NCBI GenBank assembly: GCA_944391465.1 | Contig: CALXTS010000004.1 | Location: forward strand, 7,942-71,941 | Direction: 5' to 3' | Length of the DNA: 64,000 nucleotides | Origin: an uncultured Alphaproteobacteria bacterium | Lineage (GTDB): Bacteria; Pseudomonadota; Alphaproteobacteria; RF32; CAG-239 | In this document: positions 1 to 64,000 of the stretch, one piece after another | How positions within the stretch are numbered: position 1 is the stretch's first letter | How the letters are laid out: each line of letters opens with the position of its first letter | Notes under the pieces: generated by a model | What the model was told of the DNA's origin: nothing | Database searches by the model: none | The model's input: the letters and a program-made list of their open reading frames with translations, nothing else | Program-made: the position numbers and the translations under genes

Positions 1-1035
1 GGTAGATGGGCTAAAACAATTCCTATTTTAGGAGTTGAAGTTCATATGACAAACTGGTGGATGTGGTTACAAGGAGCGTTGATTTGGGCTACAGGTTTCT
101 TATTAACGCTTGCCGTTGCCTATTATTTGGTTGATATTAGCTTTAAGGTCGGATTTGCCGTCATTGCCTTGCCTATTGTGGTCGGACTGTGGCCATTCAA
201 ATTAACTTCAGGAAAATTTACAAATTGTATTTCAATTATAGCAAAAGCTGCTGCAACTTACGCATTTTTAGGTATTACAACCTATTTTGCCATAAAATTA
301 GTTGCTTATAACTTTGCGACGGATGGAAGCGGCAATTTGGAATTGTCTCAGACTTACACCGTGGTTGACTGTGCTTTGGGAAACCCAGCTTCTTGTGATA
401 AAATCTCCATGTCTGAGGTAAATACTGAAGATCCTTCGGATTACCTTGCTAAGAAATTGCAACTCTTTAGCATCAGTTTCATTATTTTGATGTTCTGTTT
501 GATTTATTCATTTATGATTGTTCAGCAAACAACATCAAAAATTGTCAATAAATTCTTCCCTGATAATGTCTTTGGTGATGTTTCGCCGATGCACCATAAT
601 GCAACGGCTGCGACTAAAGCTGTTAAAGATTTGGCGATGAAGCCCGTAAAATGGGCCGGAGATGTTGCCACATATCAAGGAACCAAATTAATCGGACGAA
701 CGGTCAGACGTATTGTTAATAGTGCTAAATCTTCTTCTCGTGGTGGTGGAGACGGAGGCTCTACAGGACGAACCATGCAAAAAGGAGGTCGAGCTATTAA
801 AAAAGGCGGACAAGCCTTAAATAAAGTCGGTTCTGCCCTAAACAAAACAAAATTCGGTGCGGTTATCGGCGTCCCTCTGCAAGCTGCAGGAAAGGTTACT
901 CAAGCTGCCGGAGCTGTTGTGGAACAGGGAGGAAAAATTGCTGAAAAAGCTGGAAAGAAAATTAAAAAAGCTCGTGAAAAAATGAAAAAATCTTTATCCA
1001 GAATCGGAAAAAGAAGAGGCAGAAGTGAGGGCTAG
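1..1035 (+). CDS. VirB6/TrbL-like polytopic membrane protein (5' end probably outside window)
   Basis: Frame 1 is open from base 1 with no stop before the ATG at 46, so the gene likely starts upstream. Several hydrophobic helices (LIWATGFLLTLAVAYYLV, VGFAVIALPIVVGLWPF, AATYAFLGITTYFAIKLV, LFSISFIILMFCLIYSFMIV) are followed by a Lys/Gly-rich tail. It sits directly before a clearer VirB6-like gene. Confidence 0.5.
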   Translation, partial: GRWAKTIPILGVEVHMTNWWMWLQGALIWATGFLLTLAVAYYLVDISFKVGFAVIALPIVVGLWPFKLTSGKFTNCISIIAKAAATYAFLGITTYFAIKLVAYNFATDGSGNLELSQTYTVVDCALGNPASCDKISMSEVNTEDPSDYLAKKLQLFSISFIILMFCLIYSFMIVQQTTSKIVNKFFPDNVFGDVSPMHHNATAATKAVKDLAMKPVKWAGDVATYQGTKLIGRTVRRIVNSAKSSSRGGGDGGSTGRTMQKGGRAIKKGGQALNKVGSALNKTKFGAVIGVPLQAAGKVTQAAGAVVEQGGKIAEKAGKKIKKAREKMKKSLSRIGKRRGRSEG

Positions 1036-1039
1036 ATCA

Positions 1040-4000
1040 ATGATTAAGCGCAGAGATGTTATAAATATAATAAAAAAGGTTGTCATATCGACGATAGCTT
1101 TCTTATGTCTGTTTTCTATTTCCGAATCTTTTGCTCAAAATGTTCAGACAGATACTGTTTCTTCTGATGCCTCTGCTCTTTTAGGCAGGGCTCAGCAATT
1201 AGCATCTCAAGAAACCTTAACCGGTAGTGAATACGCTGAATTAGAAAAATTAATAAAAGCAGCATCCAATGTCCCTAAAGATAAAAGGAATCAAGCTACT
1301 CAAGAATTGTTGAATAATTATGATGCCAAGAAAAAGCATTCTCTTATGGTTGCAACCGAAGCTCGAAATAAAGCTCGAGATGATTATAATAATTATGTTT
1401 TATCAAACACAACTCAAAATAAAAATGCCTCTCAAATTAATCCTCAAGTAGAATTGCAAAATGAACTTGAGTATAGAGAATTATTATTAAGGAGGGCTCA
1501 AGAAGATTTAGATACCAAATACGAAGATAATCCTGAACTTTTAGCCTTACTAAAGAAAAAAGAGGAACTGGATCGGATGAAGCAAGATAACAGTTGGATT
1601 TATGACGAAAGTGCTTCTTCTTATTCTGCTCCAAGCTTATTACAAATGTCTAATGCTATGAATGCAAGTACTGATCGGAATCGTGCATCCAAAGATAAAA
1701 TAAAAAAACAAATTGAAGACCTTGAACACGATGTTGAGCGAATGGAGGAAAATTTAAGCGATGAAGATCAATTCTTATACACTTCCAGAAAACAGGAAGA
1801 TGAATATATTGAGGCTTCACAAATTAAAGCAGATAAGAATAATAAATTACAGCAAAAGTATTGTGGTGATAAATCTCCTGAAGAATGTCATTGGGCAGAT
1901 TATGCAACGACTATGGAGATTGAAGATTATAGAGATGCATCTTTTTCTCAAATGGTAACAGCACAAACAGCAGATCCTTGCTCTACTTCCTGTACTCCAA
2001 AATGTTATTATGACGAGCTTAAAGACAGATGTCCGTTTTGCAATCTCTTCCGAGTAGCTTTTAATGTTTCCAGTAATATGGCTTATCTTTCCATTAATAC
2101 TTTTTCTGCTCCTTTTGCCAAAATAGTTATCGTCGGCTTTGCCATTTGGATTGCTTTGCAAGTTCTCTCCTTTGTTTCAAGTATCACGATGGTAAATCTT
2201 AAAAATATTATTCAGCCGATTCTTACTCAGGCATTAATTGTTGCTTTTGCTTTTATCCTGTTGAAAAATGGTGTTATGGACTTTTTCAATCTGGCCTTGG
2301 AACCTGTTTATAATACGGGAATGACCATCGCACAAAAAACGATAACCATTGATGATGTTGCAAAAGCAAAACAAGCCGAAGAAAAAGGAAACGATATTTC
2401 TGATATCCAAGTGGCATGTGTTGATGATCCTCTTCTTTATACGGACTCTACGAATCCTCCCGGAGCTTTGCCCGTATCTATGGGAAACAATATCCTTTGC
2501 ACAATGAAAATGCTTTATGTCAGAGCAGCAAAGATTAAAGCTCTCGGCAGTGCCTCTATTTGTTATTCTTGGAAAGAACGCGCCTTTATTATTCCTCACA
2601 TGGGCTATTTTATGACCGGTATCGGCTTGTGGATTGGGGCGATGTTCTTAATTTTGGCTGTCCCGTTTATGATGATTGACTCAGTCTTACAGCTTGCTGT
2701 CGCTTCTGCTTTACTGCCTTTAGCTGTTGCTGCATATGCTTTCAAATCTACTCGAAAACACACAAAAGCCGTTTGGGAAACCTTCTTAAACTCTATGTTT
2801 TCTTTTATCTTTGTTTGCTTAATTGCTTTAATGTTAACCCTTGGATTTGAGCAAATTTTGTTGGAATCGACTTCCTCATTAAATGATGTTCTAAATTCTT
2901 CTAGTGAAAAAGTTGTTTTTGAAGAACTTTTGAAATCTATTCCTTGGTGGGGAACATCTTTCTTGAAAGTTGTTTTCATCACTATTTTGGCTTGGGCGAT
3001 GCTGCAAGAAGCCTTGGATTTTGCCAGTGACTTTTCTTCTACTTTATCTAAGACAGATATCGGTTCTCAAATTGCAACCATGGGCGGTTCTTTTGTTAAA
3101 GAAAGCGCAGTTCGCGCCGGTTCTGCAACGGTTGAAGCAGGATGGCAAGTTGCTAAAGATGCCGGTAGCTCGACTTATCGAGGCGTTCGAAATCTCGGGC
3201 GCAGAAGTGTCATGGCTGCTCAAGGACGATATATCCGCAATAACGCCGTTAATGTTAAAACTGACCAAAGAACCGGCGTTAAAACTTATACCGATGCCAG
3301 CGGAAACAGAGTAACCTACGGAAGCGATGGATCAATGGAATCGGTCATTAGAGTTAAACAACGGACAAATCCGTTTACCGGACGAACAACAACTATTCAA
3401 AAAGCTAAAACACAAGATGTCAGTATTACAACAATGGACATCACAAATAGCTCAGGAGCTGTGGTCGGACATAGGGAAGTTATTCGTTTGAACAGCACTC
3501 AATTCAACAATCTTACCAACGCAAACGGTGCCGTTAACAATGCGACAATTGATGCTATTTTAGCGGCAACACCTGAAGATATGCAGAACAAAGTTCAAAT
3601 TGCAATCGCTAAAGAAATTATCAATCAGCGGAATAAAAATCTTGGTTTAGATATGAGAAAACATGATTTTACCAATCAAGAGATTTTACTTGATGAACAA
3701 GGGCGTTTTATTGGTTTCACCGAAACGCTTTCCAATGGATCTAAAATGTCTGTTCGCTTGAAAACAGGTCAGAACGGACGCATGTTAAGTGAAATTACCA
3801 TGATTGATAAAAAAGGGCGCGGACAAAGTCTTCGTACCGATGGAATCATTAATAGTCGTAGCAAATTTGTTACCGAAGACGGAACCGTTAATGGCAAAAT
3901 AGATACAAAATCTGCTCAAACTATTTATTCTACGGCAGGAAGATATCGCGGTATTAAATCTGATGATCCTCATTTCAGAAAAATTCTAGAAGAGGAATGC

Positions 4001-4081
4001 CTGTTTGAGGATAATGAAATAAAAGAGGCTCTTAATGCGGCTGATGCCAATGATTTGGACATGTATCAATTTAAAAATTAG
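1040..4081 (+). CDS. Enlarged VirB6/TrbL-like T4SS membrane protein (~1013 aa)
   Basis: The ORF track starts at GTG 1025. ATG 1040 follows GAGGG (1027-1031) and clears the upstream stop at 1033-1035. The protein has a signal/anchor and ~330 aa of coiled coil. A cluster of TM helices follows (FAKIVIVGFAIWIALQVLSF, ILTQALIVAFAFILLKNG, GIGLWIGAMFLILAVPFMMIDSVLQLAVASALLPLAVAAYAF, FSFIFVCLIALMLTLGF, LKVVFITILAWAMLQ), then a ~330 aa hydrophilic C-terminal extension. The call rests on topology and context only. Confidence 0.55.
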   Translation: MIKRRDVINIIKKVVISTIAFLCLFSISESFAQNVQTDTVSSDASALLGRAQQLASQETLTGSEYAELEKLIKAASNVPKDKRNQATQELLNNYDAKKKHSLMVATEARNKARDDYNNYVLSNTTQNKNASQINPQVELQNELEYRELLLRRAQEDLDTKYEDNPELLALLKKKEELDRMKQDNSWIYDESASSYSAPSLLQMSNAMNASTDRNRASKDKIKKQIEDLEHDVERMEENLSDEDQFLYTSRKQEDEYIEASQIKADKNNKLQQKYCGDKSPEECHWADYATTMEIEDYRDASFSQMVTAQTADPCSTSCTPKCYYDELKDRCPFCNLFRVAFNVSSNMAYLSINTFSAPFAKIVIVGFAIWIALQVLSFVSSITMVNLKNIIQPILTQALIVAFAFILLKNGVMDFFNLALEPVYNTGMTIAQKTITIDDVAKAKQAEEKGNDISDIQVACVDDPLLYTDSTNPPGALPVSMGNNILCTMKMLYVRAAKIKALGSASICYSWKERAFIIPHMGYFMTGIGLWIGAMFLILAVPFMMIDSVLQLAVASALLPLAVAAYAFKSTRKHTKAVWETFLNSMFSFIFVCLIALMLTLGFEQILLESTSSLNDVLNSSSEKVVFEELLKSIPWWGTSFLKVVFITILAWAMLQEALDFASDFSSTLSKTDIGSQIATMGGSFVKESAVRAGSATVEAGWQVAKDAGSSTYRGVRNLGRRSVMAAQGRYIRNNAVNVKTDQRTGVKTYTDASGNRVTYGSDGSMESVIRVKQRTNPFTGRTTTIQKAKTQDVSITTMDITNSSGAVVGHREVIRLNSTQFNNLTNANGAVNNATIDAILAATPEDMQNKVQIAIAKEIINQRNKNLGLDMRKHDFTNQEILLDEQGRFIGFTETLSNGSKMSVRLKTGQNGRMLSEITMIDKKGRGQSLRTDGIINSRSKFVTEDGTVNGKIDTKSAQTIYSTAGRYRGIKSDDPHFRKILEEECLFEDNEIKEALNAADANDLDMYQFKN

Positions 4082-4224
4082 CTTCGTTTAGCCAAAACAT
4101 CAGACTAAATTCTGGATTTGTACACAAATTGTCTTTTTTTGTACTATATTTCTTGAATAATAAATCTCATCGATTAATATGCTTTTAGTATATTGTTATT
4201 ATATTTTTTGTGAGGTAGTTCAAA

Positions 4225-5196
4225 ATGGAAGAAATTATTTTCCCGAACCAAATCAGAATGTATCGCAGATTACGCGGACGCTCAATGCAAGAATTGGCAG
4301 ACCATTTGGGGGTCAGTTTATCAGCAATTTCTAAAATTGAAAAAGGGTATCGTCGTGTTGATCAAGAGCAGTTGGTAAGAGTTGCCGAATTTTTGGATTG
4401 CCCTTTGCAAGAATTATTTGTCAATGAACAAAATTCTCAACAAGAGATTGTTCAGGCATGGAGACGTGAGCAAGAACGTCGTAACAAAATTAATGAAAAA
4501 ACCGGATTAAAAACTTTAGGTGCCGGATTACGACAAATTCGCAATGAAAAGAATTTAACCCTTATTGAAGTTGCCGAAAGTTCCGATATGACACTTTCTG
4601 TTTATCATAGAATAGAGATGGGACAGAGAGAAGTTTCGGATAAAGAATTCAGGAATATTGCAAAAGCGCTAGGCATTACCGCTGAAGAATTAAAAGAAGA
4701 GATTAAAAGACTTGATGAAAAAGGTATGCTGGAAGAGATTATTCAGCGTAATGATGCAAAATATAAATTACTTTCCAATCCTCGAGGTGCAATTGCTTCC
4801 TTTGGAAATCAGTCTCCTGAAGGAATGAAAATTTCTGTTTACGGCGTGGCCGGAAAAGACGGAAATGTTGTTATTGATTTTGAAGAAGAAGTTAAAAAGG
4901 TTCAGCGCCCTGCGCAGCTTTATAATAAAAAAGATGCATATGCTGTTAATTTGTGCACACGTCGTTTAGGCTCTCTTTTGCCGACACGCTCTATCTTATT
5001 TATTGATCCGCAAGAAGTTGTTAGCGTGGGAGATATTGCCGTTTATTATGAAAATGAGAATGAGGCAAAAATTATTTCCCTTCGTGAAGATGATAATGGC
5101 CAATTATACGGCATTCGTTGGAATCCTGAAGAACGGATTGATTTAGCGAATGATGATTTGTTAAGAGTTCATAAAGTTGTCTTTATCAGTCTTTAG
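4225..5196 (+). CDS. XRE-family transcriptional regulator with two HTH domains and a beta-rich C-terminal domain (possibly a degenerate LexA/CI S24-like fold)
   Basis: Two HTH_3-like segments are present: IRMYRRLRGRSMQELADHLGVSLSAISKIEKGYRRVDQEQLVRVAEFL and LRQIRNEKNLTLIEVAESSDMTLSVYHRIEMGQREVSDKEFRNIAKAL. The C-terminal segment LGSLLPTRSILFIDPQEVVSVGDIAVY...AKIISL loosely recalls the S24 Ser/Lys layout. SD GTGAGG lies upstream. Confidence 0.8.
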   Translation: MEEIIFPNQIRMYRRLRGRSMQELADHLGVSLSAISKIEKGYRRVDQEQLVRVAEFLDCPLQELFVNEQNSQQEIVQAWRREQERRNKINEKTGLKTLGAGLRQIRNEKNLTLIEVAESSDMTLSVYHRIEMGQREVSDKEFRNIAKALGITAEELKEEIKRLDEKGMLEEIIQRNDAKYKLLSNPRGAIASFGNQSPEGMKISVYGVAGKDGNVVIDFEEEVKKVQRPAQLYNKKDAYAVNLCTRRLGSLLPTRSILFIDPQEVVSVGDIAVYYENENEAKIISLREDDNGQLYGIRWNPEERIDLANDDLLRVHKVVFISL

Positions 5197-5210
5197 TTCT
5201 TATTTTTATA

Positions 5211-5239
5211 AAAAACCGCCTGAATGGCGGTTTTTTTTA
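5211..5239 (+). terminator. Rho-independent terminator after the XRE gene
   Basis: AACCGCC (5214-5220), loop TGAAT, GGCGGTT (5226-5232), followed by a T run. Confidence 0.75.
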
Positions 5240-5338
5240 TATTTAGCTTATTTTTATTAACCTGAAATTTACAAGATAAATGATAGTATTTTTTATTATG
5301 GGTAGTTTATGCTCTAAAATTAAAAAATAGGTACTCTC

Positions 5339-7837
5339 TTGATGATAGATGCAAATGCAACAGCAGAAAGAAGACGCAAAAAACAGAAAGACGGCGAAGA
5401 AGATCCGATTTCTGTTGCTCAGCGTTTTTTAAATATTTATCGTCAGTTACACATTTTCAGTGAAGACAAAAAAGATGCCTTCAATAAAATGTTGCTAGAA
5501 CTTCCCATTGAAGTAAAAAATGCTTTTGGAACACTACCGGGCGGAAGCATGGTTCAAGACTATATTTATGATCTTGAAGATAGTATGGGTGTGGAAGAAG
5601 AGAGTTTTGCTACACCTCAGCCCGAAGAAAATAAATCCAATATTTTACAGACTGCGCTTGCAGAATCAGCGGCCTCTGAAACTCCTTCGGCAGAAAAGGT
5701 TAAAGCAGCTCCACAAATTCAACCGCAAGCACAATTTCAACCCGCTCAACAAATCATAACCACAATGGCTCCATCAAAACTTGAGCTTGGTGGAAATTTT
5801 GCTTCTGAATTAGCTTCTGCTTTAGGAAGTGTCTTGAAGGATACTCGCCAGCCAGCCGCCGTTGCCGGTAACATTGAAACTTCTGCAAAAGTTGAACTTG
5901 GAAAAGATTTCGCAAGTGATCTGGCTGAAGCTATGGCTACGGCTATGAAAAACTCCTTTCCCTTAAAAGAAGAGGCTTCATCAGAATCTCCTAAACCAGC
6001 TTTTGATTTTGGCAAAGAATTAGGAGAGAATCTTAGTCAATCTCTGGCTTCGGCATTAAAAGAGACTTCTCAATTCAGTAATACAGAACTTAAACAATTA
6101 CTTGAAACTATGGAAAAGAATCATGGTCAGGTTATTGAAATGCTTCGACAAGATAGTTCCCAAAATCGTACTGAAATGCAAAACCTTACCCAAATGGTTA
6201 TTCGAGGACAAATGCATTTAGCTAAAGTTGTTGCAGGGAGTAAGGCTTCTTTTGATGAAGAAGACGGAGATGAAAAAGAATCTAAAATTTTAGAATCACT
6301 TAACTCTACTCAACAATTGATTGCCAAGGCTTTAATCAGCCTATCTCAAGCGCAAAAAAAAGATACTGACGAGCTTACACAGACATTGGTTAAGTCTCAG
6401 CAAGAAATGCTAAAAGTTATGCTGCAAAATAACACGGCAAGCTCTGCCAATAACGCCAACAACATTCAAATAAATACTCCTGACAGTTCCGCTCAGTTGC
6501 ACCTTATTGTCGATAAACTTGCTGATATGCAGACCGTAAATACAAAATCTTTTGAGCAAATGATGGAAAAAATGGTTCAGACTCAATCTGAGCTGTATCG
6601 TAACATAGCTGAGACGCAAACAAAAGAATTATCTGCAATTATCACGTTGGCTTTAAAAGAAACACAAAAAGCATCTGCCGAAAATATTATTACGGCTCTG
6701 GGGAACCTTCCGGTCAGAGAGGCCGTTCCGATGCCTGTTTACTATCCGCAGCCTCCGCAAAATTTTGTTCCGCCTTCTGAAATGCCTATGACTGAAAATT
6801 CTTCAGCTTACTCGCAATACGATGCTGCTTATAATCAGGAGCAAAATCTCCCTGTACAAGAAGAATCCGTTCAGCCTTTGTACTCTGATGAGATTCAAAC
6901 ACCTTCTTTTGATACAGCGTATGATACTCCTTCCGATGAAGAAAATTTGCCTTTTGTGAATAACACTTTCGACATTCAGGAACCGGATAATATCACCTTC
7001 AGCAACGATGATATTCTTTCGGATGAAAATGTTTCTCGTAAAAAGAAAAAAAAGAAGAAGAAAAAAAATAAAAATAGCGAAGACATAAGCGCCTTCTCTG
7101 CTCCGGATGTTGAAGAGCAACCTAAACAAACTAAAAATATGTGGTTGGATGAAGAGGAAGATGCAAATTCTTCACTAACAGAAGAAAATTTATCCGCTAT
7201 TGAGGATACTTTGCCTGAAGCATCTTCTTTCGTTAATGTTCAGCTTGATAATGATGAAAATAATTTCATACCAGAGCCGAAAGAATCTGAAAAAGAAGAG
7301 AAACCGAAGCATATTTGGGATATTGACCTGCCAGAATTAGCTGATAATCAAGATATCAATCTTGATGATTTACCTTCTGTTGAACCTTTAGAACTTAATG
7401 ATAGCTCTGATGATTGGGGTTGGACTTCTGTAAATGACACCCCCAAAGAAGATAAAAATATTGAAACATCTTCTATATCTGAATCTTTTGAAAATTCCGC
7501 TTCTTCTGATACCATAACGGATAATTCCCCTCTTAATGATGAAGATATTTATGGAGAAGAAGGACAAGATTGGGTTTGGGATTATGAAGAAGAACCTGCG
7601 AATGATGATTATATTCCTCAAGAAGCCAGCTTTGCTACAGCAAATCTTAAACCTTTAGGAAATTATAATTTTCTTTGCAGTGGGGATTTATATTTTCAAA
7701 AAGATGTCTTCAAAAAACTTGAACAAAATAAAGTTGATTTGGATTTATTTGATGCCGGTGCTCAAATATCATTAAAAAATTTAGTTTCTACTGATGAAAA
7801 TGATGATCCTTATAAAAATAGTGATTCAAAAGATTAA
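5339..7837 (+). CDS. Large acidic low-complexity protein with internal repeats and a poly-Lys tract (unknown function)
   Basis: 832-aa ORF in AT-rich DNA. TTG at 5339 or ATG at 5342 could be the start. Basic N-terminus (RRRKKQKDGEE), three ELGxxFASxLAxAL repeats, Gln-rich helical middle, KKKKKKKKKNKN, and a very Asp/Glu/Asn/Ser-rich C-terminal half. No family recognised. Confidence 0.6.
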   Translation: MMIDANATAERRRKKQKDGEEDPISVAQRFLNIYRQLHIFSEDKKDAFNKMLLELPIEVKNAFGTLPGGSMVQDYIYDLEDSMGVEEESFATPQPEENKSNILQTALAESAASETPSAEKVKAAPQIQPQAQFQPAQQIITTMAPSKLELGGNFASELASALGSVLKDTRQPAAVAGNIETSAKVELGKDFASDLAEAMATAMKNSFPLKEEASSESPKPAFDFGKELGENLSQSLASALKETSQFSNTELKQLLETMEKNHGQVIEMLRQDSSQNRTEMQNLTQMVIRGQMHLAKVVAGSKASFDEEDGDEKESKILESLNSTQQLIAKALISLSQAQKKDTDELTQTLVKSQQEMLKVMLQNNTASSANNANNIQINTPDSSAQLHLIVDKLADMQTVNTKSFEQMMEKMVQTQSELYRNIAETQTKELSAIITLALKETQKASAENIITALGNLPVREAVPMPVYYPQPPQNFVPPSEMPMTENSSAYSQYDAAYNQEQNLPVQEESVQPLYSDEIQTPSFDTAYDTPSDEENLPFVNNTFDIQEPDNITFSNDDILSDENVSRKKKKKKKKKNKNSEDISAFSAPDVEEQPKQTKNMWLDEEEDANSSLTEENLSAIEDTLPEASSFVNVQLDNDENNFIPEPKESEKEEKPKHIWDIDLPELADNQDINLDDLPSVEPLELNDSSDDWGWTSVNDTPKEDKNIETSSISESFENSASSDTITDNSPLNDEDIYGEEGQDWVWDYEEEPANDDYIPQEASFATANLKPLGNYNFLCSGDLYFQKDVFKKLEQNKVDLDLFDAGAQISLKNLVSTDENDDPYKNSDSKD

Positions 7838-7902
7838 AATAATAATTTACAAAGATATCCGGCTAATCTAAATTAAAAGGGGTAGGTTGTAAGGAGTTAA
7901 AT

Positions 7903-8634
7903 ATGGAACAGGGCAATACTTTCAGCAGTGGTAAAGATGTATCAGGTGATACCTGGTATGTCGATAATTATGTTTTGCTTAAAGATTACTATGACAGAAC
8001 TATTTCCAGAATCGCCGCTCGCTGTGTCAGACGCGGCAATATCGCCATGGAAGAATATCCTCACTATGCCTATATTCTTGATGTTTTGGAAGAAATCAGC
8101 GAAACAGGAGAATATATTGTTGAACATCCTAATCTTTACCCTTATGTTGAGAAAAAAATTGCCGGCGGAATTGCTGCTCTTAAGAAAAATTTGCAAGAGT
8201 TTAATACAGAACTGCAAAATAATGCTTCTCCAGATATGATAAAACAAGATAAAGATGAACTGGCTAAAATGAAAGCGGCTTTGGGTGAAATTGATAAATC
8301 AAAAGATCCGACAGCCGGAGCCGGTATGTCTATGGATGAAGTGGTTGAGAAACTAATGAGAGATCAGCAAAAAAGTGAGGCTCAACCTTCTGCACAACCT
8401 CAGATAAAACCTGTTGCTCAACAACCTCGCCCCATGCAACCTCAACAACCAAGACCTGCCGCTCCCCAGCAACATCCTGGGATGCAGCAAATGCGTCAGG
8501 CGCAAAGACCCTTGATGCCTCAGCAAAATATGCAACAGCAACAAATGCAGCCGCAACAAAGTACTTCTGTGACTGGCAATACAGGGCAAACTCAGCCTAA
8601 TCAATCTCCTTTTTCTAATCGAGAGGAAAACTGA
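7903..8634 (+). CDS. Hypothetical protein with Gln/Pro-rich C-terminal half
   Basis: 243-aa ORF with SD AAGGAG upstream. Its stop overlaps the next start (TGATG at 8632-8636), implying translational coupling. No family recognised. Confidence 0.55.
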   Translation: MEQGNTFSSGKDVSGDTWYVDNYVLLKDYYDRTISRIAARCVRRGNIAMEEYPHYAYILDVLEEISETGEYIVEHPNLYPYVEKKIAGGIAALKKNLQEFNTELQNNASPDMIKQDKDELAKMKAALGEIDKSKDPTAGAGMSMDEVVEKLMRDQQKSEAQPSAQPQIKPVAQQPRPMQPQQPRPAAPQQHPGMQQMRQAQRPLMPQQNMQQQQMQPQQSTSVTGNTGQTQPNQSPFSNREEN

Positions 8635-9917
8635 TGCTTTGCAAATTTTTTAAAATATTCGGAATTATAGCTCTGATTGGTTTTTCAGTTAGTTGTGAGA
8701 GCGTTTCTGACGAAGAAGAAAAAGCAAAAGTCGTTGTCCCGCAACCTCCAAAAATTATCCAAAATTATAATGCGCAGATAGAGGTTCCTTCTTATCCTAA
8801 AATAAGAACAACCGATGGTGCATCTTCATTTGATTTAGAAATCCCTCTTCGCTGTTTTGTAAACTGGGATACTCAACAAATGATTTCTACAATTCCTTAT
8901 AACATTACGGCATTTAATTTTGTTAGAAACGGCAATAATGACATGTTGCCGCGTTTTGAGGTGAATGGACTTTCTTTCGGAACAATGTCTGCCGAAAAGG
9001 CTCTCTTAAAATTGACCAAAGCTGCAGATCTTAAATTAGTAGCTAAAGATGCTCCTTATGCCAGTATATCTGCAGAGAATCTTCGCGGAGAACTCACAGA
9101 AGTGGTTGATGTTATTACAGAAGCTGCTGAAGTCTTTTATACTTATAATGATACAAATAAAACGCTTAGAATTAGCAGAAAAGCTAATTTTAGTCTTTAT
9201 GTTCCGCAATCCCGCCCGATTTTATTGGCTATCCTAGATGTTCTGAGAGGAGCCGGAATTACTGATTTTACTGCTGATTTTGATGATTATTCAATCTCTT
9301 TTAATGCTGATTATGAACTGAAAAATCAGATTCAAAATCTTATCGGTTATTTTGAAGAAAATCCGATATTGATTGCTTATGATGTTAAAGTTTTCAAAAT
9401 CTTTCCGTTTAACGGACAAGATATCCAGTGGCAAAATATGCTTAATGTCTTTGATTTTGATTCCGTTAAAAGTGCAAAATCCGGTGTTTTAGGCAGAATT
9501 TTAACAACCTCTGATGATATTAATGTTCGCAGTTTAAAGGCCTTTTTGGGTAATCAGGCTAACGTTGAAGCTATTGCCGAAGGAAAATTTGTGGTTCCAA
9601 ATTTGTGGTTCTCTAGATTTGATATCGGTAAATGCGCAGCTAATCGTCAAGCTCAAGAGGCTAACCTTTCTATCTTAGCAAAAGCCTCCGTAGAGCAAGG
9701 TGATAAAATTTTCTCAAACATTACTCTTGAGTCGATAGATGGTGAAATTACACAATTTGATATTCGTGGAAAAGTTGGCGAGAACTTCTTGGTTATCGGA
9801 ATTCCCAACACAATATTCGGAGACAGCAAATTTAAATCAGAAACCATTGTCTTTATTGTTCCTCGAATAATTAAAACTTTAAAAACAACAAAACACTTAC
9901 AGAAAAATATGCAGTAG
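8634..9917 (+). CDS. Small secretin-like outer-membrane (lipo)protein, tentative
   Basis: Signal peptide ends at a Cys (IALIGFSVSC). The layout is secretin-like by eye. LIAYDVKVFKIFPFNGQDIQWQ resembles the start of a secretin domain. The C-terminus GENFLVIGIPNTIFGDSKFKSETIVFIVPRII resembles the canonical secretin end (GGL...P.LG..P.LG.LF....ELLIFITPRIV). Confidence 0.45.
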   Translation: MLCKFFKIFGIIALIGFSVSCESVSDEEEKAKVVVPQPPKIIQNYNAQIEVPSYPKIRTTDGASSFDLEIPLRCFVNWDTQQMISTIPYNITAFNFVRNGNNDMLPRFEVNGLSFGTMSAEKALLKLTKAADLKLVAKDAPYASISAENLRGELTEVVDVITEAAEVFYTYNDTNKTLRISRKANFSLYVPQSRPILLAILDVLRGAGITDFTADFDDYSISFNADYELKNQIQNLIGYFEENPILIAYDVKVFKIFPFNGQDIQWQNMLNVFDFDSVKSAKSGVLGRILTTSDDINVRSLKAFLGNQANVEAIAEGKFVVPNLWFSRFDIGKCAANRQAQEANLSILAKASVEQGDKIFSNITLESIDGEITQFDIRGKVGENFLVIGIPNTIFGDSKFKSETIVFIVPRIIKTLKTTKHLQKNMQ

Positions 9918-9929
9918 TGAGAGAAAAAA

Positions 9930-10706
9930 ATGGCTGAAAATCCAAATAATTTTGATAATCGCACTAGATTAAAAAAAGTTAAAAGACCAATTAATCGTGC
10001 ATTGCCGCAAATGCCCGAGAATAGATCTAATCCACAAAACGCGTCTACTCCTCCCAAACCTTCGGTAGACAATGCGCAGAATATCTCTTCACCGATGCAA
10101 AATGCTTCTGAAGAGATTGTAAAAGCGAATCCATTCCAACAATCTTCAATACCATCTGCTGGAGCAAAAGATGCTTTTGATTTAGATACATTTTTAGATA
10201 GTACTGATAAATTGCCAACGGCATCTCATCTACCTAATAGAAATGCGAATCAACACCCTCAGTTTTTGGGCAGCGAAGAATTAAACTCTGCATTAGATTC
10301 TGAAGAAAATAATGAAAATTATGAAGATGAGATTGTTCAATATCCGCTTTATGCAAATAAAAAAATATTATTCATCTTCGGTTTTTTGCTGTTTTTTATC
10401 GGTTTAGTTGCAGGAAAGTTAATTTTTAAGGATGAACGAGTTGTACGAAATGGATTACAAGGTGTTGTTGTAAATTCAGAAGTTCCGAGAGGTAGAGCCC
10501 GTTGCGGTTTAGCGGAAAGAACTCAGGGATGTGTTTTATACCTAATGAATCCTCAACGGCAAGAGCTCAATGCGAAGGATTTTTATGACTTGGCTTCACA
10601 ATTAACCGGAAGACAACGGTTTGTCATTGAGACAGGGAATATGCGTTATGCAAATACTAAAATTCGTCCCGGCGATATAGCTCAGATAAATATTCCGCCT
10701 TTGTAG
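9930..10706 (+). CDS. Bitopic membrane protein: polar/Pro-rich N-terminus, one TM helix, ~90 aa C-terminal domain (unknown function)
   Basis: 258-aa ORF 12 bp after the secretin-like gene. TM segment ILFIFGFLLFFIGLVAGKLIF. No family recognised. Confidence 0.55.
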   Translation: MAENPNNFDNRTRLKKVKRPINRALPQMPENRSNPQNASTPPKPSVDNAQNISSPMQNASEEIVKANPFQQSSIPSAGAKDAFDLDTFLDSTDKLPTASHLPNRNANQHPQFLGSEELNSALDSEENNENYEDEIVQYPLYANKKILFIFGFLLFFIGLVAGKLIFKDERVVRNGLQGVVVNSEVPRGRARCGLAERTQGCVLYLMNPQRQELNAKDFYDLASQLTGRQRFVIETGNMRYANTKIRPGDIAQINIPPL

Positions 10707-10720
10707 TTTCTTTCTCAATA

Positions 10721-10760
10721 AAAAAACACCCTTGTTTTTTTATAAAAGCTGGGTGTTTTT
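10721..10760. terminator. Bidirectional hairpin terminator between the + operon and the end of the virB operon
   Basis: AAAAAACACCC (10721-10731) pairs with GGGTGTTTTT (10751-10760) around a 19-nt loop. An A run lies on one side and a T run on the other, so a U tract exists in either orientation. Confidence 0.55.
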
Positions 10761-10920
10761 GTTTTATACAGAAAATTTAATTAATATAAAACTTGGAATA
10801 TAATCATTCCCGTTATACCACAAAAACTGCTTGCTCAAGTCAAGCCAGTAGCTATGCTTATTATTGCGAAGATTTGATCGGAACCTATTATGCTGACAGT
10901 TGTTATACTGGTTATGATAT

Positions 10921-11889
10921 TTAGGTCACTTCCGTAACCGCACGGAGGTTTCCGTCTCGGTTAATCTGGACTACTCGTAATTTTTGACGCATTTCCTCAA
11001 TTGTTTTCTTGCGGTCTATTGTCGGGTACGTGTGCAGAATTCGATCCGTAAAGGCTTGGTATGCCGCTTCTGAACTTTCTGCGTGAATCGTGGCAAGGCA
11101 GTTATCGTGTCCGGAGCCCATTAACTCCCACAAAGCTCCGGCATTTCCCGTCGAAATCTCTCCGCCAATAATCGCATCCGGCGTGAAACGAACAACCAAG
11201 TCTATTACTTTTGCATAGTTTAAGGCGTTTGTTTGCTCTGTACGAGATAAAACAATATGGACTCTATTGGGGTGCGGAACCATCAATTCTCGGGTATCTT
11301 CAATTGTTAAAATTCTTTTATGAATATCTAAAATCTTAAGCAAGTTATTTAAAAACGTGGTCTTTCCGGTTGCTGTTGCACCACTTACTAAAATGTGGTC
11401 TCCGCGTTTGATACTCAGCAAAAGTCTTTCATACGGATCTTCCGGCTCTTTAATGTCCTTTAACGGATTTATTTTATGTAACTTATGACCTTGCGCCAAT
11501 CCATAGTCGTCCAAACCAAATGCAACATCGTCCGAGTGGACACGAATCGTTAGGGCTATTCCTCCGGTAAGGTCATCATTATCATACATAACATTACGTC
11601 CGCATATGGCGGAAAAACGGTGTTCCCCAGGAATCGCCGCATAAACTACAGGGTTGCCTTGTATCGGGTCAAACGGAAGCTCATAAGTATTGGCTATAAT
11701 ATAAAGCAAATCCGTCAAATATTCTTTTGTTAACTTTTCATCTTTATACATAACCCACGGATAAGCTCTTTTGCCGCGAAGGCGTAGCCAGATTTGTCCG
11801 GCTCTATTAATCGCCACCTCTTCTATATTCTCCTGATTATACCAGTATGATAATGGGCGAAGAATTGATTCCAATACGGCAAAACTCAT
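10921..11889 (-). CDS. virB11: VirB11-type T4SS traffic ATPase
   Basis: Walker A SGATATGKTT, Walker B-like ILTIEDTRE, RFTPDAIIGGEI, His box GHDNCLATIHA. 322 aa, directly after virB10. Confidence 0.93.
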   Translation of the reverse strand: MSFAVLESILRPLSYWYNQENIEEVAINRAGQIWLRLRGKRAYPWVMYKDEKLTKEYLTDLLYIIANTYELPFDPIQGNPVVYAAIPGEHRFSAICGRNVMYDNDDLTGGIALTIRVHSDDVAFGLDDYGLAQGHKLHKINPLKDIKEPEDPYERLLLSIKRGDHILVSGATATGKTTFLNNLLKILDIHKRILTIEDTRELMVPHPNRVHIVLSRTEQTNALNYAKVIDLVVRFTPDAIIGGEISTGNAGALWELMGSGHDNCLATIHAESSEAAYQAFTDRILHTYPTIDRKKTIEEMRQKLRVVQINRDGNLRAVTEVT

Positions 11890-11901
11890 TAATTTCTCTC
11901 C

Positions 11902-14900
11902 TTAAAACAAAGCCGGAACACCACTATTCGTTGTTGTTGTTGATGTATCACTATAGCTTGGGGTAGATGGCGGCGGAGGCGGTGCGCTTACCAAAGCCGG
12001 AGGCGTTGAGGTTGTTTTTTTGGTTTGTTTGGGGGTATCAACCAACGGGGTTGCCGGTTTGGCATCAACATCTCCCTCATCATAAACAACATCGCTGTTA
12101 GCGCTTGATACGGCACTTTGTTTAATGCTGTTGCTTTCATTTGCTTTACGCTCAGCACCTGTTTTTCCGTCATCAATAAATACTGTCGGTTTTTGCAGAT
12201 TCAAGCTCTCGTCTTGATCTCTTTCTACCGTTCTTAACCACAAATCCGTATTCGGATAAACAATAATTCTGGTTCCTGCCGGAATATATGTCATCGGTTT
12301 AATATTTGATTTATCTGCCAGAATCTCATCAAAAATTTGATTCATTTCATTCAGGAAGTTCTCACGAGCATCGTTTGCCGCTTGTTGTCTCGGCGTTTCT
12401 GTCTCTCCGGTTGTATCGCTTGTCGGAGCCATGAAATATGATGTGGCACTGGTCAATGTACTTGTCATAATCGGCAAAGTATATTTTTTGAACAACTGTT
12501 GATCAACATATCCGAGAGCTCCGGCTCGACCTTGAGCATCTCCGGTTAAGCCCTGGAATACAAACAACGAACCATCCGGACGAATCAATCTCTCCCATGA
12601 AATTTGAACGCGAGCAGATTCCGAAGTTGCTTCCGAACTTGCCGTAACGCCACCCAACGTTCCCATTAGGCGGCTTCCGGCCGGAATAATAACATTACGT
12701 CCTTCTTCAGCATAAACATTTCTTTCGACGAACGCCGTAATCGGAGCCGGATTGTTACTGTCAATCGCTCTGGCTATAACTGCAGGAATCGGCTTATCTG
12801 CAAATATCATTTCACTTAAGTCAACTCGCCATGAGGATATGACTTTTCCTATTCCTTGTTCACTCCAATCCTTTTGCATTCCGTCAAATGCCTCTTTACG
12901 GACACCGCTGCTTATTTTACCGACACTGATATTTTTGCGGCGTTCAGACATCGCGGCATTTAATGCGGCTTGTCTTGCTGGCGAATACCTCTCTCCGGGA
13001 CCATATCCTCCGCCGGGACCAAGATTTCCGGCCGGACCCACGCCGATACCATAGGCTCCTCCTTTACCAAAAGTTCCGGGAGGTACAAACATTCCGCCTT
13101 GTGATTTTTCCGCGCCTTCTTCACTTTGAATATCTTTAACACCGATGAGGGTACCTTCATCATCTATAACCAATCCATCAGGCATTAGGCGTCCTAAATA
13201 TTCACCATCCTCGTCAACTACCGTATTATTTTCCAATATCTCACCAAGATACTCGCCGTCCGGTGTCAGTGCTATTCCAAGAGAACGTTTATAATCTCCA
13301 CTTTCCAATAAATTTAAAGCCGGATTATCTTCATCTTGTTTACTTCTTGCAGCTTGATAATTTGGAGCTTTTTGGTACCAATTTGAACTAATGCCGCCTA
13401 TGATATTGCCATTAGCATCAATAACATCGCCTTTTTCGTTAACTTGTCCGATGATTTTACCTTCAGCATTGCGGACTATTCCCGTTGAATCCGCTATTCC
13501 TATTAAATTACCATCTTTGTCATATACTGGTCGATTTCCTATATCGCCGTCTTCGGCTTTTATTTTAATATTGCCATCCAAACCTATAATATTGCCATTT
13601 TCATCTAGTCTACCAATTATGTTTCCGTTGGCATCTACCAGATTACCGTTTTCATCTAAATAGCCCAGAAAATTACCATCTTTATCAAATATCATCTTTC
13701 GTTTGGCTTCTGCACTGACTTGACTGTAATATTGCAACGATGTGGCTTTGGCAATTACTTCTCCATTTAAATTTTTAACGTCTCCATTGCCTTCCAATGT
13801 CCCGATTTTTGCCTGATTGCCATCATAGACATTGCCGTCTAAACTCAATAAACCCACGACTAAACGCGATTTATCTCTAATGTAAAAATCACGGTTTCCT
13901 CTTCCGATGACTTTTTTATCCGTATCCAAAAGAAAGCCTCTGTCTATTTTTCCTATATTCTGATTGCTTAGGCTTAAAACATCCCCGCTTCGACTGATAT
14001 AACCTAAAACATTTCCGTTAACATCATAAATATACAAATCATACAAAGCATATCCAGCCCTTTGATTATTGGAAATAACATAACCGTCGAAATTAACATT
14101 TCCTATCGTTTTTTGAGCATCATCAACAACACTTCCATTCGGCAGAACTCGACCCATAAAACGGTTGTCCAATGAAAACGCATAGCGGTATTTAAATAAT
14201 GTGCCTATTGGCAGACCGGTAATTGAATTTATATTTCCGCTCGGTTGCTGATAGCCTATTATTACATTTTTATCATCAACAATTTTACCGTCTAAAATTG
14301 AATATCCGATAATTTTGTCGCCAAAATCTATTGCAGATAAATATTCTATTGTTTTTCCGTTTAATACACCGCTTTGGTTGCGTAAATTTCCGTACTTATC
14401 AACGCAGCCTATTTTTTCATTATTAAAATTAAGAACTGAGCCGTCCAACCCTGAAAGCCCTATAATATTACCCGTAAAATCAATTACAGGAGCCGGACGG
14501 TTGTAAAAACCTATGACACTGCCGCTATCGCTGATTGCTATGCCGTTATTCAAAAGTTTTCCTAAATAAACACCTCTGTAATTTTGGACATCTCCGCGAG
14601 GAGTAACGACACCTGAAACCTCACAATTTCCGTTAATAACAGCACCAAAATCTTGAAGTTGACCTATAACTATTCCATTTGTATCTACGGCTAAACCGCG
14701 TTCAACAATTTTTCCGATTGTATTACCTTTGACATCATTTACCTGACCATTAATATCTGCATAACCAACCAATCCACCGGTTTGATTTAAAACAACTCTA
14801 GTGCTAAAAGCCTCTCCTATTTTAGGCATATAATCGACAGTTTCTGCCCTGGTTGCCGTTGCGACACTGTTATCCGGAAGAACTTTTGCAATAACATTTA

Positions 14901-16449
14901 AGGCCGTATTCATTACTAGATTTTGCTCAGAAAGGCTTCCTATCAGACCTTGCGTATTAACTGCATAAATAACATCAATTATTTTACCCAAAAGTTGCTG
15001 ATTTTCTCCGATTAAAAATCCTGAAGGTAAAATCTTGCCAACGGAATTTCCTTTAAAATTAACTTGTCCGTTGAAGTCTATCTGTCCACTAACCACACCA
15101 TTAGAGCTATAAACCGTGTTTAAACGGATAGCGCTTCCCGACAACTCACCTTCCGGTGTAAAAACGTATCCGTAAGGTGATACAACGTTGTTTCCGTTAT
15201 TCCCGCTTAATAAGCTGTTGATTCCATTCAACCCGAGTAATGTATTTTGTGCATTAAAAAGCAGGCTATTCCCCAAAACTGCACCAACCATACGACCGGA
15301 TAAATCGTATGCATCACGACCAACCATATAACCTGTCGGAGTTCCACTAAGATTAATAACGCTACCGTTTGAAAGCGCATGGCCTCTCAGACTTCCTTTA
15401 AAATCAAATATCGGGCCGGTTGCGTTCAGTTGTCCAACTTGTGAACCGTCTGCTCCGAAAATAACGCCGCGAGCTCCGACCAAAGCACTAACCTCTCTGG
15501 CTTTTGACAGATTTCCGTCCGGCATAACGCGGCCCAGATATTTACCTTTTAAATCTGTTGCCGTTGCCGCTATATCTACGCTATAACCAATGACATTCCC
15601 GAGATTGTCGACTATTTTTCCGTCAGCTCGCAGGTTCCCTAATAATTTCTCATTATCTACAACTTCTCCATTATAGGTTACAAAACCCATATAGAATCCG
15701 TTATTATCAAAGGCATAGCCTGATTTTACAATCCGTCCGATAATTTGATTTTCTGCGTTATATGCAAACCCATTAGCTTTAATTCTGCCTATGATATTTG
15801 AATCGAAATCGGATACCGCACCTCCTGGAACGACACTACCGATAAATTCTCCACCAAGCGACACAACCATTTTTGATGATATTAAACGACCATCTAGCAC
15901 ATATTCGGTTCCGAGTTGGCGGTATGCGTATCCGTCAGGTGTTACTATTCCTATTTGTTGTCCCTGAAGATTGGTATATAGACCATCTCCGGTAATACGA
16001 CCTATCGTTTTTCCTTCATCTGAATAAACAAGCCCCGGAAACAAAACTCCACCGATGATATCAAAGTAATCATTAACGACCAGTCCATTCGGTAAAACTT
16101 TTCCGACAATCTGCCCCGATGGAAGACGGACCGAGCCATCATTATTTACTTTTCCTAACAATTTAGCATCGTTACCGATGGCTATACCTTGCGGAATAAC
16201 ACCTCCAATCAGACGACCATCAAAATTAATAATCAAACTGTCTGCGGTAACATTTCCGATTAACTGATTATCAAATCCGACTACTTTACCATCAGGAATG
16301 ACTTTTCCTATTAAATCTCCATTAAAATCTATTGCCGTAATTTCTTGAGCTGAAAGAGCTTTGGTTCCAAATGATAAAAACAAACTTGCCGCGATCAAAC
16401 CTTTGATTGCAGTTTGGATTTTTTGAGATATCTTTAATCCAAATTTCAA
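11902..16449 (-). CDS. virB10: Giant VirB10/TrbI homolog (1515 aa) with a huge N-terminal repeat region
   Basis: The C-terminal ~300 aa (DNA ~12130-13000) look like the TrbI/VirB10 barrel: WRVDLSEMIFADKPIPAVIARAIDS, VIIPAGSRLMGT, ARVQISWERLIRPDGS, GDAQGRAGALGYVDQQ, MTYIPAGTRIIVYPNTDLWL. TTG start at 16449 is preceded by GGAGG embedded in the end of the upstream ORF. The N-terminus is signal-like, followed by ~950 aa of repeats, a Gly-rich segment and a Pro-rich tail. Confidence 0.9.
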   Translation of the reverse strand: MKFGLKISQKIQTAIKGLIAASLFLSFGTKALSAQEITAIDFNGDLIGKVIPDGKVVGFDNQLIGNVTADSLIINFDGRLIGGVIPQGIAIGNDAKLLGKVNNDGSVRLPSGQIVGKVLPNGLVVNDYFDIIGGVLFPGLVYSDEGKTIGRITGDGLYTNLQGQQIGIVTPDGYAYRQLGTEYVLDGRLISSKMVVSLGGEFIGSVVPGGAVSDFDSNIIGRIKANGFAYNAENQIIGRIVKSGYAFDNNGFYMGFVTYNGEVVDNEKLLGNLRADGKIVDNLGNVIGYSVDIAATATDLKGKYLGRVMPDGNLSKAREVSALVGARGVIFGADGSQVGQLNATGPIFDFKGSLRGHALSNGSVINLSGTPTGYMVGRDAYDLSGRMVGAVLGNSLLFNAQNTLLGLNGINSLLSGNNGNNVVSPYGYVFTPEGELSGSAIRLNTVYSSNGVVSGQIDFNGQVNFKGNSVGKILPSGFLIGENQQLLGKIIDVIYAVNTQGLIGSLSEQNLVMNTALNVIAKVLPDNSVATATRAETVDYMPKIGEAFSTRVVLNQTGGLVGYADINGQVNDVKGNTIGKIVERGLAVDTNGIVIGQLQDFGAVINGNCEVSGVVTPRGDVQNYRGVYLGKLLNNGIAISDSGSVIGFYNRPAPVIDFTGNIIGLSGLDGSVLNFNNEKIGCVDKYGNLRNQSGVLNGKTIEYLSAIDFGDKIIGYSILDGKIVDDKNVIIGYQQPSGNINSITGLPIGTLFKYRYAFSLDNRFMGRVLPNGSVVDDAQKTIGNVNFDGYVISNNQRAGYALYDLYIYDVNGNVLGYISRSGDVLSLSNQNIGKIDRGFLLDTDKKVIGRGNRDFYIRDKSRLVVGLLSLDGNVYDGNQAKIGTLEGNGDVKNLNGEVIAKATSLQYYSQVSAEAKRKMIFDKDGNFLGYLDENGNLVDANGNIIGRLDENGNIIGLDGNIKIKAEDGDIGNRPVYDKDGNLIGIADSTGIVRNAEGKIIGQVNEKGDVIDANGNIIGGISSNWYQKAPNYQAARSKQDEDNPALNLLESGDYKRSLGIALTPDGEYLGEILENNTVVDEDGEYLGRLMPDGLVIDDEGTLIGVKDIQSEEGAEKSQGGMFVPPGTFGKGGAYGIGVGPAGNLGPGGGYGPGERYSPARQAALNAAMSERRKNISVGKISSGVRKEAFDGMQKDWSEQGIGKVISSWRVDLSEMIFADKPIPAVIARAIDSNNPAPITAFVERNVYAEEGRNVIIPAGSRLMGTLGGVTASSEATSESARVQISWERLIRPDGSLFVFQGLTGDAQGRAGALGYVDQQLFKKYTLPIMTSTLTSATSYFMAPTSDTTGETETPRQQAANDARENFLNEMNQIFDEILADKSNIKPMTYIPAGTRIIVYPNTDLWLRTVERDQDESLNLQKPTVFIDDGKTGAERKANESNSIKQSAVSSANSDVVYDEGDVDAKPATPLVDTPKQTKKTTSTPPALVSAPPPPPSTPSYSDTSTTTTNSGVPALF
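13450..16330 (-). repeat. Coding tandem repeats, ~17-18 aa period (x-DG-x-V-x-D-xx-G-xx-IG-x-V), inside virB10
   Basis: Example: DGKVVGFDNQLIGNVTADSLIINFDGRLIGGVIPQGIAIGNDAKLLGKVNNDGSVRLPSGQIVGKVLPNGLVV. The pattern continues to DENGNLVDANGNIIGRLDENGNIIG. Boundaries are approximate. Confidence 0.8.
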
Positions 16450-16452
16450 GCT

Positions 16453-19400
16453 CTAGTTCCTCCGATTTTTGGCGACTTCCTGCAAAACATAGCCGGAGAC
16501 TTTCTTATCTAAGTCAATAAATGAACCGTTATTTTTTATGTGCCCTATGTTAACACCTTGTCTATCAATAACGTTTCCTTCGGCGTTTAATCTCCCTCTA
16601 TATTCACCATCATTTCCCAAAATAGTCGTTCCGATTTTAAATATTTTTCCTATGATATTGTCATTTTGATCAATTGCCAAGCCACTCGATAAAGTTCTAC
16701 CCAGAATAGTACCGTCTTTACCTGAAATTGTACCATCACGATTTACATAACCGACAACTTTATCCATATTATCTATCACAATATCACCAAACAAAACTTC
16801 TCCAATAAGTTTTCCGGCAACATTAATAACATTTCCGTCTGATAGAACTCTCCCAATAACAACATTGCTTTTACTGATAACACTTCCGTCCGGACGAACG
16901 GTCCCTATATTATTTCCGCCAAAATCTATGACAGACCCATGATGTAAAAGGCTTAAATTAATATCTGTCGAACCTCCGGGAAGGACAGCTGTTATGATAT
17001 CCCCTTTCATATCCATTACATCTCCCAGGGCGTTTAGCAATCCCTTATAATTTCCCCAAATATCAACCATTATATTTTCAGAAATAACTTCTCCGATAAC
17101 TTCAGATTTTGTATCAACCACTTTGCCATCATGTGTTGCAAAACCTACAACAGAACCTTTGGTGTCAATGATGCGTCCGTCTATTGATGCATATCCTATA
17201 TATGAACCATCATAGCCAATGGCGGCTCCTGTTTTAGCTACGCCCCCCTGATATTCTCCTTTGCTGTCTATAAACTGCCCTTTGGGGTTTATTTTACCGA
17301 GTTTATCCCCATAAATACTCAGTAGGGTTCCGTCATACTCACTATTTCCGACATAGCTTCCTTTTAGGTTCAATATTTTTCCATGAATTGCGGGCATTCC
17401 CAAACGGCCATTATAATATCCGTTTCCATCGCCTTTTATTTTTCCTTGCGATATACCTTTGGTATCGTAGATATTTCCGTCAGGGAACAAGGTTCCGATG
17501 AGATTACCATATGCATCGACAATCGCCGTTTTCGAATCCAGTGCCGTTCCTAAAATCTCATTATTTTTCCCGACGACTAAATTATTTGCCGTTAAGCGCG
17601 CAGACGGCTTTCCATAGATTTTAACTTCACCTCGATTATCAACTTTATTTAGATAGTTTCCATCTAAATCAAATGCATATTTTTCACCTACATATTTACC
17701 GATATAGGCTCCTTGATTATTAAATACCTCTCCGTAAATACCGACACAACCGACTGCTGTCCCTGCATCATTTATCACTAGGTTATTATCATCTATTTTT
17801 CCGAGGAAATAGCCGTCAAAATCAACAGCGGCTCCGCTCTTCATTATTGCACCGACAATATTTCCTTTTTCATCCAAAACGGTTCCGTCAGGATTCATAC
17901 AGCCAACATATTTATTGCTGGCATCTTTAACTATACCGCTACTGTCTGCTGTTCCCAATATCTTACATTTATTATCAAATACTTTACCGATTTTTGCAAC
18001 CTCTCCGATGTATTTCCCTTCCGAATCGGTAACTATTCCCTCAGGCGTTATTTTATGCCCCGTTTCCTGATTTCCTTTTTTTACTTTTCCGTCTTTATCC
18101 AGATACCCTATCTGTTTGCAGCCGTATCCGACAATGAAGCCTCCTCTGACCATTTTGGCTACAATACGAGAACCATTAGGCTCACGAACCAAACCATTGG
18201 GAAGAGTTCTGCCCACAACTTGTTTCAAATCATTCTCAACTGTTCCGTCATTTTGAACTGTTCCCAACAACATTCCCTGCGGAGTTATTGGAACTTTATT
18301 TAACGAAACAAGTTTTCCGATAATATTACCGTTTTCATCAAATTCGACTTCATCACCTACAAAGCCTATTACATTTCCGTTTAAATCGACTATTGTTCCG
18401 TCTTCTAGCATACGGCCAATAATGTTGCCATTTATATCTATCAGATTACCATTTTCATCGACATAGCCGATGATATTACCATCTTTATCATAAGCTACTC
18501 GAAGTTTCTTTCCTTTCAGCGGCGCTTTCTCTGAAATAACGTTACCGTTTTCATCAACCGTTCCGACAACATTACCATTGGCATCAACAACGCTGCCATC
18601 TGGCATGACAACGCCAATTACGTTTCCGTTTTCATCAATCGCAACACGCCCTGGTTTAGTTACATAGCCAATAACGTTTCCGTTCGCATCAACCACGGTT
18701 CCGTCCGGCAAAACCTTTCCAATAACGTTTCCATTTAAATCAACCACGGTTCCGTCCGGCAAAACCCTACCGATGATATTTCCGTCCTTATCATAAACAT
18801 ATCCGGTTTCAACCGCTTTTCCTATAACTTTACCATTTAAATCAACCACCGTTCCGTCCGGTAAAACTCTACCGATAATGTTACCGTCTTTATCAACAAC
18901 CGTTCCGTCCGGATTTACATAGCCGATTAAATTACCAAATTCATCATAGACAGCACGCCGATTTTCTCCAACACCTATGACATTACCGTCTTTATCCATA
19001 ATCAAACCATTTTCGCCAACGCGGCCGATAATATTACCATTGGCATCACGAACATAGCCATCTTCATCTATATAACCAATAACTTTTCCGTCCGGACCTA
19101 TGGCTAAACGTACGGTCTTTGGTTTTTCTCCGCTTCCTTCCGCCGTCATTCCCGGAACATTTTCGCAAATTTTGCAATCTTCTTTAACAACTGCATTTCC
19201 GGTAACCGGAACTTTTGTTGTTTTTGCATTTGAACTGCTTAAGCTAAGCTCATGCCAGGTAACCAAAAAATTGTTTTGCACATTGCCGGCAATAACCGGA
19301 AGCCACGTCATGCTGATATTGCAAGTTTCTTTTCCGGATAAACTTTTTCCACTACATTCATCCTTAAAAGTAAAACCATCCGCAGGAGGATCTGCCAACT

Positions 19401-27230: not shown

Positions 27231-28567
27231 ATCATACCCTCCAACATTTCTGGGTTACTTATTGTCCCTTTTAAGGCTTCTCCCGTATCTTTCAACTCAT
27301 TAGCCGCATCTATTGCTGCTGTGGCCTCATCTTTTATTGTACCTACTTTATCTTTTACATCATTATATGTACTTATGGCTTTATCAGTTTTATCTTTCAA
27401 ATCACTAACCGTTGATTTTGCGGAGCTGACTTGCCCCATTAAACTGGTATCTTTACTTCCGTACTCACTGTAATCACAAAGTTTGAATTTTGAATATTTT
27501 TTATTAACCTCTTTCGGGGTTAGTTTTGCCGCAGCTACCGTACTCTCTAAAATCAAATCATTAACAACCATCTCGGCATATTTATACAAAAGCTCTATCT
27601 CTTGTGTCATGACTTTTGTATGAACTCCCGATGTTTCTGATTCTCCCGGAGTTACTTTTGCTAAATTTTTGTTGGCATTAACTTCATCTATCAGTTTTGG
27701 TAGGGAGGCTTGTGTTCTTAAGGCTTTTTCATAAACATCGTATATGGCTTGCCTACGGTTGGAATAACGTTTTTCTTTCATGTCATTATTAGAAGCTATG
27801 GTTACTTTTTCTCCTGCTTGCAAAAAAATCTCATTCTTTGCGTTTTCAAGTGCCTCTGTCGGTACAGATAAAGAAATTTGCTCATCGCTATATAACTCAA
27901 GCATTCTGTTGCTCAAGGTTACAACTTTTTCGCCTTGATCTTTGAGCTTTTTATTATAGCTGTCTTCTAAATTGCCCTTGCTGTTATCAAGAGATTTTAG
28001 TTCTTGCTCTTGTTGGATTTGTAGATTTTCAATTGTTCTCTGGGCTGATTCTAATTCGGTATCGGTATAATCACCGCTATTTTGTAATTTAGACAGATTT
28101 TCTTGTGCTGCTGCAATCTTTTGAGCATATTTTTTCTCAATAACGCTTACCTGTTGTTCCAGTTCCTCTATTTTTTCTTTTTTCTCACTTTCAATATCTT
28201 TTAATTCTTTTGAGGCTGTTGCTATCTGTTTACTTATTTGCGCAGCTTTATACTCATTACTGTTGAGCACAGCGTTTTTATTGTCATTATAAAATTCCAT
28301 TGCGGCTTTATATTGGTCTTGAACAAATTTAAACCCATCTTTGGCTGCTTTAACTCCGTCTCCGACTAGTTTACCCATTTTAGAGCTACTAACCCATTGC
28401 ATTGCTTTCTCGCAGTTGGCTTTTATTTTACCAAACCATAAGCTCAAACGTGATGGGGTCTTCATTGTATCATTAACGCCGGCAATCTGCGCCTGAACTT
28501 CCGTCGCATAAAAAGGCGTTATTATAAGCATAACCATGATTCCGAAGGCTATAAAAACTTTTTTCAT
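27227..28567 (-). CDS. Secreted 446-aa coiled-coil protein, T4SS-associated, unknown function
   Basis: Signal peptide MKKVFIAFGIMVMLIITPFYATEVQAQ. Lys/Glu/Gln-rich helices. 4-nt overlaps with both neighbours. Confidence 0.7.
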   Translation of the reverse strand: MKKVFIAFGIMVMLIITPFYATEVQAQIAGVNDTMKTPSRLSLWFGKIKANCEKAMQWVSSSKMGKLVGDGVKAAKDGFKFVQDQYKAAMEFYNDNKNAVLNSNEYKAAQISKQIATASKELKDIESEKKEKIEELEQQVSVIEKKYAQKIAAAQENLSKLQNSGDYTDTELESAQRTIENLQIQQEQELKSLDNSKGNLEDSYNKKLKDQGEKVVTLSNRMLELYSDEQISLSVPTEALENAKNEIFLQAGEKVTIASNNDMKEKRYSNRRQAIYDVYEKALRTQASLPKLIDEVNANKNLAKVTPGESETSGVHTKVMTQEIELLYKYAEMVVNDLILESTVAAAKLTPKEVNKKYSKFKLCDYSEYGSKDTSLMGQVSSAKSTVSDLKDKTDKAISTYNDVKDKVGTIKDEATAAIDAANELKDTGEALKGTISNPEMLEGMI

Positions 28568-29058
28568 TTTTTATCTCCTTCTTCATCTGTCGGACGAGCC
28601 AACGGCAATATAGTTTCAACACCTTCAAGCAGCGATATTTTAGCCTCTAACTCAACTATTGAATTCAGACGTTCCGCAATTTTACTCAAATTCCCTTGAA
28701 TATCATTAGACAATACTTCATTTTTATTTTCAGAACCGCCAAGTTTGGATAAAAGACCATCTGCAGCACCTTCCGTGCTTGATTTTTTTGCATCATTTAT
28801 AAGTTTTACTCGGGTGGTCATAGCTGATGCATATAAATCTGAAGCCAAATCAAATCTTATTTGTTCCGACTTGGCATTAAATGCCATACCTCCTTCAATT
28901 CCGCCTTCATTCAACAGTGCATCGCTGATGCTATCTATATTGGCTCTGACATCATTAGGATCTTTGATAAATGAATAAACGTCTATTGCCAATGCTTCTT
29001 GTTTTAGGCACAACAAGGTAAGAATCAGAATAAAAATATATATCATTTTTTTACTCAT
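28564..29058 (-). CDS. Small secreted helical protein (164 aa); VirB5-sized but unproven
   Basis: Signal peptide IFILILTLLCLKQEALA. Predicted helical by composition. Overlaps its neighbours (translational coupling). Confidence 0.6.
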   Translation of the reverse strand: MSKKMIYIFILILTLLCLKQEALAIDVYSFIKDPNDVRANIDSISDALLNEGGIEGGMAFNAKSEQIRFDLASDLYASAMTTRVKLINDAKKSSTEGAADGLLSKLGGSENKNEVLSNDIQGNLSKIAERLNSIVELEAKISLLEGVETILPLARPTDEEGDKK

Positions 29059-30352
29059 GTTTTATTACCTCCGTTGTTGCTTGCAGATTTTTTCCGAAAA
29101 TTCGGCGGCGAGACACAGAATCCGAAACCTTATTCAAAATTACTGCTGAATCTTTTAATTTTTTACTTACATCTTCTTTGTTTTCTTCTGTTTTAATACT
29201 ATTTATTTGATTTTTCTTTTCTATTTGCATAAGTTGTTGCTCAAAACTGATGCTTGTTTGCGGCAACAGCTTTTCTTTGCTCTGACTTCCTTCCTCTTGT
29301 TTTATTTCTTCTGCTTGTTGTTTTATATCATTTACAGAAAGTTCCTGAAGAGCCATATTTTCCAGATTAGGTAATTCACCGGCTGTTTCTTTTAATTCAT
29401 CTCCGTCTATTACGCCTTCTTTATTTGCAACACTACTGATTGTATTTGCCCGTTCCAACAAATCATTTGATTGCTGAGACATGGTTGGTATTGTTAAGTC
29501 TTGCATAGAATCGCTCAAATTAACATTCGCACCTTCCGCCATACCTACATTTTGCGTTAATTCCGGAGAGGCATTTACCACCATTTCATTGCTCCCTCCG
29601 CTTGGCACAGAACTTGAACTCATTACATTCGGACTGCTTGCACTTATATCTGAGCTGTTGTTGCTTATTGATGCTGAAGGGACGGTAACTATATCTTCTC
29701 CACTGCTTTTACTGCTAAAAGGCGTTCTTTCGACTGCTGATGATACTTTATTTTGCGCCGCTGAAATTGCTGAACCTGCAGTATCTTTAAGCGCTCCTGT
29801 GGTTTCTTTCAGCGCAGAGGCCGTTTCTTTTGCATCATTAACGGCTGTTTTGGCATCTTCCACCATTCCTTTGGCTTTTTCATATTCTGCTTTGGCATCA
29901 TCAATATCTGATTTTATATTATTATATTCTTCTTTGGCTTCATTTATTTTATCTTGAACGTCATTTTTAAATTCAACGGCTTTTTCAACCTTATCGTTTA
30001 CCCAATCTTTGGCATCATTAATTTTATCTTTGGCATTATCATATTTTTCTTTTGCACTATCGTATTTTGCTTTAGCTTTATCTAACTTTTCTTTCATTTC
30101 TTTTGCTTTTTGAGCTCGCTTTGCAGCTTTTGATACCGCATTAATGTCTCCCAAAGCTCCGATTTTTCCGTTTATATAATTGGTTGCATAGCTTGCTATG
30201 TTTTCTTGCGCGGTTCCTGCCGCATTAACATAAACGGCAGCCGTGTCTATCGCATTAATTATCGGATCCGTTGAGGCGGCAAAGGCAATCCTTTCGTTAT
30301 AAAAAAATAACGAAATCAGAAAAAAAGCCGATATCAGAATTTTTTTTGCCAT
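29051..30352 (-). CDS. Secreted protein with LEA/apolipoprotein-like Lys-Asp-Ala amphipathic repeats (433 aa)
   Basis: The ORF track starts at 30415. ATG 30352 (MAKKILISAFFLISLFF...AFA) has an AAGGAAAGAGG SD and avoids overlap with the upstream gene. Repeats: DKAKAKYDSAKEKYDNAKDKINDAKDWVNDKVEKAVEFKNDVQDKINEAKEEY. Confidence 0.65.
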   Translation of the reverse strand: MAKKILISAFFLISLFFYNERIAFAASTDPIINAIDTAAVYVNAAGTAQENIASYATNYINGKIGALGDINAVSKAAKRAQKAKEMKEKLDKAKAKYDSAKEKYDNAKDKINDAKDWVNDKVEKAVEFKNDVQDKINEAKEEYNNIKSDIDDAKAEYEKAKGMVEDAKTAVNDAKETASALKETTGALKDTAGSAISAAQNKVSSAVERTPFSSKSSGEDIVTVPSASISNNSSDISASSPNVMSSSSVPSGGSNEMVVNASPELTQNVGMAEGANVNLSDSMQDLTIPTMSQQSNDLLERANTISSVANKEGVIDGDELKETAGELPNLENMALQELSVNDIKQQAEEIKQEEGSQSKEKLLPQTSISFEQQLMQIEKKNQINSIKTEENKEDVSKKLKDSAVILNKVSDSVSRRRIFGKNLQATTEVIKHE

Positions 30353-30362
30353 GCCTCTTTCC

Positions 30363-30971
30363 TTATTCCATATACTCATCCTCAATCTTGGCTGAGCTGT
30401 TACTGTTAAATTCATTTTGGCGATAATAATCTAGGGCTCTTAATGCCAATAATTCCGAATATGTGTCTATTATACCGACAATGCGTTCTCCGGTTAATGC
30501 CGTCAAATTAACATTTTCACATTGCCTACGATGTATTTTGCTACCTCCGTCTTCATCTCCGCCTATTGCTGAGGCTGCGTCCCCTACTGCGCCTCCCGAA
30601 TTATCTTTGCAATCATCTATAACTTTAGATATTTCATCTTTATAATCATCACTTTTTGAACGTTGTTGCAAAGACTTATACAGATATTCCGCATTTACCT
30701 GATGATATGCCTCATTAAAAAACGGATCATATTGAATATAACTTAATCCATCACTTTCTCTGAGGCGCAGAATTTTATTTAAACATTTTTTTACCGTGCC
30801 GTCCGTATGTATATCTGTTGAGGATATATCACAAAATAGGGCAAATTTCTTAGGAAATATCAAAACGCCATCGCTACCTCGGCCATTATCCTTCCCCAAT
30901 TGTGCAAAAGATTGTGGGGCATAAAATAATGCCATTAAAAAGACAGCAATTATTTTAAATGAAAATCTCAT
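30363..30971 (-). CDS. Secreted 202-aa protein, unknown function
   Basis: The ORF track starts at 31034. ATG 30971 (MRFSFKIIAVFLMALFYAPQSFAQ) follows GGAGGG and lies after the upstream stop at 30982. Confidence 0.6.
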   Translation of the reverse strand: MRFSFKIIAVFLMALFYAPQSFAQLGKDNGRGSDGVLIFPKKFALFCDISSTDIHTDGTVKKCLNKILRLRESDGLSYIQYDPFFNEAYHQVNAEYLYKSLQQRSKSDDYKDEISKVIDDCKDNSGGAVGDAASAIGGDEDGGSKIHRRQCENVNLTALTGERIVGIIDTYSELLALRALDYYRQNEFNSNSSAKIEDEYME

Positions 30972-30981
30972 TATCCCTCCA

Positions 30982-32679
30982 CTAATCTTCCGTTTGAGTT
31001 CTAAAATCATACTTTGAAATGTCGTAATTATCATAGCTTTCGAGCAATACTTTGGTTGTGTATAGCTTTAACAGACCACTGATTGTCGTTACTATTGTTT
31101 TATTGGTTTCTACTATTTGCGAATAAATATCTTTTGTCGTATCTGTTTGAGCAAAAGAAATTGACGGGACGATGTCATCGATCATTTTTTGCACATCTGA
31201 AAGTGCTTTATATCCCTCAACCATGTAAACTATTGCCAATTCTCTTTTCCCGTCATAATAATCTTGGCGAGGATTTTTAAATTCTTGAGAAAGTGCTCCA
31301 GACGAGGAATCATTTATTGAAACTAAGCATTCGTCAATGGCATATTTGTTTCTACCTGTACTGTTTAACGCTGTTTCAGATGTTAGCCCACAACGTTTGG
31401 CTATTGGCTTGGGAATAATAAAGTTCTTATTAATATCAGTTCCGTTATCCTCAAGGACTGCAAATTTTGCAAAAGCTAATTTACTATTTTGGGCTATTTT
31501 TGCTTTTCCTCTATAGCTTTCCTCATAAAAAGACATCTTATCTTTACTGAAAACTTTACGCGTCGGTGAGACTTCTAATGTCTTTTCTTGCAGTCTTTTC
31601 TGAATACTTTTGGTTGTATATGGATTTTCAATTACCTGTTTTGTTGCCGTATTTCCGGAATTTTGAATTGCTTGAATGCTGACGGCATTTCCTTTTAGTG
31701 TCGGAGAGTTTGCACTTGAAAGAGCACCTACATTATTGCTTATACTGACTCCGCCTACTCGATTAACAGCAACATTTCCAGCTTTTACAACACCTAAGGC
31801 ATTCTGCGTATTTAGGTTTACACTTCCAGTTATTGCTTTATTTTGGCTTATTTGACCAGTTGCCATGTTTCCGCTTGGTATTGCACCGACCATATTTTGT
31901 GCACCTAAACTTGCAACTCCATTTCCTGTTATTGCTTGCTGTGCCGTACTTCCTGCCGTATTATTAACTGCTAAAGCCTCATTATTTGCCGATGCTTGGT
32001 TTCCGCTAAATGCTACTCTGCTTGAGGTTGGAGAAACTGCTGAGTTTTCTTCTCCTCCCGTTAATGCTGTCCCACTGCTTGCTAATGTGCTTTCCGGTTG
32101 TAGTTCACCTGTTTCTACTGCTGATTCAGAATCTGCTCCACTTACAGACAAGCCGTTGGAACCTCCCTCTGATGAACTCCCTAAACCTGCTTTTTCTTTA
32201 ACACTGTTTATTTTACTGCTCGCAATATCTCCTGCAGCTGAAGCCATCTCTTTTGCCGCACCTACTGTTTCCGTAGCTTGTTCTTTTAAATCTTTGGCTT
32301 GTTGAATGCCGTCTTCGGCCATTTTTTTGTATTCTTCATACTCTCTTTTATATTCTTCATACTCTTCTTTATACTCATCTACCTGAGCTTTATAATCTTC
32401 ATACATCTTTTTCTTTTCGGCAATTTCTGCAGCTATGTCTCCGCCATATTCACTAATACTCTCTTTGGCTTCCCCAATTGCTGCGCTTGTCTTTTGAGCA
32501 AAAGATATGGTATCTTGCACTATCTTTAAGTCTTTTAAATCATTAAACCAGTTTTTGACATTATTTATACCGCTCTTAATGTCATTCGTTATCGCAAGAG
32601 CTTGAGATTCTGATATTTGTTGCGTTGTGGCACAGATAAACGCTATAAGAACTATTTTTGAAAACTGACCGATTTTCAT
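30982..32679 (-). CDS. Secreted 565-aa protein: coiled-coil N-terminus, Ser/Gly/Asn/Ala-rich middle, globular C-terminus (unknown function)
   Basis: Signal peptide IAFICATTQQISESQALA, then EYKEEYEEYKREYEEYKK, then a low-complexity stretch GNQASANNEALAVNNTAGSTAQQ. First gene after virB4. Confidence 0.65.
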   Translation of the reverse strand: MKIGQFSKIVLIAFICATTQQISESQALAITNDIKSGINNVKNWFNDLKDLKIVQDTISFAQKTSAAIGEAKESISEYGGDIAAEIAEKKKMYEDYKAQVDEYKEEYEEYKREYEEYKKMAEDGIQQAKDLKEQATETVGAAKEMASAAGDIASSKINSVKEKAGLGSSSEGGSNGLSVSGADSESAVETGELQPESTLASSGTALTGGEENSAVSPTSSRVAFSGNQASANNEALAVNNTAGSTAQQAITGNGVASLGAQNMVGAIPSGNMATGQISQNKAITGSVNLNTQNALGVVKAGNVAVNRVGGVSISNNVGALSSANSPTLKGNAVSIQAIQNSGNTATKQVIENPYTTKSIQKRLQEKTLEVSPTRKVFSKDKMSFYEESYRGKAKIAQNSKLAFAKFAVLEDNGTDINKNFIIPKPIAKRCGLTSETALNSTGRNKYAIDECLVSINDSSSGALSQEFKNPRQDYYDGKRELAIVYMVEGYKALSDVQKMIDDIVPSISFAQTDTTKDIYSQIVETNKTIVTTISGLLKLYTTKVLLESYDNYDISKYDFRTQTED

Positions 32680-32754
32680 CTCAACCTCCTGTTCATCCTA
32701 CCATAGTTCTATGATAGCAGATTTTTGCAATTAAATAAACGGCTTTGCCCTTAT

Positions 32755-35187
32755 TTACGCAAGATTTAAATATTTTGTAACAAAGTTTTCTTCACCGTAT
32801 TCTTTTATTAATTCTTCAACCAAAAGAACATTTTTGCGTCCGGAATTATATAGGCGCAAATACCTGCCGAGACCGCTTAAATCTACATCCAAAATAACAG
32901 ACTCTCCGGTTGCCGGGCGTGAAAGTAATATTGCATACGGAAAATCTCTATAACTCTTACCAAAGATAAAATCCGTTTCCGAATCTGTTAAATTCCAGTT
33001 GACATAATCTTCCGGCATAGCTTGCGGATTGCGGAAAAAGATTACCGTTTGGCATTGTCCGCGAATAACTTCTCCAACGCCTAGTTTATCAATAATATTC
33101 GGTTGTTGGAATGCGCACAAATAGGCTTGACGTTTTTTACGTCCCTCTTGTAATCCGATTGCAAAATAATCTCTAAACATCGGATGTTTTAACATTGGCG
33201 CCGTTTCATCAATCATAATTAGCGATGGTACTCCAGTTTCTCCGGTTTCTGACTGAATTCGGTGCATAATATAGCTGATAACCGCCGGAGCTAAAATTTC
33301 ATCTTCAAAAATGTGTGTGAAATCAAATGCCATAAAGCGTTTTGCTTTCAAATCCAAGCTATCATTTGTTGCATTAAAAATATTGCCATACTGATCAGGA
33401 TTTACCCATTTGAAAAGTTCGCGACGCATATTTCCCGTAGGAGAAAAGCAACTTTTGTACAAATTAGTCATCACGCGTTCTTCCGGACGAAGATAGTCAA
33501 ATGCCGTGGTTACGGCGCGTGCAATTTCTTTTTCCGATACCGCATCGTCAACCATGGTAATCGCACGCATCCATCTCCGCAAAAATGCTCGGTTATTCGG
33601 CGTATTCTCGCAGTCAAACGGATTTAAGGAAACATTTTTTTCGTCCCCCTCAAAACCGACATAGGCTCCGCCTATTGCTCTGGTAAATATTTCTGCACCT
33701 CGGTGGCGGTCAAAAAAGAATACTTTCAAATCACGGTGCCGCATGGCTTGTCCGGCAAGAAACGTCAGTAATGTTGTTTTACCTTGACCAGTCGGACCGA
33801 TAATACAGCAGTGTGCAACAGCGGAATCTTCTGATGAAACGTGAAACTGAAAACGATATGCCGAACCGGAAGTTGTTCGGAATACGGTAATGGCTCCCGG
33901 CCCCCAGTCACTCTTGCTGAAACCTTCTGAAGGGCGATCAAATGAAATTGCCGTTGCCACAACTCTGGAAAGATAACGATAGGTCCTTGGCAACATGTCA
34001 TATGTTGGAAATTGATTGAAGAAGGTTGCTTGTGTTACCCACCCTTCACGAACCGGCGTTACACTATATAAGCGGCAAATACGTTGGACTTCGCTTTCTC
34101 CGAAATCAAGTTCTTCCTTTGTATCTCCTTGCAAAATAATTGCCATCGCATACTCAGTTAAAGCCTGATGATTGGTATCACTATCTTCAATAGCGGCTAA
34201 AACTTCACTATATTGGTCAACAACGTCCCCCGAAAAACTAGTAGTGGCGGCCATTCTTTGTTGCTGCATTAATAACGCTCTGGCATGCGGCTTAAACATT
34301 GGCCGAATATTATGCAAAAGTGTTAATTCACAATCTATAGCCAAAAGCGAGGCGACCATTCCTTCATCCATGTAATCTCCGGATGAACGTATTCCCATGA
34401 CAATTTCAAATTTCTCTTTTGTTCCGGAGAAAAAGCGGATAATTCCGTCTTCTCCCGTAAAATGAATATGATCTGCCGTCAGCAATTCGTTAAGGTGTGC
34501 GCCTTCGGCACTGTTTATTTTAGGTTGCGGACGCGTTATCGGGCTGCATAGTTTGGCATATATTGATAACGGGCTGTCTTCTGCCGGCGAGCCTTCACTT
34601 TCATATAATGCGGTTACTCCATATTCATTCAAAGTTGCTATTAATGCCTGCGATGCATAATTCAAATCTTTAAGAGCTTCTTCTCTGTCCGCCACAGAAA
34701 GCACAATATAGTGTTTATTGCTAAACACTCTATCCAAATTTTCATGCCAGACTGCTGATATTTGCTTTAATAACGGATTTCCGAAATCTCCGCTTTCTGC
34801 CTCCAGAGGTATCCTTTCTCGCAATGTAATGACGCGACATATAACTCTTAAATCAGACAATCCGTCTATCCACGCTTTTCTTGCCTCCAGCATTGACATA
34901 ACTTTTTCATCAGTAACAAAGGATAAATCCATTCCTTCAATTCTGAAAACTCGCGCCAATGAGTTATTATAACAGCGGATTGTCATTCCATCTGATAATA
35001 TTTTATTAAACGGCAAAAAGTCAGATACCCGAGACTCTCGTGGCTGCGGCAGAACAAAATATCCGAGCTTTGTTGCCCAGAATCCGGCAAAAGCCGCCGC
35101 CGATATAAAACCGATGACCGCTACAATTACCTCAACGTTTGAAAGTCCTTGAACGAAAATACTGAAAAAATCAAAATCAGGGCGCAA
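32755..35187 (-). CDS. virB4: VirB4/CagE/TrbE-type T4SS ATPase
   Basis: 810 aa. Walker A GPTGQGKTT, Walker B-like LIMIDETAP, conserved FFRNPQA-type C-terminus. An N-terminal hydrophobic segment is present. Overlaps virB3 by 11 nt. Confidence 0.95.
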   Translation of the reverse strand: MRPDFDFFSIFVQGLSNVEVIVAVIGFISAAAFAGFWATKLGYFVLPQPRESRVSDFLPFNKILSDGMTIRCYNNSLARVFRIEGMDLSFVTDEKVMSMLEARKAWIDGLSDLRVICRVITLRERIPLEAESGDFGNPLLKQISAVWHENLDRVFSNKHYIVLSVADREEALKDLNYASQALIATLNEYGVTALYESEGSPAEDSPLSIYAKLCSPITRPQPKINSAEGAHLNELLTADHIHFTGEDGIIRFFSGTKEKFEIVMGIRSSGDYMDEGMVASLLAIDCELTLLHNIRPMFKPHARALLMQQQRMAATTSFSGDVVDQYSEVLAAIEDSDTNHQALTEYAMAIILQGDTKEELDFGESEVQRICRLYSVTPVREGWVTQATFFNQFPTYDMLPRTYRYLSRVVATAISFDRPSEGFSKSDWGPGAITVFRTTSGSAYRFQFHVSSEDSAVAHCCIIGPTGQGKTTLLTFLAGQAMRHRDLKVFFFDRHRGAEIFTRAIGGAYVGFEGDEKNVSLNPFDCENTPNNRAFLRRWMRAITMVDDAVSEKEIARAVTTAFDYLRPEERVMTNLYKSCFSPTGNMRRELFKWVNPDQYGNIFNATNDSLDLKAKRFMAFDFTHIFEDEILAPAVISYIMHRIQSETGETGVPSLIMIDETAPMLKHPMFRDYFAIGLQEGRKKRQAYLCAFQQPNIIDKLGVGEVIRGQCQTVIFFRNPQAMPEDYVNWNLTDSETDFIFGKSYRDFPYAILLSRPATGESVILDVDLSGLGRYLRLYNSGRKNVLLVEELIKEYGEENFVTKYLNLA

Positions 35188-35467
35188 ATTTATTCCCCTT
35201 TACTTTATAAAGATTATACGAAACTTTATTACTTTGCCCGTAGGCCTGAATCATCGTGGAAATATGAGGTTCCTTAACACCGGCTACTACACAAATGATG
35301 TGCCCTAAAACTAGCGTTACCATAAAAATAATCGGGTTGATATCAAATGTCCCCATGAACATGAACATAATCGGAAATTGCAACCCCATATTTAACAGAG
35401 TTGGCAAAAACGGTCCCCACAGAACTTTCGGGGGATTTGCTACGGCTTTTAAAATTACTTCACGCAT
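35177..35467 (-). CDS. virB3: VirB3-like small membrane protein
   Basis: 96 aa immediately 5' of virB4. LKAVANPPKVLWGPFLPTLLNMG is followed by two hydrophobic helices and VKEPHISTMIQAY, matching the usual VirB3 layout. Confidence 0.8.
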   Translation of the reverse strand: MREVILKAVANPPKVLWGPFLPTLLNMGLQFPIMFMFMGTFDINPIIFMVTLVLGHIICVVAGVKEPHISTMIQAYGQSNKVSYNLYKVKGNKFAP

Positions 35468-35555
35468 GTTTTATTCCCACCTTTGTTTTATGATAAGCTG
35501 TCTTATTTTTTTATGCAAGCAAAACGCCAAATTTGCACATATTTTTATTATCCTC

Positions 35556-35590
35556 AAAGAGGTATCCTCATATTTCAAGGATACCTCTTT
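35556..35590. terminator. Perfect 12-bp-stem hairpin between the giant gene and virB3 (orientation ambiguous)
   Basis: AAAGAGGTATCC (35556-35567) pairs with GGATACCTCTTT (35579-35590). The long T run (TTTTTT) lies on the + strand side. On the - strand (the sense strand of both neighbours) only UUU follows the stem. Confidence 0.35.
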
Positions 35591-35650
35591 TTTATGAATA
35601 ATGCGTTAATATTCTTGTTTTGAAGATTTGTTTATGGATTTTGTTATCCT

Positions 35651-38600
35651 TTATTGGGTCACAATATCTTCAATTTTTCCTTGTCTTGGTTTACCGTCTG
35701 CTCCAAGTAAAACTCGGCCTTTATTGTCGGTTACCAAAGGTATCGGACTACCATTTTCATCAAGAATCGGTTTTCCACTGTCATCTACCGCTACCGGAAT
35801 TTCATTACCATTTTTATCCAATACCGGCACACCTTTTTCATTTACAAGAATTTGGCGTTGTTCCTCCGTTTCATTTTGAGAATCTTTCAAACTCTGGAGT
35901 TGCTCAAGGCGGCGTTGGCGTGCTTCTCTATTTAATTGATCCGCATCTATGTCGCTTTGTCTTATACGCTCCTCAACCATAGCATCACCTTGGAGCATTT
36001 TCTGACGCAGAATTTCGCTTTGATATTCTTCTTGTCTTTGCTCGTTAAGTTTGGCTGCGGCTCTGGCTGCAGCAGCCTCTTGCGCTTGAAACTGACGGGC
36101 TCTTGAGGCTGTATCCGATGATGAGCCTTTTCCGGTATTGCTATAGCTTGCCCCTCCTGATGATGCTCGGAATACCGTTCCTGTAGATGAGCTGCTTACT
36201 CTTCCTGAACTATATCCCCTTGCCGTGGCACGTCCTGTCCATGAGCTAAATACTTTTTTCGGCGTATAGTAATATCCGCTGCTTCCGGTATGTTGTTCTG
36301 GTGTTGCCTCCTCTTCTTTACTGACAAGATTATCCTCAACATCTTCATCATTTTCTACTCTATCAGCAAGATTTCCTTTGTTAGGATCAAGTTCATCATT
36401 TTCCACCCTATCTGCAAAACTGCCTCCTGACGTATCAACAGGTTCGTTTTCAACTCTGTTGGCAAACTGATCTTTTGTTGTATCAACGGCTTCATTTTCT
36501 ACTCGATTGGCAAAATTATTTCCTGAAGTTGGATTATTTTTATTTGAAGTTGAACTTCCTGATGTATTATTTCCTCCAGAACTGCTCGTTCCCGAAGAGT
36601 TTCCTCCTGAACTTCCGTTATTTGAAGAATTATTTCCTCCGCTTACAAATGGGGTATCTCCATTGTTTGTTCCGTAGTTTGATTTTGGATTTTCAAGCTC
36701 GGCTTGGCGGGTTGCCTCTTCATAATAACGCATGTCAGCTTCATTACGGCGTTTAATTTCTTCATCTATTTTATTTTGAGCCGCTTGAGATTCTTGCTGT
36801 AACTTTTGGACTTCTTTATAAGCCTCCTGAGCTGCTAAAATACTCTCAGCATCATTCTTTTCTTTGGCAACTTTTACCAATTCATCAAGATTTTGTTGCG
36901 CAGCCTTTACTTTTGCGGCGGCAGCCGTTGCTTCTTCTCGTGCTGCCTGTATCGCAGCTTCTGCCGCAGCTTTTTCTTTTTTGGCGGCTTCTTGGTTGGC
37001 TTTTGCTTCTTCTATTGAGGCTTGACGTGCTTTTTCTTGAAGCTCTGCAACCGGCTTAGCCTTTTCTGCCGCTTCTTTCTTAGCGGCTGCCGCTTCTTGT
37101 GCTGCCAATTCTGCTCGTTTTGCGGCTTGTTCAGCTGCTCTTTTGGCTACCGGATCTCCGCTTTCTGCGGCGAGTTTAGCGGCTTCTTCTGCCTTTTTAG
37201 CTGCCTGTTCTGCTGCTCTTTCTTTTTGTGCGGCTTGGTTTGCGGCATTTTTAGCATCTGCCTCTGCTTTGTTTGCCGCCTGATTTGCCGCTTCTGCCTT
37301 CTTTGATGCAGTTTGGCTGGCTGCATATTGCTCTCTTAACCTTTGCGCCTCTTCTTCCGCTTTAGCTTTCTCCTGCTCTTGCTTTTGCAGTTCTTTTTCG
37401 GTTACACTATCTTGATCAATAACCTCATAATCCTTCATTGCCAAACCATTCATTTCTGCGTCTACTTTAGCAATAAATATATTGGCGTTATCAACCTTCT
37501 TTTTCTCAGATTGCAGTTCTTCTTCTTTTTCTTTTACGGCTTTTTGTTGTTTTGACAATGCTTCTTGCGAGGCTTTGTATTTTTCTTCTGCCTCTCTGGC
37601 TTTTGCAACATCCTCACTTGAACCACTGGCTAAAGCGGCTTCTCTTGCTGCTTCATATTCCTCTTTTGCTTTTTGTGTTTCAGCTGAAAGTTTCTCTTCC
37701 TGAGCTTGTTCATAGGCAATTGAACCTTCGACATCAGCACCACCGCTCAGTACTTTTATATTTTCTTCCGACTGTTCTTTTATTTTTTGTGCGGTTTCTT
37801 TAGACTCTGTTCTGGCGTTGTCTGCCAATTCTTGTAGAGGTTTTTTAGCTTCTTCCAATTTGCTGTTGGCCTTATCTGCCGCAGCTTGAGCGTCTTTCAA
37901 TTTATTATTGGCAGCTGTTGCTTCAGCTTCTGCAATATTATAACGGCTGGTATAAAGGCTACATTGGCTTGTGTTTCCGCTTTTGCAAGCCTCTTCTTTT
38001 TGTGCTTTGAGTTTTTCTGCCGTAGCATTTTTGCTGTCTGCCGTTGCTTGGGCATTCTTTAATGCAGTTTGCTTATTTGATGCATCTGATGCTGCAGCTT
38101 TGTATTGTGCCTCGGCTTCTCTGGCGGCTGCTACCGCATCTTTGGCTTTATTAACGGCTTGTTCAACCTCGGGGCCTCCGGTATTTTCCTCTTGGCGCTG
38201 TTGATTTAGCCATTGCTGATTCTTTTCCTCCTCCGCTTTGGCCTTTTGTTCTGCAGCTCTTTGTTCTGCGGCAGCTTTTTGTTCTGCAGCTTTTTGCTCG
38301 GCTGCAGCTTGCTGTTTTGCCTCCTCTTTAGCTTTTTTCTTATCGGCTATACTATCATTGATTGAACCGTCTTTACCCAAAACCTTACCAACCAAATCAG
38401 AATTTCCGATTGTTGAGGCGATAGATGATACGTTTTTAACATTATCTTGTAATACGGAATTTGCTTTAGAGCTCGTGTCTTTTATTGCATCTGCCGTATC
38501 TTGAATTTTACTTACAATATTATCATCTTGGGCAATTTCCCCACCATACAGACGTTCTACTTGTCCGTCAGCTCCGACAGTTTGTCCTTTTAAGAATCGG

Positions 38601-41284
38601 TCAACAGCATTTGTTCCTTCTCCGCTGGCGCGTTTGGCCTCCAGCTCGGCAACTTGATCCGTACTCTTGGTTACATCTTGCAAATCATTTGAAATATTTC
38701 CGACATTCTTGATAATATTATTTGTCAAGCCTCCGGTAGCACCGGCAATGTTATTTATGTTTGAACCGATTTCTCCTATGGCCTTAACATAGTCTTCAAT
38801 ATTACTAAAATCACCACTGGCAATTTTTCCGGCCATGTCTCCAATATTTTTAGCCGCATTCGTAACTGTTTGAACGGTTGATTTTACTTGGTTGATTGTT
38901 TGTTTTGCTGTATTAACGGCACTTACAGCTTTTTTACCTGCGGCTGTAATGTCTTTTACGCATGACGTGAAGTTACTTAAGAAACTTGCTCCTGCCGTAC
39001 CTCCGCAGAATCCTCTGGCTTTTTCCGTGTATTCCGGTGTTGCGGCACCATCTTGAAGTATTCCGTTAATGCTGGCATCATCCGGCTCTACGTATAAGGC
39101 AGATTCCGGTATCCACCCCCATTCGGTATCCCCCATCCCTTTTGATAAATTATCTCCATAAGAAAGGCTACCTTGCTGATATTGCGGCCCCGTACAAATT
39201 CCGTTTGAGCATGATGTCGGGAAAACGAAATATTCAATAAAACGTCCCATGTTGGCTACTAAAAACAGACCAATTCCTATATTGGCAAACCATTTCCAGC
39301 TCAGTTTATTTACCAGTGCCATATAGGCAAAGCCAATTAATCCAAATCCGGCAAATACATAAACTATTTTCTTTAAGCCAAATAAGACAGCAAACGCACG
39401 CATTGAAAGTGCATGGAAAATATCTCCACTGGCCGAATAATCAGCCAAACCTTGTCCCGGCGTTCCCATAAAGACTTCGCCTTCATGGGATTGGGCAACA
39501 CCGCTTTCTGCCATGGCATCGGATAAATTATCTATTGTTCCTTTAACTTCATCCAACTCTTGCTCTTTTCCGGCAATTTGTTGTTCCAATGCAGCAACTT
39601 CCGCGCAAGATTTTTGAGCAGCCTCTTGTCCTGCCTTTGATGTCAAGGTACTGTTATGTTCACAGGCTTTTTTGGCCTCTTCTAATTGTTCTTTTAATGA
39701 AGATAATTCGTTTTCAAGAGATTGTTTTTTATCTGCCGCTTCATCATATTCTTTTTTGATATTGGCACTGGCGGCATTACTTGAAACATCTTTATATTCC
39801 AAATAGGCCTTATCTGCTGCATTTTGTAATTCGGAAATTTTTTCATCTGTTAATTCTTCTGCACTTCCTACCCCTAATGCCGCCAAGTCGCTTTCCGTAC
39901 AACTGCTGGGGGAGGCTTTACATTTTTGTGCCGTGTTATAAAGCGTTTTGGCATCATTATATCTGTCTTTTGATGCTTGAATCTGCTCTTTGGTATTTCC
40001 ATATTTGGCATTAGTCAATGCGGTTTGTGCATTTTTAACATCTTTATCTATTTGAGCAATGCTGTTGTCATATGCTGTTTGTGCTGCGGCTTCACATTGG
40101 GTTTTATCATTGCCTGTTTTCCCTTCGCAGGCTTTTTTAGCTGTTTCAAGTTGAGCGGCTGCCTCTTTTTTCTTATCTGCAGCGCTGTTTATTATTTCAT
40201 TATTTTTTGCCTCTTCTGCCGCAGCTGCGCGTGCAGCTTCCTCTGCCGCCTCTTTTTCAGCGGCAGCTTTTGCTTCTGATACAACATATCCTTGCTGTGT
40301 ACGGTTTCTATTTTCATTTAATGTGGATATATCATTTTGCGCTTCTTGCTGTCTTTTTTCAGCATCTGCTTTTTCTGCTTGTGCCTCTTGACATTTGGTC
40401 GCATCATATTTTTTACTGCTGCTGTCGCAATATTTATCAATATCTTTATTGGCACTCTTTAAATCTTTTTCAGCTTTGCTGGCGGCTTTATTGGCGGCTT
40501 TTAAATCCGAACTATATTGTTTATCATAAGCCTTTTGCGCGTCATCTATTTGTTCTTTTAAGGCTTTTTGTTCTTCTGTTTGTTTTTTTACTTGCTCAGT
40601 ATAATCGGCTTGCTTTTCTTTTACTTGTGTACAAGCACTTTTGTCTCCGCTTGCGCATTTAACATTCAATGCGGTAATTTCAGCTTGTAACTCCTTATTT
40701 TTGGCCGCATTGTCAATTTCATTTTGTGCCCATTGATCTTTTGACAAACCTATTAATGCAGCATTATTTTTATCTTGTGCATTTTCATATTCTTTTGCCG
40801 CAGCGGCAGCTTTTTCTTTGTCTGATTGCGCGTAGCTTAATGTTGAGCCGCTAAATGCACTCATAAATGCTTCATTTTCTTCTACTTTCTTTTGTGCTGC
40901 CTCATAATTAGCTTGAGCATTGGCTAAATTATTATCATAATTTTCCGTACCATATTGCTCAGCCCTTCGAGCTATGTCGGCTGTATTAGCATCTGCTTCT
41001 GCTTGTGCTAATTGGTTTGCCAGTTGTTGAGCGGCGGCTTTTGCTTTGTTTTTACAATCCGTTAATTTTGTTCCGGTATAGCTTGCCTCACATTTTCTTG
41101 ATTCAACCGTGTAGTAGTAATTTGGATCTGTTTTGAGGCGTTGATTATCTACAGCTTTTATTAATTGCTCTAGCGTCATAGAGGGGGTGTCGTCCGCAGC
41201 ATAAATTGTGCCGGAAACGAGAATAGATGAAACGCAAATCAGCGCTCCCATCATTACTTTAAGTAAATTTCTCTGCTTAAACAT
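35651..41284 (-). CDS. Giant 1877-aa secreted/membrane protein with an internal VirB2/TrbC-like pilin hairpin
   Basis: Signal peptide (LICVSSILVSGTIYAADD). About 600 aa of Ala/Lys/Glu coiled coil with Cys pairs. A two-TM hairpin LKKIVYVFAGFGLIGFAYMALVNKLSWKWFANIGIGLFLVANMG (DNA ~39215-39420) aligns with the two upstream VirB2-like ORFs. About 1190 aa of helical/low-complexity C-terminal region follows. Confidence 0.7.
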   Translation of the reverse strand: MFKQRNLLKVMMGALICVSSILVSGTIYAADDTPSMTLEQLIKAVDNQRLKTDPNYYYTVESRKCEASYTGTKLTDCKNKAKAAAQQLANQLAQAEADANTADIARRAEQYGTENYDNNLANAQANYEAAQKKVEENEAFMSAFSGSTLSYAQSDKEKAAAAAKEYENAQDKNNAALIGLSKDQWAQNEIDNAAKNKELQAEITALNVKCASGDKSACTQVKEKQADYTEQVKKQTEEQKALKEQIDDAQKAYDKQYSSDLKAANKAASKAEKDLKSANKDIDKYCDSSSKKYDATKCQEAQAEKADAEKRQQEAQNDISTLNENRNRTQQGYVVSEAKAAAEKEAAEEAARAAAAEEAKNNEIINSAADKKKEAAAQLETAKKACEGKTGNDKTQCEAAAQTAYDNSIAQIDKDVKNAQTALTNAKYGNTKEQIQASKDRYNDAKTLYNTAQKCKASPSSCTESDLAALGVGSAEELTDEKISELQNAADKAYLEYKDVSSNAASANIKKEYDEAADKKQSLENELSSLKEQLEEAKKACEHNSTLTSKAGQEAAQKSCAEVAALEQQIAGKEQELDEVKGTIDNLSDAMAESGVAQSHEGEVFMGTPGQGLADYSASGDIFHALSMRAFAVLFGLKKIVYVFAGFGLIGFAYMALVNKLSWKWFANIGIGLFLVANMGRFIEYFVFPTSCSNGICTGPQYQQGSLSYGDNLSKGMGDTEWGWIPESALYVEPDDASINGILQDGAATPEYTEKARGFCGGTAGASFLSNFTSCVKDITAAGKKAVSAVNTAKQTINQVKSTVQTVTNAAKNIGDMAGKIASGDFSNIEDYVKAIGEIGSNINNIAGATGGLTNNIIKNVGNISNDLQDVTKSTDQVAELEAKRASGEGTNAVDRFLKGQTVGADGQVERLYGGEIAQDDNIVSKIQDTADAIKDTSSKANSVLQDNVKNVSSIASTIGNSDLVGKVLGKDGSINDSIADKKKAKEEAKQQAAAEQKAAEQKAAAEQRAAEQKAKAEEEKNQQWLNQQRQEENTGGPEVEQAVNKAKDAVAAAREAEAQYKAAASDASNKQTALKNAQATADSKNATAEKLKAQKEEACKSGNTSQCSLYTSRYNIAEAEATAANNKLKDAQAAADKANSKLEEAKKPLQELADNARTESKETAQKIKEQSEENIKVLSGGADVEGSIAYEQAQEEKLSAETQKAKEEYEAAREAALASGSSEDVAKAREAEEKYKASQEALSKQQKAVKEKEEELQSEKKKVDNANIFIAKVDAEMNGLAMKDYEVIDQDSVTEKELQKQEQEKAKAEEEAQRLREQYAASQTASKKAEAANQAANKAEADAKNAANQAAQKERAAEQAAKKAEEAAKLAAESGDPVAKRAAEQAAKRAELAAQEAAAAKKEAAEKAKPVAELQEKARQASIEEAKANQEAAKKEKAAAEAAIQAAREEATAAAAKVKAAQQNLDELVKVAKEKNDAESILAAQEAYKEVQKLQQESQAAQNKIDEEIKRRNEADMRYYEEATRQAELENPKSNYGTNNGDTPFVSGGNNSSNNGSSGGNSSGTSSSGGNNTSGSSTSNKNNPTSGNNFANRVENEAVDTTKDQFANRVENEPVDTSGGSFADRVENDELDPNKGNLADRVENDEDVEDNLVSKEEEATPEQHTGSSGYYYTPKKVFSSWTGRATARGYSSGRVSSSSTGTVFRASSGGASYSNTGKGSSSDTASRARQFQAQEAAAARAAAKLNEQRQEEYQSEILRQKMLQGDAMVEERIRQSDIDADQLNREARQRRLEQLQSLKDSQNETEEQRQILVNEKGVPVLDKNGNEIPVAVDDSGKPILDENGSPIPLVTDNKGRVLLGADGKPRQGKIEDIVTQ
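36345..36515 (-). repeat. Four tandem ~48-bp (16-aa) coding repeats, FA(N/D)RVEN(E/D)xVD
   Basis: FANRVENEAVDTTKDQ / FANRVENEPVDTSGGS / FADRVENDELDPNKGN / LADRVENDEDVEDN. On the + strand TTTTCTACTC-like strings recur about every 48 bp. Confidence 0.8.
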
Positions 41285-41343
41285 CTCGTCCTCCTATGCT
41301 TTAATAATTTGTCCGTGTGGACTTTCTGATTCTTCAGCCTAAG

Positions 41344-41985
41344 TCATTTAAGCGTATCAGTAATTACACTTGTTGTAAAAGTCTTACACCCTGTAACCGC
41401 ATTAATCAGCTCTCCGGTCGTTGCTATAATAACCAACGAAATAACAATGGCTCCCAGCCATTTATAGTTGAGATTCCCAAAAAAACCTCCAACAGACACA
41501 CCTATAATACCAAATCCCGCAACAACATAGATGAGCTCTCGCAATCCTTTAAATATCTTTCCTCCGGTTGCTATCAAACCGCTAAATAATCCATAATCTG
41601 CCGAACAGCCTGATACATCGGCCACGCTAGCTTTTGCATTACTTGCCCCTTCCGTTGCAGGAACTTGACATATTCCGCTAATACATTGTTGCCCCTCTGT
41701 TGTACAATCACTATTACTTTTACAAGATTGGGTACTCCAAGTTACTGCAACATCTTTATTAACCACAGTTTCTTCTTTTCCTTCTTCATTTGTCGTTGTT
41801 TTAACCGGAGATACACAATCTGAATATTTTCCTGCGGCTTGATTATATTTACAACACTGACCATTATATAAAACTTTTCCCTCCAAACATGTCATTCCAC
41901 TTGCAGCGTCAGAATTATTTGGCATTAGCATACAGCAAAAAACGGCAACTAACAAAAGCCGAAATATTTTAGTCAGATTTGTCAT
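41344..41985 (-). CDS. VirB2/TrbC-like pilin paralog with Cys-rich N-terminal extension (213 aa)
   Basis: Signal peptide LLLVAVFCCMLMPNNSDAA. A ~110 aa Cys-rich module follows (CLEGKVLYNGQCCKY...SCKSNSDCTTEGQQCISGICQ). The C-terminal hairpin RELIYVVAGFGIIGVSVGGFFGNLNYKWLGAIVISLVIIATTGELINAVTG matches the other two copies. Confidence 0.7.
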   Translation of the reverse strand: MTNLTKIFRLLLVAVFCCMLMPNNSDAASGMTCLEGKVLYNGQCCKYNQAAGKYSDCVSPVKTTTNEEGKEETVVNKDVAVTWSTQSCKSNSDCTTEGQQCISGICQVPATEGASNAKASVADVSGCSADYGLFSGLIATGGKIFKGLRELIYVVAGFGIIGVSVGGFFGNLNYKWLGAIVISLVIIATTGELINAVTGCKTFTTSVITDTLK

Positions 41986-42063
41986 GGCGTCCTCCGTTTT
42001 TGCTTGTACATTTGGGAATATCGTCTTTTAACCACATTCCGAAACACACATGTGTTAAAATCA

Positions 42064-42098
42064 GGGTCGCAAGGCTATGCTGAAAACCTTTGCGACCC
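42064..42098 (-). terminator. Hairpin attenuator/terminator just after the first virB2 gene
   Basis: GGGTCGCAAGG (42064-42074) pairs with CCTTTGCGACCC (42087-42098) with one bulge. On the - strand transcript the stem is followed by UGAUUUU. It lies 12 nt after the virB2 stop. Confidence 0.55.
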
Positions 42099-42109
42099 TA
42101 TTTTTATTA

Positions 42110-42457
42110 TTATCCGTTGGTTGCAGAATCAAATGAATCGTTAAATCCTGCTTGACCTGTTGAGTCACCGGTTGCGTATGTTACGATAGAACCTGCGGCC
42201 GCAACAATTGCCAAACCTACAGCCAATCCGGCAAACCATGTCCATTTAATCTTACCGGTAATCGCCGTAAAGGCAACAGCTATCAAACCAAAACCACCGA
42301 CAACGAAGAATATTTTCTTAACTTCGGTAAATACGTTCAAAGCCTTTTCTTTTGCTGTTGACATAACAGACTGAGCTGATGCATCTCCTGCAAAGGCCAT
42401 CAGTGTAAACACTGCTACCAGACAGAATGTCCAGATATTATTTTTGATAAAGCGCAT
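42110..42457 (-). CDS. virB2: VirB2/TrbC-type T4SS pilin (115 aa precursor)
   Basis: Long signal peptide (WTFCLVAVFTLMAFAGDASAQ), then a two-helix hairpin KKIFFVVGGFGLIAVAFTAITGKIKWTWFAGLAVGLAIVAAAGSIVTYATG. First gene of the array that continues to virB3-virB4. SD AAGGAGA. Confidence 0.75.
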   Translation of the reverse strand: MRFIKNNIWTFCLVAVFTLMAFAGDASAQSVMSTAKEKALNVFTEVKKIFFVVGGFGLIAVAFTAITGKIKWTWFAGLAVGLAIVAAAGSIVTYATGDSTGQAGFNDSFDSATNG

Positions 42458-42899
42458 TATCTTTCTCCTTATTGTAATTACAAAATTCTCTATACTCTTT
42501 TAGAATAACCAATTTTGCGGATTTTTTCCAGCAAAAAGGTGGTGTCGAAAATTTTAATAACTATCTGTTTTTTATACATATTTTTTGCTGTAACAAAAAA
42601 TTCATAGTCCTTAAGCGTAAATTAACGTCGTTCAATGGTTAATTTATTGATTATCATTTGATAATCTTTTTAACTCAAAGCTCTATGCGCGTGAGTATAT
42701 TCCCAAAAAATTAATAAATACCTAAAGTTATTTTTTGTTTTTTTTTGGGAAATTTTCACCTTCTTAAAAGCCTTTTATTTTCTTTGAACGCCTTTAAAGA
42801 CTCGTGTTGATAAAAAGAATCCACAGATTTTTACTTTATTTTTTTGAGCTATTGCCAAGAGTCGCATTTTGATTTATCTAATGTTTAGAGGGGTTTATT

Positions 42900-44696
42900 A
42901 TGTCAAGAACGGGTTTAAAAACTTTTGTTTTGAGTTTTTGCGTATCCTTGTTTATGATTTTTCTCGTAAACGGGATATTTTGGCATATGCGCACCTCTAA
43001 CTCGAATGAAGATGTTGAAATTTCAAATAAAAATATCGTTCTTTTCCTTCGGGACAGCTCTCTCCCCTCTCATATAAAAGCTGCGCCGGTCAGAAAAATA
43101 GCTTTATCAACACTTGCTGATATTCCCCTTGATGATGCAGAAAACAAAAATCCCCTTTCTGATGAAATTAGCGCTGATATTGTCTATAGACCTGAAAATG
43201 AAATTATAATGGCAGGAGAAGTTTCTGATACTGATTTTTTAAATGGCTCTTCTTTTCTAGATGACGAGGTAACCCCCGAAAATCAGCCAGAGCCTGAAAA
43301 AATTGTCGAGAACTTTGAAACAATTATCAAAAATCCACCCAAAGAAATTAAACTGGCTGCTTTGGAAAATATTGACACGCCGCTTATCTCTTCAGAAGCA
43401 ATCCCCGACAAAACCCCCCCTTCAGCAACAAAGAAGGTTGAAGTTCAAGCGCCTGCTCCAACCAAATCTAAAATAACAGGAATAATTCCTTTGGTTCGCG
43501 AAGGGTTTGACAGCATAAAAAAAGACAATTCTCATAAGGATGAGGAAATTAAAGGGCAAAAAATGATGATAGCATCATTGCAGAACGATAATTCCAGAAT
43601 AGAAAAAGCCCTTCCTAAAAAGAAAAACAGGAAATCAGCCTCTATTCCTCTGATTAAAGAAAGCGCATCACCAAAAAAAGACACTCGCAATATTGTTGTT
43701 GCTAAGGAAACACCTACGAACATGGTTGCCTTGGCAGATAAGGATATCCCCATCAAAAGCATGAGTGATAAGCTCGATAGTGATAAAAAAATCGCAGAAC
43801 GGACATCTGAAAACTGGAAACAAATGTCAGAAACGAAGGTTCCTGACAGCCCTTGGGTTGTCGCTAAAAGCGCCGGAACTTCTGCGAATGCTATGTTGAA
43901 AAATGAAGAGTACTACAAAAAAGATTCCGAAACAATTAATAATCTTTTAAGCAAAAAAGATTCTTCCTCCCCCAAAAAGGGCGGTTCAGATACAAAAAAT
44001 ATTAAACTTGCATCTGAGACGGTTCAAAATTTGCTTATTCCAATACCTGAAGAGATTATCAATAATGAAAATTTGGTCCCCCAATTGGAGAGCTCACAAA
44101 AGACAGATAAAGCTGAGAAAAATATAAAAAAGGAGACTTCCCTAGCTGCTCAATTTGAAAAAAATGACAATAAGAACAAAGCTTCAGAAAGTGACAGCAA
44201 AAAAAATATAATTAACTCATTAAGTTCTATTTTTAATGCAGATTCAGCAATTCAGGAAGTTTCCAAGGCAAAAAAAAGTATTTCCGCTTTTGTTGATGGC
44301 TCAAAAAAACAACTAAAACGGAAAGCCAAAAGAAAAAGCAAAATAATGCCAACAGAAATGCGGCTTTCTTTTCAACCAAACAGAGCCGAGATTTCCGGTC
44401 AAACTTTGCGTTGGATACAAGCCTTTGCTACGAGAACGGCTGAAGACAACTCAACAGCCATTGAAATTAGAATTGACGGAACAAATTCAATGGATTTACA
44501 ACAAAGGAGATTGAATTTGTTACACAATATTTTAACCAATAAAGGTGTAGGCTCACATAAAATCAAAACAGTTTTCACAACACGCGAGCCAAACTCCTTT
44601 ATTATAAGGACAATCAATCTGACCGGGTTGTCCGATGAAGGAAACAAAAATGAAAATATAAATATCAATCGCGAAGGTTATTATTTGCAATGGTAA
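42900..44696 (+). CDS. Membrane-anchored Lys/Ser-rich protein with possible degenerate OmpA/MotB-like C-terminal domain; first gene of the pil cluster
   Basis: TM segment FVLSFCVSLFMIFLVNGIFW. The C-terminal segment LSFQPNRAEISGQTLRWIQAFATRTAEDNSTAIEIRIDGTNSMDLQQRRLNLLHNILTNKGVGSHKIKTVF loosely follows the OmpA_C pattern. The domain call is weak. Confidence 0.4.
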   Translation: MSRTGLKTFVLSFCVSLFMIFLVNGIFWHMRTSNSNEDVEISNKNIVLFLRDSSLPSHIKAAPVRKIALSTLADIPLDDAENKNPLSDEISADIVYRPENEIIMAGEVSDTDFLNGSSFLDDEVTPENQPEPEKIVENFETIIKNPPKEIKLAALENIDTPLISSEAIPDKTPPSATKKVEVQAPAPTKSKITGIIPLVREGFDSIKKDNSHKDEEIKGQKMMIASLQNDNSRIEKALPKKKNRKSASIPLIKESASPKKDTRNIVVAKETPTNMVALADKDIPIKSMSDKLDSDKKIAERTSENWKQMSETKVPDSPWVVAKSAGTSANAMLKNEEYYKKDSETINNLLSKKDSSSPKKGGSDTKNIKLASETVQNLLIPIPEEIINNENLVPQLESSQKTDKAEKNIKKETSLAAQFEKNDNKNKASESDSKKNIINSLSSIFNADSAIQEVSKAKKSISAFVDGSKKQLKRKAKRKSKIMPTEMRLSFQPNRAEISGQTLRWIQAFATRTAEDNSTAIEIRIDGTNSMDLQQRRLNLLHNILTNKGVGSHKIKTVFTTREPNSFIIRTINLTGLSDEGNKNENININREGYYLQW

Positions 44697-44751
44697 TAAG
44701 TATCTATCGCGCTTGATTATTTAATTTTCAGTATGTATGATAAGGAAAAAT

Positions 44752-45495
44752 ATGAAAAAATTAAAATTAGGGATTGAAAAAATGAGTAAATTAACCTTTA
44801 GCACTGTGTCCTTAATGTCTATTTTGACCTTAACAGGATGCTCATGTTTCGACAGCTGGGGGGCCGGAGATACTTATCTTGACACAAGCTACGAAACAGA
44901 AGTTGTTGCGGTTGCTCCGACACAGAACACCCCTACGACCCAACCAGCTTTGCCTACAGGTCCGATTTACACTGACCCTAATCTGCCGCCCGATAATAAT
45001 GACTTTGTGAACTTTCACGAAACTCAGGCGAATTATCGCGAGTTTGGGGAAAGAACTCCTCGGGATCAGCGTATTGTAACAGCGAGCGCCGGAAGTAACC
45101 TTTCCGCCTCTATTCCGCCGACAATTGATGAAGAAGTTACCGCTTATGAGGAAGAAATTCGAAACGGCTCAGAAGAAGTCTTTGAAGAAGGGGTAAGTGA
45201 AATTTCCGGTGGTACTAATGAAGATCCGGTTGAAGATTGGTTAGCGGAAGAAGGAAATACGTTGAAAGGACTATTAACAGAATGGAGTGAGAGATCTGGT
45301 TGGCGTTTGATATGGAACACCAACAGAAATTATAAACTTTCTGCTGGTGCAATGTTCCGTGGACGATATGCGGATGTCGCTTCTGCGCTTATTCGCTCTT
45401 TTGCAAGAGCGCGTCCGGCTCCAGTTGCTACTTTTTATAAAGGAAATCGTGTCTTGCTTGTAGAGACAATGGAGGATGAGAATGCATATAACTAA
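44752..45495 (+). CDS. pilL: PilL-like lipoprotein with TcpQ-type C-terminal domain (type IVb pilus)
   Basis: ATG 44752 follows AAGGAAA; the ORF track gives 44737. Lipobox ILTLTGCS. The C-terminal segment WLAEEGNTLKGLLTEWSERSGWRLIWNTNRNYKLSAGAMFRGRYADVASALIRSF resembles the TcpQ/PilL domain. It lies directly before the secretin. Confidence 0.65.
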   Translation: MKKLKLGIEKMSKLTFSTVSLMSILTLTGCSCFDSWGAGDTYLDTSYETEVVAVAPTQNTPTTQPALPTGPIYTDPNLPPDNNDFVNFHETQANYREFGERTPRDQRIVTASAGSNLSASIPPTIDEEVTAYEEEIRNGSEEVFEEGVSEISGGTNEDPVEDWLAEEGNTLKGLLTEWSERSGWRLIWNTNRNYKLSAGAMFRGRYADVASALIRSFARARPAPVATFYKGNRVLLVETMEDENAYN

Positions 45496-47086
45496 TTTTG
45501 GAAAAATTACGCTTGGCTTGTGTGTTGCAACTTTGGTTGCCTCTTGCTCCATTGCGACCAGTATGGATGCGACTATTGATCGAGATGTGGAAGCTGCGAC
45601 TCAATTAAAAGAAGAGTCAAAAATGCCGACAAGACCTTCTAATGAGAATTTAATTAAAGTAAAAGATGATATCTGGCTCGGCAATACCAGCGAAGTTGAG
45701 TATGAAGGAGATCCATTGCCGGCTTATTTAGAAGGAGCTGACGGTATTACCTTAATCAGTAACAGACCGATTACTTTATTTGAAATCGGAGATATGATTA
45801 ATAAAACGACATCTATCGGCGTAAGATATCAGTCCCAATTGGAAACTGATGTTAAAACTACCGGTGGAGAAAATAAACCTACACCAGAAAGTATTAATGC
45901 CGATTGGGCGGAGCCTAACAAAATGTTGGTTTCTTATCAGGGACCTTTAAGTGGCTTTTTAAATGATGTTTCTAGCCGTTTTGGCTTATGGTGGAAATAT
46001 GAAAAGAAAGAAATTCACTTTTATAAATATATAACCAAAACATTTGTCGTTTATAGTTTGCCTACAAATCCAAACTTATCCGTCAACGTCGGAGGATCTT
46101 CTTCGGGTGAAGGCGGAAGTTCGTCAATATCTTTGACCAGCAGTGCTCAGTTTGAATTGTGGCAAAATATTGAAAAGAGTATTTCTTCCATGATTGGAGA
46201 AGGAGCAAAATTGACGATGGCTCCTTCTGATGGTACGATTACATTAACAGCGACACCTGATGATATTCGTAAAGTTGCGGCTTATGTGAACGAGCAAAAT
46301 AATCGTTTGTCTCGTCAAGTTGCTATCAGCGTAAAGGTTTTGCAAGTTTCTATTACAGATACTGATGATTATGGCTTGGATTTGAAAGCTGCTTTCAAAG
46401 ATGGCATCACAAATGTTTCTTTAGCAGGTTCTTCAAGTGTTATGACATCCGAGAAGGATTTGGCTAATGGTTTTTCTTGGGGTATTTTGAAGAAAAATTG
46501 GTCTGCAGATGCTGCCGTTAAGGCTTTATCACAACAGACTAATGCAAGTTTGGTAACAAGTGGTACAGTCACGACATTAAACAATAAACCGGCCCCTATT
46601 CAAGTTACTCAAAAACAGAACTATATTGCTGAAATGACTAAGACTAATAGTGGTTCTGATGGGGATAACTATGATATTTCAGTTACGACAGAAGAAGTTG
46701 AGACTGGTTTTACATTAGATGTTTTGCCTCGTATTCTGGAACATGGTCGGATGTTGATAATGTTTAACATGACGCTTTCTGACTTGATTTCTTTGGAAAA
46801 AGTTGAATTTGGTTCTACAGATGATAACCAATACATCCAGAACCCGAAAATTGAGTCTCGCGCATTTTCTCAAGAAGTGGCTTTAACTTCCGGTGAGTCT
46901 TTAATCTTGACCGGATATGAAAAAGTTAACAACACCGCAACAAAAGAAGGAACGGGTTCTGCAAATAACTCTATTTTGGGAGGTTCTGCTTCTGCTAACA
47001 AGGAGAGAAATCTGTTAGTTATCATTCTGACACCGATTGTGTTGGAATCTCCGTTAATGCCGGAATCCAGAATGTCGATGAATTAG
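45482..47086 (+). CDS. pilN: Secretin lipoprotein (R64 PilN / TcpC / BfpB class)
   Basis: ATG 45482 lies 6 nt after GGAGG. Lipobox TLVASCS. Secretin domain strings: VAISVKVLQVSITDTDDYGLDL, LVTSGTVTTLNNKPAPIQV, ETGFTLDVLPRILEHGRMLIMFNM, GESLILTGYEK, NLLVIILTPIVLE. Confidence 0.85.
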   Translation: MHITNFGKITLGLCVATLVASCSIATSMDATIDRDVEAATQLKEESKMPTRPSNENLIKVKDDIWLGNTSEVEYEGDPLPAYLEGADGITLISNRPITLFEIGDMINKTTSIGVRYQSQLETDVKTTGGENKPTPESINADWAEPNKMLVSYQGPLSGFLNDVSSRFGLWWKYEKKEIHFYKYITKTFVVYSLPTNPNLSVNVGGSSSGEGGSSSISLTSSAQFELWQNIEKSISSMIGEGAKLTMAPSDGTITLTATPDDIRKVAAYVNEQNNRLSRQVAISVKVLQVSITDTDDYGLDLKAAFKDGITNVSLAGSSSVMTSEKDLANGFSWGILKKNWSADAAVKALSQQTNASLVTSGTVTTLNNKPAPIQVTQKQNYIAEMTKTNSGSDGDNYDISVTTEEVETGFTLDVLPRILEHGRMLIMFNMTLSDLISLEKVEFGSTDDNQYIQNPKIESRAFSQEVALTSGESLILTGYEKVNNTATKEGTGSANNSILGGSASANKERNLLVIILTPIVLESPLMPESRMSMN

Positions 47087-47106
47087 CGTATCTGAGGAGA
47101 TAGTCT

Positions 47107-48381
47107 TTGCTGGAAGATGCAGGTTTATTAGATGATGATTATGATGGCGGCTCCAGACGTTCGTGGGCGACATCTATTACTGTTGACGGAACAACTTATG
47201 CAACAAGTTTGTTCTGGCAGCCGCTACAAAATCTAAATGATCCTTTCCAAGAAGTTGAAGAAGCCTCGGCTGAAGTCTTGGAAGGTGCAGATTTATTCTG
47301 TATCAAGGGCGGAAAAGCTCCTCAGTTTGGTATTTGCGTTTCTCAGGAAGGCTATAAAAACGGCGAATTTGCTGCTGCTGTGGCTTTATCTACCGCTATG
47401 TCTAATTACGCTTCTTATGTCGGTGTTTTTAAGACAGATAAAGGTTGGTGGTATTTTTGCGTCAGAAACGATATTATCTTATCTGACGGTGATATGCTCT
47501 TTTTAGATGAAGAAGAAGCTAAAACACAGTTTATGTCAATGTTGGCGGTTCCGGATTGGGATAAAAAGTTTGCTCCGACGGAGTGGAATATCCCAGAAAC
47601 TGAAAATGTTGATATTGAGGAAATTATTTCCCGAGGTGCCAAAGCAAAGCTACAGAAAATTAAAGGTTTACGTGGCGCTAAACTTTTAGCTGTTATTGGC
47701 GTTTCTGCTGTTGTCGGAATTTGGCTATTTTCGAGCATCATCAACCATATCTTTTTGACACCTCAGGTGCGTCCGGTTGTTGTCCCCGTTAAGCCTAAAG
47801 TTATTAAACAAATTGAACAACCTCCAGAGATTAAGCCTTGGGAAAAGGTTACAAATCCCGTTATGACAGCACAGGAATGCTATAAAGGAATTGTTCGTTT
47901 GGTTCAGATTTTACCGCCAGGTTGGAAAATTTCTCCGTTAACCTGTACATCGGGAAGCATTGCAACATCATGGACCAGAGAAATGGGACGCCTGTCTTGG
48001 ATGAAAAAGGCTCTGGATGAAAGTGGCTATACTTTAACTGGGGTCAGTTTTTCCGGTGACGGGAATAATGTTACGGTTACAATGCCTTTACCCGTAATTG
48101 AACAACAGGCATCTCCTCCGACAATGACGATGGTAAATTTGCAAAATGACATCAATGATACTTTCCAAGCAATCGGTTATACTATTTCTCTTGGATCTTC
48201 ATCATACACGTCGAACAGAGGAACAATTTATAAGATGATTACCTTTACAATGGATTCAACTCATGATCCATTGGTTTGGATAAAATTATTAACAAAATAT
48301 TCAGGACTTGAGTTTAAAACTATAGGGTATAACCCAGACTCAAAAACTTGGCATTATGAGGGGATAATCTATGTTTTATAG
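47107..48381 (+). CDS. PilO-like pilus accessory protein (R64 nomenclature), by size and position
   Basis: 424 aa with a TTG start after GAGGAG. One central TM (LLAVIGVSAVVGIWLFSSII). It lies between the secretin and the PilP-like gene, as in R64/ICE pil clusters. No motif-level proof. Confidence 0.45.
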   Translation: MLEDAGLLDDDYDGGSRRSWATSITVDGTTYATSLFWQPLQNLNDPFQEVEEASAEVLEGADLFCIKGGKAPQFGICVSQEGYKNGEFAAAVALSTAMSNYASYVGVFKTDKGWWYFCVRNDIILSDGDMLFLDEEEAKTQFMSMLAVPDWDKKFAPTEWNIPETENVDIEEIISRGAKAKLQKIKGLRGAKLLAVIGVSAVVGIWLFSSIINHIFLTPQVRPVVVPVKPKVIKQIEQPPEIKPWEKVTNPVMTAQECYKGIVRLVQILPPGWKISPLTCTSGSIATSWTREMGRLSWMKKALDESGYTLTGVSFSGDGNNVTVTMPLPVIEQQASPPTMTMVNLQNDINDTFQAIGYTISLGSSSYTSNRGTIYKMITFTMDSTHDPLVWIKLLTKYSGLEFKTIGYNPDSKTWHYEGIIYVL

Positions 48382-49867
48382 AATAGAAAATAATTTGGCT
48401 GTTTTGCTACTTGCTTTGTTAATGAGCGGAAACTTATCGGAAGCTAAGGCTCAAGGTGTTGTCTCTTTAGGCAATGAGATAAAATCTGAAGATAATACCT
48501 TAAATTTGGCTATCCCTAATGAAGATGCTATTTTTGGAGATGATGGGAATTCTGCCAACGCAAAGCCTAAGCCGGTTAAGAATATTGATGGTCCCTTACC
48601 TCTACCTGCAAGTATTACCGGAGCCAAGCCGGTAGCTGATAATAAAAAGCCTTCAGGAGATGGGCCGTTGCCTTTACCTGCAAGCATTACAGGAGGCGCT
48701 AACTCTAAAAGTTCCGATGGACCTTTGCCTTTGCCGGCAAGTATTACCGGGAAAGCGTCCAATGCCCTTGACATTCCAGAACCATTTATGCCTAAGGCCT
48801 CTTCTAACTTAGGAAAGCTGGGGGCTACTCAACCTTCTACTCTAACTAGTGATGACTTATTGAACGATCCTATTTTTTCGCAGGCTTCAGACTTGGAAAA
48901 ACAAACGACGTTGCTAAACTTGGAATTGAGAAAAGAAAAAGTCAAAAATGAAATAGAAGCGATTAAAAAACAACGTCAGCAAGCCATTGAAGATGAAAAG
49001 GACAAACAAGCCGCTAAAGAAAAAGCTAAAATAGAGTGGGAAAAAGCTCAAGAGCAGAAGGTTATTCAAGAACAACAAAAGTTGAGAGAACTTGATATTG
49101 ATTTTGAAAAATTACGCCAAGAGCGTTTGCTTAATGCATATAAAAACAAAATGCTCGAAGAACACCAAAAGTGGGTTGTCCTTAATGGTGAAATGCTTGA
49201 ACAGTTAGATAACATGAAAAAAGATCAGAAAGATGTTATTTCTGACGCTAAAAACAAACTGGAAAACATTAAAAATATGGCTAATTTAGCAAAAATTAAA
49301 ATAGCTGAAGCTAAAGGTGAATACAAACGGGAAATTTCTGATTTGCAAACGCAAGTCTCTATTTTGAAAGCGCGTATTGACGCTCAGGAAAAAGAGCTAC
49401 AAGCTCGTGAGTTGGAAAAACAAAATCCATTTGCCGAAGGCGCAGAAAATCCTGAAGCTGCAGAAGTTCCTGAGGAAAATATTGTTGAGGAGATAGAGGT
49501 TCCGGAGGCTCAGCTTTCAGATATGTATGCCGTTATGGAAATTCGTGGTCAAGGTGGTGAATTAATTGCTAAAATCATGAATCAGAACGGAGCTAACTTC
49601 TTTGTGAAGAAAGGAACTGCTCTTCAGAGCGGGCATATTATTGATGAAATCCAACCAACATATGTGACCGCAACAAAGAATGGTATTAAAGATTATCTTT
49701 ACTTTTCTGCCGGAGGAATTGTTCCTCTTGAACCTAAACAAGACTTAACATCAATTAATAAGGTATCAGATGTCAGTTCTGATGAAATGCCGGAAGAAGG
49801 TGAGGCTCGGAGCTTTGTAACAAGTGATGGAGTCCCCGGTCTTGGAGGACAAATGATAGGAAGATAA
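48371..49867 (+). CDS. PilP-like protein with signal peptide, three DGPLPLPASITG repeats, coiled coil and C-terminal beta domain
   Basis: Signal peptide LLLALLMSGNLSEAKAQ. Lys/Glu coiled coil. The C-terminal segment YAVMEIRGQGGELIAKIMNQNGANFFVKKGTALQSGHIIDEIQPTYVTATKNG resembles the PilP beta-sandwich pattern. Position is immediately 5' of the ATPase. Confidence 0.5.
   Translation: MFYRIENNLAVLLLALLMSGNLSEAKAQGVVSLGNEIKSEDNTLNLAIPNEDAIFGDDGNSANAKPKPVKNIDGPLPLPASITGAKPVADNKKPSGDGPLPLPASITGGANSKSSDGPLPLPASITGKASNALDIPEPFMPKASSNLGKLGATQPSTLTSDDLLNDPIFSQASDLEKQTTLLNLELRKEKVKNEIEAIKKQRQQAIEDEKDKQAAKEKAKIEWEKAQEQKVIQEQQKLRELDIDFEKLRQERLLNAYKNKMLEEHQKWVVLNGEMLEQLDNMKKDQKDVISDAKNKLENIKNMANLAKIKIAEAKGEYKREISDLQTQVSILKARIDAQEKELQARELEKQNPFAEGAENPEAAEVPEENIVEEIEVPEAQLSDMYAVMEIRGQGGELIAKIMNQNGANFFVKKGTALQSGHIIDEIQPTYVTATKNGIKDYLYFSAGGIVPLEPKQDLTSINKVSDVSSDEMPEEGEARSFVTSDGVPGLGGQMIGR
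48587..48751 (+). repeat. Three copies of a 36-bp coding motif (DGPLPLPASITG) spaced 72 and 57 bp apart
   Basis: Copies at 48587-48622, 48659-48694 and 48716-48751. Codons differ between copies while the peptide is conserved. Confidence 0.85.
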
Positions 49868-51513
49868 TGGCGGAAGAAGAAGGCGAAGAAAAGACTGAGG
49901 CCGTTGAAAATAATACTGAAGGAAAACAAGATACTGCTCAGTCAAAATCAATAGTTGAAAAATATTTTTCGGGTGGAGCTCAGCTTTTGACTTTGCCTAA
50001 TTCTTCTTTAGCCGTAAACGATGATACACGTCGATTACTTGCATTATTTTCAGATGGACGGTTTCTTGTTGTTGAAACTCATAAATTTGATGGACGTGTT
50101 CTTAGTTTTGAGGTTATGGTTCGCAAAAGGCGTTTACCAATTGCCAAACCTACCTATGTTTCACAAGCTGAACTTAATGCCATTTACAGTATTGGTGAGC
50201 GTCGACAGGCAGCTATTGAAGTTGAAGAAGATTCAAGTTTTGACCAAGTCCAAATGCAGAAGGACTTTGTTAACGTTGTTGTTCGTGCCGCAGATAAAAA
50301 AGTTTCCGATATTCACGTTATTGTTGCTGACAATACACAAATTATGTTCCGTATAAACGGTATGATGACAACCGAAATGGAGTATAATAAAGAATGGGGA
50401 GAATCTTTTGTTCGTGCCGCCTTTGCTTCTGCCGATATTTCAGATTCAAACTACGCCCAAAATGAATTCCAAGCAGCTCAAAAGTTGGGATCTACACCTT
50501 TGCGCGGTTCTAAAGGTAAACTTATGCTTCCGCATAACGTTTTAGCTATTCGTTTGCAATTTAATCCGATTGCTTTTGGTTCTCAGTATCTGGTTATGCG
50601 TCTGCTGTATGCTGATGATAACCCTGAGGGAAACGGCGATTTATCTTCTCTTGGTTTTGGAGAATACGAAGAAAATCTATTTTATAGACTACGAGCCGTT
50701 CCTGTTGGTTTGAATGTTGTTGCCGGCCCTACGGGTTCAGGAAAATCGACAACATTGCAAAGAAACATGATTAAACTTCTGCAAGAAAAAAATTATGAAA
50801 TTAATTTGATTACCGTGGAAGACCCTCCTGAGTATCCTATCCCCGGAGCTCGGCAAATGCCGGTTACAAACGCCAATACCGAGGAAGAGAAGGATGAACA
50901 GTTTACAAAGGCCTTGTCTGCAGCTTTGCGTTCCGACCCTGACGTAATGATGGTTGGTGAGATACGTTCCTTGTCTGCGGCTCAGTTAACTTTTAAGGGC
51001 GCCTTATCCGGTCACGGTGTCTGGACGACTTTACACGCCAACTCTGCACCGGCAATTATTGCTCGTTTGAGAGATATGGGCGTAGAAACATTTAAATTAC
51101 TTGACCCCGAATTAATGAAAGGTCTTATTTCTCAGCGTTTATTCCGTAAATTGTGTCCTCACTGTCGTGTTTCCGTTAAAGACAGGTTAGATGAACCTGC
51201 TGTGCAGCGTTTGAAGGTTGCTTTGGGAGATTTTGGTATTGAAAATACTTATGTTCGTGGTCCGGGCTGTAAATATTGTAACAATACCGGCATTAAGGGA
51301 CGTATGAGTGTTCCTGAGATAATCTTGCCTGATGCTATGTTCTTAGAGCTAATGATTAAAGGAGAAACCAGAAAAGCTATTGACTACTGGACCAGCGATT
51401 TAAACGGACGTACATTAAAAGAAGCTGCTATTGAAAGAATGTTAAAAGGTTTTATTGATTTGGATGAAGTTGAACGTTGGTGTGGCTTGCTTGACCAACG
51501 CCCTGTTTACTAA
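49867..51513 (+). CDS. pilQ: GspE/PilB-family pilus assembly ATPase (R64 PilQ equivalent)
   Basis: Walker A GPTGSGKST, Asp box LITVEDPPEYP, Walker B DPDVMMVGEIR, His box GHGVWTTLHAN, tetra-Cys motif CPHC...CKYC. Confidence 0.93.
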   Translation: MAEEEGEEKTEAVENNTEGKQDTAQSKSIVEKYFSGGAQLLTLPNSSLAVNDDTRRLLALFSDGRFLVVETHKFDGRVLSFEVMVRKRRLPIAKPTYVSQAELNAIYSIGERRQAAIEVEEDSSFDQVQMQKDFVNVVVRAADKKVSDIHVIVADNTQIMFRINGMMTTEMEYNKEWGESFVRAAFASADISDSNYAQNEFQAAQKLGSTPLRGSKGKLMLPHNVLAIRLQFNPIAFGSQYLVMRLLYADDNPEGNGDLSSLGFGEYEENLFYRLRAVPVGLNVVAGPTGSGKSTTLQRNMIKLLQEKNYEINLITVEDPPEYPIPGARQMPVTNANTEEEKDEQFTKALSAALRSDPDVMMVGEIRSLSAAQLTFKGALSGHGVWTTLHANSAPAIIARLRDMGVETFKLLDPELMKGLISQRLFRKLCPHCRVSVKDRLDEPAVQRLKVALGDFGIENTYVRGPGCKYCNNTGIKGRMSVPEIILPDAMFLELMIKGETRKAIDYWTSDLNGRTLKEAAIERMLKGFIDLDEVERWCGLLDQRPVY

Positions 51514-51524
51514 GGTGATAAAAA

Positions 51525-52646
51525 ATGGCTGAAACAAAACGCAAATCTCAATCTATGCAACTGGCGATGAAACGCTTCAATACCATTGAAGAATATTACG
51601 CCAAAATGATTGTGCAGATGTCTAATAAAACTCGGTTAAAGATGTATCGGAAAATTGCATCTTTAATGAAAAACCGATTTTCCTTAATGGATGCTTTAGA
51701 TATGCTTCATGATGGGGCTAGTAACGGCGGTAAAAACCCTAGCGAACCTCTTGCTATTGCTATTGCCGCTTGGGGAAGAGCATTAAACAACGGTAAAACT
51801 TTCTCCGATGCTTTGAAAGGCTGGGCGCCCGACCGAGAGAGATTGATGCTTTCTGTTGGTGATGTTTCTGACCTTGAAGGTGCTTTGTTAAACCTTATTA
51901 AAGTAACCGAAGGTTCTACCAAAATGATTAGGCCTATTGTCGGAGCTATTGCTTATCCTGCCTTTTTGTTTATGATGTCTGTTTTAATTATTTATGCCAT
52001 CGGTGTTTATATGGTTCCGCCTATGCTTGATGCGGCGCCGGGCGTTCAGTGGCATGGAATGGCTGCCGACTTGGTGGATTTATCTTATTGGATTAAAGAA
52101 AATTGGTTAGTTGCTTTCGCTTCACTGCCTATAATTATGATTGTCATTTATGCTACAGTCGGTATTTGGACCGGCCCTATTCGTGTTCTTTTTGACAGTA
52201 TTCCCCCATGGTCACTTTATAAAGTATTTGTCGGTATTAGTTGGCTTTTGGCTTTGTCTGCTCTTGTAAAAGGAGGAACGCCTGTATCGACAGCAATGCG
52301 CGCTCTAAGACGTGATTCCACAAAATATTTAAAGGAACGAATTGATAAGACTTTGGTTTTTATCAATAACGGTGATAACTTAGGTCAAGCTCTTGCTAAA
52401 ACAAAATTAAACTTCCCTGATCCGGAAATTATCGGAGATTTAAAAATTTATTCTGAATTGGATAACTTTGAAGAAGCTCTGGATAATCTTGCAAATGAGT
52501 GGTTGGAAGAATCTGTATTTGTAATTGAAGAAAAAGCCAGTATTTTGAACATGGTCGCTATTTTATCCGTTGGTGCTGTTATTGCCTGGGCCGTTATGGG
52601 TACTTTTGAAATGCAAGACCAGATTACAAGCGGTATGGGAGGTTAA
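51525..52646 (+). CDS. pilR: GspF/PilC-family inner-membrane platform protein (R64 PilR equivalent)
   Basis: 373 aa with two cytoplasmic helical repeats and three TM segments (IAYPAFLFMMSVLIIYAIGVYMV, LVAFASLPIIMIVIYATVGIW, ILNMVAILSVGAVIAWAVMG). It follows the ATPase. Confidence 0.88.
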   Translation: MAETKRKSQSMQLAMKRFNTIEEYYAKMIVQMSNKTRLKMYRKIASLMKNRFSLMDALDMLHDGASNGGKNPSEPLAIAIAAWGRALNNGKTFSDALKGWAPDRERLMLSVGDVSDLEGALLNLIKVTEGSTKMIRPIVGAIAYPAFLFMMSVLIIYAIGVYMVPPMLDAAPGVQWHGMAADLVDLSYWIKENWLVAFASLPIIMIVIYATVGIWTGPIRVLFDSIPPWSLYKVFVGISWLLALSALVKGGTPVSTAMRALRRDSTKYLKERIDKTLVFINNGDNLGQALAKTKLNFPDPEIIGDLKIYSELDNFEEALDNLANEWLEESVFVIEEKASILNMVAILSVGAVIAWAVMGTFEMQDQITSGMGG

Positions 52647-52647
52647 A

Positions 52648-53250
52648 ATGGATTTTTTATCCCAAAAATTAAAAAATTTTGCCACTTTTGTAAAAACGCA
52701 ATATACTCAAGCATCTTTAAAAAAAAGAGCTCTGTTTTTGTTGCTTTTTGCTTTTTTAATTTTTGTTTTTAACGGATTTTTTTATAGAGCTGAGACTTTA
52801 GAAGCGCCGGAAGAACCTTCCAATCTGTTAAAATTAACGGAAAATATACGACGTTATTATCAAAATCGTCCTGATTATTGGGGGCTTAACTCTGATTCTA
52901 TAATTAAGAATAAAATTGTTCCGTTAGCTTTATTAAAAAATGACCGAATAATCTCCGGTTTCGGAACTGATATTTTAGTAGGCAACACTCCCAATGGTTC
53001 AATGCTTATGCCCGGAGCCAGAAGTTTTAATATTATTTATAGTAATTTAAATAAAAAGCAGTGCATTGAATTAGCTTCCGGAAAATTTGATGAAAAATTT
53101 TGGCTAGGAATTATAGATGTTACTATCAACAATAGCATTAAAAATGAGGTTTTTAGTTGGAATGACAAAAAAAATATTTTGCCAATTAAAAAAAATATTG
53201 CTAAAGAGATTTGTAAAAGCTCTAATACGATAATTTTTCATATTGAATAA
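52648..53250 (+). CDS. Pilin-fold paralog lacking a prepilin leader (200 aa)
   Basis: ATG 52648 follows GGGAGG; the ORF-track start 52570 overlaps pilR. One TM (ALFLLLFAFLIFVFNGFFY). ISGFGTDILVGNTPNGS...FNIIYSNLNKKQCIELASGKFDEKFWLGIIDVTINN parallels the pilins' ISAFGGEVLVSAVQGADGT...FQIIFNGLGKDACTSLASSDWGTDGLVGIIVNG. Confidence 0.5.
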   Translation: MDFLSQKLKNFATFVKTQYTQASLKKRALFLLLFAFLIFVFNGFFYRAETLEAPEEPSNLLKLTENIRRYYQNRPDYWGLNSDSIIKNKIVPLALLKNDRIISGFGTDILVGNTPNGSMLMPGARSFNIIYSNLNKKQCIELASGKFDEKFWLGIIDVTINNSIKNEVFSWNDKKNILPIKKNIAKEICKSSNTIIFHIE

Positions 53251-53280
53251 TAACTAAAGACATATTTTATCTAAATATCC

Positions 53281-53323
53281 TTACTATTGACATAATTGTT
53301 CATTTTTTATTAATTTGTTATAG
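53281..53323 (+). promoter_or_regulatory. Conserved 43-bp upstream element of pilin gene 1 (candidate promoter)
   Basis: TTACTATTGACATAATTGTTCATTTTTTATTAATTTGTTATAG aligns without gaps to 54058-54100 and 54844-54886. It contains TTGACA and a TAATTT box about 18 nt later, and ends 39 bp before the ATG. Confidence 0.45.
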
Positions 53324-53361
53324 TTATAGTAAAGGGTAACAGAAAGTTAGGGAGAGAAACT

Positions 53362-53979
53362 ATGAGAAATTTCTTCAAAAATGAACAATCCGGTCGTTCT
53401 ATGGTCGAGATGCTTGGCGTGCTTGCCATCATCGGTGTCTTGTCCGTCGGCGGTATCTCCGGTTATTCTAAGGCCATGGCTAAATTCAAGCTAACCAAAG
53501 CTCAAGACCAATTAACCATGATGATTATGAACATCAGAACCGCTTATGTTACCTCTCCTGGATATCCGGGACTGAATAACTCTTTAGCTGCTGATTATAA
53601 ACTTGTTTCTCAAGAAATGGTTGTTTCTCAAGGCGGTAGCAGTCTTATCAGTGCTTTTGGTGGTGAAGTATTGGTTAGTGCCGTACAAGGAGCTGACGGA
53701 ACTGCAAACGGTGCTTTTCAGATTATATTTAATGGTTTGGGTAAAGATGCTTGCACATCCTTAGCTTCTTCTGATTGGGGTACTGACGGTTTGGTCGGCA
53801 TCATTGTTAATGGCTCAAAACAATCAGTTTCTAATACTATTGCTACAGGCGGTGAAAGTTGTACGACAGGTATTGCAGGAAAACTCTGCTTACCTTCATC
53901 CCTTCCGGTCTCTCTTCCGAATGCCCGTGCAGCTTGTAGCTCCAATAACCAAAATTCAATCAGTTGGGTTTATAACTAA
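53362..53979 (+). CDS. pilS: Type IV prepilin, variant A
   Basis: Leader MRNFFKNEQSG then RSMVEMLGVLAIIGVLSVGGISGY (Gly at -1, Glu at +5, hydrophobic helix). C-terminal Cys pair DAC...AAC brackets a variable region. SD GGGAGAG. Confidence 0.88.
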   Translation: MRNFFKNEQSGRSMVEMLGVLAIIGVLSVGGISGYSKAMAKFKLTKAQDQLTMMIMNIRTAYVTSPGYPGLNNSLAADYKLVSQEMVVSQGGSSLISAFGGEVLVSAVQGADGTANGAFQIIFNGLGKDACTSLASSDWGTDGLVGIIVNGSKQSVSNTIATGGESCTTGIAGKLCLPSSLPVSLPNARAACSSNNQNSISWVYN

Positions 53980-54001
53980 TACTTTCTCAGATTTCTTTAC
54001 C

Positions 54002-54034
54002 AGAGCAACATTTGTTTGATGTTGCTCTTTTTTG
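54002..54034 (+). terminator. Rho-independent terminator after pilin 1
   Basis: AGAGCAACA (54002-54010) pairs with TGTTGCTCT (54020-54028), then TTTTT. Confidence 0.75.
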
Positions 54035-54057
54035 TTGAGGAAAATTTGCTGATGTTA

Positions 54058-54100
54058 TAACTAAAGACAGAATTGTTCACTTTTTTTTAATTTATTATAT
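54058..54100 (+). promoter_or_regulatory. Conserved 43-bp upstream element of pilin gene 2
   Basis: TAACTAAAGACAGAATTGTTCACTTTTTTTTAATTTATTATAT. Ends 35 bp before the ATG at 54135. Confidence 0.4.
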
Positions 54101-54134
54101 TTTATTGTATAGGAAATATTCTAGGAGATAAATA

Positions 54135-54761
54135 ATGAGTAATTTCTTCAAAAATGAGCAATCCGGTCGTTCTATGGTGGAAATGCTCGGCGTACTCGCT
54201 ATCATCGGTGTTTTATCGGTTGGTGGTATTTCCGGTTATTCTAAAGCTATGGCTAAATATAAATTAACCAAAGCTCAAGACCAATTAACCATGATGATTA
54301 TGAATATCAGAACCGCTTATGCTACTTCTCCTGGATATCCGGGTTTAGATAATTCTTTGGCTGCTGATTATAAACTTGTTTCTCAGGAAATGGTTGTTTC
54401 TCAAGGCGGCAGCAGTCTTATCAGTGCTTTTGGCGGAGCTGTTGATGTTAGTGCTATTAAGGGTGCTGACGGTACTGCCAATGGTGCTTTTACAATCATT
54501 TTCAAAGGTTTGGGTAGAGATGCTTGTACTTCTTTAGCTTCCTCTGACTGGGGTACCGATGGTTTAATCGGTATTAGAGCTAAAAATGCGAGTTTATCTG
54601 TAAGTGACGCCTCCGCTGATGTTGTAAAAACAGCCAGTGGAACTGCTGGAAACGGAGATACAAATATTCAGTTACCTTCTACCTTGCCCATGAGTTTGGT
54701 TAAAGCCAGAGCTGCTTGCAGTTCTAATAACCAGAACTCAATTATGTGGATTTATAACTAG
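54135..54761 (+). CDS. pilS: Type IV prepilin, variant B (copy 1)
   Basis: MSNFFKNEQSG then RSMVEMLGVLAIIGVLS. The mature protein is identical to 55685-56311. Its variable region IRAKNASLSVSDASADVVKTASGTAGNGDTNIQLPSTLPMSLVKARAAC differs from variants A and A'. Confidence 0.88.
   Translation: MSNFFKNEQSGRSMVEMLGVLAIIGVLSVGGISGYSKAMAKYKLTKAQDQLTMMIMNIRTAYATSPGYPGLDNSLAADYKLVSQEMVVSQGGSSLISAFGGAVDVSAIKGADGTANGAFTIIFKGLGRDACTSLASSDWGTDGLIGIRAKNASLSVSDASADVVKTASGTAGNGDTNIQLPSTLPMSLVKARAACSSNNQNSIMWIYN
54141..54759 (+). repeat. 619-bp direct repeat, copy 1 (pilin B coding sequence)
   Basis: Base-for-base comparison with 55691-56309 (offset 1550) shows a single mismatch: T at 54701 versus C at 56251. 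Identity starts at codon 3 and ends at the second base of the stop codon (TAG versus TAA). Confidence 0.9.
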
Positions 54762-54780
54762 ATTAGTCTTTTCTATTTTC

Positions 54781-54810
54781 AGGCGATGCTAACAACATCG
54801 CCTTTTTTTA
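54781..54810 (+). terminator. Rho-independent terminator after pilin 2
   Basis: AGGCGATG (54781-54788) pairs with CATCGCCT (54796-54803), then a T run. Confidence 0.75.
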
Positions 54811-54843
54811 TTTAACTAAAGTTAGGCCTTTTTATTTTTTTAC

Positions 54844-54886
54844 TTACTAAGGATAGAATTGTTTATGCTTTATTAATTTGTTATTG
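54844..54886 (+). promoter_or_regulatory. Conserved 43-bp upstream element of pilin gene 3
   Basis: TTACTAAGGATAGAATTGTTTATGCTTTATTAATTTGTTATTG. Ends 36 bp before the ATG at 54922. Confidence 0.4.
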
Positions 54887-54921
54887 TTAAACTATAAGTT
54901 AATTAATATAGGAGAGGAACC

Positions 54922-55545
54922 ATGAAAATATTAAATAAAAATGAGCAATCCGGTCGTTCTATGGTTGAGATGCTCGGCGTGCTTGCCATCATCGGCGTTT
55001 TATCGGTTGGTGGTATTTCCGGTTATTCTAAAGCTATGGCTAAATATAAATTAACCAAAGCCCAAGACCAATTAACCATGATGATTATGAATATCCGAAC
55101 CGCTTATGTTACCTCTCCTGGGTATCCGGGGTTAGATAATGCTTTGGCTGGAGATTATAAACTTGTTTCCCAGGAAATGGTTGTTTCTCAAGGCGGCAGC
55201 AGTCTTATCAGTGCTTTTGGTGGTGAGGTTATTGTTAGTGCCGTACAGGGAGCTGACGGTACTGCTAATGGTGCTTTCCAAATCATTTTTAACGGTCTGG
55301 GTAAAGATGCTTGCACTTCGCTTGCTTCTTCTGACTGGGGTACTGATGGTTTATTAGGAATTAAAGTTAGTAGTGCTAAGCAATCTAAAGATGATTCTAT
55401 TGCTACAGGTGCAACTGCTGCTGATTGCTCTTCTGATGCAAAAGATAAACTTTGTCAACCGGCAGAACTTCCTATCGCTTTGGGTTTAGCTCGCTCTGCT
55501 TGTAGCTCTAATAACCAAAATTCAATCAGTTGGGTTTATAACTAG
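54922..55545 (+). CDS. pilS: Type IV prepilin, variant A'
   Basis: MKILNKNEQSG then RSMVEMLGVLAIIGVLS. The body is closest to variant A (GEVIVSAVQGADGTANGAFQIIFNGLGKDACTSLASSDWGTDGL). Its Cys-bracketed region is distinct and has an extra Cys pair (DCSSDAKDKLC). Confidence 0.88.
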   Translation: MKILNKNEQSGRSMVEMLGVLAIIGVLSVGGISGYSKAMAKYKLTKAQDQLTMMIMNIRTAYVTSPGYPGLDNALAGDYKLVSQEMVVSQGGSSLISAFGGEVIVSAVQGADGTANGAFQIIFNGLGKDACTSLASSDWGTDGLLGIKVSSAKQSKDDSIATGATAADCSSDAKDKLCQPAELPIALGLARSACSSNNQNSISWVYN

Positions 55546-55565
55546 GTTAAAAATTTTCCTCTCTT

Positions 55566-55591
55566 AGGCGGTGTTTCACCGCCTTTTTTTA
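55566..55591 (+). terminator. Rho-independent terminator after pilin 3
   Basis: AGGCGGTG and CACCGCCT form a stem with a short loop, then TTTTTTT. Confidence 0.7.
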
Positions 55592-55684
55592 TAAAAAATA
55601 TTGCATAAATAAAATTATAGTTGATAGATTTTATCTTTATAGCTAGAGTATGTTTAATATTTTATGATTCCTTGGGAGGTTTTC

Positions 55685-56311
55685 TTGTTAAATTTCTTCA
55701 AAAATGAGCAATCCGGTCGTTCTATGGTGGAAATGCTCGGCGTACTCGCTATCATCGGTGTTTTATCGGTTGGTGGTATTTCCGGTTATTCTAAAGCTAT
55801 GGCTAAATATAAATTAACCAAAGCTCAAGACCAATTAACCATGATGATTATGAATATCAGAACCGCTTATGCTACTTCTCCTGGATATCCGGGTTTAGAT
55901 AATTCTTTGGCTGCTGATTATAAACTTGTTTCTCAGGAAATGGTTGTTTCTCAAGGCGGCAGCAGTCTTATCAGTGCTTTTGGCGGAGCTGTTGATGTTA
56001 GTGCTATTAAGGGTGCTGACGGTACTGCCAATGGTGCTTTTACAATCATTTTCAAAGGTTTGGGTAGAGATGCTTGTACTTCTTTAGCTTCCTCTGACTG
56101 GGGTACCGATGGTTTAATCGGTATTAGAGCTAAAAATGCGAGTTTATCTGTAAGTGACGCCTCCGCTGATGTTGTAAAAACAGCCAGTGGAACTGCTGGA
56201 AACGGAGATACAAATATTCAGTTACCTTCTACCTTGCCCATGAGTTTGGTCAAAGCCAGAGCTGCTTGCAGTTCTAATAACCAGAACTCAATTATGTGGA
56301 TTTATAACTAA
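55685..56311 (+). CDS. pilS: Type IV prepilin, variant B (copy 2)
   Basis: TTG 55685 lies 5 nt after GGGAGG (55674-55679). The ORF-track ATG 55664 has no SD and would add an atypical extension. From codon 3 the DNA is identical to 54141-54759 apart from one synonymous change. Confidence 0.85.
   Translation: MLNFFKNEQSGRSMVEMLGVLAIIGVLSVGGISGYSKAMAKYKLTKAQDQLTMMIMNIRTAYATSPGYPGLDNSLAADYKLVSQEMVVSQGGSSLISAFGGAVDVSAIKGADGTANGAFTIIFKGLGRDACTSLASSDWGTDGLIGIRAKNASLSVSDASADVVKTASGTAGNGDTNIQLPSTLPMSLVKARAACSSNNQNSIMWIYN
55691..56309 (+). repeat. 619-bp direct repeat, copy 2 (pilin B coding sequence)
   Basis: See copy 1. The flanks (promoter region, first two codons, stop codon, terminator) are unrelated between the copies. 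Confidence 0.9.
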
Positions 56312-56330
56312 TTTTGTTATTTGTCAAAAA

Positions 56331-56363
56331 AAGCAGCGTTTTAATAAAGCGCTGCTTTTTTTG
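56331..56363. terminator. Bidirectional terminator between pilin 4 and the convergent SH3 gene
   Basis: AGCAGCG (56332-56338) pairs with CGCTGCT (56350-56356), flanked by an A run and a T run. Confidence 0.7.
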
Positions 56364-56378
56364 TGTTTTGAGAATTGC

Positions 56379-56885
56379 TTAATCTATAATTTCATCAGGA
56401 TAGATACCATAGATATTTTGACGAGGCATCCACCCCTCATATTCTCCAAATTGAATCCTACAGAACGAGTTATTTGCAGGACATTTACTAATCTCCCCGA
56501 TAACTTCATCTTCTACTTTAGCTATTATACGAGATTTGTAATCATCTTTTGCATAGAGATTATTTTCTCCGGGAGTTATTACTTTTACGAATCTTTTTCC
56601 CGTGAGCATAGCTTTATGTATCCAGCTTTCCGATCCTTGCCAATCTCTAACCTTGCGCCAAAGTTCAAACTCGGCAATTATTTCAACCGGAGCTGACTTT
56701 TGCATATAAACCCACTCTATAGGATAGCGAGCCCCGGGACCGGAACGGGCATTTATGTGATTTGAACGCAGAGATACAAACCGAGGAAGATTTCCGGCAT
56801 CACTCAATTCATCACCGTTTTCTTGAGCTTGCACGCTTCCACATATTAACAATACCCCTAATGCAACTCCATACAAAAGCCTCAT
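56379..56885 (-). CDS. Secreted SH3-like domain protein (DUF1058 type)
   Basis: Signal peptide ALGVLLICGSVQAQ. LPRFVSLRSNHINARSGPGARYPIEWVYMQKSAPVEIIAEFELWRKVRDWQGSESWIHKAML is the pattern I associate with alphaproteobacterial DUF1058 proteins. Confidence 0.75.
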   Translation of the reverse strand: MRLLYGVALGVLLICGSVQAQENGDELSDAGNLPRFVSLRSNHINARSGPGARYPIEWVYMQKSAPVEIIAEFELWRKVRDWQGSESWIHKAMLTGKRFVKVITPGENNLYAKDDYKSRIIAKVEDEVIGEISKCPANNSFCRIQFGEYEGWMPRQNIYGIYPDEIID

Positions 56886-56986
56886 TTCATCACCTTTTTT
56901 TAAACATTTTGATTCATTGTTTATATTATGAAACTATTAAATGAATAAAACGTAAAAAAACAAAAAAAATTAAGAGAGGTATCAAC

Positions 56987-58096
56987 ATGGACATTCTTTC
57001 TATTACGCAAGATTTAATAAAATTTCGGACCGAAACCGGAAATACTTCTGAAATTGATAAATGCTTAAATTATGTTAAAAATCTTTTTAATAACTCAAAT
57101 GCCGTTATTGATATTTTTAGAAAGGATAACTTAGCTCCGGTTATTTTTATCAGAAATACTCATGATGAAAATTTTGATGCAATAATATTGGGGCATTTAG
57201 ACGTTGTTCCGGCAAGTGACGGTATGTTTAATCCATACATAAAAGATGGAAAACTTTATGGTCGAGGCTCTCTTGATATGAAATCTTTTGCCGCTGTTGC
57301 CCTTAATTCCATGGAATATGTTTTAGAAAACAATCTTCCAATCAAATTTGGCGTTATTTTATCTACCGACGAAGAAAAAGGTAGCGCCGGAACTCATGCT
57401 TTTATGAATGCCCATCCAAATATTTCGGCTAAAATTGTATTGGATAATGATGTTGGTGGTGATATTACCAAAATAGTTACAAAATGCAAAAATCCCGTAT
57501 TTGTTAAAATTATTGCAAATGGTAAGGAAGCTCATGGCTCAACTCCATGGGAAGGAATTGATGCTAATGAACTGTTGATGATGACTTTGGCTAATATTCG
57601 CAAAAGTTATCCTTATTTTTCTAAAGATGGAGAAACTCCTGCCGATAAATGGATTAATACCGTACATTTTGCTAAAATTGAAGGTGGTTGTGTTGCCAAT
57701 ATTATTTCAAATCATGCCGAAGCAATATGTGATTTTCGTTTGATTGAAACCTATACAACCAAAGATTTACGGAAATTTTTGGATGCCTGTATGCTTCAGG
57801 GGGTTACTTATGATATTATTACGGAATCTACCGCGGTTGTTATGGACGAAAGTAATCCTCAAATCTTGGCCTATAAACAATTTGCGGAAGATATTATGGG
57901 AAAAGGAATTGAATTTGAACATATCGGAGGAGCCACAGATTCCAGAGAATTTGCCGTTAAAGGTTCTACCGTAATCATGCACTCGGGAACCGGAGAAGGC
58001 ATGCATGCCGAAGGAGAATTTGCTGAAATTGATTCAATCAAGCAAATTGCAGATATTCAAATAAAATTCTTAAATAAATTGGCTCTTGAAAAATAG
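56987..58096 (+). CDS. M20-family metallopeptidase (ArgE/DapE/ACY1 class)
   Basis: GHLDVVP, GRGSLDMKS, STDEEKGS and HGSTPWEG metal/catalytic motifs. 369 aa. Confidence 0.85.
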   Translation: MDILSITQDLIKFRTETGNTSEIDKCLNYVKNLFNNSNAVIDIFRKDNLAPVIFIRNTHDENFDAIILGHLDVVPASDGMFNPYIKDGKLYGRGSLDMKSFAAVALNSMEYVLENNLPIKFGVILSTDEEKGSAGTHAFMNAHPNISAKIVLDNDVGGDITKIVTKCKNPVFVKIIANGKEAHGSTPWEGIDANELLMMTLANIRKSYPYFSKDGETPADKWINTVHFAKIEGGCVANIISNHAEAICDFRLIETYTTKDLRKFLDACMLQGVTYDIITESTAVVMDESNPQILAYKQFAEDIMGKGIEFEHIGGATDSREFAVKGSTVIMHSGTGEGMHAEGEFAEIDSIKQIADIQIKFLNKLALEK

Positions 58097-58123
58097 AACG
58101 ATTAACAGTATAAAAAGAAGGAC

Positions 58124-58200
<77 letters not shown>

Positions 58201-58240
58201 TTTTTTCTATTAGTTTTTTTAATGTTAAAGGAGATTAGAT

Positions 58241-58384
58241 ATGGCTTGTAATAATCCTAAATGCAAAAATCCGGATTGCACTTGCGGAGATAACTGCAAA
58301 TGTGATGAAAACCATCAATGTTCTGAAAAAAATTCTTGTAATTGCGAAAGTAAAAATTGTTCTTGCTCTGGTAAAAACAAATAA
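58241..58384 (+). CDS. 47-aa Cys-rich metallothionein-like small protein (not in ORF track)
   Basis: MACNNPKCKNPDCTCGDNCKCDENHQCSEKNSCNCESKNCSCSGKNK has 11 Cys, including four CxC motifs. AAGGAG lies 7 nt upstream of the ATG. It sits between two tRNA genes. Confidence 0.55.
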   Translation: MACNNPKCKNPDCTCGDNCKCDENHQCSEKNSCNCESKNCSCSGKNK

Positions 58385-58492
58385 CCTTCGCCGTCGTTCG
58401 GGGTTAGCTTATTTTTATGCTAAATATATTATAGATAATATAAAAAATATATTGCAAAAAATTTTTTGTTGCGTTAGTTTGAGCAAGTCTTC

Positions 58493-58583
58493 GGATAGAT
58501 GGCCGAGTGGTCGAAGGCGCACGATTGGAAATCGTGTATACCCCTAAAGGGTATCCAGGGTTCGAATCCCTGTCTATCCGCCA
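58493..58583 (+). tRNA. tRNA-Ser (anticodon GGA), class II with long variable arm
   Basis: Acceptor GGATAGA/TCTATCC, anticodon arm CACGA-TTGGAAA-TCGTG, variable arm TACCC..GGGTA, T arm CAGGG-TTCGAAT-CCCTG, discriminator G, encoded CCA. 91 nt. Confidence 0.9.
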
Positions 58584-58625
58584 TTTACAAAAAAGCCCTG
58601 CCTTGTGCGGGGTTTTGTTGTAAAT
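58565..58625 (+). repeat. 61-bp direct repeat, copy 1 (last 19 nt of tRNA-Ser plus its terminator hairpin)
   Basis: AATCCCTGTCTATCCGCCATTTACAAAAAAGCCCTGCCTTGTGCGGGGTTTTGTTGTAAAT. It contains the hairpin CCCTGC-CTTGT-GCGGGG followed by TTTT. Confidence 0.9.
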
Positions 58626-58745
58626 GATGAGGATTGCCGGATTTGAACCCTGGAGAAAGGGTTCGACTACCAGCGAAAGGCGGGCGAGAGAACGCCGGTG
58701 AGCCTTGGCGAATGAGCGCCTGTGCAACTCCTGCGTAGCGGTGTT

Positions 58746-58806
58746 AATCCCTGTCTATCCGCCATTTACAAAAAAGCCCTGCCTTGTGCGGGTTTTTGTT
58801 GTAAAT
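58746..58806 (+). repeat. 61-bp direct repeat, copy 2 (att-like partial tRNA-Ser 3' end)
   Basis: Identical to copy 1 except for one base (GCGGGT versus GCGGGG). It is separated from copy 1 by a 120-bp visibly GC-richer segment (58626-58745). Confidence 0.9.
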
Positions 58807-58844
58807 AATAAAATTCATTTCAGAAATAATTATATATCTTTAGA

Positions 58845-59186
58845 TTATTCCCAATCCTTAAATACAAAAAATACTGCCAAAAGAATCAAAATAAAACCTA
58901 CCAAATAATTCCACTTAATTCCTTCATGCAAATAGGTTATGGAAAAAAGGCTGAATACGATTATGGTTATGGCTTCTTGAATAACTTTTAACTGCGGAGC
59001 ATCAAAATAATCGTGCCCTATTCTGTTTGCAGGAACTTGGAAACAGTATTCAAAGAAAGCTATTCCCCAACTTGCCAATATAACTATCCATAGCGAAACA
59101 GATTTAAACTTTAAATGCCCATACCAAGCAAAAGTCATAAATATATTTGAAATTGAAAGCAATATTATCGGATAGAACTGGCGCAT
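58845..59186 (-). CDS. Small DMT-superfamily membrane protein (DUF486 type)
   Basis: 113 aa with four hydrophobic helices. The N-terminal segment ILLSISNIFMTFAWYGHLKF is typical of the family as I recall it. Confidence 0.7.
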   Translation of the reverse strand: MRQFYPIILLSISNIFMTFAWYGHLKFKSVSLWIVILASWGIAFFEYCFQVPANRIGHDYFDAPQLKVIQEAITIIVFSLFSITYLHEGIKWNYLVGFILILLAVFFVFKDWE

Positions 59187-59339
59187 TTTATTTCTTTCCT
59201 TTTGATGTCAAATCCTTCGGGATTATATAATTATGATTATTAACGAAGCGTCAATATTTACCCTTAATTTTACCTTTATTGCTTGACGGCTAAGATTATC
59301 TTGTTAAACTTTTAACATCAATATTTAAGGATTTTTGCG

Positions 59340-64000: not shown

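What the first reader, a model, noticed from the sequence alone, without database searches (positions are those of the whole stretch)
11902..16449. CagY-like giant VirB10: ~950 aa of 17-18 residue DG/NG repeats ahead of the TrbI/VirB10 barrel
Typical VirB10/TrbI proteins are ~380-450 aa: a TM anchor, a Pro-rich linker and a C-terminal barrel. This one is 1515 aa. The barrel occupies only the last ~300 aa before a Pro-rich tail. The preceding ~950 aa consist of dozens of units of the type x-DG-x-V-x-D-xx-G-xx-IG-x-V, for example GKVIPDGKVVGFDNQLIGNVTADS and DENGNLVDANGNIIGRLDENGNIIG. I estimate several tens of units from length divided by period; I did not count them exactly. The N-terminus looks like a cleavable signal rather than the usual cytoplasmic tail plus TM.

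The only well-known giant VirB10 I can recall is Helicobacter CagY. Its repeats recombine in frame to tune secretion, but its repeat sequence is unrelated. The repeat here is not a pentapeptide (DotG) or a YD/RHS repeat. It vaguely recalls GxxVDxxGxxIGxV-type repeats of uncharacterised families, and I cannot assign it with confidence.
Basis: partly seen in the sequence, partly recalled or inferred. Interest (0 to 1): 0.75.

Follow-up and report, generated by a model that had tools for sequence, protein, structure and literature searches.

The report
Split giant VirB10 with beta-flower repeats
This 1515-residue protein is the outer-membrane half of a type IV secretion protein (VirB10) that has become enormous through about 60 beta-hairpin "beta-flower" repeats and is split into two adjacent genes, a conserved but unstudied arrangement in uncultured gut Alphaproteobacteria.

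Summary
ORF 11902-16449 (-) encodes 1515 aa with a TrbI/VirB10 barrel at aa 1215-1405, preceded by about 1070 aa of 17-residue repeats (119 predicted strands, about 60 hairpins). It sits between virB9 and virB11.

The repeats can be assigned. They match Pfam beta-flower (PF21785, PF21784) and DUF3659, a fold described in 2023.

The CagY analogy holds only for size. The DNA repeats are diverged. An 870-874 aa block is indel-free across species. Length varies at one hot spot (aa 910-1023). Strains within 90% clusters show no repeat variation.

The upstream 1102-1113 aa gene (pX) carries the missing VirB10 N-terminus: cytoplasmic tail, TM anchor and Ig-like domain, plus its own array of about 50 hairpins. 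Sister lineages encode both parts as one 1930-2406 aa VirB10 with no pX gene. The pX-VirB10 pair recurs in 55 species-level loci, in all three relative frames.

The system therefore looks like a split VirB10 of about 2600 aa. How the two chains pair and what the array does are inferred. I found no paper on this architecture. I rate it a new variant of a known kind, of moderate-to-high interest.

The parts
16348..16449 (-). VirB10 aa 1-34: Sec-type signal peptide, predicted cleavage ALSA|QEITA
   Evidence: The n- and h-regions vary across orthologues. Position -1 is A 49/54 or S 5/54, position -3 is A/V/T/S/L, and +1 is Q 49/54. Kyte-Doolittle hydropathy is below the TM threshold. Cleavage itself is inferred.
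13723..16347 (-). VirB10 aa 35-909: fixed beta-flower array, about 51 hairpins of 17 aa
   Evidence: Pfam Bflower_2 and Bflower match. AF2 gives pLDDT mostly above 90 with 101 strands. Block length is 870-874 aa in 38 species, with no indels of 5 aa or more in 40 homologues.
13381..13722 (-). VirB10 aa 910-1023: variable-copy module of clean DENGNIIG-type hairpins (6 hairpins here)
   Evidence: All length variation among orthologues maps here. The module is 76-463 aa, and its length correlates with total length at r=0.996. L039 carries 183/204-nt tandem units at 75-82% identity. AF2 pLDDT is 60-80.
13135..13380 (-). VirB10 aa 1024-1105: disordered spacer plus a conserved 3-hairpin module
   Evidence: AF2 gives pLDDT below 50 at aa 1027-1053 and six strands at aa 1056-1105. 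Invariant columns run from S1056 to G1103.
12808..13134 (-). VirB10 aa 1106-1214: conserved Gly/Pro-rich linker and pre-barrel segment
   Evidence: The GAYG.G..GNLGPGGGYGPGERY columns are nearly invariant. The modelled part (aa 1109-1130) is predicted disordered.
12235..12807 (-). VirB10 aa 1215-1405: TrbI/VirB10 beta-barrel domain
   Evidence: Pfam TrbI E 9e-37. NCBIfam ComB10 E 2.8e-34 and VirB10 E 1e-30, both below their equivalog cut-offs. PDB phmmer hits: ComB10 2BHV 4e-21, then TrwE, TraF, Xanthomonas VirB10 and CagY.
11902..12234 (-). VirB10 aa 1406-1515 plus stop: low-complexity Pro/Ser/Thr tail ending in conserved P-A-L-F
   Evidence: Sequence. The terminal P, L and F columns are nearly invariant. 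Unsplit relatives end similarly, in PRLF or PELF.
16453..19794 (-). pX, the inner-membrane half of the split VirB10 (likely start M12 at 19761). It has a cytoplasmic tail, TM helix, Ig-like beta-sandwich (aa 94-202), an array of about 50 hairpins (aa 229-1103) and a conserved C-terminal helix GYVLQEVAKNRRN.
   Evidence: Pfam Bflower_2 E 7.5e-61. AF2 model: pLDDT 79, pTM 0.67. The N-terminal 170 aa match the N-terminus of the unsplit VirB10 P0199 (E 3e-21). hhalign places pX 13-1104 on unsplit 6-1144. pX immediately precedes VirB10 in 55 loci.
16447..16470 (-). pX/VirB10 junction: ...AAT CGG AGG AAC TAG AGC TTG. The GGAGG ribosome-binding site lies inside the last pX codons, and in this window the two ORFs are in frame across one TAG.
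   Evidence: Sequence read. In other species the relative frame is 0/1/2 in 12/13/30 loci and all three stop codons occur, so read-through is not required.
19770..21452 (-). VirB9/CagX homologue (560 aa) with a weak C-terminal SPOR match
   Evidence: Pfam CagX E 4e-11 and SPOR E 5.9e-4, the latter just below its cut-off.
10921..11889 (-). VirB11 ATPase
   Evidence: NCBIfam VirB11 E 9e-41 and Pfam T2SSE.
21460..23242 (-). Two tandem VirB8 paralogues
   Evidence: Pfam VirB8 E 1.6e-25 and 5.5e-16.

Best explanation
The ORF is the outer-membrane-proximal chain of a two-gene (split) giant VirB10. It belongs to a chromosomal VirB-type type IV secretion system that is conserved in a clade of uncultured gut and rumen Alphaproteobacteria (CAG:495, Candidatus Scatocola and relatives).

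Anatomy (shown):
- After Sec export and signal cleavage at A34|Q35, the mature protein has a rigid periplasmic array of about 60 beta-hairpins of the beta-flower family.
- The array consists of a fixed block of about 51 hairpins, one expandable module, and a 3-hairpin module.
- A conserved Gly/Pro-rich linker follows, then the canonical VirB10 barrel, which in known systems lines the outer-membrane core complex.

The other half (shown): canonical VirB10 carries a cytoplasmic tail and inner-membrane anchor in the same chain. Here they sit on the upstream gene product pX, followed by an Ig-like domain and a second array of about 50 hairpins. Sister lineages have all these parts in one 1930-2406 aa polypeptide.

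Mechanism (inferred): pX and VirB10 associate in the periplasm to rebuild the inner-to-outer-membrane bridge. The contact may involve the near-invariant pX C-terminus and the invariant mature VirB10 N-terminus, or lateral array-array contacts. Multiplied by the ring symmetry of the core complex, the beta-flower arrays would replace the usual flexible Pro-rich linker with a large rigid periplasmic scaffold. This would be analogous in role, not in sequence, to the repeat expansions of CagY and DotG.

Copy number changes only slowly, by tandem duplication in one hot spot per chain. It is not a strain-level switch.
For: - VirB10 identity and operon position.
- Beta-flower assignment: with the family described in PMC10584680.
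- Regular hairpins and one confident rigid body: AF2 pLDDT 84.6 and pTM 0.75 for 1130 aa; pX pTM 0.67.
- Signal peptide.
- The split:
  - pX aa 12-182 matches unsplit VirB10 P0199 aa 1-174, 32% identity, E 3e-21.
  - 16 unsplit giants share the same N-terminal motif plus TM.
  - The P0199 locus reads VirB8-VirB9-VirB10(1930 aa)-VirB11 with no pX.
  - pX maps to the N-half and VirB10 to the C-half of P0218 and P0174.
  - The pX-VirB10 adjacency holds in 55 loci, with gaps of -4 to +6 nt in 51 of them, all three frames and all three stop codons.
  - Split-type barrels cluster together, nested among unsplit giants.
- The termini at the split site are the most conserved segments of each array.
- Family size: at least 120 clusters of 1470-1767 aa with the same Pfam architecture, and 125 genome loci.
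- Stability of the array.
Against: - No experiment exists, and no multimer prediction was possible, so physical pairing of pX and VirB10 is inference.
I could not tell whether the hairpins close into discrete 4- or 5-fold flowers or form another superstructure. AF2 may also over-pack repeats.
- Signal cleavage was not run through a dedicated predictor. An uncleaved signal anchor is not excluded.
- Fission versus tandem duplication with reciprocal loss is unresolved. The VirB10 array aligns about equally to the N- and C-halves of unsplit proteins (hhalign 869 against 903). In-register alignment of pX to VirB10 scores no better than shifted self-alignment.
- The conserved pX C-terminus KNRRN overlaps the ribosome-binding site of virB10, so part of its conservation may be at nucleotide level.
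- No VirD4 or relaxase was seen in the window, so the substrate is unknown.
Confidence: 0.7

Rival explanations
1. CagY-like contingency locus. The repeats recombine in frame at high frequency to vary repeat number between strains and tune secretion or evade the host.
For: It is a giant VirB10 with a repeat region. One module (aa 910-1023) differs in copy number between species, from 76 to 463 aa. Long orthologues show tandem 183/204-nt units.
Against: DNA copies within the gene are 60-83% identical over 24-130 nt, and TRF found no array scoring above 41 in the virB10 gene. The fixed block is 870-874 aa in 38 species. Within 90% clusters the only differences are the start call, one Ser, and one 15-aa insert in the barrel. 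Duplicated units in long orthologues are already 18-25% diverged.
Confidence: 0.06
2. VirB10 is a self-sufficient, signal-anchored protein. Its N-terminal helix is not cleaved and serves as the inner-membrane anchor. pX is merely an accessory paralogue arising from array duplication, not the other half.
For: AF2 models aa 3-28 as a helix. Cleavage was not measured. The VirB10 array aligns to the N-half of unsplit proteins nearly as well as to the C-half, which is compatible with duplication.
Against: The h-region is short, with a median of 15 uncharged residues, and falls below the TM hydropathy threshold. Small residues at -3 and -1 are conserved, and an invariant mature N-terminus follows a variable leader. 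pX alone carries the N-terminal motif, TM and Ig-like domain found at the start of every unsplit giant VirB10. No pX exists where VirB10 is unsplit.
Confidence: 0.15
3. Rhs/YD-type shell or surface adhesin fused to a VirB10 barrel. The hairpins would form a cocoon that encapsulates a toxin, or be displayed outside the cell.
For: The top Foldseek PDB hits are Rhs and teneurin YD shells (E 1e-23 to 1e-17). There are weak RHS_repeat/YD hits in pX (E 6e-15, no single stretch passing) and in fragments of VirB10 (E 0.003-0.005). One source names a homologue 'YD repeat-containing protein'.
Against: TM-scores are 0.06-0.09 with rmsd 29 A, so the similarity is only at local hairpin level. Beta-flower HMMs score far higher. 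No Rhs core, toxin or plug domain was found by Pfam. The array lies between a periplasmic N-terminus and the VirB10 barrel, which places it in the periplasm by topology.
Confidence: 0.04
4. Artefact: a mis-assembled or mis-called ORF, or one VirB10 gene interrupted by a sequencing error or read through at the in-frame TAG.
For: In this window pX and virB10 are in the same frame, separated by TAG plus one codon.
Against: The same two-gene layout occurs in 55 species-level loci with relative frames 0/1/2 = 12/13/30 and stops TAA/TAG/TGA = 26/20/9. Every VirB10 starts with its own signal peptide. Identical proteins are seen on several independent contigs.
Confidence: 0.02

Closest known systems
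Canonical VirB10/TrbI (A. tumefaciens VirB10, pKM101 TraF, R388 TrwE, H. pylori ComB10)
   Same: It has the C-terminal TrbI beta-barrel, with ComB10 2BHV as best PDB match (E 4e-21). The gene lies between virB9 and virB11.
   Different: It is 3-4 times longer. The N-terminus is a signal peptide, not a cytoplasmic tail plus TM. The Pro-rich linker is replaced by about 60 beta-hairpins plus a Gly-rich segment. The membrane anchor is supplied by a separate gene. It falls below the NCBIfam equivalog cut-offs.
Helicobacter pylori CagY
   Same: It is a giant VirB10 homologue whose extra mass is a repeat region ahead of the barrel. The barrel is detectably related (8CB2, E 7e-5).
   Different: From my own knowledge and PMC10706595, CagY repeats are of an unrelated type, rest on highly similar DNA repeats that recombine in frame, and lie in a single membrane-anchored chain. 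Here the repeats are beta-hairpins of the beta-flower family, the DNA copies are diverged, the array is positionally conserved, and the protein is split.
Legionella DotG/IcmE
   Same: It is a second known case of a VirB10-family barrel preceded by a long repeat region (own knowledge; reviewed in PMC7511231).
   Different: DotG repeats are pentapeptide repeats in a T4BSS. Here the units are 17 residues long and of the beta-flower type, and the system is VirB-type (T4ASS).
[quoted passage not shown] 2023, PMC10584680) and DUF3659
   Same: HMM matches are far above the cut-off. The [DNEQ]xxG hairpin-tip motif is present. Short antiparallel strands alternate with loops of two lengths.
   Different: The described examples are single small domains of about 96 aa, some of them lipoproteins or enclosing a helix. 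Here about 60 and about 50 hairpins run in tandem inside secretion-system subunits. No function has been established for the family.
Unsplit giant beta-flower VirB10s (e.g. P0199 1930 aa, P0174 2266 aa, P0218 2406 aa; uncharacterised database proteins)
   Same: They have the same barrel (33-50% identity), the same repeat family, the same N-terminal motif, TM and Ig-like domain as pX, and the same C-terminal xLF.
   Different: They are single polypeptides, with no pX gene between virB9 and virB10.

Membership tests
VirB10/TrbI | C-terminal TrbI beta-barrel domain | tested here: met
   Pfam PF03743 E 9e-37, 127 bits against a 35-bit cut-off, aa 1215-1405 covering profile positions 2-188 of 188. 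PDB ComB10 2BHV E 4e-21.
VirB10/TrbI | Encoded in a virB-type operon between virB9 and virB11 | tested here: met
   The order is VirB8, VirB8, CagX/VirB9, pX, this ORF, VirB11, with VirB4 upstream. The same order holds in the 25 related loci I listed, and the pX-VirB10 adjacency holds in 55.
VirB10/TrbI | N-terminal cytoplasmic tail and single inner-membrane TM helix in the same polypeptide | tested here: not met
   The N-terminus is a signal-peptide-like leader with a conserved AxA site and hydropathy below the TM threshold. The tail and TM are on pX.
VirB10/TrbI | Pro-rich extended periplasmic linker | tested here: not met
   The region between the leader and the barrel is a beta-hairpin array plus a Gly-rich segment. 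The Pro-rich stretch lies after the barrel.
VirB10/TrbI | NCBIfam equivalog score (VirB10 NF038091, ComB10 NF038092) | tested here: not met
   Scores are 106.8 bits against a 220-bit cut-off and 118.4 against 300. It is a divergent member, not an equivalog.
Beta-flower (PF21785/PF21784, CL0395) | HMM match above the gathering threshold | tested here: met
   Bflower_2 195.5 bits against 38, and Bflower 73.1 against 25. All 10 overlapping 200-aa fragments match at E<=0.01, 5 of them above the gathering cut-off.
Beta-flower (PF21785/PF21784, CL0395) | Short antiparallel hairpins with a [DNEQ]xxG tip motif and alternating loop lengths | tested here: met
   AF2 DSSP shows a repeating pattern of 5-residue strand, 4-residue loop, 3-residue strand, 5-residue loop. 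Loops are of the type pdg and dangn. Family description.
Beta-flower (PF21785/PF21784, CL0395) | Closure into shallow 8-, 10- or 12-stranded barrels | not testable with these tools
   Model coordinates are not returned. Only pLDDT, pTM and DSSP are available. /data holds no model file.
CagY-type variable VirB10 | Near-identical DNA direct repeats that allow in-frame recombination | tested here: not met
   Copies are 60-83% identical and short. TRF scores within virB10 do not exceed 41.
CagY-type variable VirB10 | Repeat-number variation among closely related strains | tested here: not met
   Five 100%-cluster members are all 1515 aa. In the other 90% clusters the differences lie outside the array.
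DotG/IcmE-type VirB10 | Pentapeptide repeats | tested here: not met
   No pentapeptide family appears among the Pfam hits, and the period is 17.
Rhs/YD repeat proteins | YD-repeat HMM matches and a closed shell with Rhs core | tested here: not met
   VirB10 fragments give only E 0.003-0.005, below the cut-off. Foldseek TM is 0.06-0.09 to Rhs and teneurin shells despite low E-values.

The most novel reading that the evidence does not exclude
A VirB10 that normally spans both membranes as one chain works here as two non-covalently joined chains. Their roughly 110 beta-flower hairpins per pair, multiplied by the ring symmetry of the core complex, would build a previously unseen rigid periplasmic super-structure, such as a cage or sheath. 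Signals from the inner-membrane ATPases to the outer-membrane gate would have to pass through it. This would be a third, independent route to VirB10 gigantism and the first assigned cellular role for the beta-flower fold. Because the fold sits in the Tubby-like clan, the arrays might additionally bind lipid or cell-wall material.
Probability: 0.3. Interest if true: 0.8.

Novelty: new variant of a known kind. Interest (0 to 1): 0.62.

Why it matters
VirB10 is regarded as the subunit that physically and energetically links the inner-membrane motor of type IV secretion systems to the outer-membrane pore. A natural version cut into an anchor chain and a pore chain offers a ready-made test of whether covalent continuity is needed for that coupling.

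It also gives the beta-flower fold, described in 2023 with no known function, a concrete structural context. Here it forms very long, positionally conserved arrays inside a secretion machine.

The system is conserved in at least 125 species-level genomes of gut and rumen Alphaproteobacteria. These organisms are uncultured, and the microbiome surveys my literature search returned for them were abundance-type studies. The secretion system may be central to how they interact with hosts or neighbours.

Tried and rejected
- A 17-residue unit HMM built from regex seeds under-counted units (39 partial hits). I replaced it with the AF2 strand count.
- Chopping the protein into 200-aa fragments to phase individual flowers with Pfam failed. 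The profile is itself internally repetitive, so profile coordinates gave no domain boundaries.
- Model coordinates are not exposed, so shape, length and flower closure could not be measured.
- Foldseek with the whole 1130-aa model returned only local-similarity hits (TM below 0.1).
- PDB sequence searches with the array and with the pX N-terminal domain found nothing useful.
- I tried to distinguish gene fission from duplication with reciprocal loss by BLAST and hhalign. The result was ambiguous because shifted self-alignments score as high as in-register pX-VirB10 alignments.
- I looked for VirD4 downstream of virB11. The 700-890 aa ORF that follows virB11 in distant loci has no Pfam hit and shares only an 86-aa N-terminus with window ORF 5339-7837.
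- Literature searches for beta-flower/PF21785/DUF3659 with T4SS, and for RF32 with T4SS, returned nothing. A search for split or signal-peptide VirB10 and one for CAG-495/Scatocola returned papers, but none was relevant by title or abstract. The attempt to get GTDB taxonomy for Scatocola from PMC8035907 failed because the text is truncated.
- The shorter beta-flower-VirB10 hits (696-1291 aa) looked like intermediate architectures, but they start mid-repeat and are probably fragments.

Full report
**Observation.** The window carries an ORF at 11902..16449 on the minus strand. It is 1515 aa with a TTG start, exactly as reported. Pfam places a full-length TrbI/VirB10 domain at aa 1215-1405 (E 9e-37). 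NCBIfam gives ComB10 and VirB10 as best models, though both score below their equivalog cut-offs. Against solved structures the C-terminal 405 aa match H. pylori ComB10 (2BHV, E 4e-21). They also match TrwE, TraF, Xanthomonas VirB10 and CagY. The gene lies in a virB-type operon: VirB4 ... VirB8, VirB8, CagX/VirB9, a 1113-aa repeat protein (pX), this ORF, VirB11.

**What the repeats are.** They are not unassignable.
- Pfam matches the region to Bflower_2 (PF21785, E 2e-58, 195 bits against a 38-bit cut-off), Bflower (PF21784, E 3e-20) and DUF3659.
- All ten overlapping 200-aa fragments of aa 35-1134 match Bflower_2.
- The beta-flower fold was described in 2023 from AlphaFold models. It is a shallow barrel of 8, 10 or 12 short antiparallel strands whose hairpin 'petals' carry a [DNEQ]xxG tip motif. 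[quoted passage not shown] No function is known (PMC10584680).
- An AlphaFold2 model of aa 1-1130, built on 40 homologues, has mean pLDDT 84.6 and pTM 0.75.
- The model contains 119 short strands whose start-to-start spacing alternates 8 and 9 residues. That gives about 60 hairpins of 17 residues.
- Confidence exceeds 90 over most of aa 37-901, is 60-80 for aa 918-1019, and disorder is predicted at aa 1027-1053 and after aa 1109.
- A pTM of 0.75 for 1130 residues suggests one rigid body rather than beads on a string. Coordinates are not returned, so I could not verify flower closure or measure length.
- Foldseek against the PDB ranks Rhs and teneurin YD shells first (E down to 3e-23), but with TM-scores of 0.06-0.09 and rmsd about 29 A. 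The likeness is at hairpin level only.
- A PDB sequence search with the array finds nothing.

**N-terminus.**
- In an alignment of 40 homologues the first ~30 residues vary freely. They keep a basic n-region, an uncharged run of about 15 residues, and small residues at -3 and -1. The invariant QEITAI(D/N)FNGD follows.
- Over 54 orthologues, -1 is A (49) or S (5), -3 is A/V/T/S/L, and +1 is Q in 49.
- No 19-residue window reaches my Kyte-Doolittle TM threshold of 1.6. The pX TM scores 2.95.

Cleavage itself remains inferred.

**Not CagY-like in behaviour.**
- Direct DNA repeats inside the gene are short and only 60-83% identical. TRF finds nothing scoring above 41 in virB10.
- Across 40 homologues down to 50% identity there is no indel of 5 aa or more between aa 35 and 915.
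- The distance from the mature N-terminus to the QYYS landmark is 870-874 aa in 38 species.
- All length variation (family range 1448-2113 aa) lies in one module, aa 910-1023. It spans 76-463 aa and correlates with total length at r=0.996.
- In a long orthologue (L039) this module contains 183/204-nt tandem units at 75-82% identity. These are old duplications of 3-4 hairpin blocks.
- Within 90%-identity clusters the only differences are a start-codon call, one Ser in a poly-Ser run, and one 15-aa insert in the barrel.

The array is a positionally conserved structure with one slowly evolving expansion site. It is not a recombination rheostat.

**The neighbour is the other half.**
- pX (16453..19794; homologues indicate the start is M12 at 19761) also matches Bflower_2 (E 7.5e-61).
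- Its AF2 model (pLDDT 79, pTM 0.67) shows a TM helix, a disordered spacer and an eight-strand beta-sandwich (aa 94-202). About 100 strands follow (aa 229-1103), then a short C-terminal helix.
- A library-wide search with the barrel (aa 1111-1515) showed that the nearest relatives are all giants. Some are of the same type (1400-1888 aa). A second group is 1930-2406 aa, at 33-50% barrel identity.
- Normal-sized VirB10s appear only at about 30-40% identity.
- The 1930-2406 aa proteins have beta-flower arrays and TrbI barrels.
- They begin with the motif S..xY[IL][KR]K[ST]NR, then a TM helix and the same Ig-like domain as pX.
- pX aa 12-182 aligns to aa 1-174 of P0199 (1930 aa) at 32% identity, E 3e-21.
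- The P0199 locus reads VirB8, CagX/VirB9, VirB10 (1930 aa), VirB11 with no pX gene, next to housekeeping genes.
- By BLAST and profile-profile alignment, pX maps to the N-terminal half of unsplit proteins (for example P0218 2-1195; hhalign 13-1104 against 6-1144). VirB10 maps to the C-terminal half (P0218 925-2235; P0174 827-1927 plus the barrel).

**The split is real.**
- In 55 species-level loci pX (1068-1397 aa) directly precedes VirB10. The gap is -4 to +6 nt in 51 of them.
- Relative reading frames 0/1/2 occur in 12/13/30 loci. Stops TAA/TAG/TGA occur in 26/20/9.
- In this window the two ORFs happen to be in frame across a single TAG. The GGAGG ribosome-binding site of virB10 lies inside the last pX codons.
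- A rough neighbour-joining tree of barrels, without support values, puts all split-type proteins in one cluster nested among the unsplit giants. Normal-sized VirB10s fall outside.

**Fission or duplication.** I could not decide between simple gene fission and tandem duplication with reciprocal loss.
- The VirB10 array aligns almost equally well to either half of unsplit proteins (hhalign 903 against 869).
- In-register alignment of pX to VirB10 (687) is no better than shifted self-alignment (748).
- pX also has a single length hot spot (aa 424-492) and is otherwise fixed.

**How it most likely works.**

Shown:
- A Sec-type leader, a long rigid beta-hairpin array, a conserved Gly/Pro-rich linker, a VirB10 barrel, and a low-complexity tail ending in a conserved P-A-L-F.
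- A separate gene supplying the tail, TM and Ig-like domain plus a second array.
- Sister lineages in which all of this is one chain.

Inferred, from the established role of VirB10 as the subunit bridging inner and outer membranes and lining the core complex (reviews PMC9371333 and PMC6362355 surfaced, plus my own knowledge):
- pX and VirB10 associate in the periplasm to restore the bridge.
- The arrays form a large rigid periplasmic scaffold that replaces the usual flexible Pro-rich linker.

The two termini created by the split are the most conserved segments of each array. The pX C-terminal GYVLQEVAKNRRN scores 0.94 and the VirB10 N-terminal QEITAIDFNGD... scores 0.84-0.88. That fits docking at the split site. 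Part of the pX conservation may instead reflect the overlapping ribosome-binding site. The substrate and purpose of the system are unknown. No VirD4 or relaxase was detected in the window.

**Distribution and novelty.**
- At least 120 clusters at 90% identity share the architecture.
- 125 loci were found among GTDB species representatives, of which the 80 listed all carry gut, rumen or faecal MAG-type titles. They are labelled Alphaproteobacteria/Proteobacteria CAG:495, Candidatus Scatocola, or 'Azospirillaceae'.
- Sources name these proteins only 'hypothetical', 'YD repeat-containing' or 'conjugation trbI family'.
- Full-text searches found no paper connecting beta-flower, DUF3659 or these taxa with VirB10 or type IV secretion, and none describing a split VirB10.

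The components (VirB10 and beta-flower) are known. Automatic Pfam annotation already records their co-occurrence. The giant tandem array and the two-gene split appear undescribed. I rate this a new variant of a known kind, with interest 0.62.

Noticed in passing
window 19770-21452 (-): The VirB9/CagX homologue is long (560 aa). It carries a weak C-terminal SPOR (peptidoglycan-binding) match, E 5.9e-4 and 20.6 bits against a 21-bit cut-off. This may tether the core complex to the cell wall.
   Followed up: no
window 21460-23242 (-): Two tandem VirB8 paralogues (245 and 251 aa). The arrangement is conserved in most of the related loci listed. It is reminiscent of duplicated VirB8 in Rickettsiales systems (own knowledge).
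   Followed up: partly
window 23259-41985 (-): The rest of the operon encodes large proteins with signal peptides and no Pfam hit: 1323 aa (23259-27230), 1877 aa (35651-41284), and five ORFs of 164-565 aa (27227-32679), four of them with signal-like leaders by my hydropathy scan. No multi-TM VirB6-like protein was recognised. A 213-aa protein with three hydrophobic segments lies at 41344-41985.
   Followed up: partly
window 42900-56311 (+): A divergently oriented type IVb pilus cluster: TcpQ, secretin, PilO, a T2SSE ATPase, a T2SSF platform protein, and at least three PilS/bundlin-like pilin paralogues plus two similar-sized unscanned ORFs. It lies next to the type IV secretion operon.
   Followed up: partly
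window 18668-18937 (-, inside pX): This is the only clear DNA-level tandem array in the two genes. It has a 51-nt (17-aa) period, 4.4 copies and 64-91% matches. It lies in the clean-repeat region of pX, upstream of pX's own length hot spot at aa 424-492.
   Followed up: partly
window 11902-11920 (-) and homologues: All giant VirB10s, split or unsplit, end in a conserved C-terminal motif, P-[AER]-L-F or at least a terminal aromatic residue, after a low-complexity tail. I tested no role for it. It resembles the C-terminal Phe signature of outer-membrane proteins (own knowledge).
   Followed up: no
window 5339-7837 (+) and L027 12392-14845: In more distant species a 700-890 aa ORF with no Pfam hit follows virB11. 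Window ORF 5339-7837 (832 aa, opposite strand, about 3 kb away) shares only its first 86 residues with it, at 56% identity and E 2e-29. It may be a conserved N-terminal module on otherwise different proteins.
   Followed up: partly
L074 13783-14658; L060 15571-16251: Strong tandem DNA repeats (213/183-nt and 99-nt units, 77-93% identical; the L074 consensus translates to acidic Glu-rich sequence) lie downstream of virB11 in related loci. They are unrelated to the beta-flower repeats.
   Followed up: no
window 4225-5196 (+): A 323-aa protein with two Cro/C1-type HTH domains lies near the secretion locus. It could be a regulator.
   Followed up: no

What the first reader, a model, noticed from the sequence alone, without database searches (positions are those of the whole stretch)
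35651..41284. Giant 1877-aa protein with an embedded VirB2/TrbC pilin hairpin
What the sequence shows:
- Residues ~620-690 (DNA ~39215-39420) read LKKIVYVFAGFGLIGFAYMALVNKLSWKWFANIGIGLFLVANMG.
- This aligns gap-free with the two-helix hairpins of the two small ORFs just upstream in the operon: KKIFFVVGGFGLIAVAFTAITGKIKWTWFAGLAVGLAIVAAAG (42110-42457) and RELIYVVAGFGIIGVSVGGFFGNLNYKWLGAIVISLVIIATTG (41344-41985).
- Those two ORFs have the size, signal peptide and position (5' of virB3-virB4) of VirB2/TrbC pilins.
- On the N side, the hairpin is flanked by a Sec-type signal and ~600 aa of Ala/Lys/Glu coiled coil with paired Cys.
- On the C side it is flanked by ~1190 aa: helical Lys/Ala repeats, AAEQK runs, a Ser/Gly/Asn stretch, four ANRVEN repeats and a DxxG tail.

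Established knowledge: characterised VirB2/TrbC/TraA pilins are small, roughly 70-130 aa as precursors.

Inference: with a signal peptide plus two TM helices, both arms should face the periplasm or exterior, the side that forms the outer surface of conjugative pili. The protein could be a pilin-anchored giant surface scaffold or adhesin, or a membrane-anchored periplasmic spacer. I know of no described VirB2 with this architecture.
Basis: partly seen in the sequence, partly recalled or inferred. Interest (0 to 1): 0.85.

Follow-up and report, generated by a model that had tools for sequence, protein, structure and literature searches.

The report
Giant T4SS pilin with two arms
A 1,877-residue protein in an uncultured gut alphaproteobacterium carries a complete type IV secretion pilin domain in its middle, between two long exported helical arms. 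The same design recurs in dozens of related genomes, yet I found no description of such a pilin, so it raises a testable question about how a secretion pilus copes with a giant subunit.

Summary
ORF 35651-41284 (-) encodes 1,877 aa. Residues about 619-690 are a full VirB2/TrbC pilin core: two hydrophobic helices and a conserved FNK-SWKW loop. This core is homologous to the two small pilin genes just upstream. The smaller of those passes Pfam's TrbC cut-off.

The gene is not an assembly artefact. The identical protein occurs in several assemblies. In 46-48 species-level gut alphaproteobacterial MAGs, a 645-2,058 aa protein with the same layout sits at the same place, directly upstream of virB3-virB4.

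Only residues about 500-980 are conserved between species. The distal arms are helical and vary 3-4 fold in length. Signal peptides and local Cys pairs on both arms indicate that both arms are exported, as in normal VirB2 topology.

Best reading, inferred and not shown: a specialised minor pilin whose core engages the pilus assembly machinery, while the arms form variable surface fibrils. A membrane-anchored periplasmic scaffold is a serious rival.

No "extended VirB2" turned up in the literature I searched. I rate it a new variant of a known kind, interest about 0.68.

The parts
35651..41284 (-). Giant VirB2-family gene (1,877 aa)
   Evidence: Continuous ORF. The identical product is on record in several independent assemblies. 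Orthologues of 645-2,058 aa occur in 46-48 species-level MAG loci.
41198..41284 (-). Signal-peptide-like N-terminus (residues 1-29, MFKQRNLLKVMMGALICVSSILVSGTIYA)
   Evidence: Hydrophobic segment at residues 7-25. Every orthologue has an equivalent N-terminus. The cleavage site was not predicted with a dedicated tool.
39431..41197 (-). N arm (residues 30-618): Ala/Lys/Glu-rich helical region with six local Cys pairs
   Evidence: Composition and Cys positions 65/77, 210/218, 286/298, 386/397, 455/462 and 541/560. Helical periodicity is above shuffles. Only the last ~120 residues are conserved between species.
39215..39430 (-). Embedded VirB2/TrbC pilin core (residues 619-690): helix 621-657, loop NKLSWKW, helix 663-687
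   Evidence: BLASTP to the small pilin E=1.4e-14. hhalign 99.4%. Pfam TrbC 17.7 bits. AlphaFold2 gives two helices, with pLDDT 72-87 in the core. The GFG and F-x-K-x-S/N-W-K motifs are shared by all three paralogue families.
38330..39214 (-). Linker plus conserved post-hairpin helical domain (residues 691-985; Cys 692/697 and 760/775)
   Evidence: Conserved in 91-96% of orthologues by BLASTP coverage and in the column conservation profile. All-helical in the model but at low confidence. Only generic helical-bundle matches in PDB and Pfam.
35651..38329 (-). Distal C arm (residues 986-1877): Ala/Glu/Lys helical repeats, Ser/Gly/Asn tract, four A[ND]RVEN units, Ser-rich tract, DxxG tail
   Evidence: No detectable similarity to the C arms of other species. 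The tail matches the beta-flower repeats of the locus's 1,113-aa protein only weakly (E=0.04).
41344..41985 (-). N-extended VirB2 paralogue (213 aa): signal peptide, Cys-rich domain, C-terminal pilin core
   Evidence: hhalign to the small pilin family E=8e-40. An equivalent is present in 42 loci.
42110..42457 (-). Canonical-size VirB2/TrbC pilin (115 aa), probable major pilin
   Evidence: Pfam TrbC 38.8 bits, above the gathering score of 27.9. It is the first gene of the operon.
42056..42106 (-). Strong stem-loop followed by U-rich tract just after the small pilin stop codon (terminator or attenuator-like)
   Evidence: Minimum free energy -25.6 kcal/mol, z=-7.4 against shuffles. Sequence.
35177..35467 (-). 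VirB3-like 96-aa membrane protein, overlapping virB4
   Evidence: Assigned by size, hydrophobic segments and position. No Pfam hit. It lies 148-566 bp downstream of the giant gene in 42 of 45 related loci.
32755..35187 (-). VirB4 ATPase
   Evidence: Pfam CagE_TrbE_VirB. PDB TrwK/VirB4 of R388, E=4e-46.

Best explanation
**Identity (shown).** The gene encodes a paralogue of the T4SS pilin VirB2. A complete mature pilin core lies between a ~590-residue N arm and a ~1,190-residue C arm. The core has an amphipathic lead-in helix, two membrane helices and the conserved FNK-SWKW loop.

The gene is the third member of a conserved pilin set at the head of a chromosomal VirB-type T4SS in uncultured gut Alphaproteobacteria:
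- a canonical ~115-aa pilin;
- an N-extended pilin;
- this N+C-extended giant.

**Topology (inferred from sequence).**
- The Sec signal exports the N arm.
- The first pilin helix stops transfer.
- The short basic loop stays in the cytoplasm.
- The second helix exports the C arm.

Both arms therefore end up in the periplasm, as the termini of an ordinary VirB2 do.

**Mechanism (inferred, my preferred reading).**
- The core is recognised by the same assembly machinery (VirB3, VirB4, VirB6) as the small pilin.
- It is incorporated in low numbers into, or at an end of, the polymer built from the small pilin.
- Pilin termini are solvent-exposed on conjugative pili, so the arms would project as long, disulfide-stapled helical fibrils.
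- The conserved membrane-proximal modules (residues ~500-620 and 756-980) would form the collar.
- The hypervariable distal parts would act as strain-specific adhesive or shielding surface.

Confidence in the identity is about 0.9. Confidence in this mechanism is about 0.42.
For: **Homology of the core**
- BLASTP E=1.4e-14 to the small pilin.
- hhalign 99.4% probability, E=2.4e-21, over the whole mature pilin.
- The small pilin passes the Pfam TrbC gathering score.
- The giant hairpin alone scores 17.7 bits, and 10 of 16 orthologous cores hit TrbC.
- Many close homologues carry a precomputed PF04956 hit, and one is named 'TrbC/VirB2 family protein' by NCBI.

**Conserved position**
- The giant gene is followed by virB3 and virB4 in 42 of 45 loci.
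- The same order is seen in L003 and L005.

**Constraint on the core beyond a membrane anchor**
- Mean identity over 71 residues across species is 69%. The small pilin shows 80%, and VirB3 shows 78% median identity to the window's protein.
- The GFG and F-x-K-x-S/N-W-K-W motifs are shared by all three paralogue families, although the families are only ~30% identical overall.

**Arms exported**
- All 48 orthologues have signal-like N-termini.
- 97% of Cys are locally paired against 45% in shuffles, and 83% of proteins have an even Cys count.

**Arms look like surface rather than structural parts**
- N arm length is 231-824 residues and C arm length is 335-1,400.
- No sequence similarity is detectable outside residues ~400-1000.
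- Two members of one 90%-identity cluster differ by a repeat insertion, 662 versus 710 aa.
- Related C-extended paralogues end in small Cys-knot modules on Ser/Gly-rich stalks.

**Stoichiometry hint**
- A strong terminator-like hairpin follows the small pilin gene.

**Pilus geometry**
- In solved conjugative pili the loop faces the lumen and both termini are solvent-exposed (bioRxiv 10.1101/2024.03.04.583355, read).
Against: - There is no experimental or expression data.
- The direct Pfam score of the giant hairpin is below the gathering score.
- Its profile shows no significant similarity to Agrobacterium VirB2 taken as a single sequence.
- Foldseek found no pilin match for the modelled hairpin.
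- Steric problem, from established knowledge of T4SS architecture: pili grow from the base through the outer-membrane core complex. Two arms of 600 and 1,200 residues per subunit are hard to pass through it. Incorporation, if it happens, must be rare, terminal, or need an unusually wide channel.
- Hypervariable coiled coil could also arise from relaxed constraint on a spacer.
Confidence: 0.42

Rival explanations
1. Inner-membrane-anchored periplasmic scaffold. The pilin core never leaves the inner membrane. It docks the protein to the T4SS inner-membrane complex or to the pilin pool. The helical arms fill or span the periplasm as part of an unusually large, Cag-like machine, for example as a stalk, cage or tether to the outer-membrane complex.
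For: - Many other envelope parts of this T4SS are also enlarged: VirB10 of 1,515 aa and a 1,113-aa protein, both with beta-flower repeats; VirB9 with a SPOR domain; extra 1,323-aa and coiled-coil proteins; and a 1,018-aa VirB6-like protein.
- The membrane-proximal modules on both sides of the hairpin are conserved.
- The DxxG tail of this particular protein weakly resembles the beta-flower repeats of the 1,113-aa protein (E=0.04) and VirB10 (E=0.23).
- This reading avoids the steric problem of passing giant subunits through the secretion channel.
Against: - A structural spacer should keep its length, but the arms vary 3-4 fold and their distal sequence is not conserved at all.
- The DxxG tail cluster is present in only 2 of 48 orthologues.
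- The core is conserved in pilin-specific motifs rather than only in hydrophobicity.
Confidence: 0.3
2. Pilus terminator or base anchor. One or a few giant subunits are added last. Their arms cannot pass the outer-membrane channel, so they stop elongation and lock the pilus to the envelope.
For: The evidence for pilin-like recognition is the same as for the main explanation. This reading resolves the steric objection while keeping a role for the conserved pilin core. The expression hint from the terminator-like hairpin fits low stoichiometry.
Against: It does not explain why the distal arms are hypervariable, or why related paralogues carry terminal Cys-knot modules that look like ligand-binding knobs. 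No precedent is known to me.
Confidence: 0.12
3. Polyprotein precursor. The arms are cleaved off, as leader and C-terminal peptides are removed from TrbC and VirB2. This would release an ordinary-sized pilin and/or free periplasmic or secreted coiled-coil proteins.
For: Known pilins of this family are matured by N- and C-terminal trimming, and some are cyclised (established knowledge; cyclic TrhA and TrbC papers listed). In relatives that have only a C extension, the signal peptide cleavage site aligns exactly with the start of the core.
Against: - No conserved cleavage motif flanks the core in the giant orthologues.
- No S26 or TraF-like peptidase was found among the locus ORFs scanned.
- A canonical pilin gene already exists in the operon.
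- Conserved modules directly abut both sides of the core.
Confidence: 0.1
4. Assembly chimera, read-through artefact or decaying pseudogene.
For: Metagenome origin. The arms are low-complexity and repetitive.
Against: - The identical 1,877-aa product occurs on contigs from several assemblies.
- 46-48 other species-level genomes, from different studies and assemblers, have the same signal-arm-core-arm layout at the same locus.
- The representative library holds 213 relatives at E<=1e-30, up to 2,138 aa, many with an internal core.
Confidence: 0.01

Closest known systems
Canonical VirB2/TrbC/TraA conjugative pilins (Agrobacterium VirB2, RP4 TrbC, R388 TrwL, F TraA)
   Same: - Helix-loop-helix core with a short basic loop.
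- Signal peptide and N-out/C-out membrane topology.
- Gene placed just upstream of virB3-virB4.
- Pfam TrbC signal in the family.
   Different: - Known precursors are roughly 70-145 aa, whereas this one is 1,877 aa with large passengers on both ends of the core.
- Head-to-tail cyclisation, as in VirB2, TrbC and TrhA, is impossible unless both arms are removed.
- No significant direct match to Agrobacterium VirB2.
Multi-copy, sequence-variable VirB2 arrays (Bartonella Trw TrwL copies, Anaplasmataceae VirB2 paralogues, six VirB2-like pilins of Patescibacteria)
   Same: Several divergent VirB2 paralogues are encoded side by side at one T4SS. The proposed role is variable surface or adhesion (review PMC12857230; titles).
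   Different: Those paralogues are all of ordinary pilin size. Here the paralogues differ in architecture: canonical, N-extended and N+C-extended.
Extended T4SS subunits: extended VirB6 proteins of Rickettsiales and others, and CagY (VirB10) of Helicobacter pylori
   Same: A conserved T4SS core domain is joined to large hydrophilic or repetitive, fast-evolving regions. The window's own VirB10, VirB9 and VirB6-like proteins are enlarged too. The review notes that the function of extended VirB6 proteins is unknown.
   Different: The extended subunit here is the pilin itself. The review does not list this, and my searches did not find it.
C-extended VirB2 proteins in sister gut alphaproteobacterial MAGs (for example P0014, 689 aa; P0049, 540 aa; P0007, 234 aa)
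   Same: The pilin core is 45-60% identical, and in longer members such as P0049 the post-hairpin region also aligns. The gene has the same position before virB3, and members carry a precomputed PF04956 hit.
   Different: The core follows the signal peptide directly, so there is no N arm. These proteins look like the evolutionary intermediate.

Membership tests
TrbC/VirB2 pilin family (Pfam PF04956) | Significant match to the family profile | tested here: inconclusive
   - The excised hairpin scores 17.7 bits (E=0.004), below the gathering score of 27.9. The full-length protein gives no hit.
- Indirect support is strong. The neighbouring 115-aa paralogue scores 38.8 bits.
- The giant-hairpin profile matches the profile of that paralogue family at 99.4%, E=2.4e-21.
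- 10 of 16 orthologous cores hit TrbC at E<=0.01.
TrbC/VirB2 pilin family (Pfam PF04956) | Two hydrophobic helices joined by a short positively charged loop | tested here: met
   - Hydropathy peaks at residues 640-658 and, weaker, at about 663-685.
- AlphaFold2 helices at 621-657 and 663-687, with core pLDDT 72-87.
- The loop NK[LI]SWKW has two conserved Lys.
TrbC/VirB2 pilin family (Pfam PF04956) | Sec signal peptide and N-out/C-out inner-membrane topology | tested here: inconclusive
   A signal-like N-terminus is present in all 48 orthologues, and Cys pairs occur on both arms. No dedicated signal-peptide or topology predictor and no experiment was available.
TrbC/VirB2 pilin family (Pfam PF04956) | Gene located at a VirB-type T4SS locus upstream of virB3/virB4 | tested here: met
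   virB3-like and virB4 genes lie directly downstream in the window and in 42 of 45 related loci.
TrbC/VirB2 pilin family (Pfam PF04956) | Small size (precursor about 70-145 aa, mature about 65-80 aa) | tested here: not met
   1,877 aa here; orthologues are 645-2,058 aa.
TrbC/VirB2 pilin family (Pfam PF04956) | Polymerises into the T4SS pilus, with or without bound phospholipid | not testable with these tools
   This needs purification of pili, cryo-EM or in situ imaging. The organism is uncultured.
TrbC/VirB2 pilin family (Pfam PF04956) | Structural similarity to solved pilins | tested here: inconclusive
   Foldseek of the 95-residue model against the PDB gave no match at E<=0.001. A two-helix hairpin is a poor Foldseek query. 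PDB sequence-profile searches were also negative.
VirB/Trw-type (MPF-T-like) type IV secretion system | Presence of VirB4, VirB8, VirB9, VirB10 and VirB11 homologues in one locus | tested here: met
   Pfam hits:
- CagE_TrbE_VirB (VirB4)
- VirB8, two copies
- CagX (VirB9)
- TrbI (VirB10)
- T2SSE (VirB11)

The closest solved VirB4 is TrwK of R388. A weak TrbL/VirB6 hit lies at 1025-4081.
VirB/Trw-type (MPF-T-like) type IV secretion system | Coupling protein (VirD4) and relaxase, which would indicate conjugation | tested here: not met
   No VirD4, TraG or relaxase family hit among the window ORFs scanned. They could be encoded elsewhere in the genome.

The most novel reading that the evidence does not exclude
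The giant subunits are really built into the T4SS pilus, along the shaft or as its tip layer. This would give a 'hairy' pilus whose surface carries 600- and 1,200-residue disulfide-stapled helical fibrils that differ between strains. The VirB2 fold would then serve as a general display platform for large passengers. It would also imply an outer-membrane channel and assembly route quite unlike those of the model T4SSs.
Probability: 0.3. Interest if true: 0.88.

Novelty: new variant of a known kind. Interest (0 to 1): 0.68.

Why it matters
In the characterised systems I know of, VirB2 pilins are tiny subunits extracted from the inner membrane and stacked into a narrow tube. Current models of pilus biogenesis and channel gating assume that size.

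Here a complete pilin core sits between two arms that together exceed 1,700 residues. The family spans hundreds of sequence clusters in mammalian and human gut bacteria. Either the machinery can handle very bulky subunits, or the pilin fold has been reused as a targeting or anchoring module for the secretion machine. Both outcomes would be new for T4SS biology.

It also points to an unstudied, enlarged chromosomal T4SS, paired with a type IVb pilus, in a widespread uncultured gut lineage. That system could mediate contact with host cells or with other bacteria.

Tried and rejected
- **AlphaFold2 of residues 596-985** with 26 homologues: mean pLDDT 42.9. This is too poor to interpret the post-hairpin domain or to search with.
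- **Foldseek of the better hairpin model against the PDB:** no meaningful match.
- **PDB sequence searches:** the hairpin profile and the full protein gave no hits. The core profile gave only generic helical bundles such as chemoreceptors and designed proteins. A VirB5-like identity for the post-hairpin domain is therefore not supported.
- **Pfam on the post-hairpin domain and the C-terminal tail:** only weak helical-protein noise, and no beta-flower or DUF3659 hit for the tail. BLASTP of the tail to the locus's beta-flower proteins: E=0.04 at best. The motif cluster occurs in only 2 of 48 orthologues, so I dropped the idea that it is a conserved docking module.
- **NCBIfam on the locus proteins:** uninformative.
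- **hhalign of the three pilin-family profiles against Agrobacterium VirB2:** not significant. The VirB2 sequence was checked against annotated plasmids.
- **tblastn against plasmids:** the core gave no hit. The small pilin gave one marginal hit, E=0.05, to an annotated TrbC/VirB2 gene.
- **Search for a processing site flanking the core:** no conserved small-x-small motif.
- **Attempt to read beyond the window for VirD4:** one look-up failed. The other showed that the ENA contig ends inside the window's left part.
- **Literature:** no paper links this lineage to a T4SS or describes an extended VirB2.
Full report
**1. The observation**

The minus-strand ORF 35651-41284 is an uninterrupted frame of 1,877 codons. 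It has a GGAGG ribosome-binding site 7 nt upstream of its ATG.

With composition-corrected BLASTP, the 115-aa ORF 42110-42457 aligns to residues 629-685 without gaps. Identity is 42% over 57 columns, E=1.4e-14. The 213-aa ORF 41344-41985 aligns to residues 614-683 at E=8e-11.

- a signal-like N-terminus;
- paired Cys residues;
- AAEQK runs;
- a Ser/Gly/Asn tract;
- four A[ND]RVEN units;
- a DxxG tail.

**2. Is the hairpin a VirB2/TrbC pilin core?**

The 115-aa ORF scores 38.8 bits against Pfam TrbC (PF04956), above the gathering score of 27.9. The 213-aa ORF scores 16.9 bits. The excised giant hairpin scores 17.7 bits, E=0.004.

I built profiles from 46 giant-type hairpins and 58 small pilins taken from related genomes. 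These match at 99.4% probability, E=2.4e-21, over 71 columns. That is the whole mature part of the small pilin.

Ten of 16 orthologous giant cores hit TrbC on their own at E<=0.01, and no other family recurs comparably. Many close homologues carry a precomputed PF04956 hit, and one is named 'TrbC/VirB2 family protein' by NCBI.

AlphaFold2 with 42 family sequences gives two helices, at residues 621-657 and 663-687, with pLDDT 72-87 in the core.

Two tests were negative. Foldseek against the PDB found nothing. The profiles do not match Agrobacterium VirB2 as a single sequence. Membership therefore rests on the Pfam profile, on transitive homology and on gene context, not on a direct link to a solved pilin.

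**3. The surroundings**

The gene lies in a VirB-type T4SS operon on the minus strand. The gene order is:
- small virB2;
- N-extended virB2;
- the giant;
- a 96-aa VirB3-like gene that overlaps virB4;
- virB4 (closest solved relative TrwK of R388, E=4e-46);
- five secreted proteins without family, some of them coiled-coil;
- a 1,323-aa protein;
- two virB8 copies;
- virB9 with a C-terminal SPOR domain;
- a 1,113-aa beta-flower repeat protein;
- a 1,515-aa virB10 with beta-flower repeats;
- virB11.

A 1,018-aa protein with seven hydrophobic segments and a weak TrbL/VirB6 hit lies at 1025-4081. A type IVb (R64 thin-pilus-like) gene cluster with five tandem PilS-type pilin genes is transcribed divergently, with its first ORF starting at 42900. 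No VirD4 or relaxase was found in the window.

Directly after the stop codon of the small pilin there is a stem-loop with a U-rich tail (-25.6 kcal/mol, z=-7.4). Its position would fit high expression of the small pilin and lower read-through into the extended paralogues. This is an inference.

**4. Not an artefact, and not a one-off**

The identical 1,877-aa product is on record on contigs from an ENA assembly and from Logan assemblies.

A scan of one genome per species found 130 relatives. The 80 loci kept come from gut metagenome-assembled genomes. All but one (a 4-kb contig labelled Lactobacillus sp.) are labelled uncultured Alphaproteobacteria, 'Proteobacteria bacterium CAG:495' or 'Azospirillum sp.' The record names point to several human cohorts (Hadza and Nepal are named) and to roe deer, water deer, sheep and probably rabbit ('Lapin') samples. 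To my knowledge these labels correspond to the GTDB order RF32. I did not test that.

In these loci I found:
- 58 small pilins;
- 42 N-extended pilins;
- 46-48 complete giant proteins of 645-2,058 aa, each with an internal core.

In 42 of 45 loci the giant is followed within 148-566 bp by virB3 and virB4. In at least 23-31 loci, type IVb pilus genes lie upstream on the other strand.

In a sister group, the gene at the same position has the core right after the signal peptide and only a C-terminal extension of about 110-640 aa. This looks like the intermediate form.

An exhaustive profile search of 1.84 billion representative proteins found 614 relatives at E<=0.001 and 213 at E<=1e-30. These reach 2,138 aa, and many have the core starting 200-800 residues from the N-terminus.

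**5. Anatomy and constraints**

Across species, only residues ~500-980 of the window protein find partners. This region comprises:
- the last ~120 residues of the N arm, including the Cys541-Cys560 loop;
- the pilin core;
- a linker;
- a helical post-hairpin domain that begins at a Cys760-Cys775 loop.

The distal arms show no detectable similarity between species. N arm length ranges from 231 to 824 residues, and C arm length from 335 to 1,400.

Two members of one 90%-identity cluster differ by a repeat insertion in the N arm, 662 versus 710 aa.

The arms are Ala/Lys/Glu/Gln-rich and poor in Pro. Their helical amphipathic periodicity is well above shuffles.

The core is conserved at 69% mean identity across species. 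The small pilin shows 80% and the N-extended pilin 76%. Median identity to the window's protein is 78% for VirB3 and 88% for VirB4.

All three paralogue families share the GFG motif and the F-x-K/N-x-S/N-W-K-W loop, although they are only ~30% identical overall. A simple membrane anchor would need only hydrophobicity. This pattern argues that the giant's core meets the same partners as the ordinary pilin.

**6. Topology**

All 48 orthologues begin with a signal-like sequence. In the window protein the 18 mature Cys form nine local pairs spread over both arms. Across orthologues, 97% of Cys have a partner within 25 residues, against 45% in position shuffles. 83% of the proteins have an even number of Cys.

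This fits disulfide-stapled turns in an oxidising compartment on both sides of the core. It gives the usual VirB2 topology, with both ends outside and the loop in the cytoplasm. No dedicated predictor was available, so this remains an inference.

**7. How it most likely works**

In solved conjugative pili the basic loop faces the lumen and both termini are solvent-exposed (bioRxiv 10.1101/2024.03.04.583355). If the giant core is taken up by the assembly machinery, both arms must lie on the outside of the fibre.

I favour a specialised minor pilin (about 0.42). It would be incorporated in low numbers, or at one end, into a polymer of the small pilin. The conserved proximal modules would form a collar. 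The hypervariable distal arms would form a strain-specific adhesive or shielding coat.

The family pattern fits this reading. The paralogues look like one pilin core carrying different exported passengers. The 213-aa paralogue carries a Cys-rich N-terminal module. Sister-group proteins carry small Cys-knot modules on Ser/Gly-rich stalks.

The main objection is steric. Pili grow from their base through the outer-membrane complex, and passengers this large are hard to pass through it.

The rivals are:
- an inner-membrane-anchored periplasmic scaffold of an enlarged, Cag-like machine (0.30);
- a terminal stopper or anchor subunit (0.12);
- a processed polyprotein (0.10);
- an artefact (0.01).

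The 3-4 fold length variation argues against a fixed spacer. The lack of a conserved cleavage motif or a dedicated peptidase, together with the conserved modules abutting the core, argues against processing.

**8. Comparison with what is known**

The protein works from, and most likely belongs to, the VirB2/TrbC family by descent. It fails that family's size criterion, and its polymerisation is untested.

Variable multi-copy VirB2 arrays are known in Bartonella Trw, Anaplasmataceae and Patescibacteria. Extended forms of other T4SS subunits are also known, namely extended VirB6 and CagY.

A 2025 review of T4SS diversity mentions no extended VirB2. Full-text searches for the lineage plus T4SS, and for extended, atypical or fused VirB2, found nothing relevant.

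I therefore rate it a new variant of a known kind. The family is large, conserved and unannotated in a common gut lineage. The mechanism is open.

Noticed in passing
window 52570-56311 (+): Five tandem PilS/bundlin-type type IVb pilin paralogues follow a complete R64 thin-pilus-like gene set: TcpQ, secretin, PilO-like, ATPase and platform protein, from 44737 onward. The cluster is divergent from the T4SS operon, and this pairing recurs in related loci.
   Followed up: partly
window 11902-19794 (-): VirB10 is 1,515 aa, and a neighbouring 1,113-aa protein is also enlarged. Both carry many beta-flower (PF21785/PF21784) and DUF3659-type repeats. This is an unusual decoration for T4SS outer-membrane components.
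   Followed up: no
window 19770-23242 (-): VirB9 (560 aa) ends in a SPOR peptidoglycan-binding domain. Two VirB8 paralogues sit side by side. Duplicated VirB8 is reminiscent of the Rickettsiales rvh system (my own knowledge, not tested).
   Followed up: no
window 42056-42106 (-): A strong stem-loop with a U-rich tail lies immediately after the small pilin gene (-25.6 kcal/mol, z=-7.4). It was missed by the consensus terminator scan because its 8-nt loop is flanked by a bulge. It may set pilin stoichiometry.
   Followed up: partly
window 41344-41985 (-): The 213-aa paralogue is an N-extended VirB2 whose ~120-residue extension is Cys-rich, with a weak EB-module hit. Equivalents of 150-280 aa exist in 42 related loci.
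   Followed up: partly
window 1025-4081 (+): A 1,018-aa protein has seven hydrophobic segments and a weak TrbL/VirB6 hit. It is probably an extended VirB6 encoded apart from the main operon.
   Followed up: no
window 4225-5196 (+): A 323-aa protein with two HTH_3-type domains has weak similarity to phage RstR repressors and to the Wolbachia Wmk family. It is a possible regulator next to the T4SS.
   Followed up: no
window 23259-32679 (-): Six genes lie between virB4 and virB8 (565, 223, 454, 164, 446 and 1,323 aa). Five have signal-like N-termini and no family assignment; the sixth (223 aa) has internal hydrophobic segments and no family either. Some are coiled-coil. No recognisable VirB5 or VirB7 is present.
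   Followed up: partly
L086 versus the left end of the window: The ENA contig that carries the identical giant gene ends about 1.2 kb upstream of the HTH gene. The window therefore extends about 3 kb beyond that contig and must come from another assembly of the same organism.
   Followed up: no
L054 (JAISFX010000138.1): A 4.3-kb contig with two VirB2 paralogues of this family is binned in a 'Lactobacillus sp.' MAG. This is almost certainly a binning error rather than a real occurrence in Firmicutes.
   Followed up: no

Follow-up and report, generated by a model that had tools for sequence, protein, structure and literature searches.

Does a type IV pilus encoded head-to-head with a VirB-type type IV secretion system (T4SS) serve that system, or do the two machines only share a neighbourhood? 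The question is raised by a 64,000-nucleotide stretch of DNA (the window) from an uncultured chicken-gut alphaproteobacterium, a relative of 'Proteobacteria bacterium CAG:495' and 'Ca. Scatocola', whose sequence is detected in chicken gut metagenomes. A first-pass annotation had read the two machines as one functional module. We compared the genes of the window, and the spacer between the two operons, with known systems and with related gut genomes.

The pilus operon and its class

Sequence comparison identifies positions 42900–56311 of the + strand as a chromosomal type IVb pilus (T4bP) operon of the lipoprotein-secretin class (PilN/BfpB). Its genes follow the order OmpA-fold protein, TcpQ lipoprotein, secretin, PilO2-like protein, PilP-like protein, ATPase, platform, pilin-fold protein and four prepilins.

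42900..44696, + strand: first gene, 598 aa; a TM helix at the N-terminus, then a long disordered linker that varies, and a conserved C-terminal OmpA/Pal/MotB-like domain (~481–575)
44737..45495, + strand: PilL/BfpG-like lipoprotein, 252 aa; lipobox Cys35; C-terminal TcpQ domain (PF10671, 57 bits)
45476..47086, + strand: PilN/BfpB-family lipoprotein secretin; lipobox Cys24; Secretin PF00263; TIGR02520 (PilN family) 282.9 bits, just below the cutoff of 287.65
47107..48381, + strand: PilO2/BfpC-like bitopic assembly protein; PAP_PilO 40.6 bits; one TM near residue 194
48371..49867, + strand: PilP-like protein, 498 aa; C-terminal PilP domain (TIGR03021, residues 321–433; 33.5 bits against a cutoff of 34.65, E 7e-8)
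49867..51513, + strand: pilus extension ATPase (BfpD/PilQ class); T2SSE 222 bits
51525..52646, + strand: inner-membrane platform protein (BfpE/PilR class); T2SSF 84 bits, in two stretches
52570..53250, + strand: pilin-domain protein whose N-terminal TM anchor cannot be cleaved; PilS domain 25 bits; no Gly-1/Glu+5
53362–53979, 54135–54761, 54922–55545 and 55685–56311, + strand: four tandem type IVb prepilin genes; PilS ~43 and Bundlin ~30 bits each

Pfam and NCBIfam profiles recover every gene listed in the first-pass annotation, in the order given there and on the + strand. Its range, 42458–53250, does hold those genes, but it passed over the 1.8-kb first gene and ended before the true prepilins. 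The first gene has no Pfam or NCBIfam match, and its domain layout was drawn from a conservation profile over 76 orthologues. An AF2 model of its C-terminal 148 residues has a folded core (pLDDT 76–92), for which Foldseek retrieved OprF, Pal, OmpA-like and MotB domains from the PDB (E 1.5e-5, prob 1.0). The product is a membrane protein whose C-terminal part has an OmpA-like fold. A TcpQ domain in this protein was ruled out (hhalign prob 0.6%).

The remaining components were scored by blastp against the pil cluster of the Bosea sp. ANAM02 plasmid pANAM02, the Bfp system and an R64-like (IncI1-complex) cluster. The TcpQ lipoprotein scores 78 bits against Bosea, 72 against BfpG and 39 against R64-like PilL; the PilO2-like protein scores 124 against Bosea PilO2 and 59 against BfpC, with R64-like PilO undetectable. 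The same ranking holds for the ATPase (Bosea 332, BfpD 315, R64-like PilQ 162 bits) and the platform protein (Bosea 231, BfpE 203, R64-like PilR 102 bits). Among solved structures, the ATPase matches BfpD at 319 bits and GspE, PilF and PilB at about 165 (~140–170 for GspE and PilB), while the sole PDB match of the secretin is BfpB (196 bits). TIGR02520 is the best NCBIfam model for the secretin, ahead of MshL (113 bits), GspD (45) and PilQ (28). The secretin matches 3041 plasmid records and, among the matches listed, all but two are annotated PilN. The PilP-like protein has a signal peptide and, besides its C-terminal PilP domain, three DGPLPLPASITG repeats and a long stretch rich in Glu and Lys. 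Since both the ATPase and the secretin group with T4b proteins, by scores and in neighbour-joining trees, and not with T4a or T2SS, the type IVb class first assigned to the cluster stands. The label 'R64/ICE-type' proved too narrow: all components lie nearer to the Bosea cluster and Bfp than to the R64-like cluster.

The pilin-domain gene at 52570–53250, which probably starts at the ATG of 52648, is found in 70 of the 80 related loci described below, and its product lacks a prepilin cleavage motif across an alignment of 61 orthologues. The four prepilins have an inferred cleavage site ...NEQSG|RSMVEM and, aligned with R64-like and IncI2 PilS, keep Gly-1, Glu+5 and both Cys residues, with most variation between the Cys pair. 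Copies 2 and 4 encode proteins identical except for the second leader residue, and unitig depth over the duplicated segment is doubled in two DNA runs. The pilin genes carry their own promoter-like repeats, with a terminator between copies. As first reported, pilM, the prepilin peptidase (pilU), pilT and pilV with its shufflon are absent from the window: searches that included Pfam profiles returned no PilM, PilT-type transglycosylase, prepilin peptidase, PilV or shufflon recombinase there. Neither a retraction ATPase in the window nor a canonical minor pilin or adhesin was found. The flanks of the 80 relatives are likewise devoid of a prepilin peptidase; such peptidases are commonly unlinked from pilus clusters. 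A BfpF-like retraction ATPase follows the pilins in 38 of the 66 relatives with enough flank.

The secretion system and the divergent spacer

The head-to-head layout was correctly described: the pil operon faces virB2 of a VirB-type T4SS across a spacer of 442 bp, which at 27.1% GC (38.6% for the window) is AT-rich as stated.

1..4081, + strand: tail of a VirB6-like paralogue operon; weak TrbL matches; 6 TM-like segments
10921..41985, − strand: remainder of the VirB-type T4SS (Pfam and NCBIfam; VirB3 by pairwise match)
42110..42457, − strand: virB2 (TrbC/VirB2 pilin), first T4SS operon gene facing the pil operon; TrbC PF04956 38.8 bits
42458..42899, no strand: divergent spacer between virB2 and the pil operon; two separable modules
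42588..42608, + strand: 21-nt element CTGTAACAAAAAATTCATAGT, ~130 bp upstream of virB2
42852..42878, + strand: 27-nt element TTGCCAAGAGTCGCATTTTGATTTATC, ~20 nt upstream of the start codon of the pil operon (42900)

Behind virB2, the − strand encodes a second VirB2-like protein, an 1877-aa secreted protein, VirB3, VirB4, six unknowns, two VirB8 copies, a VirB9-SPOR protein, a 1113-aa beta-flower protein, a 1515-aa VirB10 and VirB11, so that its total of VirB components is VirB2 (twice), VirB3, VirB4, VirB8 (twice), VirB9, VirB10 and VirB11. The closest plasmid relatives are in Microvirga (VirB4 39%, VirB11 40%, and 36% identity between the virB2 product and an annotated VirB2). The operon tail at 1..4081 holds the C-terminal third of a ~1125-aa VirB6-like/Peptidase_M23 protein followed by a 1018-aa VirB6-like protein; the truncated protein is 71% identical to residues 800–1111 of its counterpart in the relative L093, where the operon layout is seen.

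By tblastn the window holds no relaxase or coupling protein (T4CP), and none is annotated in the further 9 kb leftward in L093. The Walker A proteins of the window are VirB4, VirB11 and the pilus ATPase only, a motif match in VirB9 being taken as chance. Within the window gpsA, an M20 peptidase and tRNAs border the region, and in relatives it is bordered or interrupted by dnaK, shikimate kinase, ROK kinase and genes of that kind. These neighbours mark the setting as chromosomal.

Comparison of 39 species reveals that the 27-nt element, which reads as −35 TTGCCA, 17 nt and −10 TATCTA, is near-invariant, and that the 21-nt element is a conserved block; each occurs once in the window. The 27-nt element accompanies the pil operon in 20 of 20 rearranged loci, mostly with 0 mismatches, and the 21-nt element accompanies virB2 in all 16 loci where virB2 has parted from the pil operon. 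The rearranged loci yielded no element common to both operons. Thus, because the separated operons each retain their own upstream element, the spacer comprises two promoter modules with no demonstrated shared operator, and the earlier view of one control region for both operons is not upheld.

Linkage across the gut clade and its explanations

Relatives were found in 288 stretches of GTDB species genomes, from which 80 loci were kept, all of them from gut Alphaproteobacteria or proteobacteria MAGs, with identities spread evenly from 61% to 93%. Within this uncultured vertebrate-gut alphaproteobacterial clade a T4SS gene divergently adjoins the pil operon, in 69 of 73 informative species (~95%), bearing out the co-conservation on which the first-pass annotation had staked its proposal. 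The neighbour is virB2 in 53 of these loci and a virB6-like gene in 16 others. Mean identity is high for the PilQ-type ATPase (83%), the platform (81%) and VirB4 (82%), and low for the pilin (44%), the 598-aa protein (37.5%) and the 1877-aa protein (37.6%), which points to a machinery under purifying selection and to exposed parts that evolve fast. In one metatranscriptome, unstranded and possibly containing DNA, sparse 2–10x contigs cover pil, T4SS and housekeeping genes alike.

We lean, by somewhat more than an even chance, towards the T4b pilus, whose operon stands back-to-back with an expanded VirB-type T4SS, acting as contact fibre for a non-conjugative machine. That the two form one functional module is plausible from the conserved linkage and by analogy with IncI2, in which the same pilus class serves a VirB-type conjugation system. 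The pilus would be an adhesion or contact fibre that keeps the cell on a target surface, be it another microbe or host material, close enough for the short-range T4SS to act. The T4SS would be a vertically inherited and probably non-conjugative machine, and the prepilin peptidase would be encoded elsewhere in the genome. The machines may instead be independent neighbours, a possibility we rate lower while taking it seriously, the pilus being a general Bfp-like fibre by which cells adhere or aggregate when colonising the gut, and the adjacency reflecting clustering of envelope-machine genes or old co-acquisition. Bfp, the closest characterised relative, is indeed an adhesion/aggregation pilus not tied to a T4SS; the promoter elements move each with its own operon, and the pilins have repeats and a terminator of their own. 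In two species (L007 and L022) housekeeping genes surround the pil operon, and the 7.5 kb compared upstream of it contain no T4SS gene. Furthermore, because the closest plasmid relatives differ (Bosea for the pilus, Microvirga for the T4SS), the two were not inherited as one known module. However, the linkage is kept almost throughout the clade and in two configurations, a pattern not easily explained unless linkage is selected for. The identities of PilN and VirB2 to those of the window also co-vary across species (r = 0.83), though any vertically inherited pair would do the same.

It is improbable that the region is an integrated conjugative element or plasmid remnant still transferring DNA, with the pilus as mating-pair stabiliser as in IncI2 and IncI1. 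The same pilus class does serve this purpose on plasmids, the Microvirga T4SS, closest among plasmids, is of conjugative type and comes with a relaxase and T4CP, tRNA-Arg and tRNA-Ser lie 2 kb downstream, and an inserted segment of the relative L025 encodes an XerC/D-like recombinase. Against this, the 64 kb contain no integrase, besides lacking a relaxase and T4CP, and show no GC discontinuity; nor is an integrase annotated in the further 9 kb of L093. PilV and the shufflon are missing, in relatives housekeeping genes lie interspersed with the region, and the even spread of identities is expected from vertical descent over many species. Still harder to credit is a decaying remnant: the missing peptidase, retraction ATPase and minor pilin would fit decay, but the window and up to 80 species have all nine genes intact, conservation of the machinery is strong, the promoter element is invariant and the pilin array expanded rather than eroded, and an unlinked peptidase is common.

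Comparison with known systems

For every pilus component the Bosea cluster gives the closest sequence match overall, and it shares the order TcpQ, PilN, PilO2, unknown, ATPase, platform and second ATPase. It lies on a 692-kb plasmid, however, with no VirB genes annotated within 16 kb, and it lies near topoisomerase III and strawberry-notch genes, neighbours that point to another type of mobile element. Bfp of enteropathogenic E. coli (plasmid pMAR2), the best match among solved structures, shares a core of BfpG (TcpQ), BfpB, BfpC, a small periplasmic protein at the BfpU/PilP position, BfpD and BfpE, and the BfpF-like ATPase with the relatives. Its pilin gene comes first, whereas that of the window follows the platform gene; the window lacks BfpP, BfpH and BfpI/J/K/L and adds the OmpA-fold first gene, the 498-aa PilP-like protein and four pilin copies. 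The window cluster is also chromosomal and beside a T4SS, and identities are only 22–35%. The R64 (IncI1) thin pilus shares the order L-N-O-P-Q-R-S with the pilin following the platform gene, the PilN-family secretin model and PilS-family pilins with Gly-1/Glu+5 and the Cys pair, but it scores lower than Bfp and Bosea, has the PilM, PilT, PilU, PilV, shufflon and Rci that the window lacks, and is paired with an I-type (Dot/Icm-like) T4SS.

The rvh (Rickettsiales vir homologue) T4SS is chromosomal and vertically inherited, with duplicated VirB8 and VirB2 and several large VirB6-like paralogues (PMC2653234). The T4SS of the window resembles it in its chromosomal setting, in these duplications and paralogues and in its likely vertical inheritance; in both, genes are divided into separate islets in some species. 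In the window, however, no duplicated VirB4 or VirB9 is seen and no VirD4 beside virB11. The closest plasmid relatives of the window T4SS are in Microvirga and Paracaedimonas. We know of no rvh system paired with a type IVb pilus.

The first-pass annotation knew of no description of a pairing such as that in the window, but plasmids already combine PilN-type pili with VirB genes. On the IncI2 plasmid pJIE3685-1 (typed MPF_T), pilL/pilM and pilN-V are interleaved with virB3-virB11/virD4, and PilN-type clusters adjoin VirB genes on Hydrogenophaga pPBL-H3_B2-1 (typed MPF_T) and Burkholderia pB1701. The pilus of IncI2 TP114 was shown experimentally to be a mating-pair stabiliser that brings cells together for T4SS-mediated transfer (PMC10654706). 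TP114 and pJIE3685-1 resemble the window in holding a PilN-class pilus and MPF_T (VirB3–VirB11) in one locus. They differ in being conjugative plasmids that carry relaxase, VirD4, peptidase, PilV and shufflon, in a VirB4 only 25% identical to that of the window and pilus proteins at 27–33%, and in co-directional, interleaved pil and vir genes where those of the window are divergent. What is new here is the chromosomal setting, where neither a relaxase nor a coupling protein is in view, a T4SS with duplicated VirB2 and VirB8 and several VirB6-like genes, and the head-to-head placement of pil operon and T4SS gene in 69 of the 73 informative gut-clade species.

Components and class of the pilus operon

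A single pilus locus occupies the forward strand from 42900 to 56311.

Features of the pilus locus
42900–44696, forward strand: 598-aa first gene of the locus; no Pfam or NCBIfam match
44737–45495, forward strand: 252-aa lipoprotein (lipobox Cys35) with a C-terminal TcpQ domain (PF10671, 57 bits, cutoff 27)
45476–47086, forward strand: lipoprotein secretin (lipobox Cys24); PilN-family model TIGR02520, 282.9 bits, missing the curated cutoff of 287.65 by 5 bits
47107–48381, forward strand: PilO2-like bitopic protein (PAP_PilO, 40.6 bits, cutoff 26.7)
48371–49867, forward strand: 498-aa protein whose C-terminal PilP domain is borderline (33.5 bits, E 7e-8; cutoff 34.65)
49867–51513, forward strand: T2SSE ATPase (222 bits)
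51525–52646, forward strand: T2SSF platform protein (84 bits)
52570–53250, forward strand: PilS-domain, pilin-like protein (25 bits)
53362–56311, forward strand: four PilS/bundlin prepilins (about 43 and about 30 bits each)

The pilus genes that the first-pass annotation placed next to a VirB-type type IV secretion system (T4SS) are present as it described, apart from three corrections. The 598-aa first gene had been overlooked. The ORF ending at 53250, read as a pilin, has a pilin-like domain but no prepilin cleavage motif. Pilins do exist, but the real prepilins lie beyond 53250, where the cluster had been taken to end. The TcpQ-domain gene, the PilL/BfpG partner, stands directly upstream of the secretin gene. 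The PilP-like protein is 498 aa long compared to about 150 aa in R64, and carries three DGPLPLPASITG repeats and a long Glu/Lys-rich, coiled-coil-looking stretch ahead of its PilP domain.

We compared the ATPase and secretin with type IVa, type IVb and type II secretion (T2SS) proteins. Rather than grouping with type IVa or T2SS systems, which would have counted against a type IVb assignment, they found their best matches in BfpD and BfpB of the E. coli bundle-forming pilus (Bfp). Among solved structures, the ATPase aligned with BfpD from end to end (319 bits, E 3.6e-94), compared with 137–170 bits for GspE, PilF and PilB, and BfpB was the sole PDB match of the secretin (196 bits). Other secretin models scored 113 (MshL), 45 (GspD) and 28 bits (type IVa PilQ) on the same protein. 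It matched 3041 plasmid records and, among the matches listed, all but two were annotated as PilN family. Neighbor-joining trees, which were built without bootstrap and are rough in topology, placed both proteins within the type IVb group, apart from E. coli GspE/HofB and GspD/HofQ.

The label R64-type, which the first-pass annotation had given the cluster, proved too narrow. Its basis, the gene order, holds: the pilins follow the platform gene, as in R64 and in the pil cluster of plasmid pANAM02 from Bosea sp. ANAM02, and the Bfp order differs. In sequence, however, the window proteins ranked the Bosea cluster best, then E. coli Bfp, with the R64-like IncI cluster lowest. For six of seven pilus components a Bosea or Bfp-type reference outscored the R64-like one, and PilP matched none of them.

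Bit scores of window proteins against the reference clusters
ATPase: Bosea 332, Bfp 315, R64-like 162
Platform protein: Bosea 231, Bfp 203, R64-like 102
TcpQ protein: Bosea 78, Bfp 72, R64-like 39
PilO: Bosea 124, Bfp 59, R64-like no match

The hallmarks of the R64/IncI thin pilus (PilV tip adhesin, shufflon, Rci, PilM and PilT transglycosylase) gave no tblastn match to the window or to any of 80 related loci from GTDB species genomes, and neither PilU nor BfpH/I/J/K/L/P was detected there. An A24 prepilin peptidase was likewise absent, both by Pfam on the window ORFs taken as genes (about 96 aa and upwards) and by tblastn with five reference peptidases against the window and the 80 loci. Taken by homology, this is a true type IVb pilus operon and belongs to the PilN/BfpB class; its sequences resemble those of Bfp and Bosea, its gene order that of R64.

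The four prepilins show the type IVb hallmarks. They share a predicted cleavage site, NEQSG|RSMVEM, in which a short leader of about 11 residues ends in Gly-1 and is followed by a non-Phe +1 residue (Arg) and Glu+5, and they have the PilS/bundlin domain and a C-terminal disulfide pair whose cysteines align with those of R64-like and IncI2 PilS. The four differ mostly in the stretch enclosed by the cysteines, and the proteins of copies 2 and 4 are identical except at the second leader residue. Unitig depth was doubled over the duplicated pilin segment in two metagenomes holding the window's strain, and the array differs in other strains from public metagenomes. Among 66 related species with enough flank, 9, 33, 14, 9 and 1 had zero, one, two, three and four pilin copies, respectively. 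A conserved 60-nt repeat precedes three of the four window copies, containing TTGACA at the first, and a terminator hairpin lies within the array at 55569–55590. In 38 of these 66 species a BfpF-like retraction ATPase comes straight after the pilin gene(s) (for example at 18465–19430 in locus L031, about 321 aa); neither the window nor its closest relative, L001, has one.

In the 598-aa protein an N-terminal transmembrane helix leads into a low-complexity, variable linker, and the C-terminal domain, about 95 residues long, is strongly conserved. AlphaFold2 predicted a folded core at the C-terminal end (pLDDT 76–92) with the order beta-alpha-beta-alpha-beta-beta, and a Foldseek search with this model returned the peptidoglycan-binding domains of OmpA-like proteins, Pal, OprF and MotB (E 1.5e-5, probability 1.0). 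By eye, the Thr-Asp of the peptidoglycan-binding motif is Thr-Asn (Thr-Ser in the consensus), with the Arg kept. With the canonical Thr-Asp altered, peptidoglycan binding by the protein is put forward as a hypothesis. Pfam at E up to 10 gave an insignificant CpaD match alone. A second TcpQ-domain protein, as found in the Hydrogenophaga and Burkholderia clusters, was considered for this position and rejected (BLASTP E = 2.1; hhalign probability 0.6%).

The neighbouring VirB-type T4SS

From virB2 to virB11 the T4SS genes run on the reverse strand away from the pilus operon.

Features of the T4SS region, in reverse-strand order
42110–42457, reverse strand: virB2, first gene, followed by a second VirB2-like gene
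35651–41284, reverse strand: 1877-aa secreted protein between the virB2 genes and virB3, followed by VirB3, VirB4, six unknown genes and two VirB8
19770–21452, reverse strand: VirB9, 560 aa, with a C-terminal SPOR (septal peptidoglycan-binding) domain
16453–19794, reverse strand: 1113-aa beta-flower protein between virB9 and virB10
11902–16449, reverse strand: VirB10, 1515 aa, followed by VirB11
4225–5196, forward strand: 323-aa regulator with two HTH_3 (XRE-type) domains
1–4081, forward strand: end of a VirB6-like paralogue operon

Pfam models above the gathering score were TrbC, CagE_TrbE_VirB, VirB8 (twice), CagX, TrbI and T2SSE, and VirB3 was assigned by a pairwise match (E 1e-9). VirB6 gave weak TrbL matches alone (22 bits, below the cutoff of 25.9), and all NCBIfam scores were under the curated cutoffs. 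With these assignments, homologues of VirB2, B3, B4, B6, B8, B9, B10 and B11, the MPF_T set, were all found. Neither a VirD4 coupling protein (T4CP), a relaxase nor an integrase was found within the 64-kb window by tblastn and a P-loop scan, the window holds no third T4SS P-loop ATPase, and no ORF scanned in it had an integrase domain. An ICE, or integrative and conjugative element, was rejected as an identity for the region, given a window without integrase, relaxase or T4CP.

At its left end the window cuts into a VirB6-like/Peptidase_M23 protein of about 1125 aa, leaving the C-terminal third, and the Peptidase_M23 domain of this protein may act as the peptidoglycan hydrolase in place of VirB1. 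Because the window's own proteins have no exact database record, the flank further left was judged from the 69%-identical relative L093. The VirB6-like operon runs past the window's left end (1968–12222 in L093), and no VirD4 or relaxase is annotated in the extra 9 kb that L093 provides, where more VirB6-like genes stand. Between this operon and five unknown genes lies the double-HTH_3 regulator, kept in position in L093 and a candidate for control of the T4SS, the pilus or both; it may also be a protein that binds the 21-nt and 27-nt spacer elements described below.

VirB10 has its canonical TrbI domain at residues 1215–1405, behind about 1200 residues with 4/5-fold beta-flower repeats, and the 1113-aa protein beside it has eight beta-flower stretches with RHS/DUF3659 matches; neither the extended VirB10 nor the inserted protein is usual in a T4SS core. 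The closest plasmid VirB9, from Microvirga, is likewise about 550 aa. The 1877-aa protein is Ala/Glu/Lys-rich with a signal-like N-terminus, lacks a domain match, and varies widely in size and sequence among species.

By gene content the system resembles rvh, the paralogue-expanded T4SS of Rickettsiales (PMC2653234), in its two VirB2, two VirB8, at least three VirB6-like paralogues and chromosomal, apparently vertical inheritance. No second copy of VirB4 or VirB9 was seen in the window, and virB11 is not followed by virD4. Its closest plasmid relative is an alphaproteobacterial conjugative-type cluster from Microvirga (VirB4 39%, VirB11 40% and VirB10 33% identical). The VirB4 of 'Ca. Paracaedimonas' plasmids is 31% identical to that of the window; the Paracaedimonas plasmid is MOBQ, with a compact T4SS region annotated solely as hypothetical proteins.

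Conservation of the linkage and the intergenic spacer

The secretin has hundreds of close relatives (61–93% identity), every named one from gut metagenome-assembled Alphaproteobacteria. A scan of one genome per GTDB species gave 288 matching stretches, and the best 80 of these 288 came from human, chicken, roe deer, rabbit, mouse and rumen metagenome-assembled genomes. They include 'Proteobacteria bacterium CAG:495' and 'Ca. Scatocola faecigallinarum', with an NCBI lineage of Rhodospirillales; the GTDB order RF32 presumably holds CAG-495. The window sequence itself was found in chicken gut metagenomes. The longest locus-bearing contigs are about 1.8–1.9 Mb, and the region is clearly chromosomal. 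Two orthologues of the 598-aa protein (P0165 and P0182) lie on contigs of 1.83 and 1.86 Mb found in hundreds of samples, which suggests small, possibly closed genomes of a common human-gut clade member. The pilin array is followed, 2 kb downstream, by genes for tRNA-Arg(CCT) (58124–58200) and tRNA-Ser(GGA) (58493–58583); no integrase was seen, nor any repeat hinting at an integration site.

In 73 of the best 80 loci the upstream flank was long enough to show what adjoins the pil operon. In 53 of them virB2 is the adjacent divergent neighbour, across a spacer of 70–869 bp (median 330), and in 16 more the neighbour is a virB6-like gene; virB2 lies 5–7 kb further off, behind housekeeping genes, in 13 of the 16. 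Two loci have housekeeping genes upstream (thymidine phosphorylase-like, DnaK) with no T4SS gene there, and two are otherwise rearranged. Co-conservation of the two loci, expected if they form a unit, is thus borne out: in 69 of 73 species the pil operon faces a divergent T4SS gene, in one of two configurations.

Mean identity across species was 83% for the pilus ATPase, 81% for the platform protein and 82% for VirB4, compared to 44% for the pilin, 38% for the pilin-fold protein, 37.5% for the 598-aa protein and 37.6% for the 1877-aa protein. The cytoplasmic and inner-membrane parts are well conserved, and the exposed parts are fast-evolving. The correlation between VirB4 and Pil identities was weak (r = 0.3–0.45), because the flanks include only virB4 fragments, and was set aside as evidence.

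The spacer between the operons (42458–42899, 442 bp, 27.1% GC compared to 38.6% for the window) had been read as a shared control region. Aligned across 39 species, it retains two ribosome-binding sites, a block next to virB2, and three further conserved blocks.

Conserved elements of the spacer
42588–42608: 21-nt element CTGTAACAAAAAATTCA(C/T)AGT
42818–42825: AATCCACA
42852–42878: 27-nt element TTGCCAAGAGTCGCATTTTGATTTATC, in which a -35 and a -10 hexamer can be read 17 nt apart

Neither the 21-nt nor the 27-nt element occurs a second time in the window. If TTGCCA-17-TATCTA is the promoter, pil transcription would start near 42887. In all 16 loci with virB2 apart from the pil operon, the 21-nt element lies about 130 bp upstream of virB2. 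Conversely, the 27-nt element stays about 25 nt (reaching about 50 nt) upstream of the pil operon in 20 of 20 rearranged loci, mostly with 0 mismatches, and is kept also in the two loci without a T4SS gene in the upstream flank. Each element therefore remains with its own operon, and no element common to both operons was found. Because the elements travel separately, the spacer is better described as two putative promoter modules back to back. A sigma-70 promoter scan of the spacer found 5 promoters against 3.5 ± 1.6 by chance, not above chance, so the promoter assignments rest on conservation; Rfam recovered only two tRNAs in the window and had no credible match in the spacer. The 27-nt element is identical or within 1–2 mismatches among species with secretins just 61–86% identical. 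As judged from the alignments, it is far more constrained than two promoter hexamers demand, and since the whole element is invariant, its spacer included, an overlapping protein-binding site is suggested.

In one chicken-gut metatranscriptome, which is unstranded and may include DNA, short low-depth contigs lay on virB2b, on the first pil gene at its 5' end, and on the genes for TcpQ, PilP, the ATPase and pilin. Coverage of the remaining T4SS genes and of housekeeping genes was about as deep. This sample is uninformative on co-regulation of pil and T4SS, neither supporting nor refuting it, and a further RNA search for the window sequence gave no clear RNA run.

Joint function and comparison with known pilus–T4SS pairings

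The most likely reading is that the pilus would supply the contact that lets the T4SS act, because of the 95% linkage and the precedent of the IncI2 plasmids, where the TP114 pilus is required for conjugation in broth and in the gut as a mating-pair stabiliser (PMC10654706). The pilus is fixed in the chromosome beside an expanded, apparently non-conjugative VirB-type T4SS across a widespread gut clade of uncultured alphaproteobacteria, found in humans, chickens, ruminants, rabbits and mice. A bolder proposal, which we regard as rather doubtful, is that a retractile Bfp-like pilus and a relaxase-less, paralogue-expanded T4SS form a core contact-and-delivery organelle of this vertebrate-gut lineage, in which tandem variable pilins would replace the shufflon for target specificity. 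If true, it would imply a contact-dependent lifestyle in which the bacteria attach to other gut microbes, protists or host cells and inject into them. A search of the literature on the clade (RF32, CAG-239, CAG-495, Scatocola) with secretion or pili returned no functional work; a locus that almost all the species studied have retained, and whose exposed parts evolve fast, offers a concrete lead to its cell-cell interactions, and the separable, near-invariant promoter elements provide handles for reporter and binding studies.

The pairing of such a pilus with a VirB-type T4SS is itself already known, contrary to the first-pass annotation, which knew of no description of it. Three plasmid lineages carry it. 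IncI2 pJIE3685-1 (MPF_T by MOB-suite) has pilL and pilM, then virB3–virB11 and virD4, then pilN–pilV, the peptidase and the shufflon. In Hydrogenophaga pPBL-H3_B2-1 (MPF_T), virB2–virB10 run straight into two TcpQ-domain genes, PilN, PilO2, the ATPase, the platform protein and a pilin, and in Burkholderia pB1701 VirB3 and further T4SS genes come after a PilN cluster. The VirB4 proteins of these plasmids are, however, just 21–25% identical to that of the window, and the IncI2 module belongs to a plasmid or ICE with relaxase, oriT, T4CP and shufflon, whereas the window lies in a chromosomal setting among housekeeping genes and lacks the conjugation genes. The association was probably assembled independently here, because the T4SS is nearest to Microvirga and the pilus to the cluster from Bosea, around which no VirB genes lie. 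The literature gave no account of a variant that is chromosomal, lacks a relaxase, spans a clade, has tandem pilins where a shufflon would be and starts with an OmpA-fold gene, and this variant appears undescribed. It would extend the principle of a pilus assisting a VirB system from conjugative plasmids to a chromosomal, probably non-conjugative one.

What the first reader, a model, noticed from the sequence alone, without database searches (positions are those of the whole stretch)
53362..56311. Four tandem prepilin genes (A-B-A'-B) with a hypervariable Cys-bracketed region
Four complete prepilin genes, each with its own SD and terminator, follow each other. All share a near-identical leader and N-terminal helix (QSG then RSMVEMLGVLAIIGVLSVGGISGYSKAMAK) and a conserved first ~130 residues. 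They also share an identical last ~15 residues (ACSSNNQNSI(S/M)W(V/I)YN).

They differ sharply between the conserved Cys of DACTSLASSDWGTDGL and the Cys of A(R/K)(A/S)AC, which is the D-region that is surface-exposed in type IV pilins. Variants A and A' each add an extra Cys pair there; B has none.

Conserved flanks around a variable cassette are the classic substrate for gene conversion or antigenic variation, or for building mixed or alternative filaments. R64-type systems vary the PilV adhesin by a shufflon. Here variation seems to sit in the major pilin instead.
Basis: partly seen in the sequence, partly recalled or inferred. Interest (0 to 1): 0.7.

Follow-up and report, generated by a model that had tools for sequence, protein, structure and literature searches.

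The report
Four-gene array of pilus subunit variants
An uncultured gut alphaproteobacterium carries four complete tandem genes for the main subunit of a type IVb pilus that differ mainly in one probably surface-exposed stretch and are reshuffled between copies and strains by ordinary recombination, a multi-copy version of known pilin diversity rather than a new switching mechanism.

Summary
Four complete PilS/BfpA/TcpA-class (type IVb) prepilin genes lie at 53362-56311. Each has its own ribosome-binding site and terminator, and they end an R64/TCP-like pilus operon.

The genes share the leader, helix, core and last strand. They differ in a roughly 30-33-residue stretch in the middle of the disulfide-bracketed D-region. 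Copies 2 and 4 differ by one base.

- **Recombination is real.** Copies 2 and 4 are identical only within the coding sequence. In sister strains slot 4 holds a distinct fourth type. The B-type genes are mosaic (MaxChi p of 0.007 or less). Between strains that are otherwise 99-100% identical, the array is a sharply bounded island only 80-90% identical.
- **This is not a programmed antigenic-variation system.** There are no silent or truncated cassettes, no recombinase, no shufflon repeats and no G4 motif.
- **The copies are old and conserved.** They have high synonymous divergence (dS 0.4-0.9) under strong purifying selection (dN/dS 0.04-0.13), and each variable type is conserved between strains.

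Smaller arrays of 2-3 genes occur in 13 of 78 related gut species. Expression and surface exposure are inferred, not shown. I rate it a new variant of a known kind, of moderate interest.

The parts
42900..52646 (+). Type IVb pilus assembly operon: unknown 598-aa protein, TcpQ/PilM-like, PilN-type secretin, PilO, 498-aa protein, PilQ ATPase and PilR platform. It lies directly upstream of the pilin genes.
   Evidence: Pfam hits: TcpQ 57 bits, Secretin 58 bits, PAP_PilO 41 bits, T2SSE 222 bits, T2SSF 84 bits. The gene order is the same in related contigs.
52648..53250 (+). Divergent PilS-fold ORF (200 aa) with an N-terminal membrane segment but no Gly(-1)/Glu(+5) prepilin motif. It is the last gene before the divergence island.
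   Evidence: PF08805, 25.5 bits. About 27% identity to the pilins by tblastn. 98.5-100% identical to strain L083 over this gene.
53281..53339 (+). Conserved upstream element of gene 1 (ACTAnTGnnAnnATTGTTCA...TTAATTTGTTATA...TATA). It is promoter- or operator-like.
   Evidence: Repeat family D3. Conserved in 13 pilin modules from several species, including orphan copies. Promoter function is inferred only; the simple sigma-70 scan was not enriched.
53362..53979 (+). Pilin gene 1, type A (205 aa). Variable stretch about 53803-53892, with an extra Cys pair.
   Evidence: AF2 model m7176a1cf6a0d, pLDDT 77.8.
54002..54028 (+). Intrinsic terminator after gene 1.
54057..54116 (+). Conserved upstream element of gene 2.
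54135..54761 (+). Pilin gene 2, type B (208 aa). Variable stretch about 54576-54674, with no extra Cys.
   Evidence: AF2 model m0c903069e56b, pLDDT 76.5. Foldseek top hits are TcpA 8uhf, the ETEC type IVb pilus 9iuf and S. Typhi PilS 3fhu.
54410..54485 (+). 76-nt patch of 11 synonymous differences between this strain and samples L001 and L100. The same patch occurs in gene 4 at 55960-56035.
   Evidence: All 22 mismatches in 18.6 kb against L001 fall in these two patches. 7 of the 11 patch sites match gene 3 of the window.
54781..54803 (+). Intrinsic terminator after gene 2.
54843..54902 (+). Conserved upstream element of gene 3.
54922..55545 (+). Pilin gene 3, type A' (207 aa). Variable stretch about 55363-55458, with an extra Cys pair.
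55566..55584 (+). Intrinsic terminator after gene 3.
55685..56311 (+). Pilin gene 4, a second copy of type B. The probable start is TTG 55685, after GGGAGG at 55674-55679; an alternative ATG lies at 55664. Its upstream region is unrelated to those of genes 1-3. Variable stretch about 56126-56224.
   Evidence: It differs from gene 2 by one base in the coding sequence, and identity stops at the leader codons and at the stop codon. In strains L083 and L084 the same slot holds a different type.
56325..56363 (+). Intrinsic terminator after gene 4. It marks the right edge of the divergence island.

Best explanation
The locus is a polymorphic multi-copy major-pilin array of a type IVb pilus (the R64 PilS / BfpA / TcpA class) in an uncultured gut-associated alphaproteobacterium.

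Four complete, separately terminated genes encode subunits that share everything needed for processing and polymerisation: the leader with Gly(-1), Glu(+5), the alpha-1 helix, the core sheet, the disulfide and the last strand. They differ in a 30-33-residue stretch in the middle of the D-region. This strain has three types, A, B and A', with B present twice. Sister strains have four types.

The proposed mechanism is that one assembly machine can be supplied with alternative or mixed subunits. That changes the part of the filament that phages, antibodies, partner cells or neighbouring pili would contact.

The repertoire is old and each type is conserved. It is renewed slowly by general homologous recombination that uses the conserved gene ends. 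The events seen are whole-gene conversion between slots, short conversion patches, and replacement of the array or parts of it between strains. No dedicated high-frequency switch is involved.

Shown here: the anatomy, family membership, fold, location of the variation, purifying selection, the divergence island and the mosaicism.

Inferred: that all four genes are expressed, that the variable stretch is exposed in the filament, and what the selective agent is.
For: **Family and context**
- Pfam PilS and Bundlin hits on all four genes, within a TcpQ-secretin-PilO-ATPase-platform operon.
- Profile hits to BfpA, TcpA and PilS structures.
- The AF2 model matches TcpA, the ETEC type IVb pilus/CofA and S. 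Typhi PilS at Foldseek probability 1.00.

**Location of the variation**
- 43-55% nt identity in the variable stretch against 85-90% elsewhere.
- Family-wide entropy peak with indels at residues 149-183.

**Old, selected paralogues**
- N-region dS 0.38-0.88 with dN/dS 0.04-0.13.
- Each variable type is conserved between strains, dN 0.02-0.10.

**Divergence island**
- Window against L083: the flanks are about 99-100% identical (mean 99.3%), but 53.25-56.35 kb is only 80-90% identical, and about 64-71% in the 3' part of gene 4. The edges are sharp.
- 'Orthologous' genes show dS of 0.37-1.29.

**Recombination**
- Genes 2 and 4 are identical only within the coding sequence.
- Slot 4 holds another type in L083 and L084.
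- Mosaic with a breakpoint near nt 305, permutation p 0.0005-0.007.
- In the N-region, genes 1 and 3 are no closer to their slot counterparts in L083 than to paralogues in the same genome.
- A 76-nt patch carries all differences from L001.
- The same coding-sequence-bounded homogenisation occurs in another species, L007.

**Recurrence and robustness**
- 13 of 78 species-representative loci with a detectable pilin have 2-3 motif-bearing pilin genes, 12 of them in tandem. In the five arrays where it could be measured, the N-part was more conserved than the C-part.
- Three independent assemblies give the same four-gene structure.
Against: - There are no expression or protein data, so 'all four used' is an assumption. 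Gene 4 lacks the conserved upstream element.
- Exposure of the variable stretch rests on homology to TcpA, BfpA and PilS, not on a filament model.
- dN/dS in the variable stretch is below 1 wherever it can be estimated, and synonymous sites there are saturated. Positive selection is therefore not demonstrated.
- Only two array haplotypes of the species were sampled.
- All data are metagenome assemblies. The interior of a 620-nt exact repeat may be a shared consensus, so the 'concerted' patch in genes 2 and 4 could be partly an assembly effect.
- The selective agent is unknown.
Confidence: 0.6

Rival explanations
1. Programmed antigenic variation. One gene is the expression locus and the others act as donors, with frequent RecA-dependent gene conversion of the variable stretch, as in Neisseria pilE/pilS.
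For: Conserved ends flank a variable stretch. Conversion events have clearly happened. Gene 4 lacks the shared upstream element.
Against: - All four genes are complete, with a leader, ribosome-binding site and terminator.
- No truncated copies exist in the 64 kb, and there is no G4 motif.
- dS of 0.4-0.9 in the conserved parts argues against frequent conversion.
- Variable types stay discrete and slot-specific between strains, and no mosaic was seen inside the variable stretch.
- Arrays are almost identical in independent samples.
Confidence: 0.08
2. Fixed division of labour. The types are functionally specialised subunits that are always used together, either as a heteropolymeric filament or as separate filaments for, say, adhesion versus T4SS-linked cell contact. 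The diversity has nothing to do with evasion or strain identity.
For: - Each type is old and under purifying selection, including its variable stretch.
- Slot order A-B-A'-B/B2 is kept between strains.
- Precedents exist. Streptococcus sanguinis has three major pilins PilA1-3 (PMC11121087), and Thermus thermophilus builds two pili from two pilins (PMC7203116).
- A VirB-type T4SS is the divergent neighbour.
Against: - Most related species manage with one gene: 65 of 78 species-representative loci with a detectable pilin.
- One slot was overwritten by another type without loss of the array.
- The array is by far the most divergent segment between near-identical strains. That is typical of loci under diversifying or frequency-dependent selection.
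Confidence: 0.22
3. Simple gene amplification for dosage, with the copies drifting apart neutrally.
For: Major pilins are needed in large amounts. Two copies are identical. Near-identical duplicates also occur in L007.
Against: Divergence is concentrated in one stretch, while the rest is under strong purifying selection. The variable types are themselves conserved across strains and recognisable across species.
Confidence: 0.05
4. Assembly artefact: the second B copy, or the whole array, is a mis-join of reads from co-existing strains.
For: The data are metagenomic. Related contigs break or carry N-gaps inside the array (L002 and L003). L083 has an 80-nt scaffolding duplication.
Against: - Three independent samples give the same four-gene order with unique flanks.
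- The 3' end of gene 4, including part of its B-type variable stretch, is contiguous with unique downstream sequence.
- A single-base difference between genes 2 and 4 is reproduced in L001.
Confidence: 0.03

Closest known systems
Allelic polymorphism of type IVb major pilins (V. cholerae tcpA, EPEC bfpA, ETEC lngA)
   Same: Same protein class and fold. Variation is concentrated in the C-terminal, D-region part. The pilin locus is far more divergent than its flanks between related strains. tcpA allelic variation is discussed in PMC12146696; the bfpA and lngA comparisons are from my own knowledge.
   Different: Those systems carry one major pilin gene per operon, so their diversity is between strains only. 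Here three or four types sit in tandem in one genome, and recombination also acts between the copies.
Neisseria pilE/pilS antigenic variation
   Same: Conserved segments flank hypervariable D-region sequence, and gene conversion moves sequence between copies. The hypervariable region of PilE is discussed in PMC3950515.
   Different: Neisseria donors are promoterless and 5'-truncated, one locus is expressed, conversion is frequent and needs a G4 element, and the products are mosaics. Here all copies are complete genes. There is no G4 motif, no partial copies, discrete stable types and high synonymous divergence.
R64/IncI and Salmonella Typhi thin-pilus systems (PilS major pilin, PilV shufflon with Rci)
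   Same: The assembly genes are the same kind of type IVb set, and the pilins hit the PilS Pfam family. A conjugation-type secretion system is next door.
   Different: No pilV, rci or 19-bp inverted shufflon repeats were found in the window (gene tables). The neighbouring T4SS is VirB/Trb-like, not I-type. The variability lies in the major pilin.
Multiple major pilin genes in one type IV pilus locus (Streptococcus sanguinis PilA1-3/PilE1-2; Thermus thermophilus PilA4/PilA5; flp1-3 of Tad loci)
   Same: Several complete major-pilin genes serve one machinery (PMC11121087, PMC7203116; the Tad flp arrays are from my own knowledge).
   Different: Those are type IVa, Gram-positive or Tad systems. 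Strain-level cassette replacement and coding-sequence-bounded conversion, as seen here, are not their defining features. Co-assembly was not tested here.
Pseudomonas aeruginosa pilA allele groups and Dichelobacter nodosus fimA serogroups (my own knowledge)
   Same: Ancient, discrete pilin types occupy one chromosomal site between conserved flanks. They are exchanged by recombination, giving an island of divergence.
   Different: These have a single expressed gene per strain (type IVa), often with type-specific accessory genes. There is no tandem array of types.

Membership tests
Type IVb major pilin (PilS/BfpA/TcpA class) | Class III (prepilin) signal with Gly at -1 and Glu at +5, followed by a hydrophobic alpha-1 helix. 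| tested here: met
   The sequence reads QSG|RSMVEMLGVLAIIGVL. Met14 and Glu16 are invariant and Gly11 and Arg12 nearly invariant in 33 homologues. A long N-terminal helix appears in the AF2 model. Cleavage itself was not tested, and no prepilin peptidase gene was found in the window.
Type IVb major pilin (PilS/BfpA/TcpA class) | Sequence membership of the PilS/Bundlin families above the curated threshold. | tested here: met
   PF08805 at 42.9-43.8 bits (cut-off 22) and PF05307 at 29.8-32.1 bits (cut-off 22.3).
Type IVb major pilin (PilS/BfpA/TcpA class) | Type IVb pilin fold with a C-terminal disulfide-bracketed D-region. | tested here: met
   Foldseek matches TcpA 8uhf, ETEC 9iuf/3s0t and PilS 3fhu at probability 1.00, TM 0.5-0.66. 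Cys131 and Cys195 are invariant. Disulfide formation is inferred.
Type IVb major pilin (PilS/BfpA/TcpA class) | Long leader (about 13-30 aa), a large mature protein (about 180-200 aa) and a non-Phe +1 residue (criteria from my own knowledge). | tested here: inconclusive
   The mature length of 194-197 aa and +1 = Arg fit. The leader of 11 aa is shorter than typical.
Type IVb major pilin (PilS/BfpA/TcpA class) | Encoded within a type IVb assembly operon (TcpQ/PilM, PilN secretin, PilO, ATPase, platform). | tested here: met
   The same order is seen in related contigs.
Neisseria-type pilE/pilS antigenic variation | Silent donor copies lacking a promoter, ribosome-binding site and the 5' coding region. 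| tested here: not met
   All four copies are complete with a ribosome-binding site and terminator. There are no partial copies in the window.
Neisseria-type pilE/pilS antigenic variation | A G-quadruplex-forming element next to the expression locus. | tested here: not met
   There is no G3+N1-7 x4 motif on either strand anywhere in the window.
Neisseria-type pilE/pilS antigenic variation | Frequent mosaic conversion of the variable region. | tested here: not met
   Variable types are discrete and slot-conserved between strains. The arrays are stable between samples. Rates within a population are not testable with these tools.
IncI/R64 shufflon | Rci tyrosine recombinase, a pilV gene and inverted 19-bp sfx repeats bounding invertible segments. 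| tested here: not met
   No integrase or recombinase family appears among the ORFs scanned or in the precomputed gene tables. Only weak AT-rich inverted repeats occur in the array. A few small ORFs of the window were not scanned.
Multi-major-pilin type IV pili (for example S. sanguinis) | Two or more complete major-pilin genes in the pilus locus. | tested here: met
Multi-major-pilin type IV pili (for example S. sanguinis) | Co-assembly of the different pilins into filaments. | not testable with these tools
   This needs pilus purification and mass spectrometry, or cryo-EM.

The most novel reading that the evidence does not exclude
The pilin genes may be portable modules, each made of a conserved upstream element plus a coding sequence with conserved ends. 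Together they would form a genome- and population-wide pool of exchangeable complete cassettes. The pool would include array slots, orphan copies next to a prophage end (L090, L093) and copies next to an IS200-type transposase (L091).

Whole-gene conversion between slots and import from other lineages would then let a gut commensal change the 'serotype' of a type IVb pilus that works with the neighbouring VirB-type secretion system, on ecological time scales. This would be a cassette system built from complete genes rather than silent ones. Pilus-specific phages, host IgA or partner recognition could drive it.
Probability: 0.15. Interest if true: 0.65.

Novelty: new variant of a known kind. 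Interest (0 to 1): 0.42.

Why it matters
Type IVb pili such as TCP, BFP, CFA/III, Longus and the R64 thin pilus are textbook single-pilin systems. Their surface variation is known only between strains, or for R64 in the tip adhesin.

This locus shows a large, uncultured group of gut alphaproteobacteria in which some species keep two to four major-pilin types side by side. The array is the most divergent and recombining spot between otherwise identical strains.

That makes the locus a ready marker for strain typing. It is also a candidate determinant of phage susceptibility, aggregation or partner specificity, or antibody recognition in a poorly known member of the gut microbiota. It offers a natural system for asking whether a type IVb machine can build mixed or alternative filaments. 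It does not reveal a new molecular mechanism.

Tried and rejected
1. **Silent cassettes.** tblastn and blastn of the three types against the whole window found only the four genes and the distant PilS-like ORF.
2. **G4 element.** None was found.
3. **Shufflon or invertible switch.** There are no convincing inverted repeats in the array and no recombinase in the scanned ORFs.
4. **Phage-borne pilins.** Two orphan pilins lie next to a prophage. However, no relative exists in IMG/VR. The one 'Bacteriophage sp.' GenBank record examined (MT836177) has the ORF layout of a pil operon, judged from ORF sizes and order only. The other two were not examined. I kept this only as a side note.
5. **Plasmid origin.** The only hit is a 27% match to a Nitratidesulfovibrio pilin.
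6. **RNA leader structure.** An 8-bp long-range pairing, ATTGTTCA/TGARCAAT, is conserved in 13 of 13 modules. It shows no compensatory changes and has only -3.4 kcal/mol, so it is not accepted as an RNA element. No Rfam family matches in 42-60 kb except two tRNAs.
7. **Sigma-70 promoter scan.** It was not enriched over shuffles and missed the conserved upstream element.
8. **L002 as a single-pilin strain.** This was rejected because the scaffold has a run of N between the start of gene 2 and the end of gene 4.
9. **Positive selection on the variable stretch.** It cannot be shown, because synonymous sites are saturated between types and dN/dS is 0.05-0.10 (up to 0.22 across the slot-4 type replacement) between alleles in the same slot.
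10. **Hypermutation (DGR-like) as the cause of the island.** This was rejected. Most differences in the conserved part are synonymous, spread over whole genes and intergenic DNA, and no reverse transcriptase was seen.

Full report
**1. What is there**

The region 53362-56311 holds four intact ORFs on the + strand, of 205, 208, 207 and 208 (or 215) aa. All four pass the curated thresholds of Pfam PilS (PF08805) and Bundlin (PF05307).

Each is preceded by a purine-rich ribosome-binding site. Each is followed by a predicted intrinsic terminator, at 54002-28, 54781-803, 55566-84 and 56325-63.

Genes 1-3 also share a 60-nt upstream element (family D3; alignment). Gene 4 has an unrelated upstream region. 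It most likely starts at TTG 55685, five bases after GGGAGG, which gives it the same 11-residue leader as the others.

No pilin fragments occur anywhere else in the 64 kb.

**2. Pattern of similarity**

The three types have these nucleotide identities:

| Segment | nt identity |
|---|---|
| Codons 1-145 | 85-90% |
| Variable stretch | 43-55%, with indels |
| Last 18 codons | 75-91% |

The variable stretch covers residues about 148-180 in gene 2 numbering. It is the central part of the segment bracketed by the invariant Cys131 and Cys195.

Types A and A' carry an additional Cys pair there; type B does not. Genes 2 and 4 differ by a single base within the coding sequence. Their identity begins in the leader codons and ends at the stop codon, and the flanks are unrelated.

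In an alignment of 120 homologues the same stretch is the entropy maximum of the family: 2.80 bits against 0.99 bits for residues 12-148, with many gaps.

**3. What the proteins are**

The mature N-terminus reads G|RSMVEMLGVLAIIGVL, with Glu at +5.

A profile of the family finds BfpA (1zwt, 1e-7), TcpA (8uhf) and S. Typhi PilS (1q5f) among solved structures. AlphaFold models have pLDDT 76.5 and 77.8 and pTM 0.70-0.72. They match TcpA, the ETEC type IVb pilus/CofA and PilS at Foldseek probability 1.00.

In the models the variable stretch lies between a core beta-strand (144-150) and the helix that ends at the second Cys (188-194). It has the lowest confidence of the globular domain in type B.

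Exposure in the filament is inferred from what is known of the D-region of TcpA, BfpA and PilS (my own knowledge). It was not computed.

**4. Context**

Immediately upstream is a type IVb assembly operon: TcpQ/PilM-like, PilN-type secretin, PilO, ATPase and platform. It is followed by a 200-aa PilS-fold ORF that lacks the prepilin motif.

Divergently transcribed from it is a VirB/Trb-type IV secretion system. Its components are TrbC/VirB2, VirB4, a weak sub-threshold VirB6-like match, two VirB8, VirB9/CagX, a 1515-aa VirB10/TrbI and VirB11.

Downstream are ordinary chromosomal genes and two tRNAs. No prepilin peptidase, pilV, rci or other recombinase was found.

The related loci in species-representative genomes whose titles name a source come from gut, faecal or rumen samples, and nearly all are labelled uncultured Alpha- or Proteobacteria. 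The hosts include human, deer, sheep and rabbit. The family is very large: 7798 of 8000 scored candidates reach E<=1e-3.

**5. Selection**

Among the paralogues the conserved N-region has dS 0.38-0.88 with dN/dS 0.04-0.13. The similarity of the 'flanks' is therefore maintained by purifying selection on the protein, not by recent homogenisation. Genes 2 and 4 are the only exception.

In the variable stretch synonymous sites are saturated between types. Between alleles of the same type in different strains, dN is only 0.02-0.10 (dN/dS 0.05-0.10). Each variable type is thus itself conserved, and positive selection cannot be demonstrated.

**6. Comparison with other strains**

Contigs from other samples carry the same locus.

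L001 and L100 are nearly identical to the window and have the same four genes. All 22 differences between the window and L001 over 18.6 kb are 11 synonymous changes in a 76-nt patch, repeated at homologous positions in genes 2 and 4. Seven of these 11 sites match gene 3 of the window. That is compatible with a short conversion tract.

L083 and L084 have flanks about 99-100% identical to the window. Between about 53.25 and 56.35 kb, however, identity drops to 80-90%, and to about 64-71% in the 3' part of gene 4. The edges are sharp, falling at the end of the PilS-like ORF and at the gene 4 terminator. Genes in the same slot have dS of 0.37-1.29 while their proteins are almost unchanged.

In L083 and L084 slot 4 holds a distinct fourth type, with 57% nt identity to gene 2 in the variable stretch. 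Related types occupy the last slot in another species (L094/L095). The B copy in slot 4 of the window lineage is therefore best explained by conversion from gene 2.

**7. Mosaicism**

The first 300 nt or so of the window's B genes match gene 4 of L083: 9-10 informative sites against 1. The rest matches gene 2 of L083: 76-81 sites against 9-12. The MaxChi breakpoint is near nt 305, with permutation p of 0.0005-0.007.

In the conserved N-region, genes 1 and 3 of the window are no closer to their slot counterparts in L083 than to paralogues of their own genome. From about nt 432 onwards, where the variable stretch begins, they clearly follow the slot. This decouples the history of the conserved part from that of the variable type.

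A different species (L007) has two adjacent pilin genes that are near-identical from the leader codons to the stop codon, with unrelated flanks. That is the same coding-sequence-bounded pattern.

Caveat: these are metagenome assemblies. The interior of an exact 620-nt repeat may be a shared consensus. Even so, the slot 4 type is anchored by sequence contiguous with unique flanks, and three assemblies agree.

**8. How general**

Of 79 species-representative loci, 78 had a detectable motif-bearing pilin gene:

| Motif-bearing pilin genes per locus | Number of loci |
|---|---|
| 1 | 65 |
| 2 | 10 (9 in tandem) |
| 3 | 3 |

In the five arrays where it could be measured, the N-part was 50-97% identical and the part after DWGxxG was 35-100% identical. 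Four genes were seen only in this species. Short-read assembly probably under-counts.

**9. Interpretation**

The best-supported reading is a polymorphic multi-copy major-pilin array. Several ancient, individually conserved subunit types can feed one type IVb machine. The array is reshuffled slowly by general homologous recombination that uses the conserved gene ends.

The stronger idea of classic antigenic variation is not. There are no silent cassettes, no G4 element, no recombinase, high synonymous divergence, discrete types and stable arrays between samples.

Whether the types are co-assembled, used alternately, or specialised cannot be decided here, and I give the 'fixed division of labour' rival 0.22. 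Candidate selective agents are pilus-specific phages, host antibodies, and self- or partner-recognition through pilus-pilus contacts, a known property of type IVb pili (my own knowledge).

**10. Novelty**

Several things are known already. Major pilins vary in the D-region, pilin loci can be islands of divergence, and some type IVa, Gram-positive and Tad systems have several major pilin genes (PMC11121087, PMC7203116, PMC3950515, PMC12146696).

I am not aware of a described type IVb (PilS/BfpA/TcpA-class) system with a tandem array of three or four major-pilin types and slot-to-slot whole-gene conversion. Two literature searches found none, but the library is incomplete.

I therefore file it as a new variant of a known kind, of moderate interest.

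Noticed in passing
L090:9914-10624 and L093:5086-5791: In a related genome (GCA_965314855.1) and in another sample, single orphan pilin genes sit between the end of a podovirus-like prophage and chromosomal yhdP. The prophage end carries an S24 repressor, terminase, T7-like capsid and head-tail connector. The two pilins have different variable types, both with the extra Cys pair, and both have the conserved upstream element. No pilin relatives were found in IMG/VR.
   Followed up: partly
L091:7568-11208: In the same related genome, two tandem pilin genes follow VirB8-VirB8 and a Y1 (IS200/IS605-type) transposase. They are not at the end of a pil operon.
   Followed up: no
window 10921-42457 (- strand) and 1025-4081: A VirB/Trb-type IV secretion system lies divergent from the pilus operon and has unusual giant components. 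VirB10/TrbI is 1515 aa with beta-flower repeats, and there is a 1113-aa beta-flower/RHS-repeat protein. An 1877-aa Ala/Glu/Lys-rich protein and a 213-aa protein appear, by eye, to carry VirB2-like membrane hairpins in addition to the TrbC/VirB2 gene at 42110-42457.
   Followed up: partly
window 52648-53250: A 200-aa PilS-fold protein has an N-terminal membrane segment but no Gly(-1)/Glu(+5) prepilin motif. It is 98.5-100% identical to strain L083 over this gene and sits directly before the divergence island. It may be a non-cleaved pilin-like component.
   Followed up: partly
window 53295-53302 / 53382-53389 and equivalents in genes 2-3 and 10 other modules: The octamer ATTGTTCA, about 65 nt upstream of the start, and its complement TGA(A/G)CAAT in codons 7-9 of the leader are conserved in 13 of 13 pilin modules from several species. 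They bracket the ribosome-binding site and start codon. No compensatory changes were seen, so this could be paired operator half-sites or simply a coding constraint.
   Followed up: partly
window 58493-58583, 58565-58625 and 58746-58806: The 3' end of tRNA-Ser(GGA) is part of a 61-nt direct repeat found again 181 nt downstream, which looks like an att-site scar. In strain L084 a CBASS-like gene set (SMODS/DncV-like nucleotidyltransferase plus patatin) lies about 0.7-4.6 kb downstream of the M20 peptidase gene, where similarity to the window ends. This suggests a variable defence-island site about 2 kb from the pilin array.
   Followed up: no
window 50390-50989 (pilQ ATPase gene): Strain L084 is only about 81% identical to the window and to L083 over this 600-nt block. 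The surrounding sequence is about 100% identical. This is a second recombination import within the pil operon.
   Followed up: no
L103:1004-1618: In another sample, slot 4 carries a B-type gene with a roughly 14-residue internal deletion in the variable stretch and a duplicated NFF in the leader. It lies on a scaffold, so it may be an assembly artefact.
   Followed up: no
L097 (GenBank MT836177, 'Bacteriophage sp.'): A virome-derived record labelled as a phage has the ORF layout of a bacterial pil operon ending in a pilin of this family, judged from ORF sizes and order only. It looks like a mislabelled bacterial contig.
   Followed up: partly
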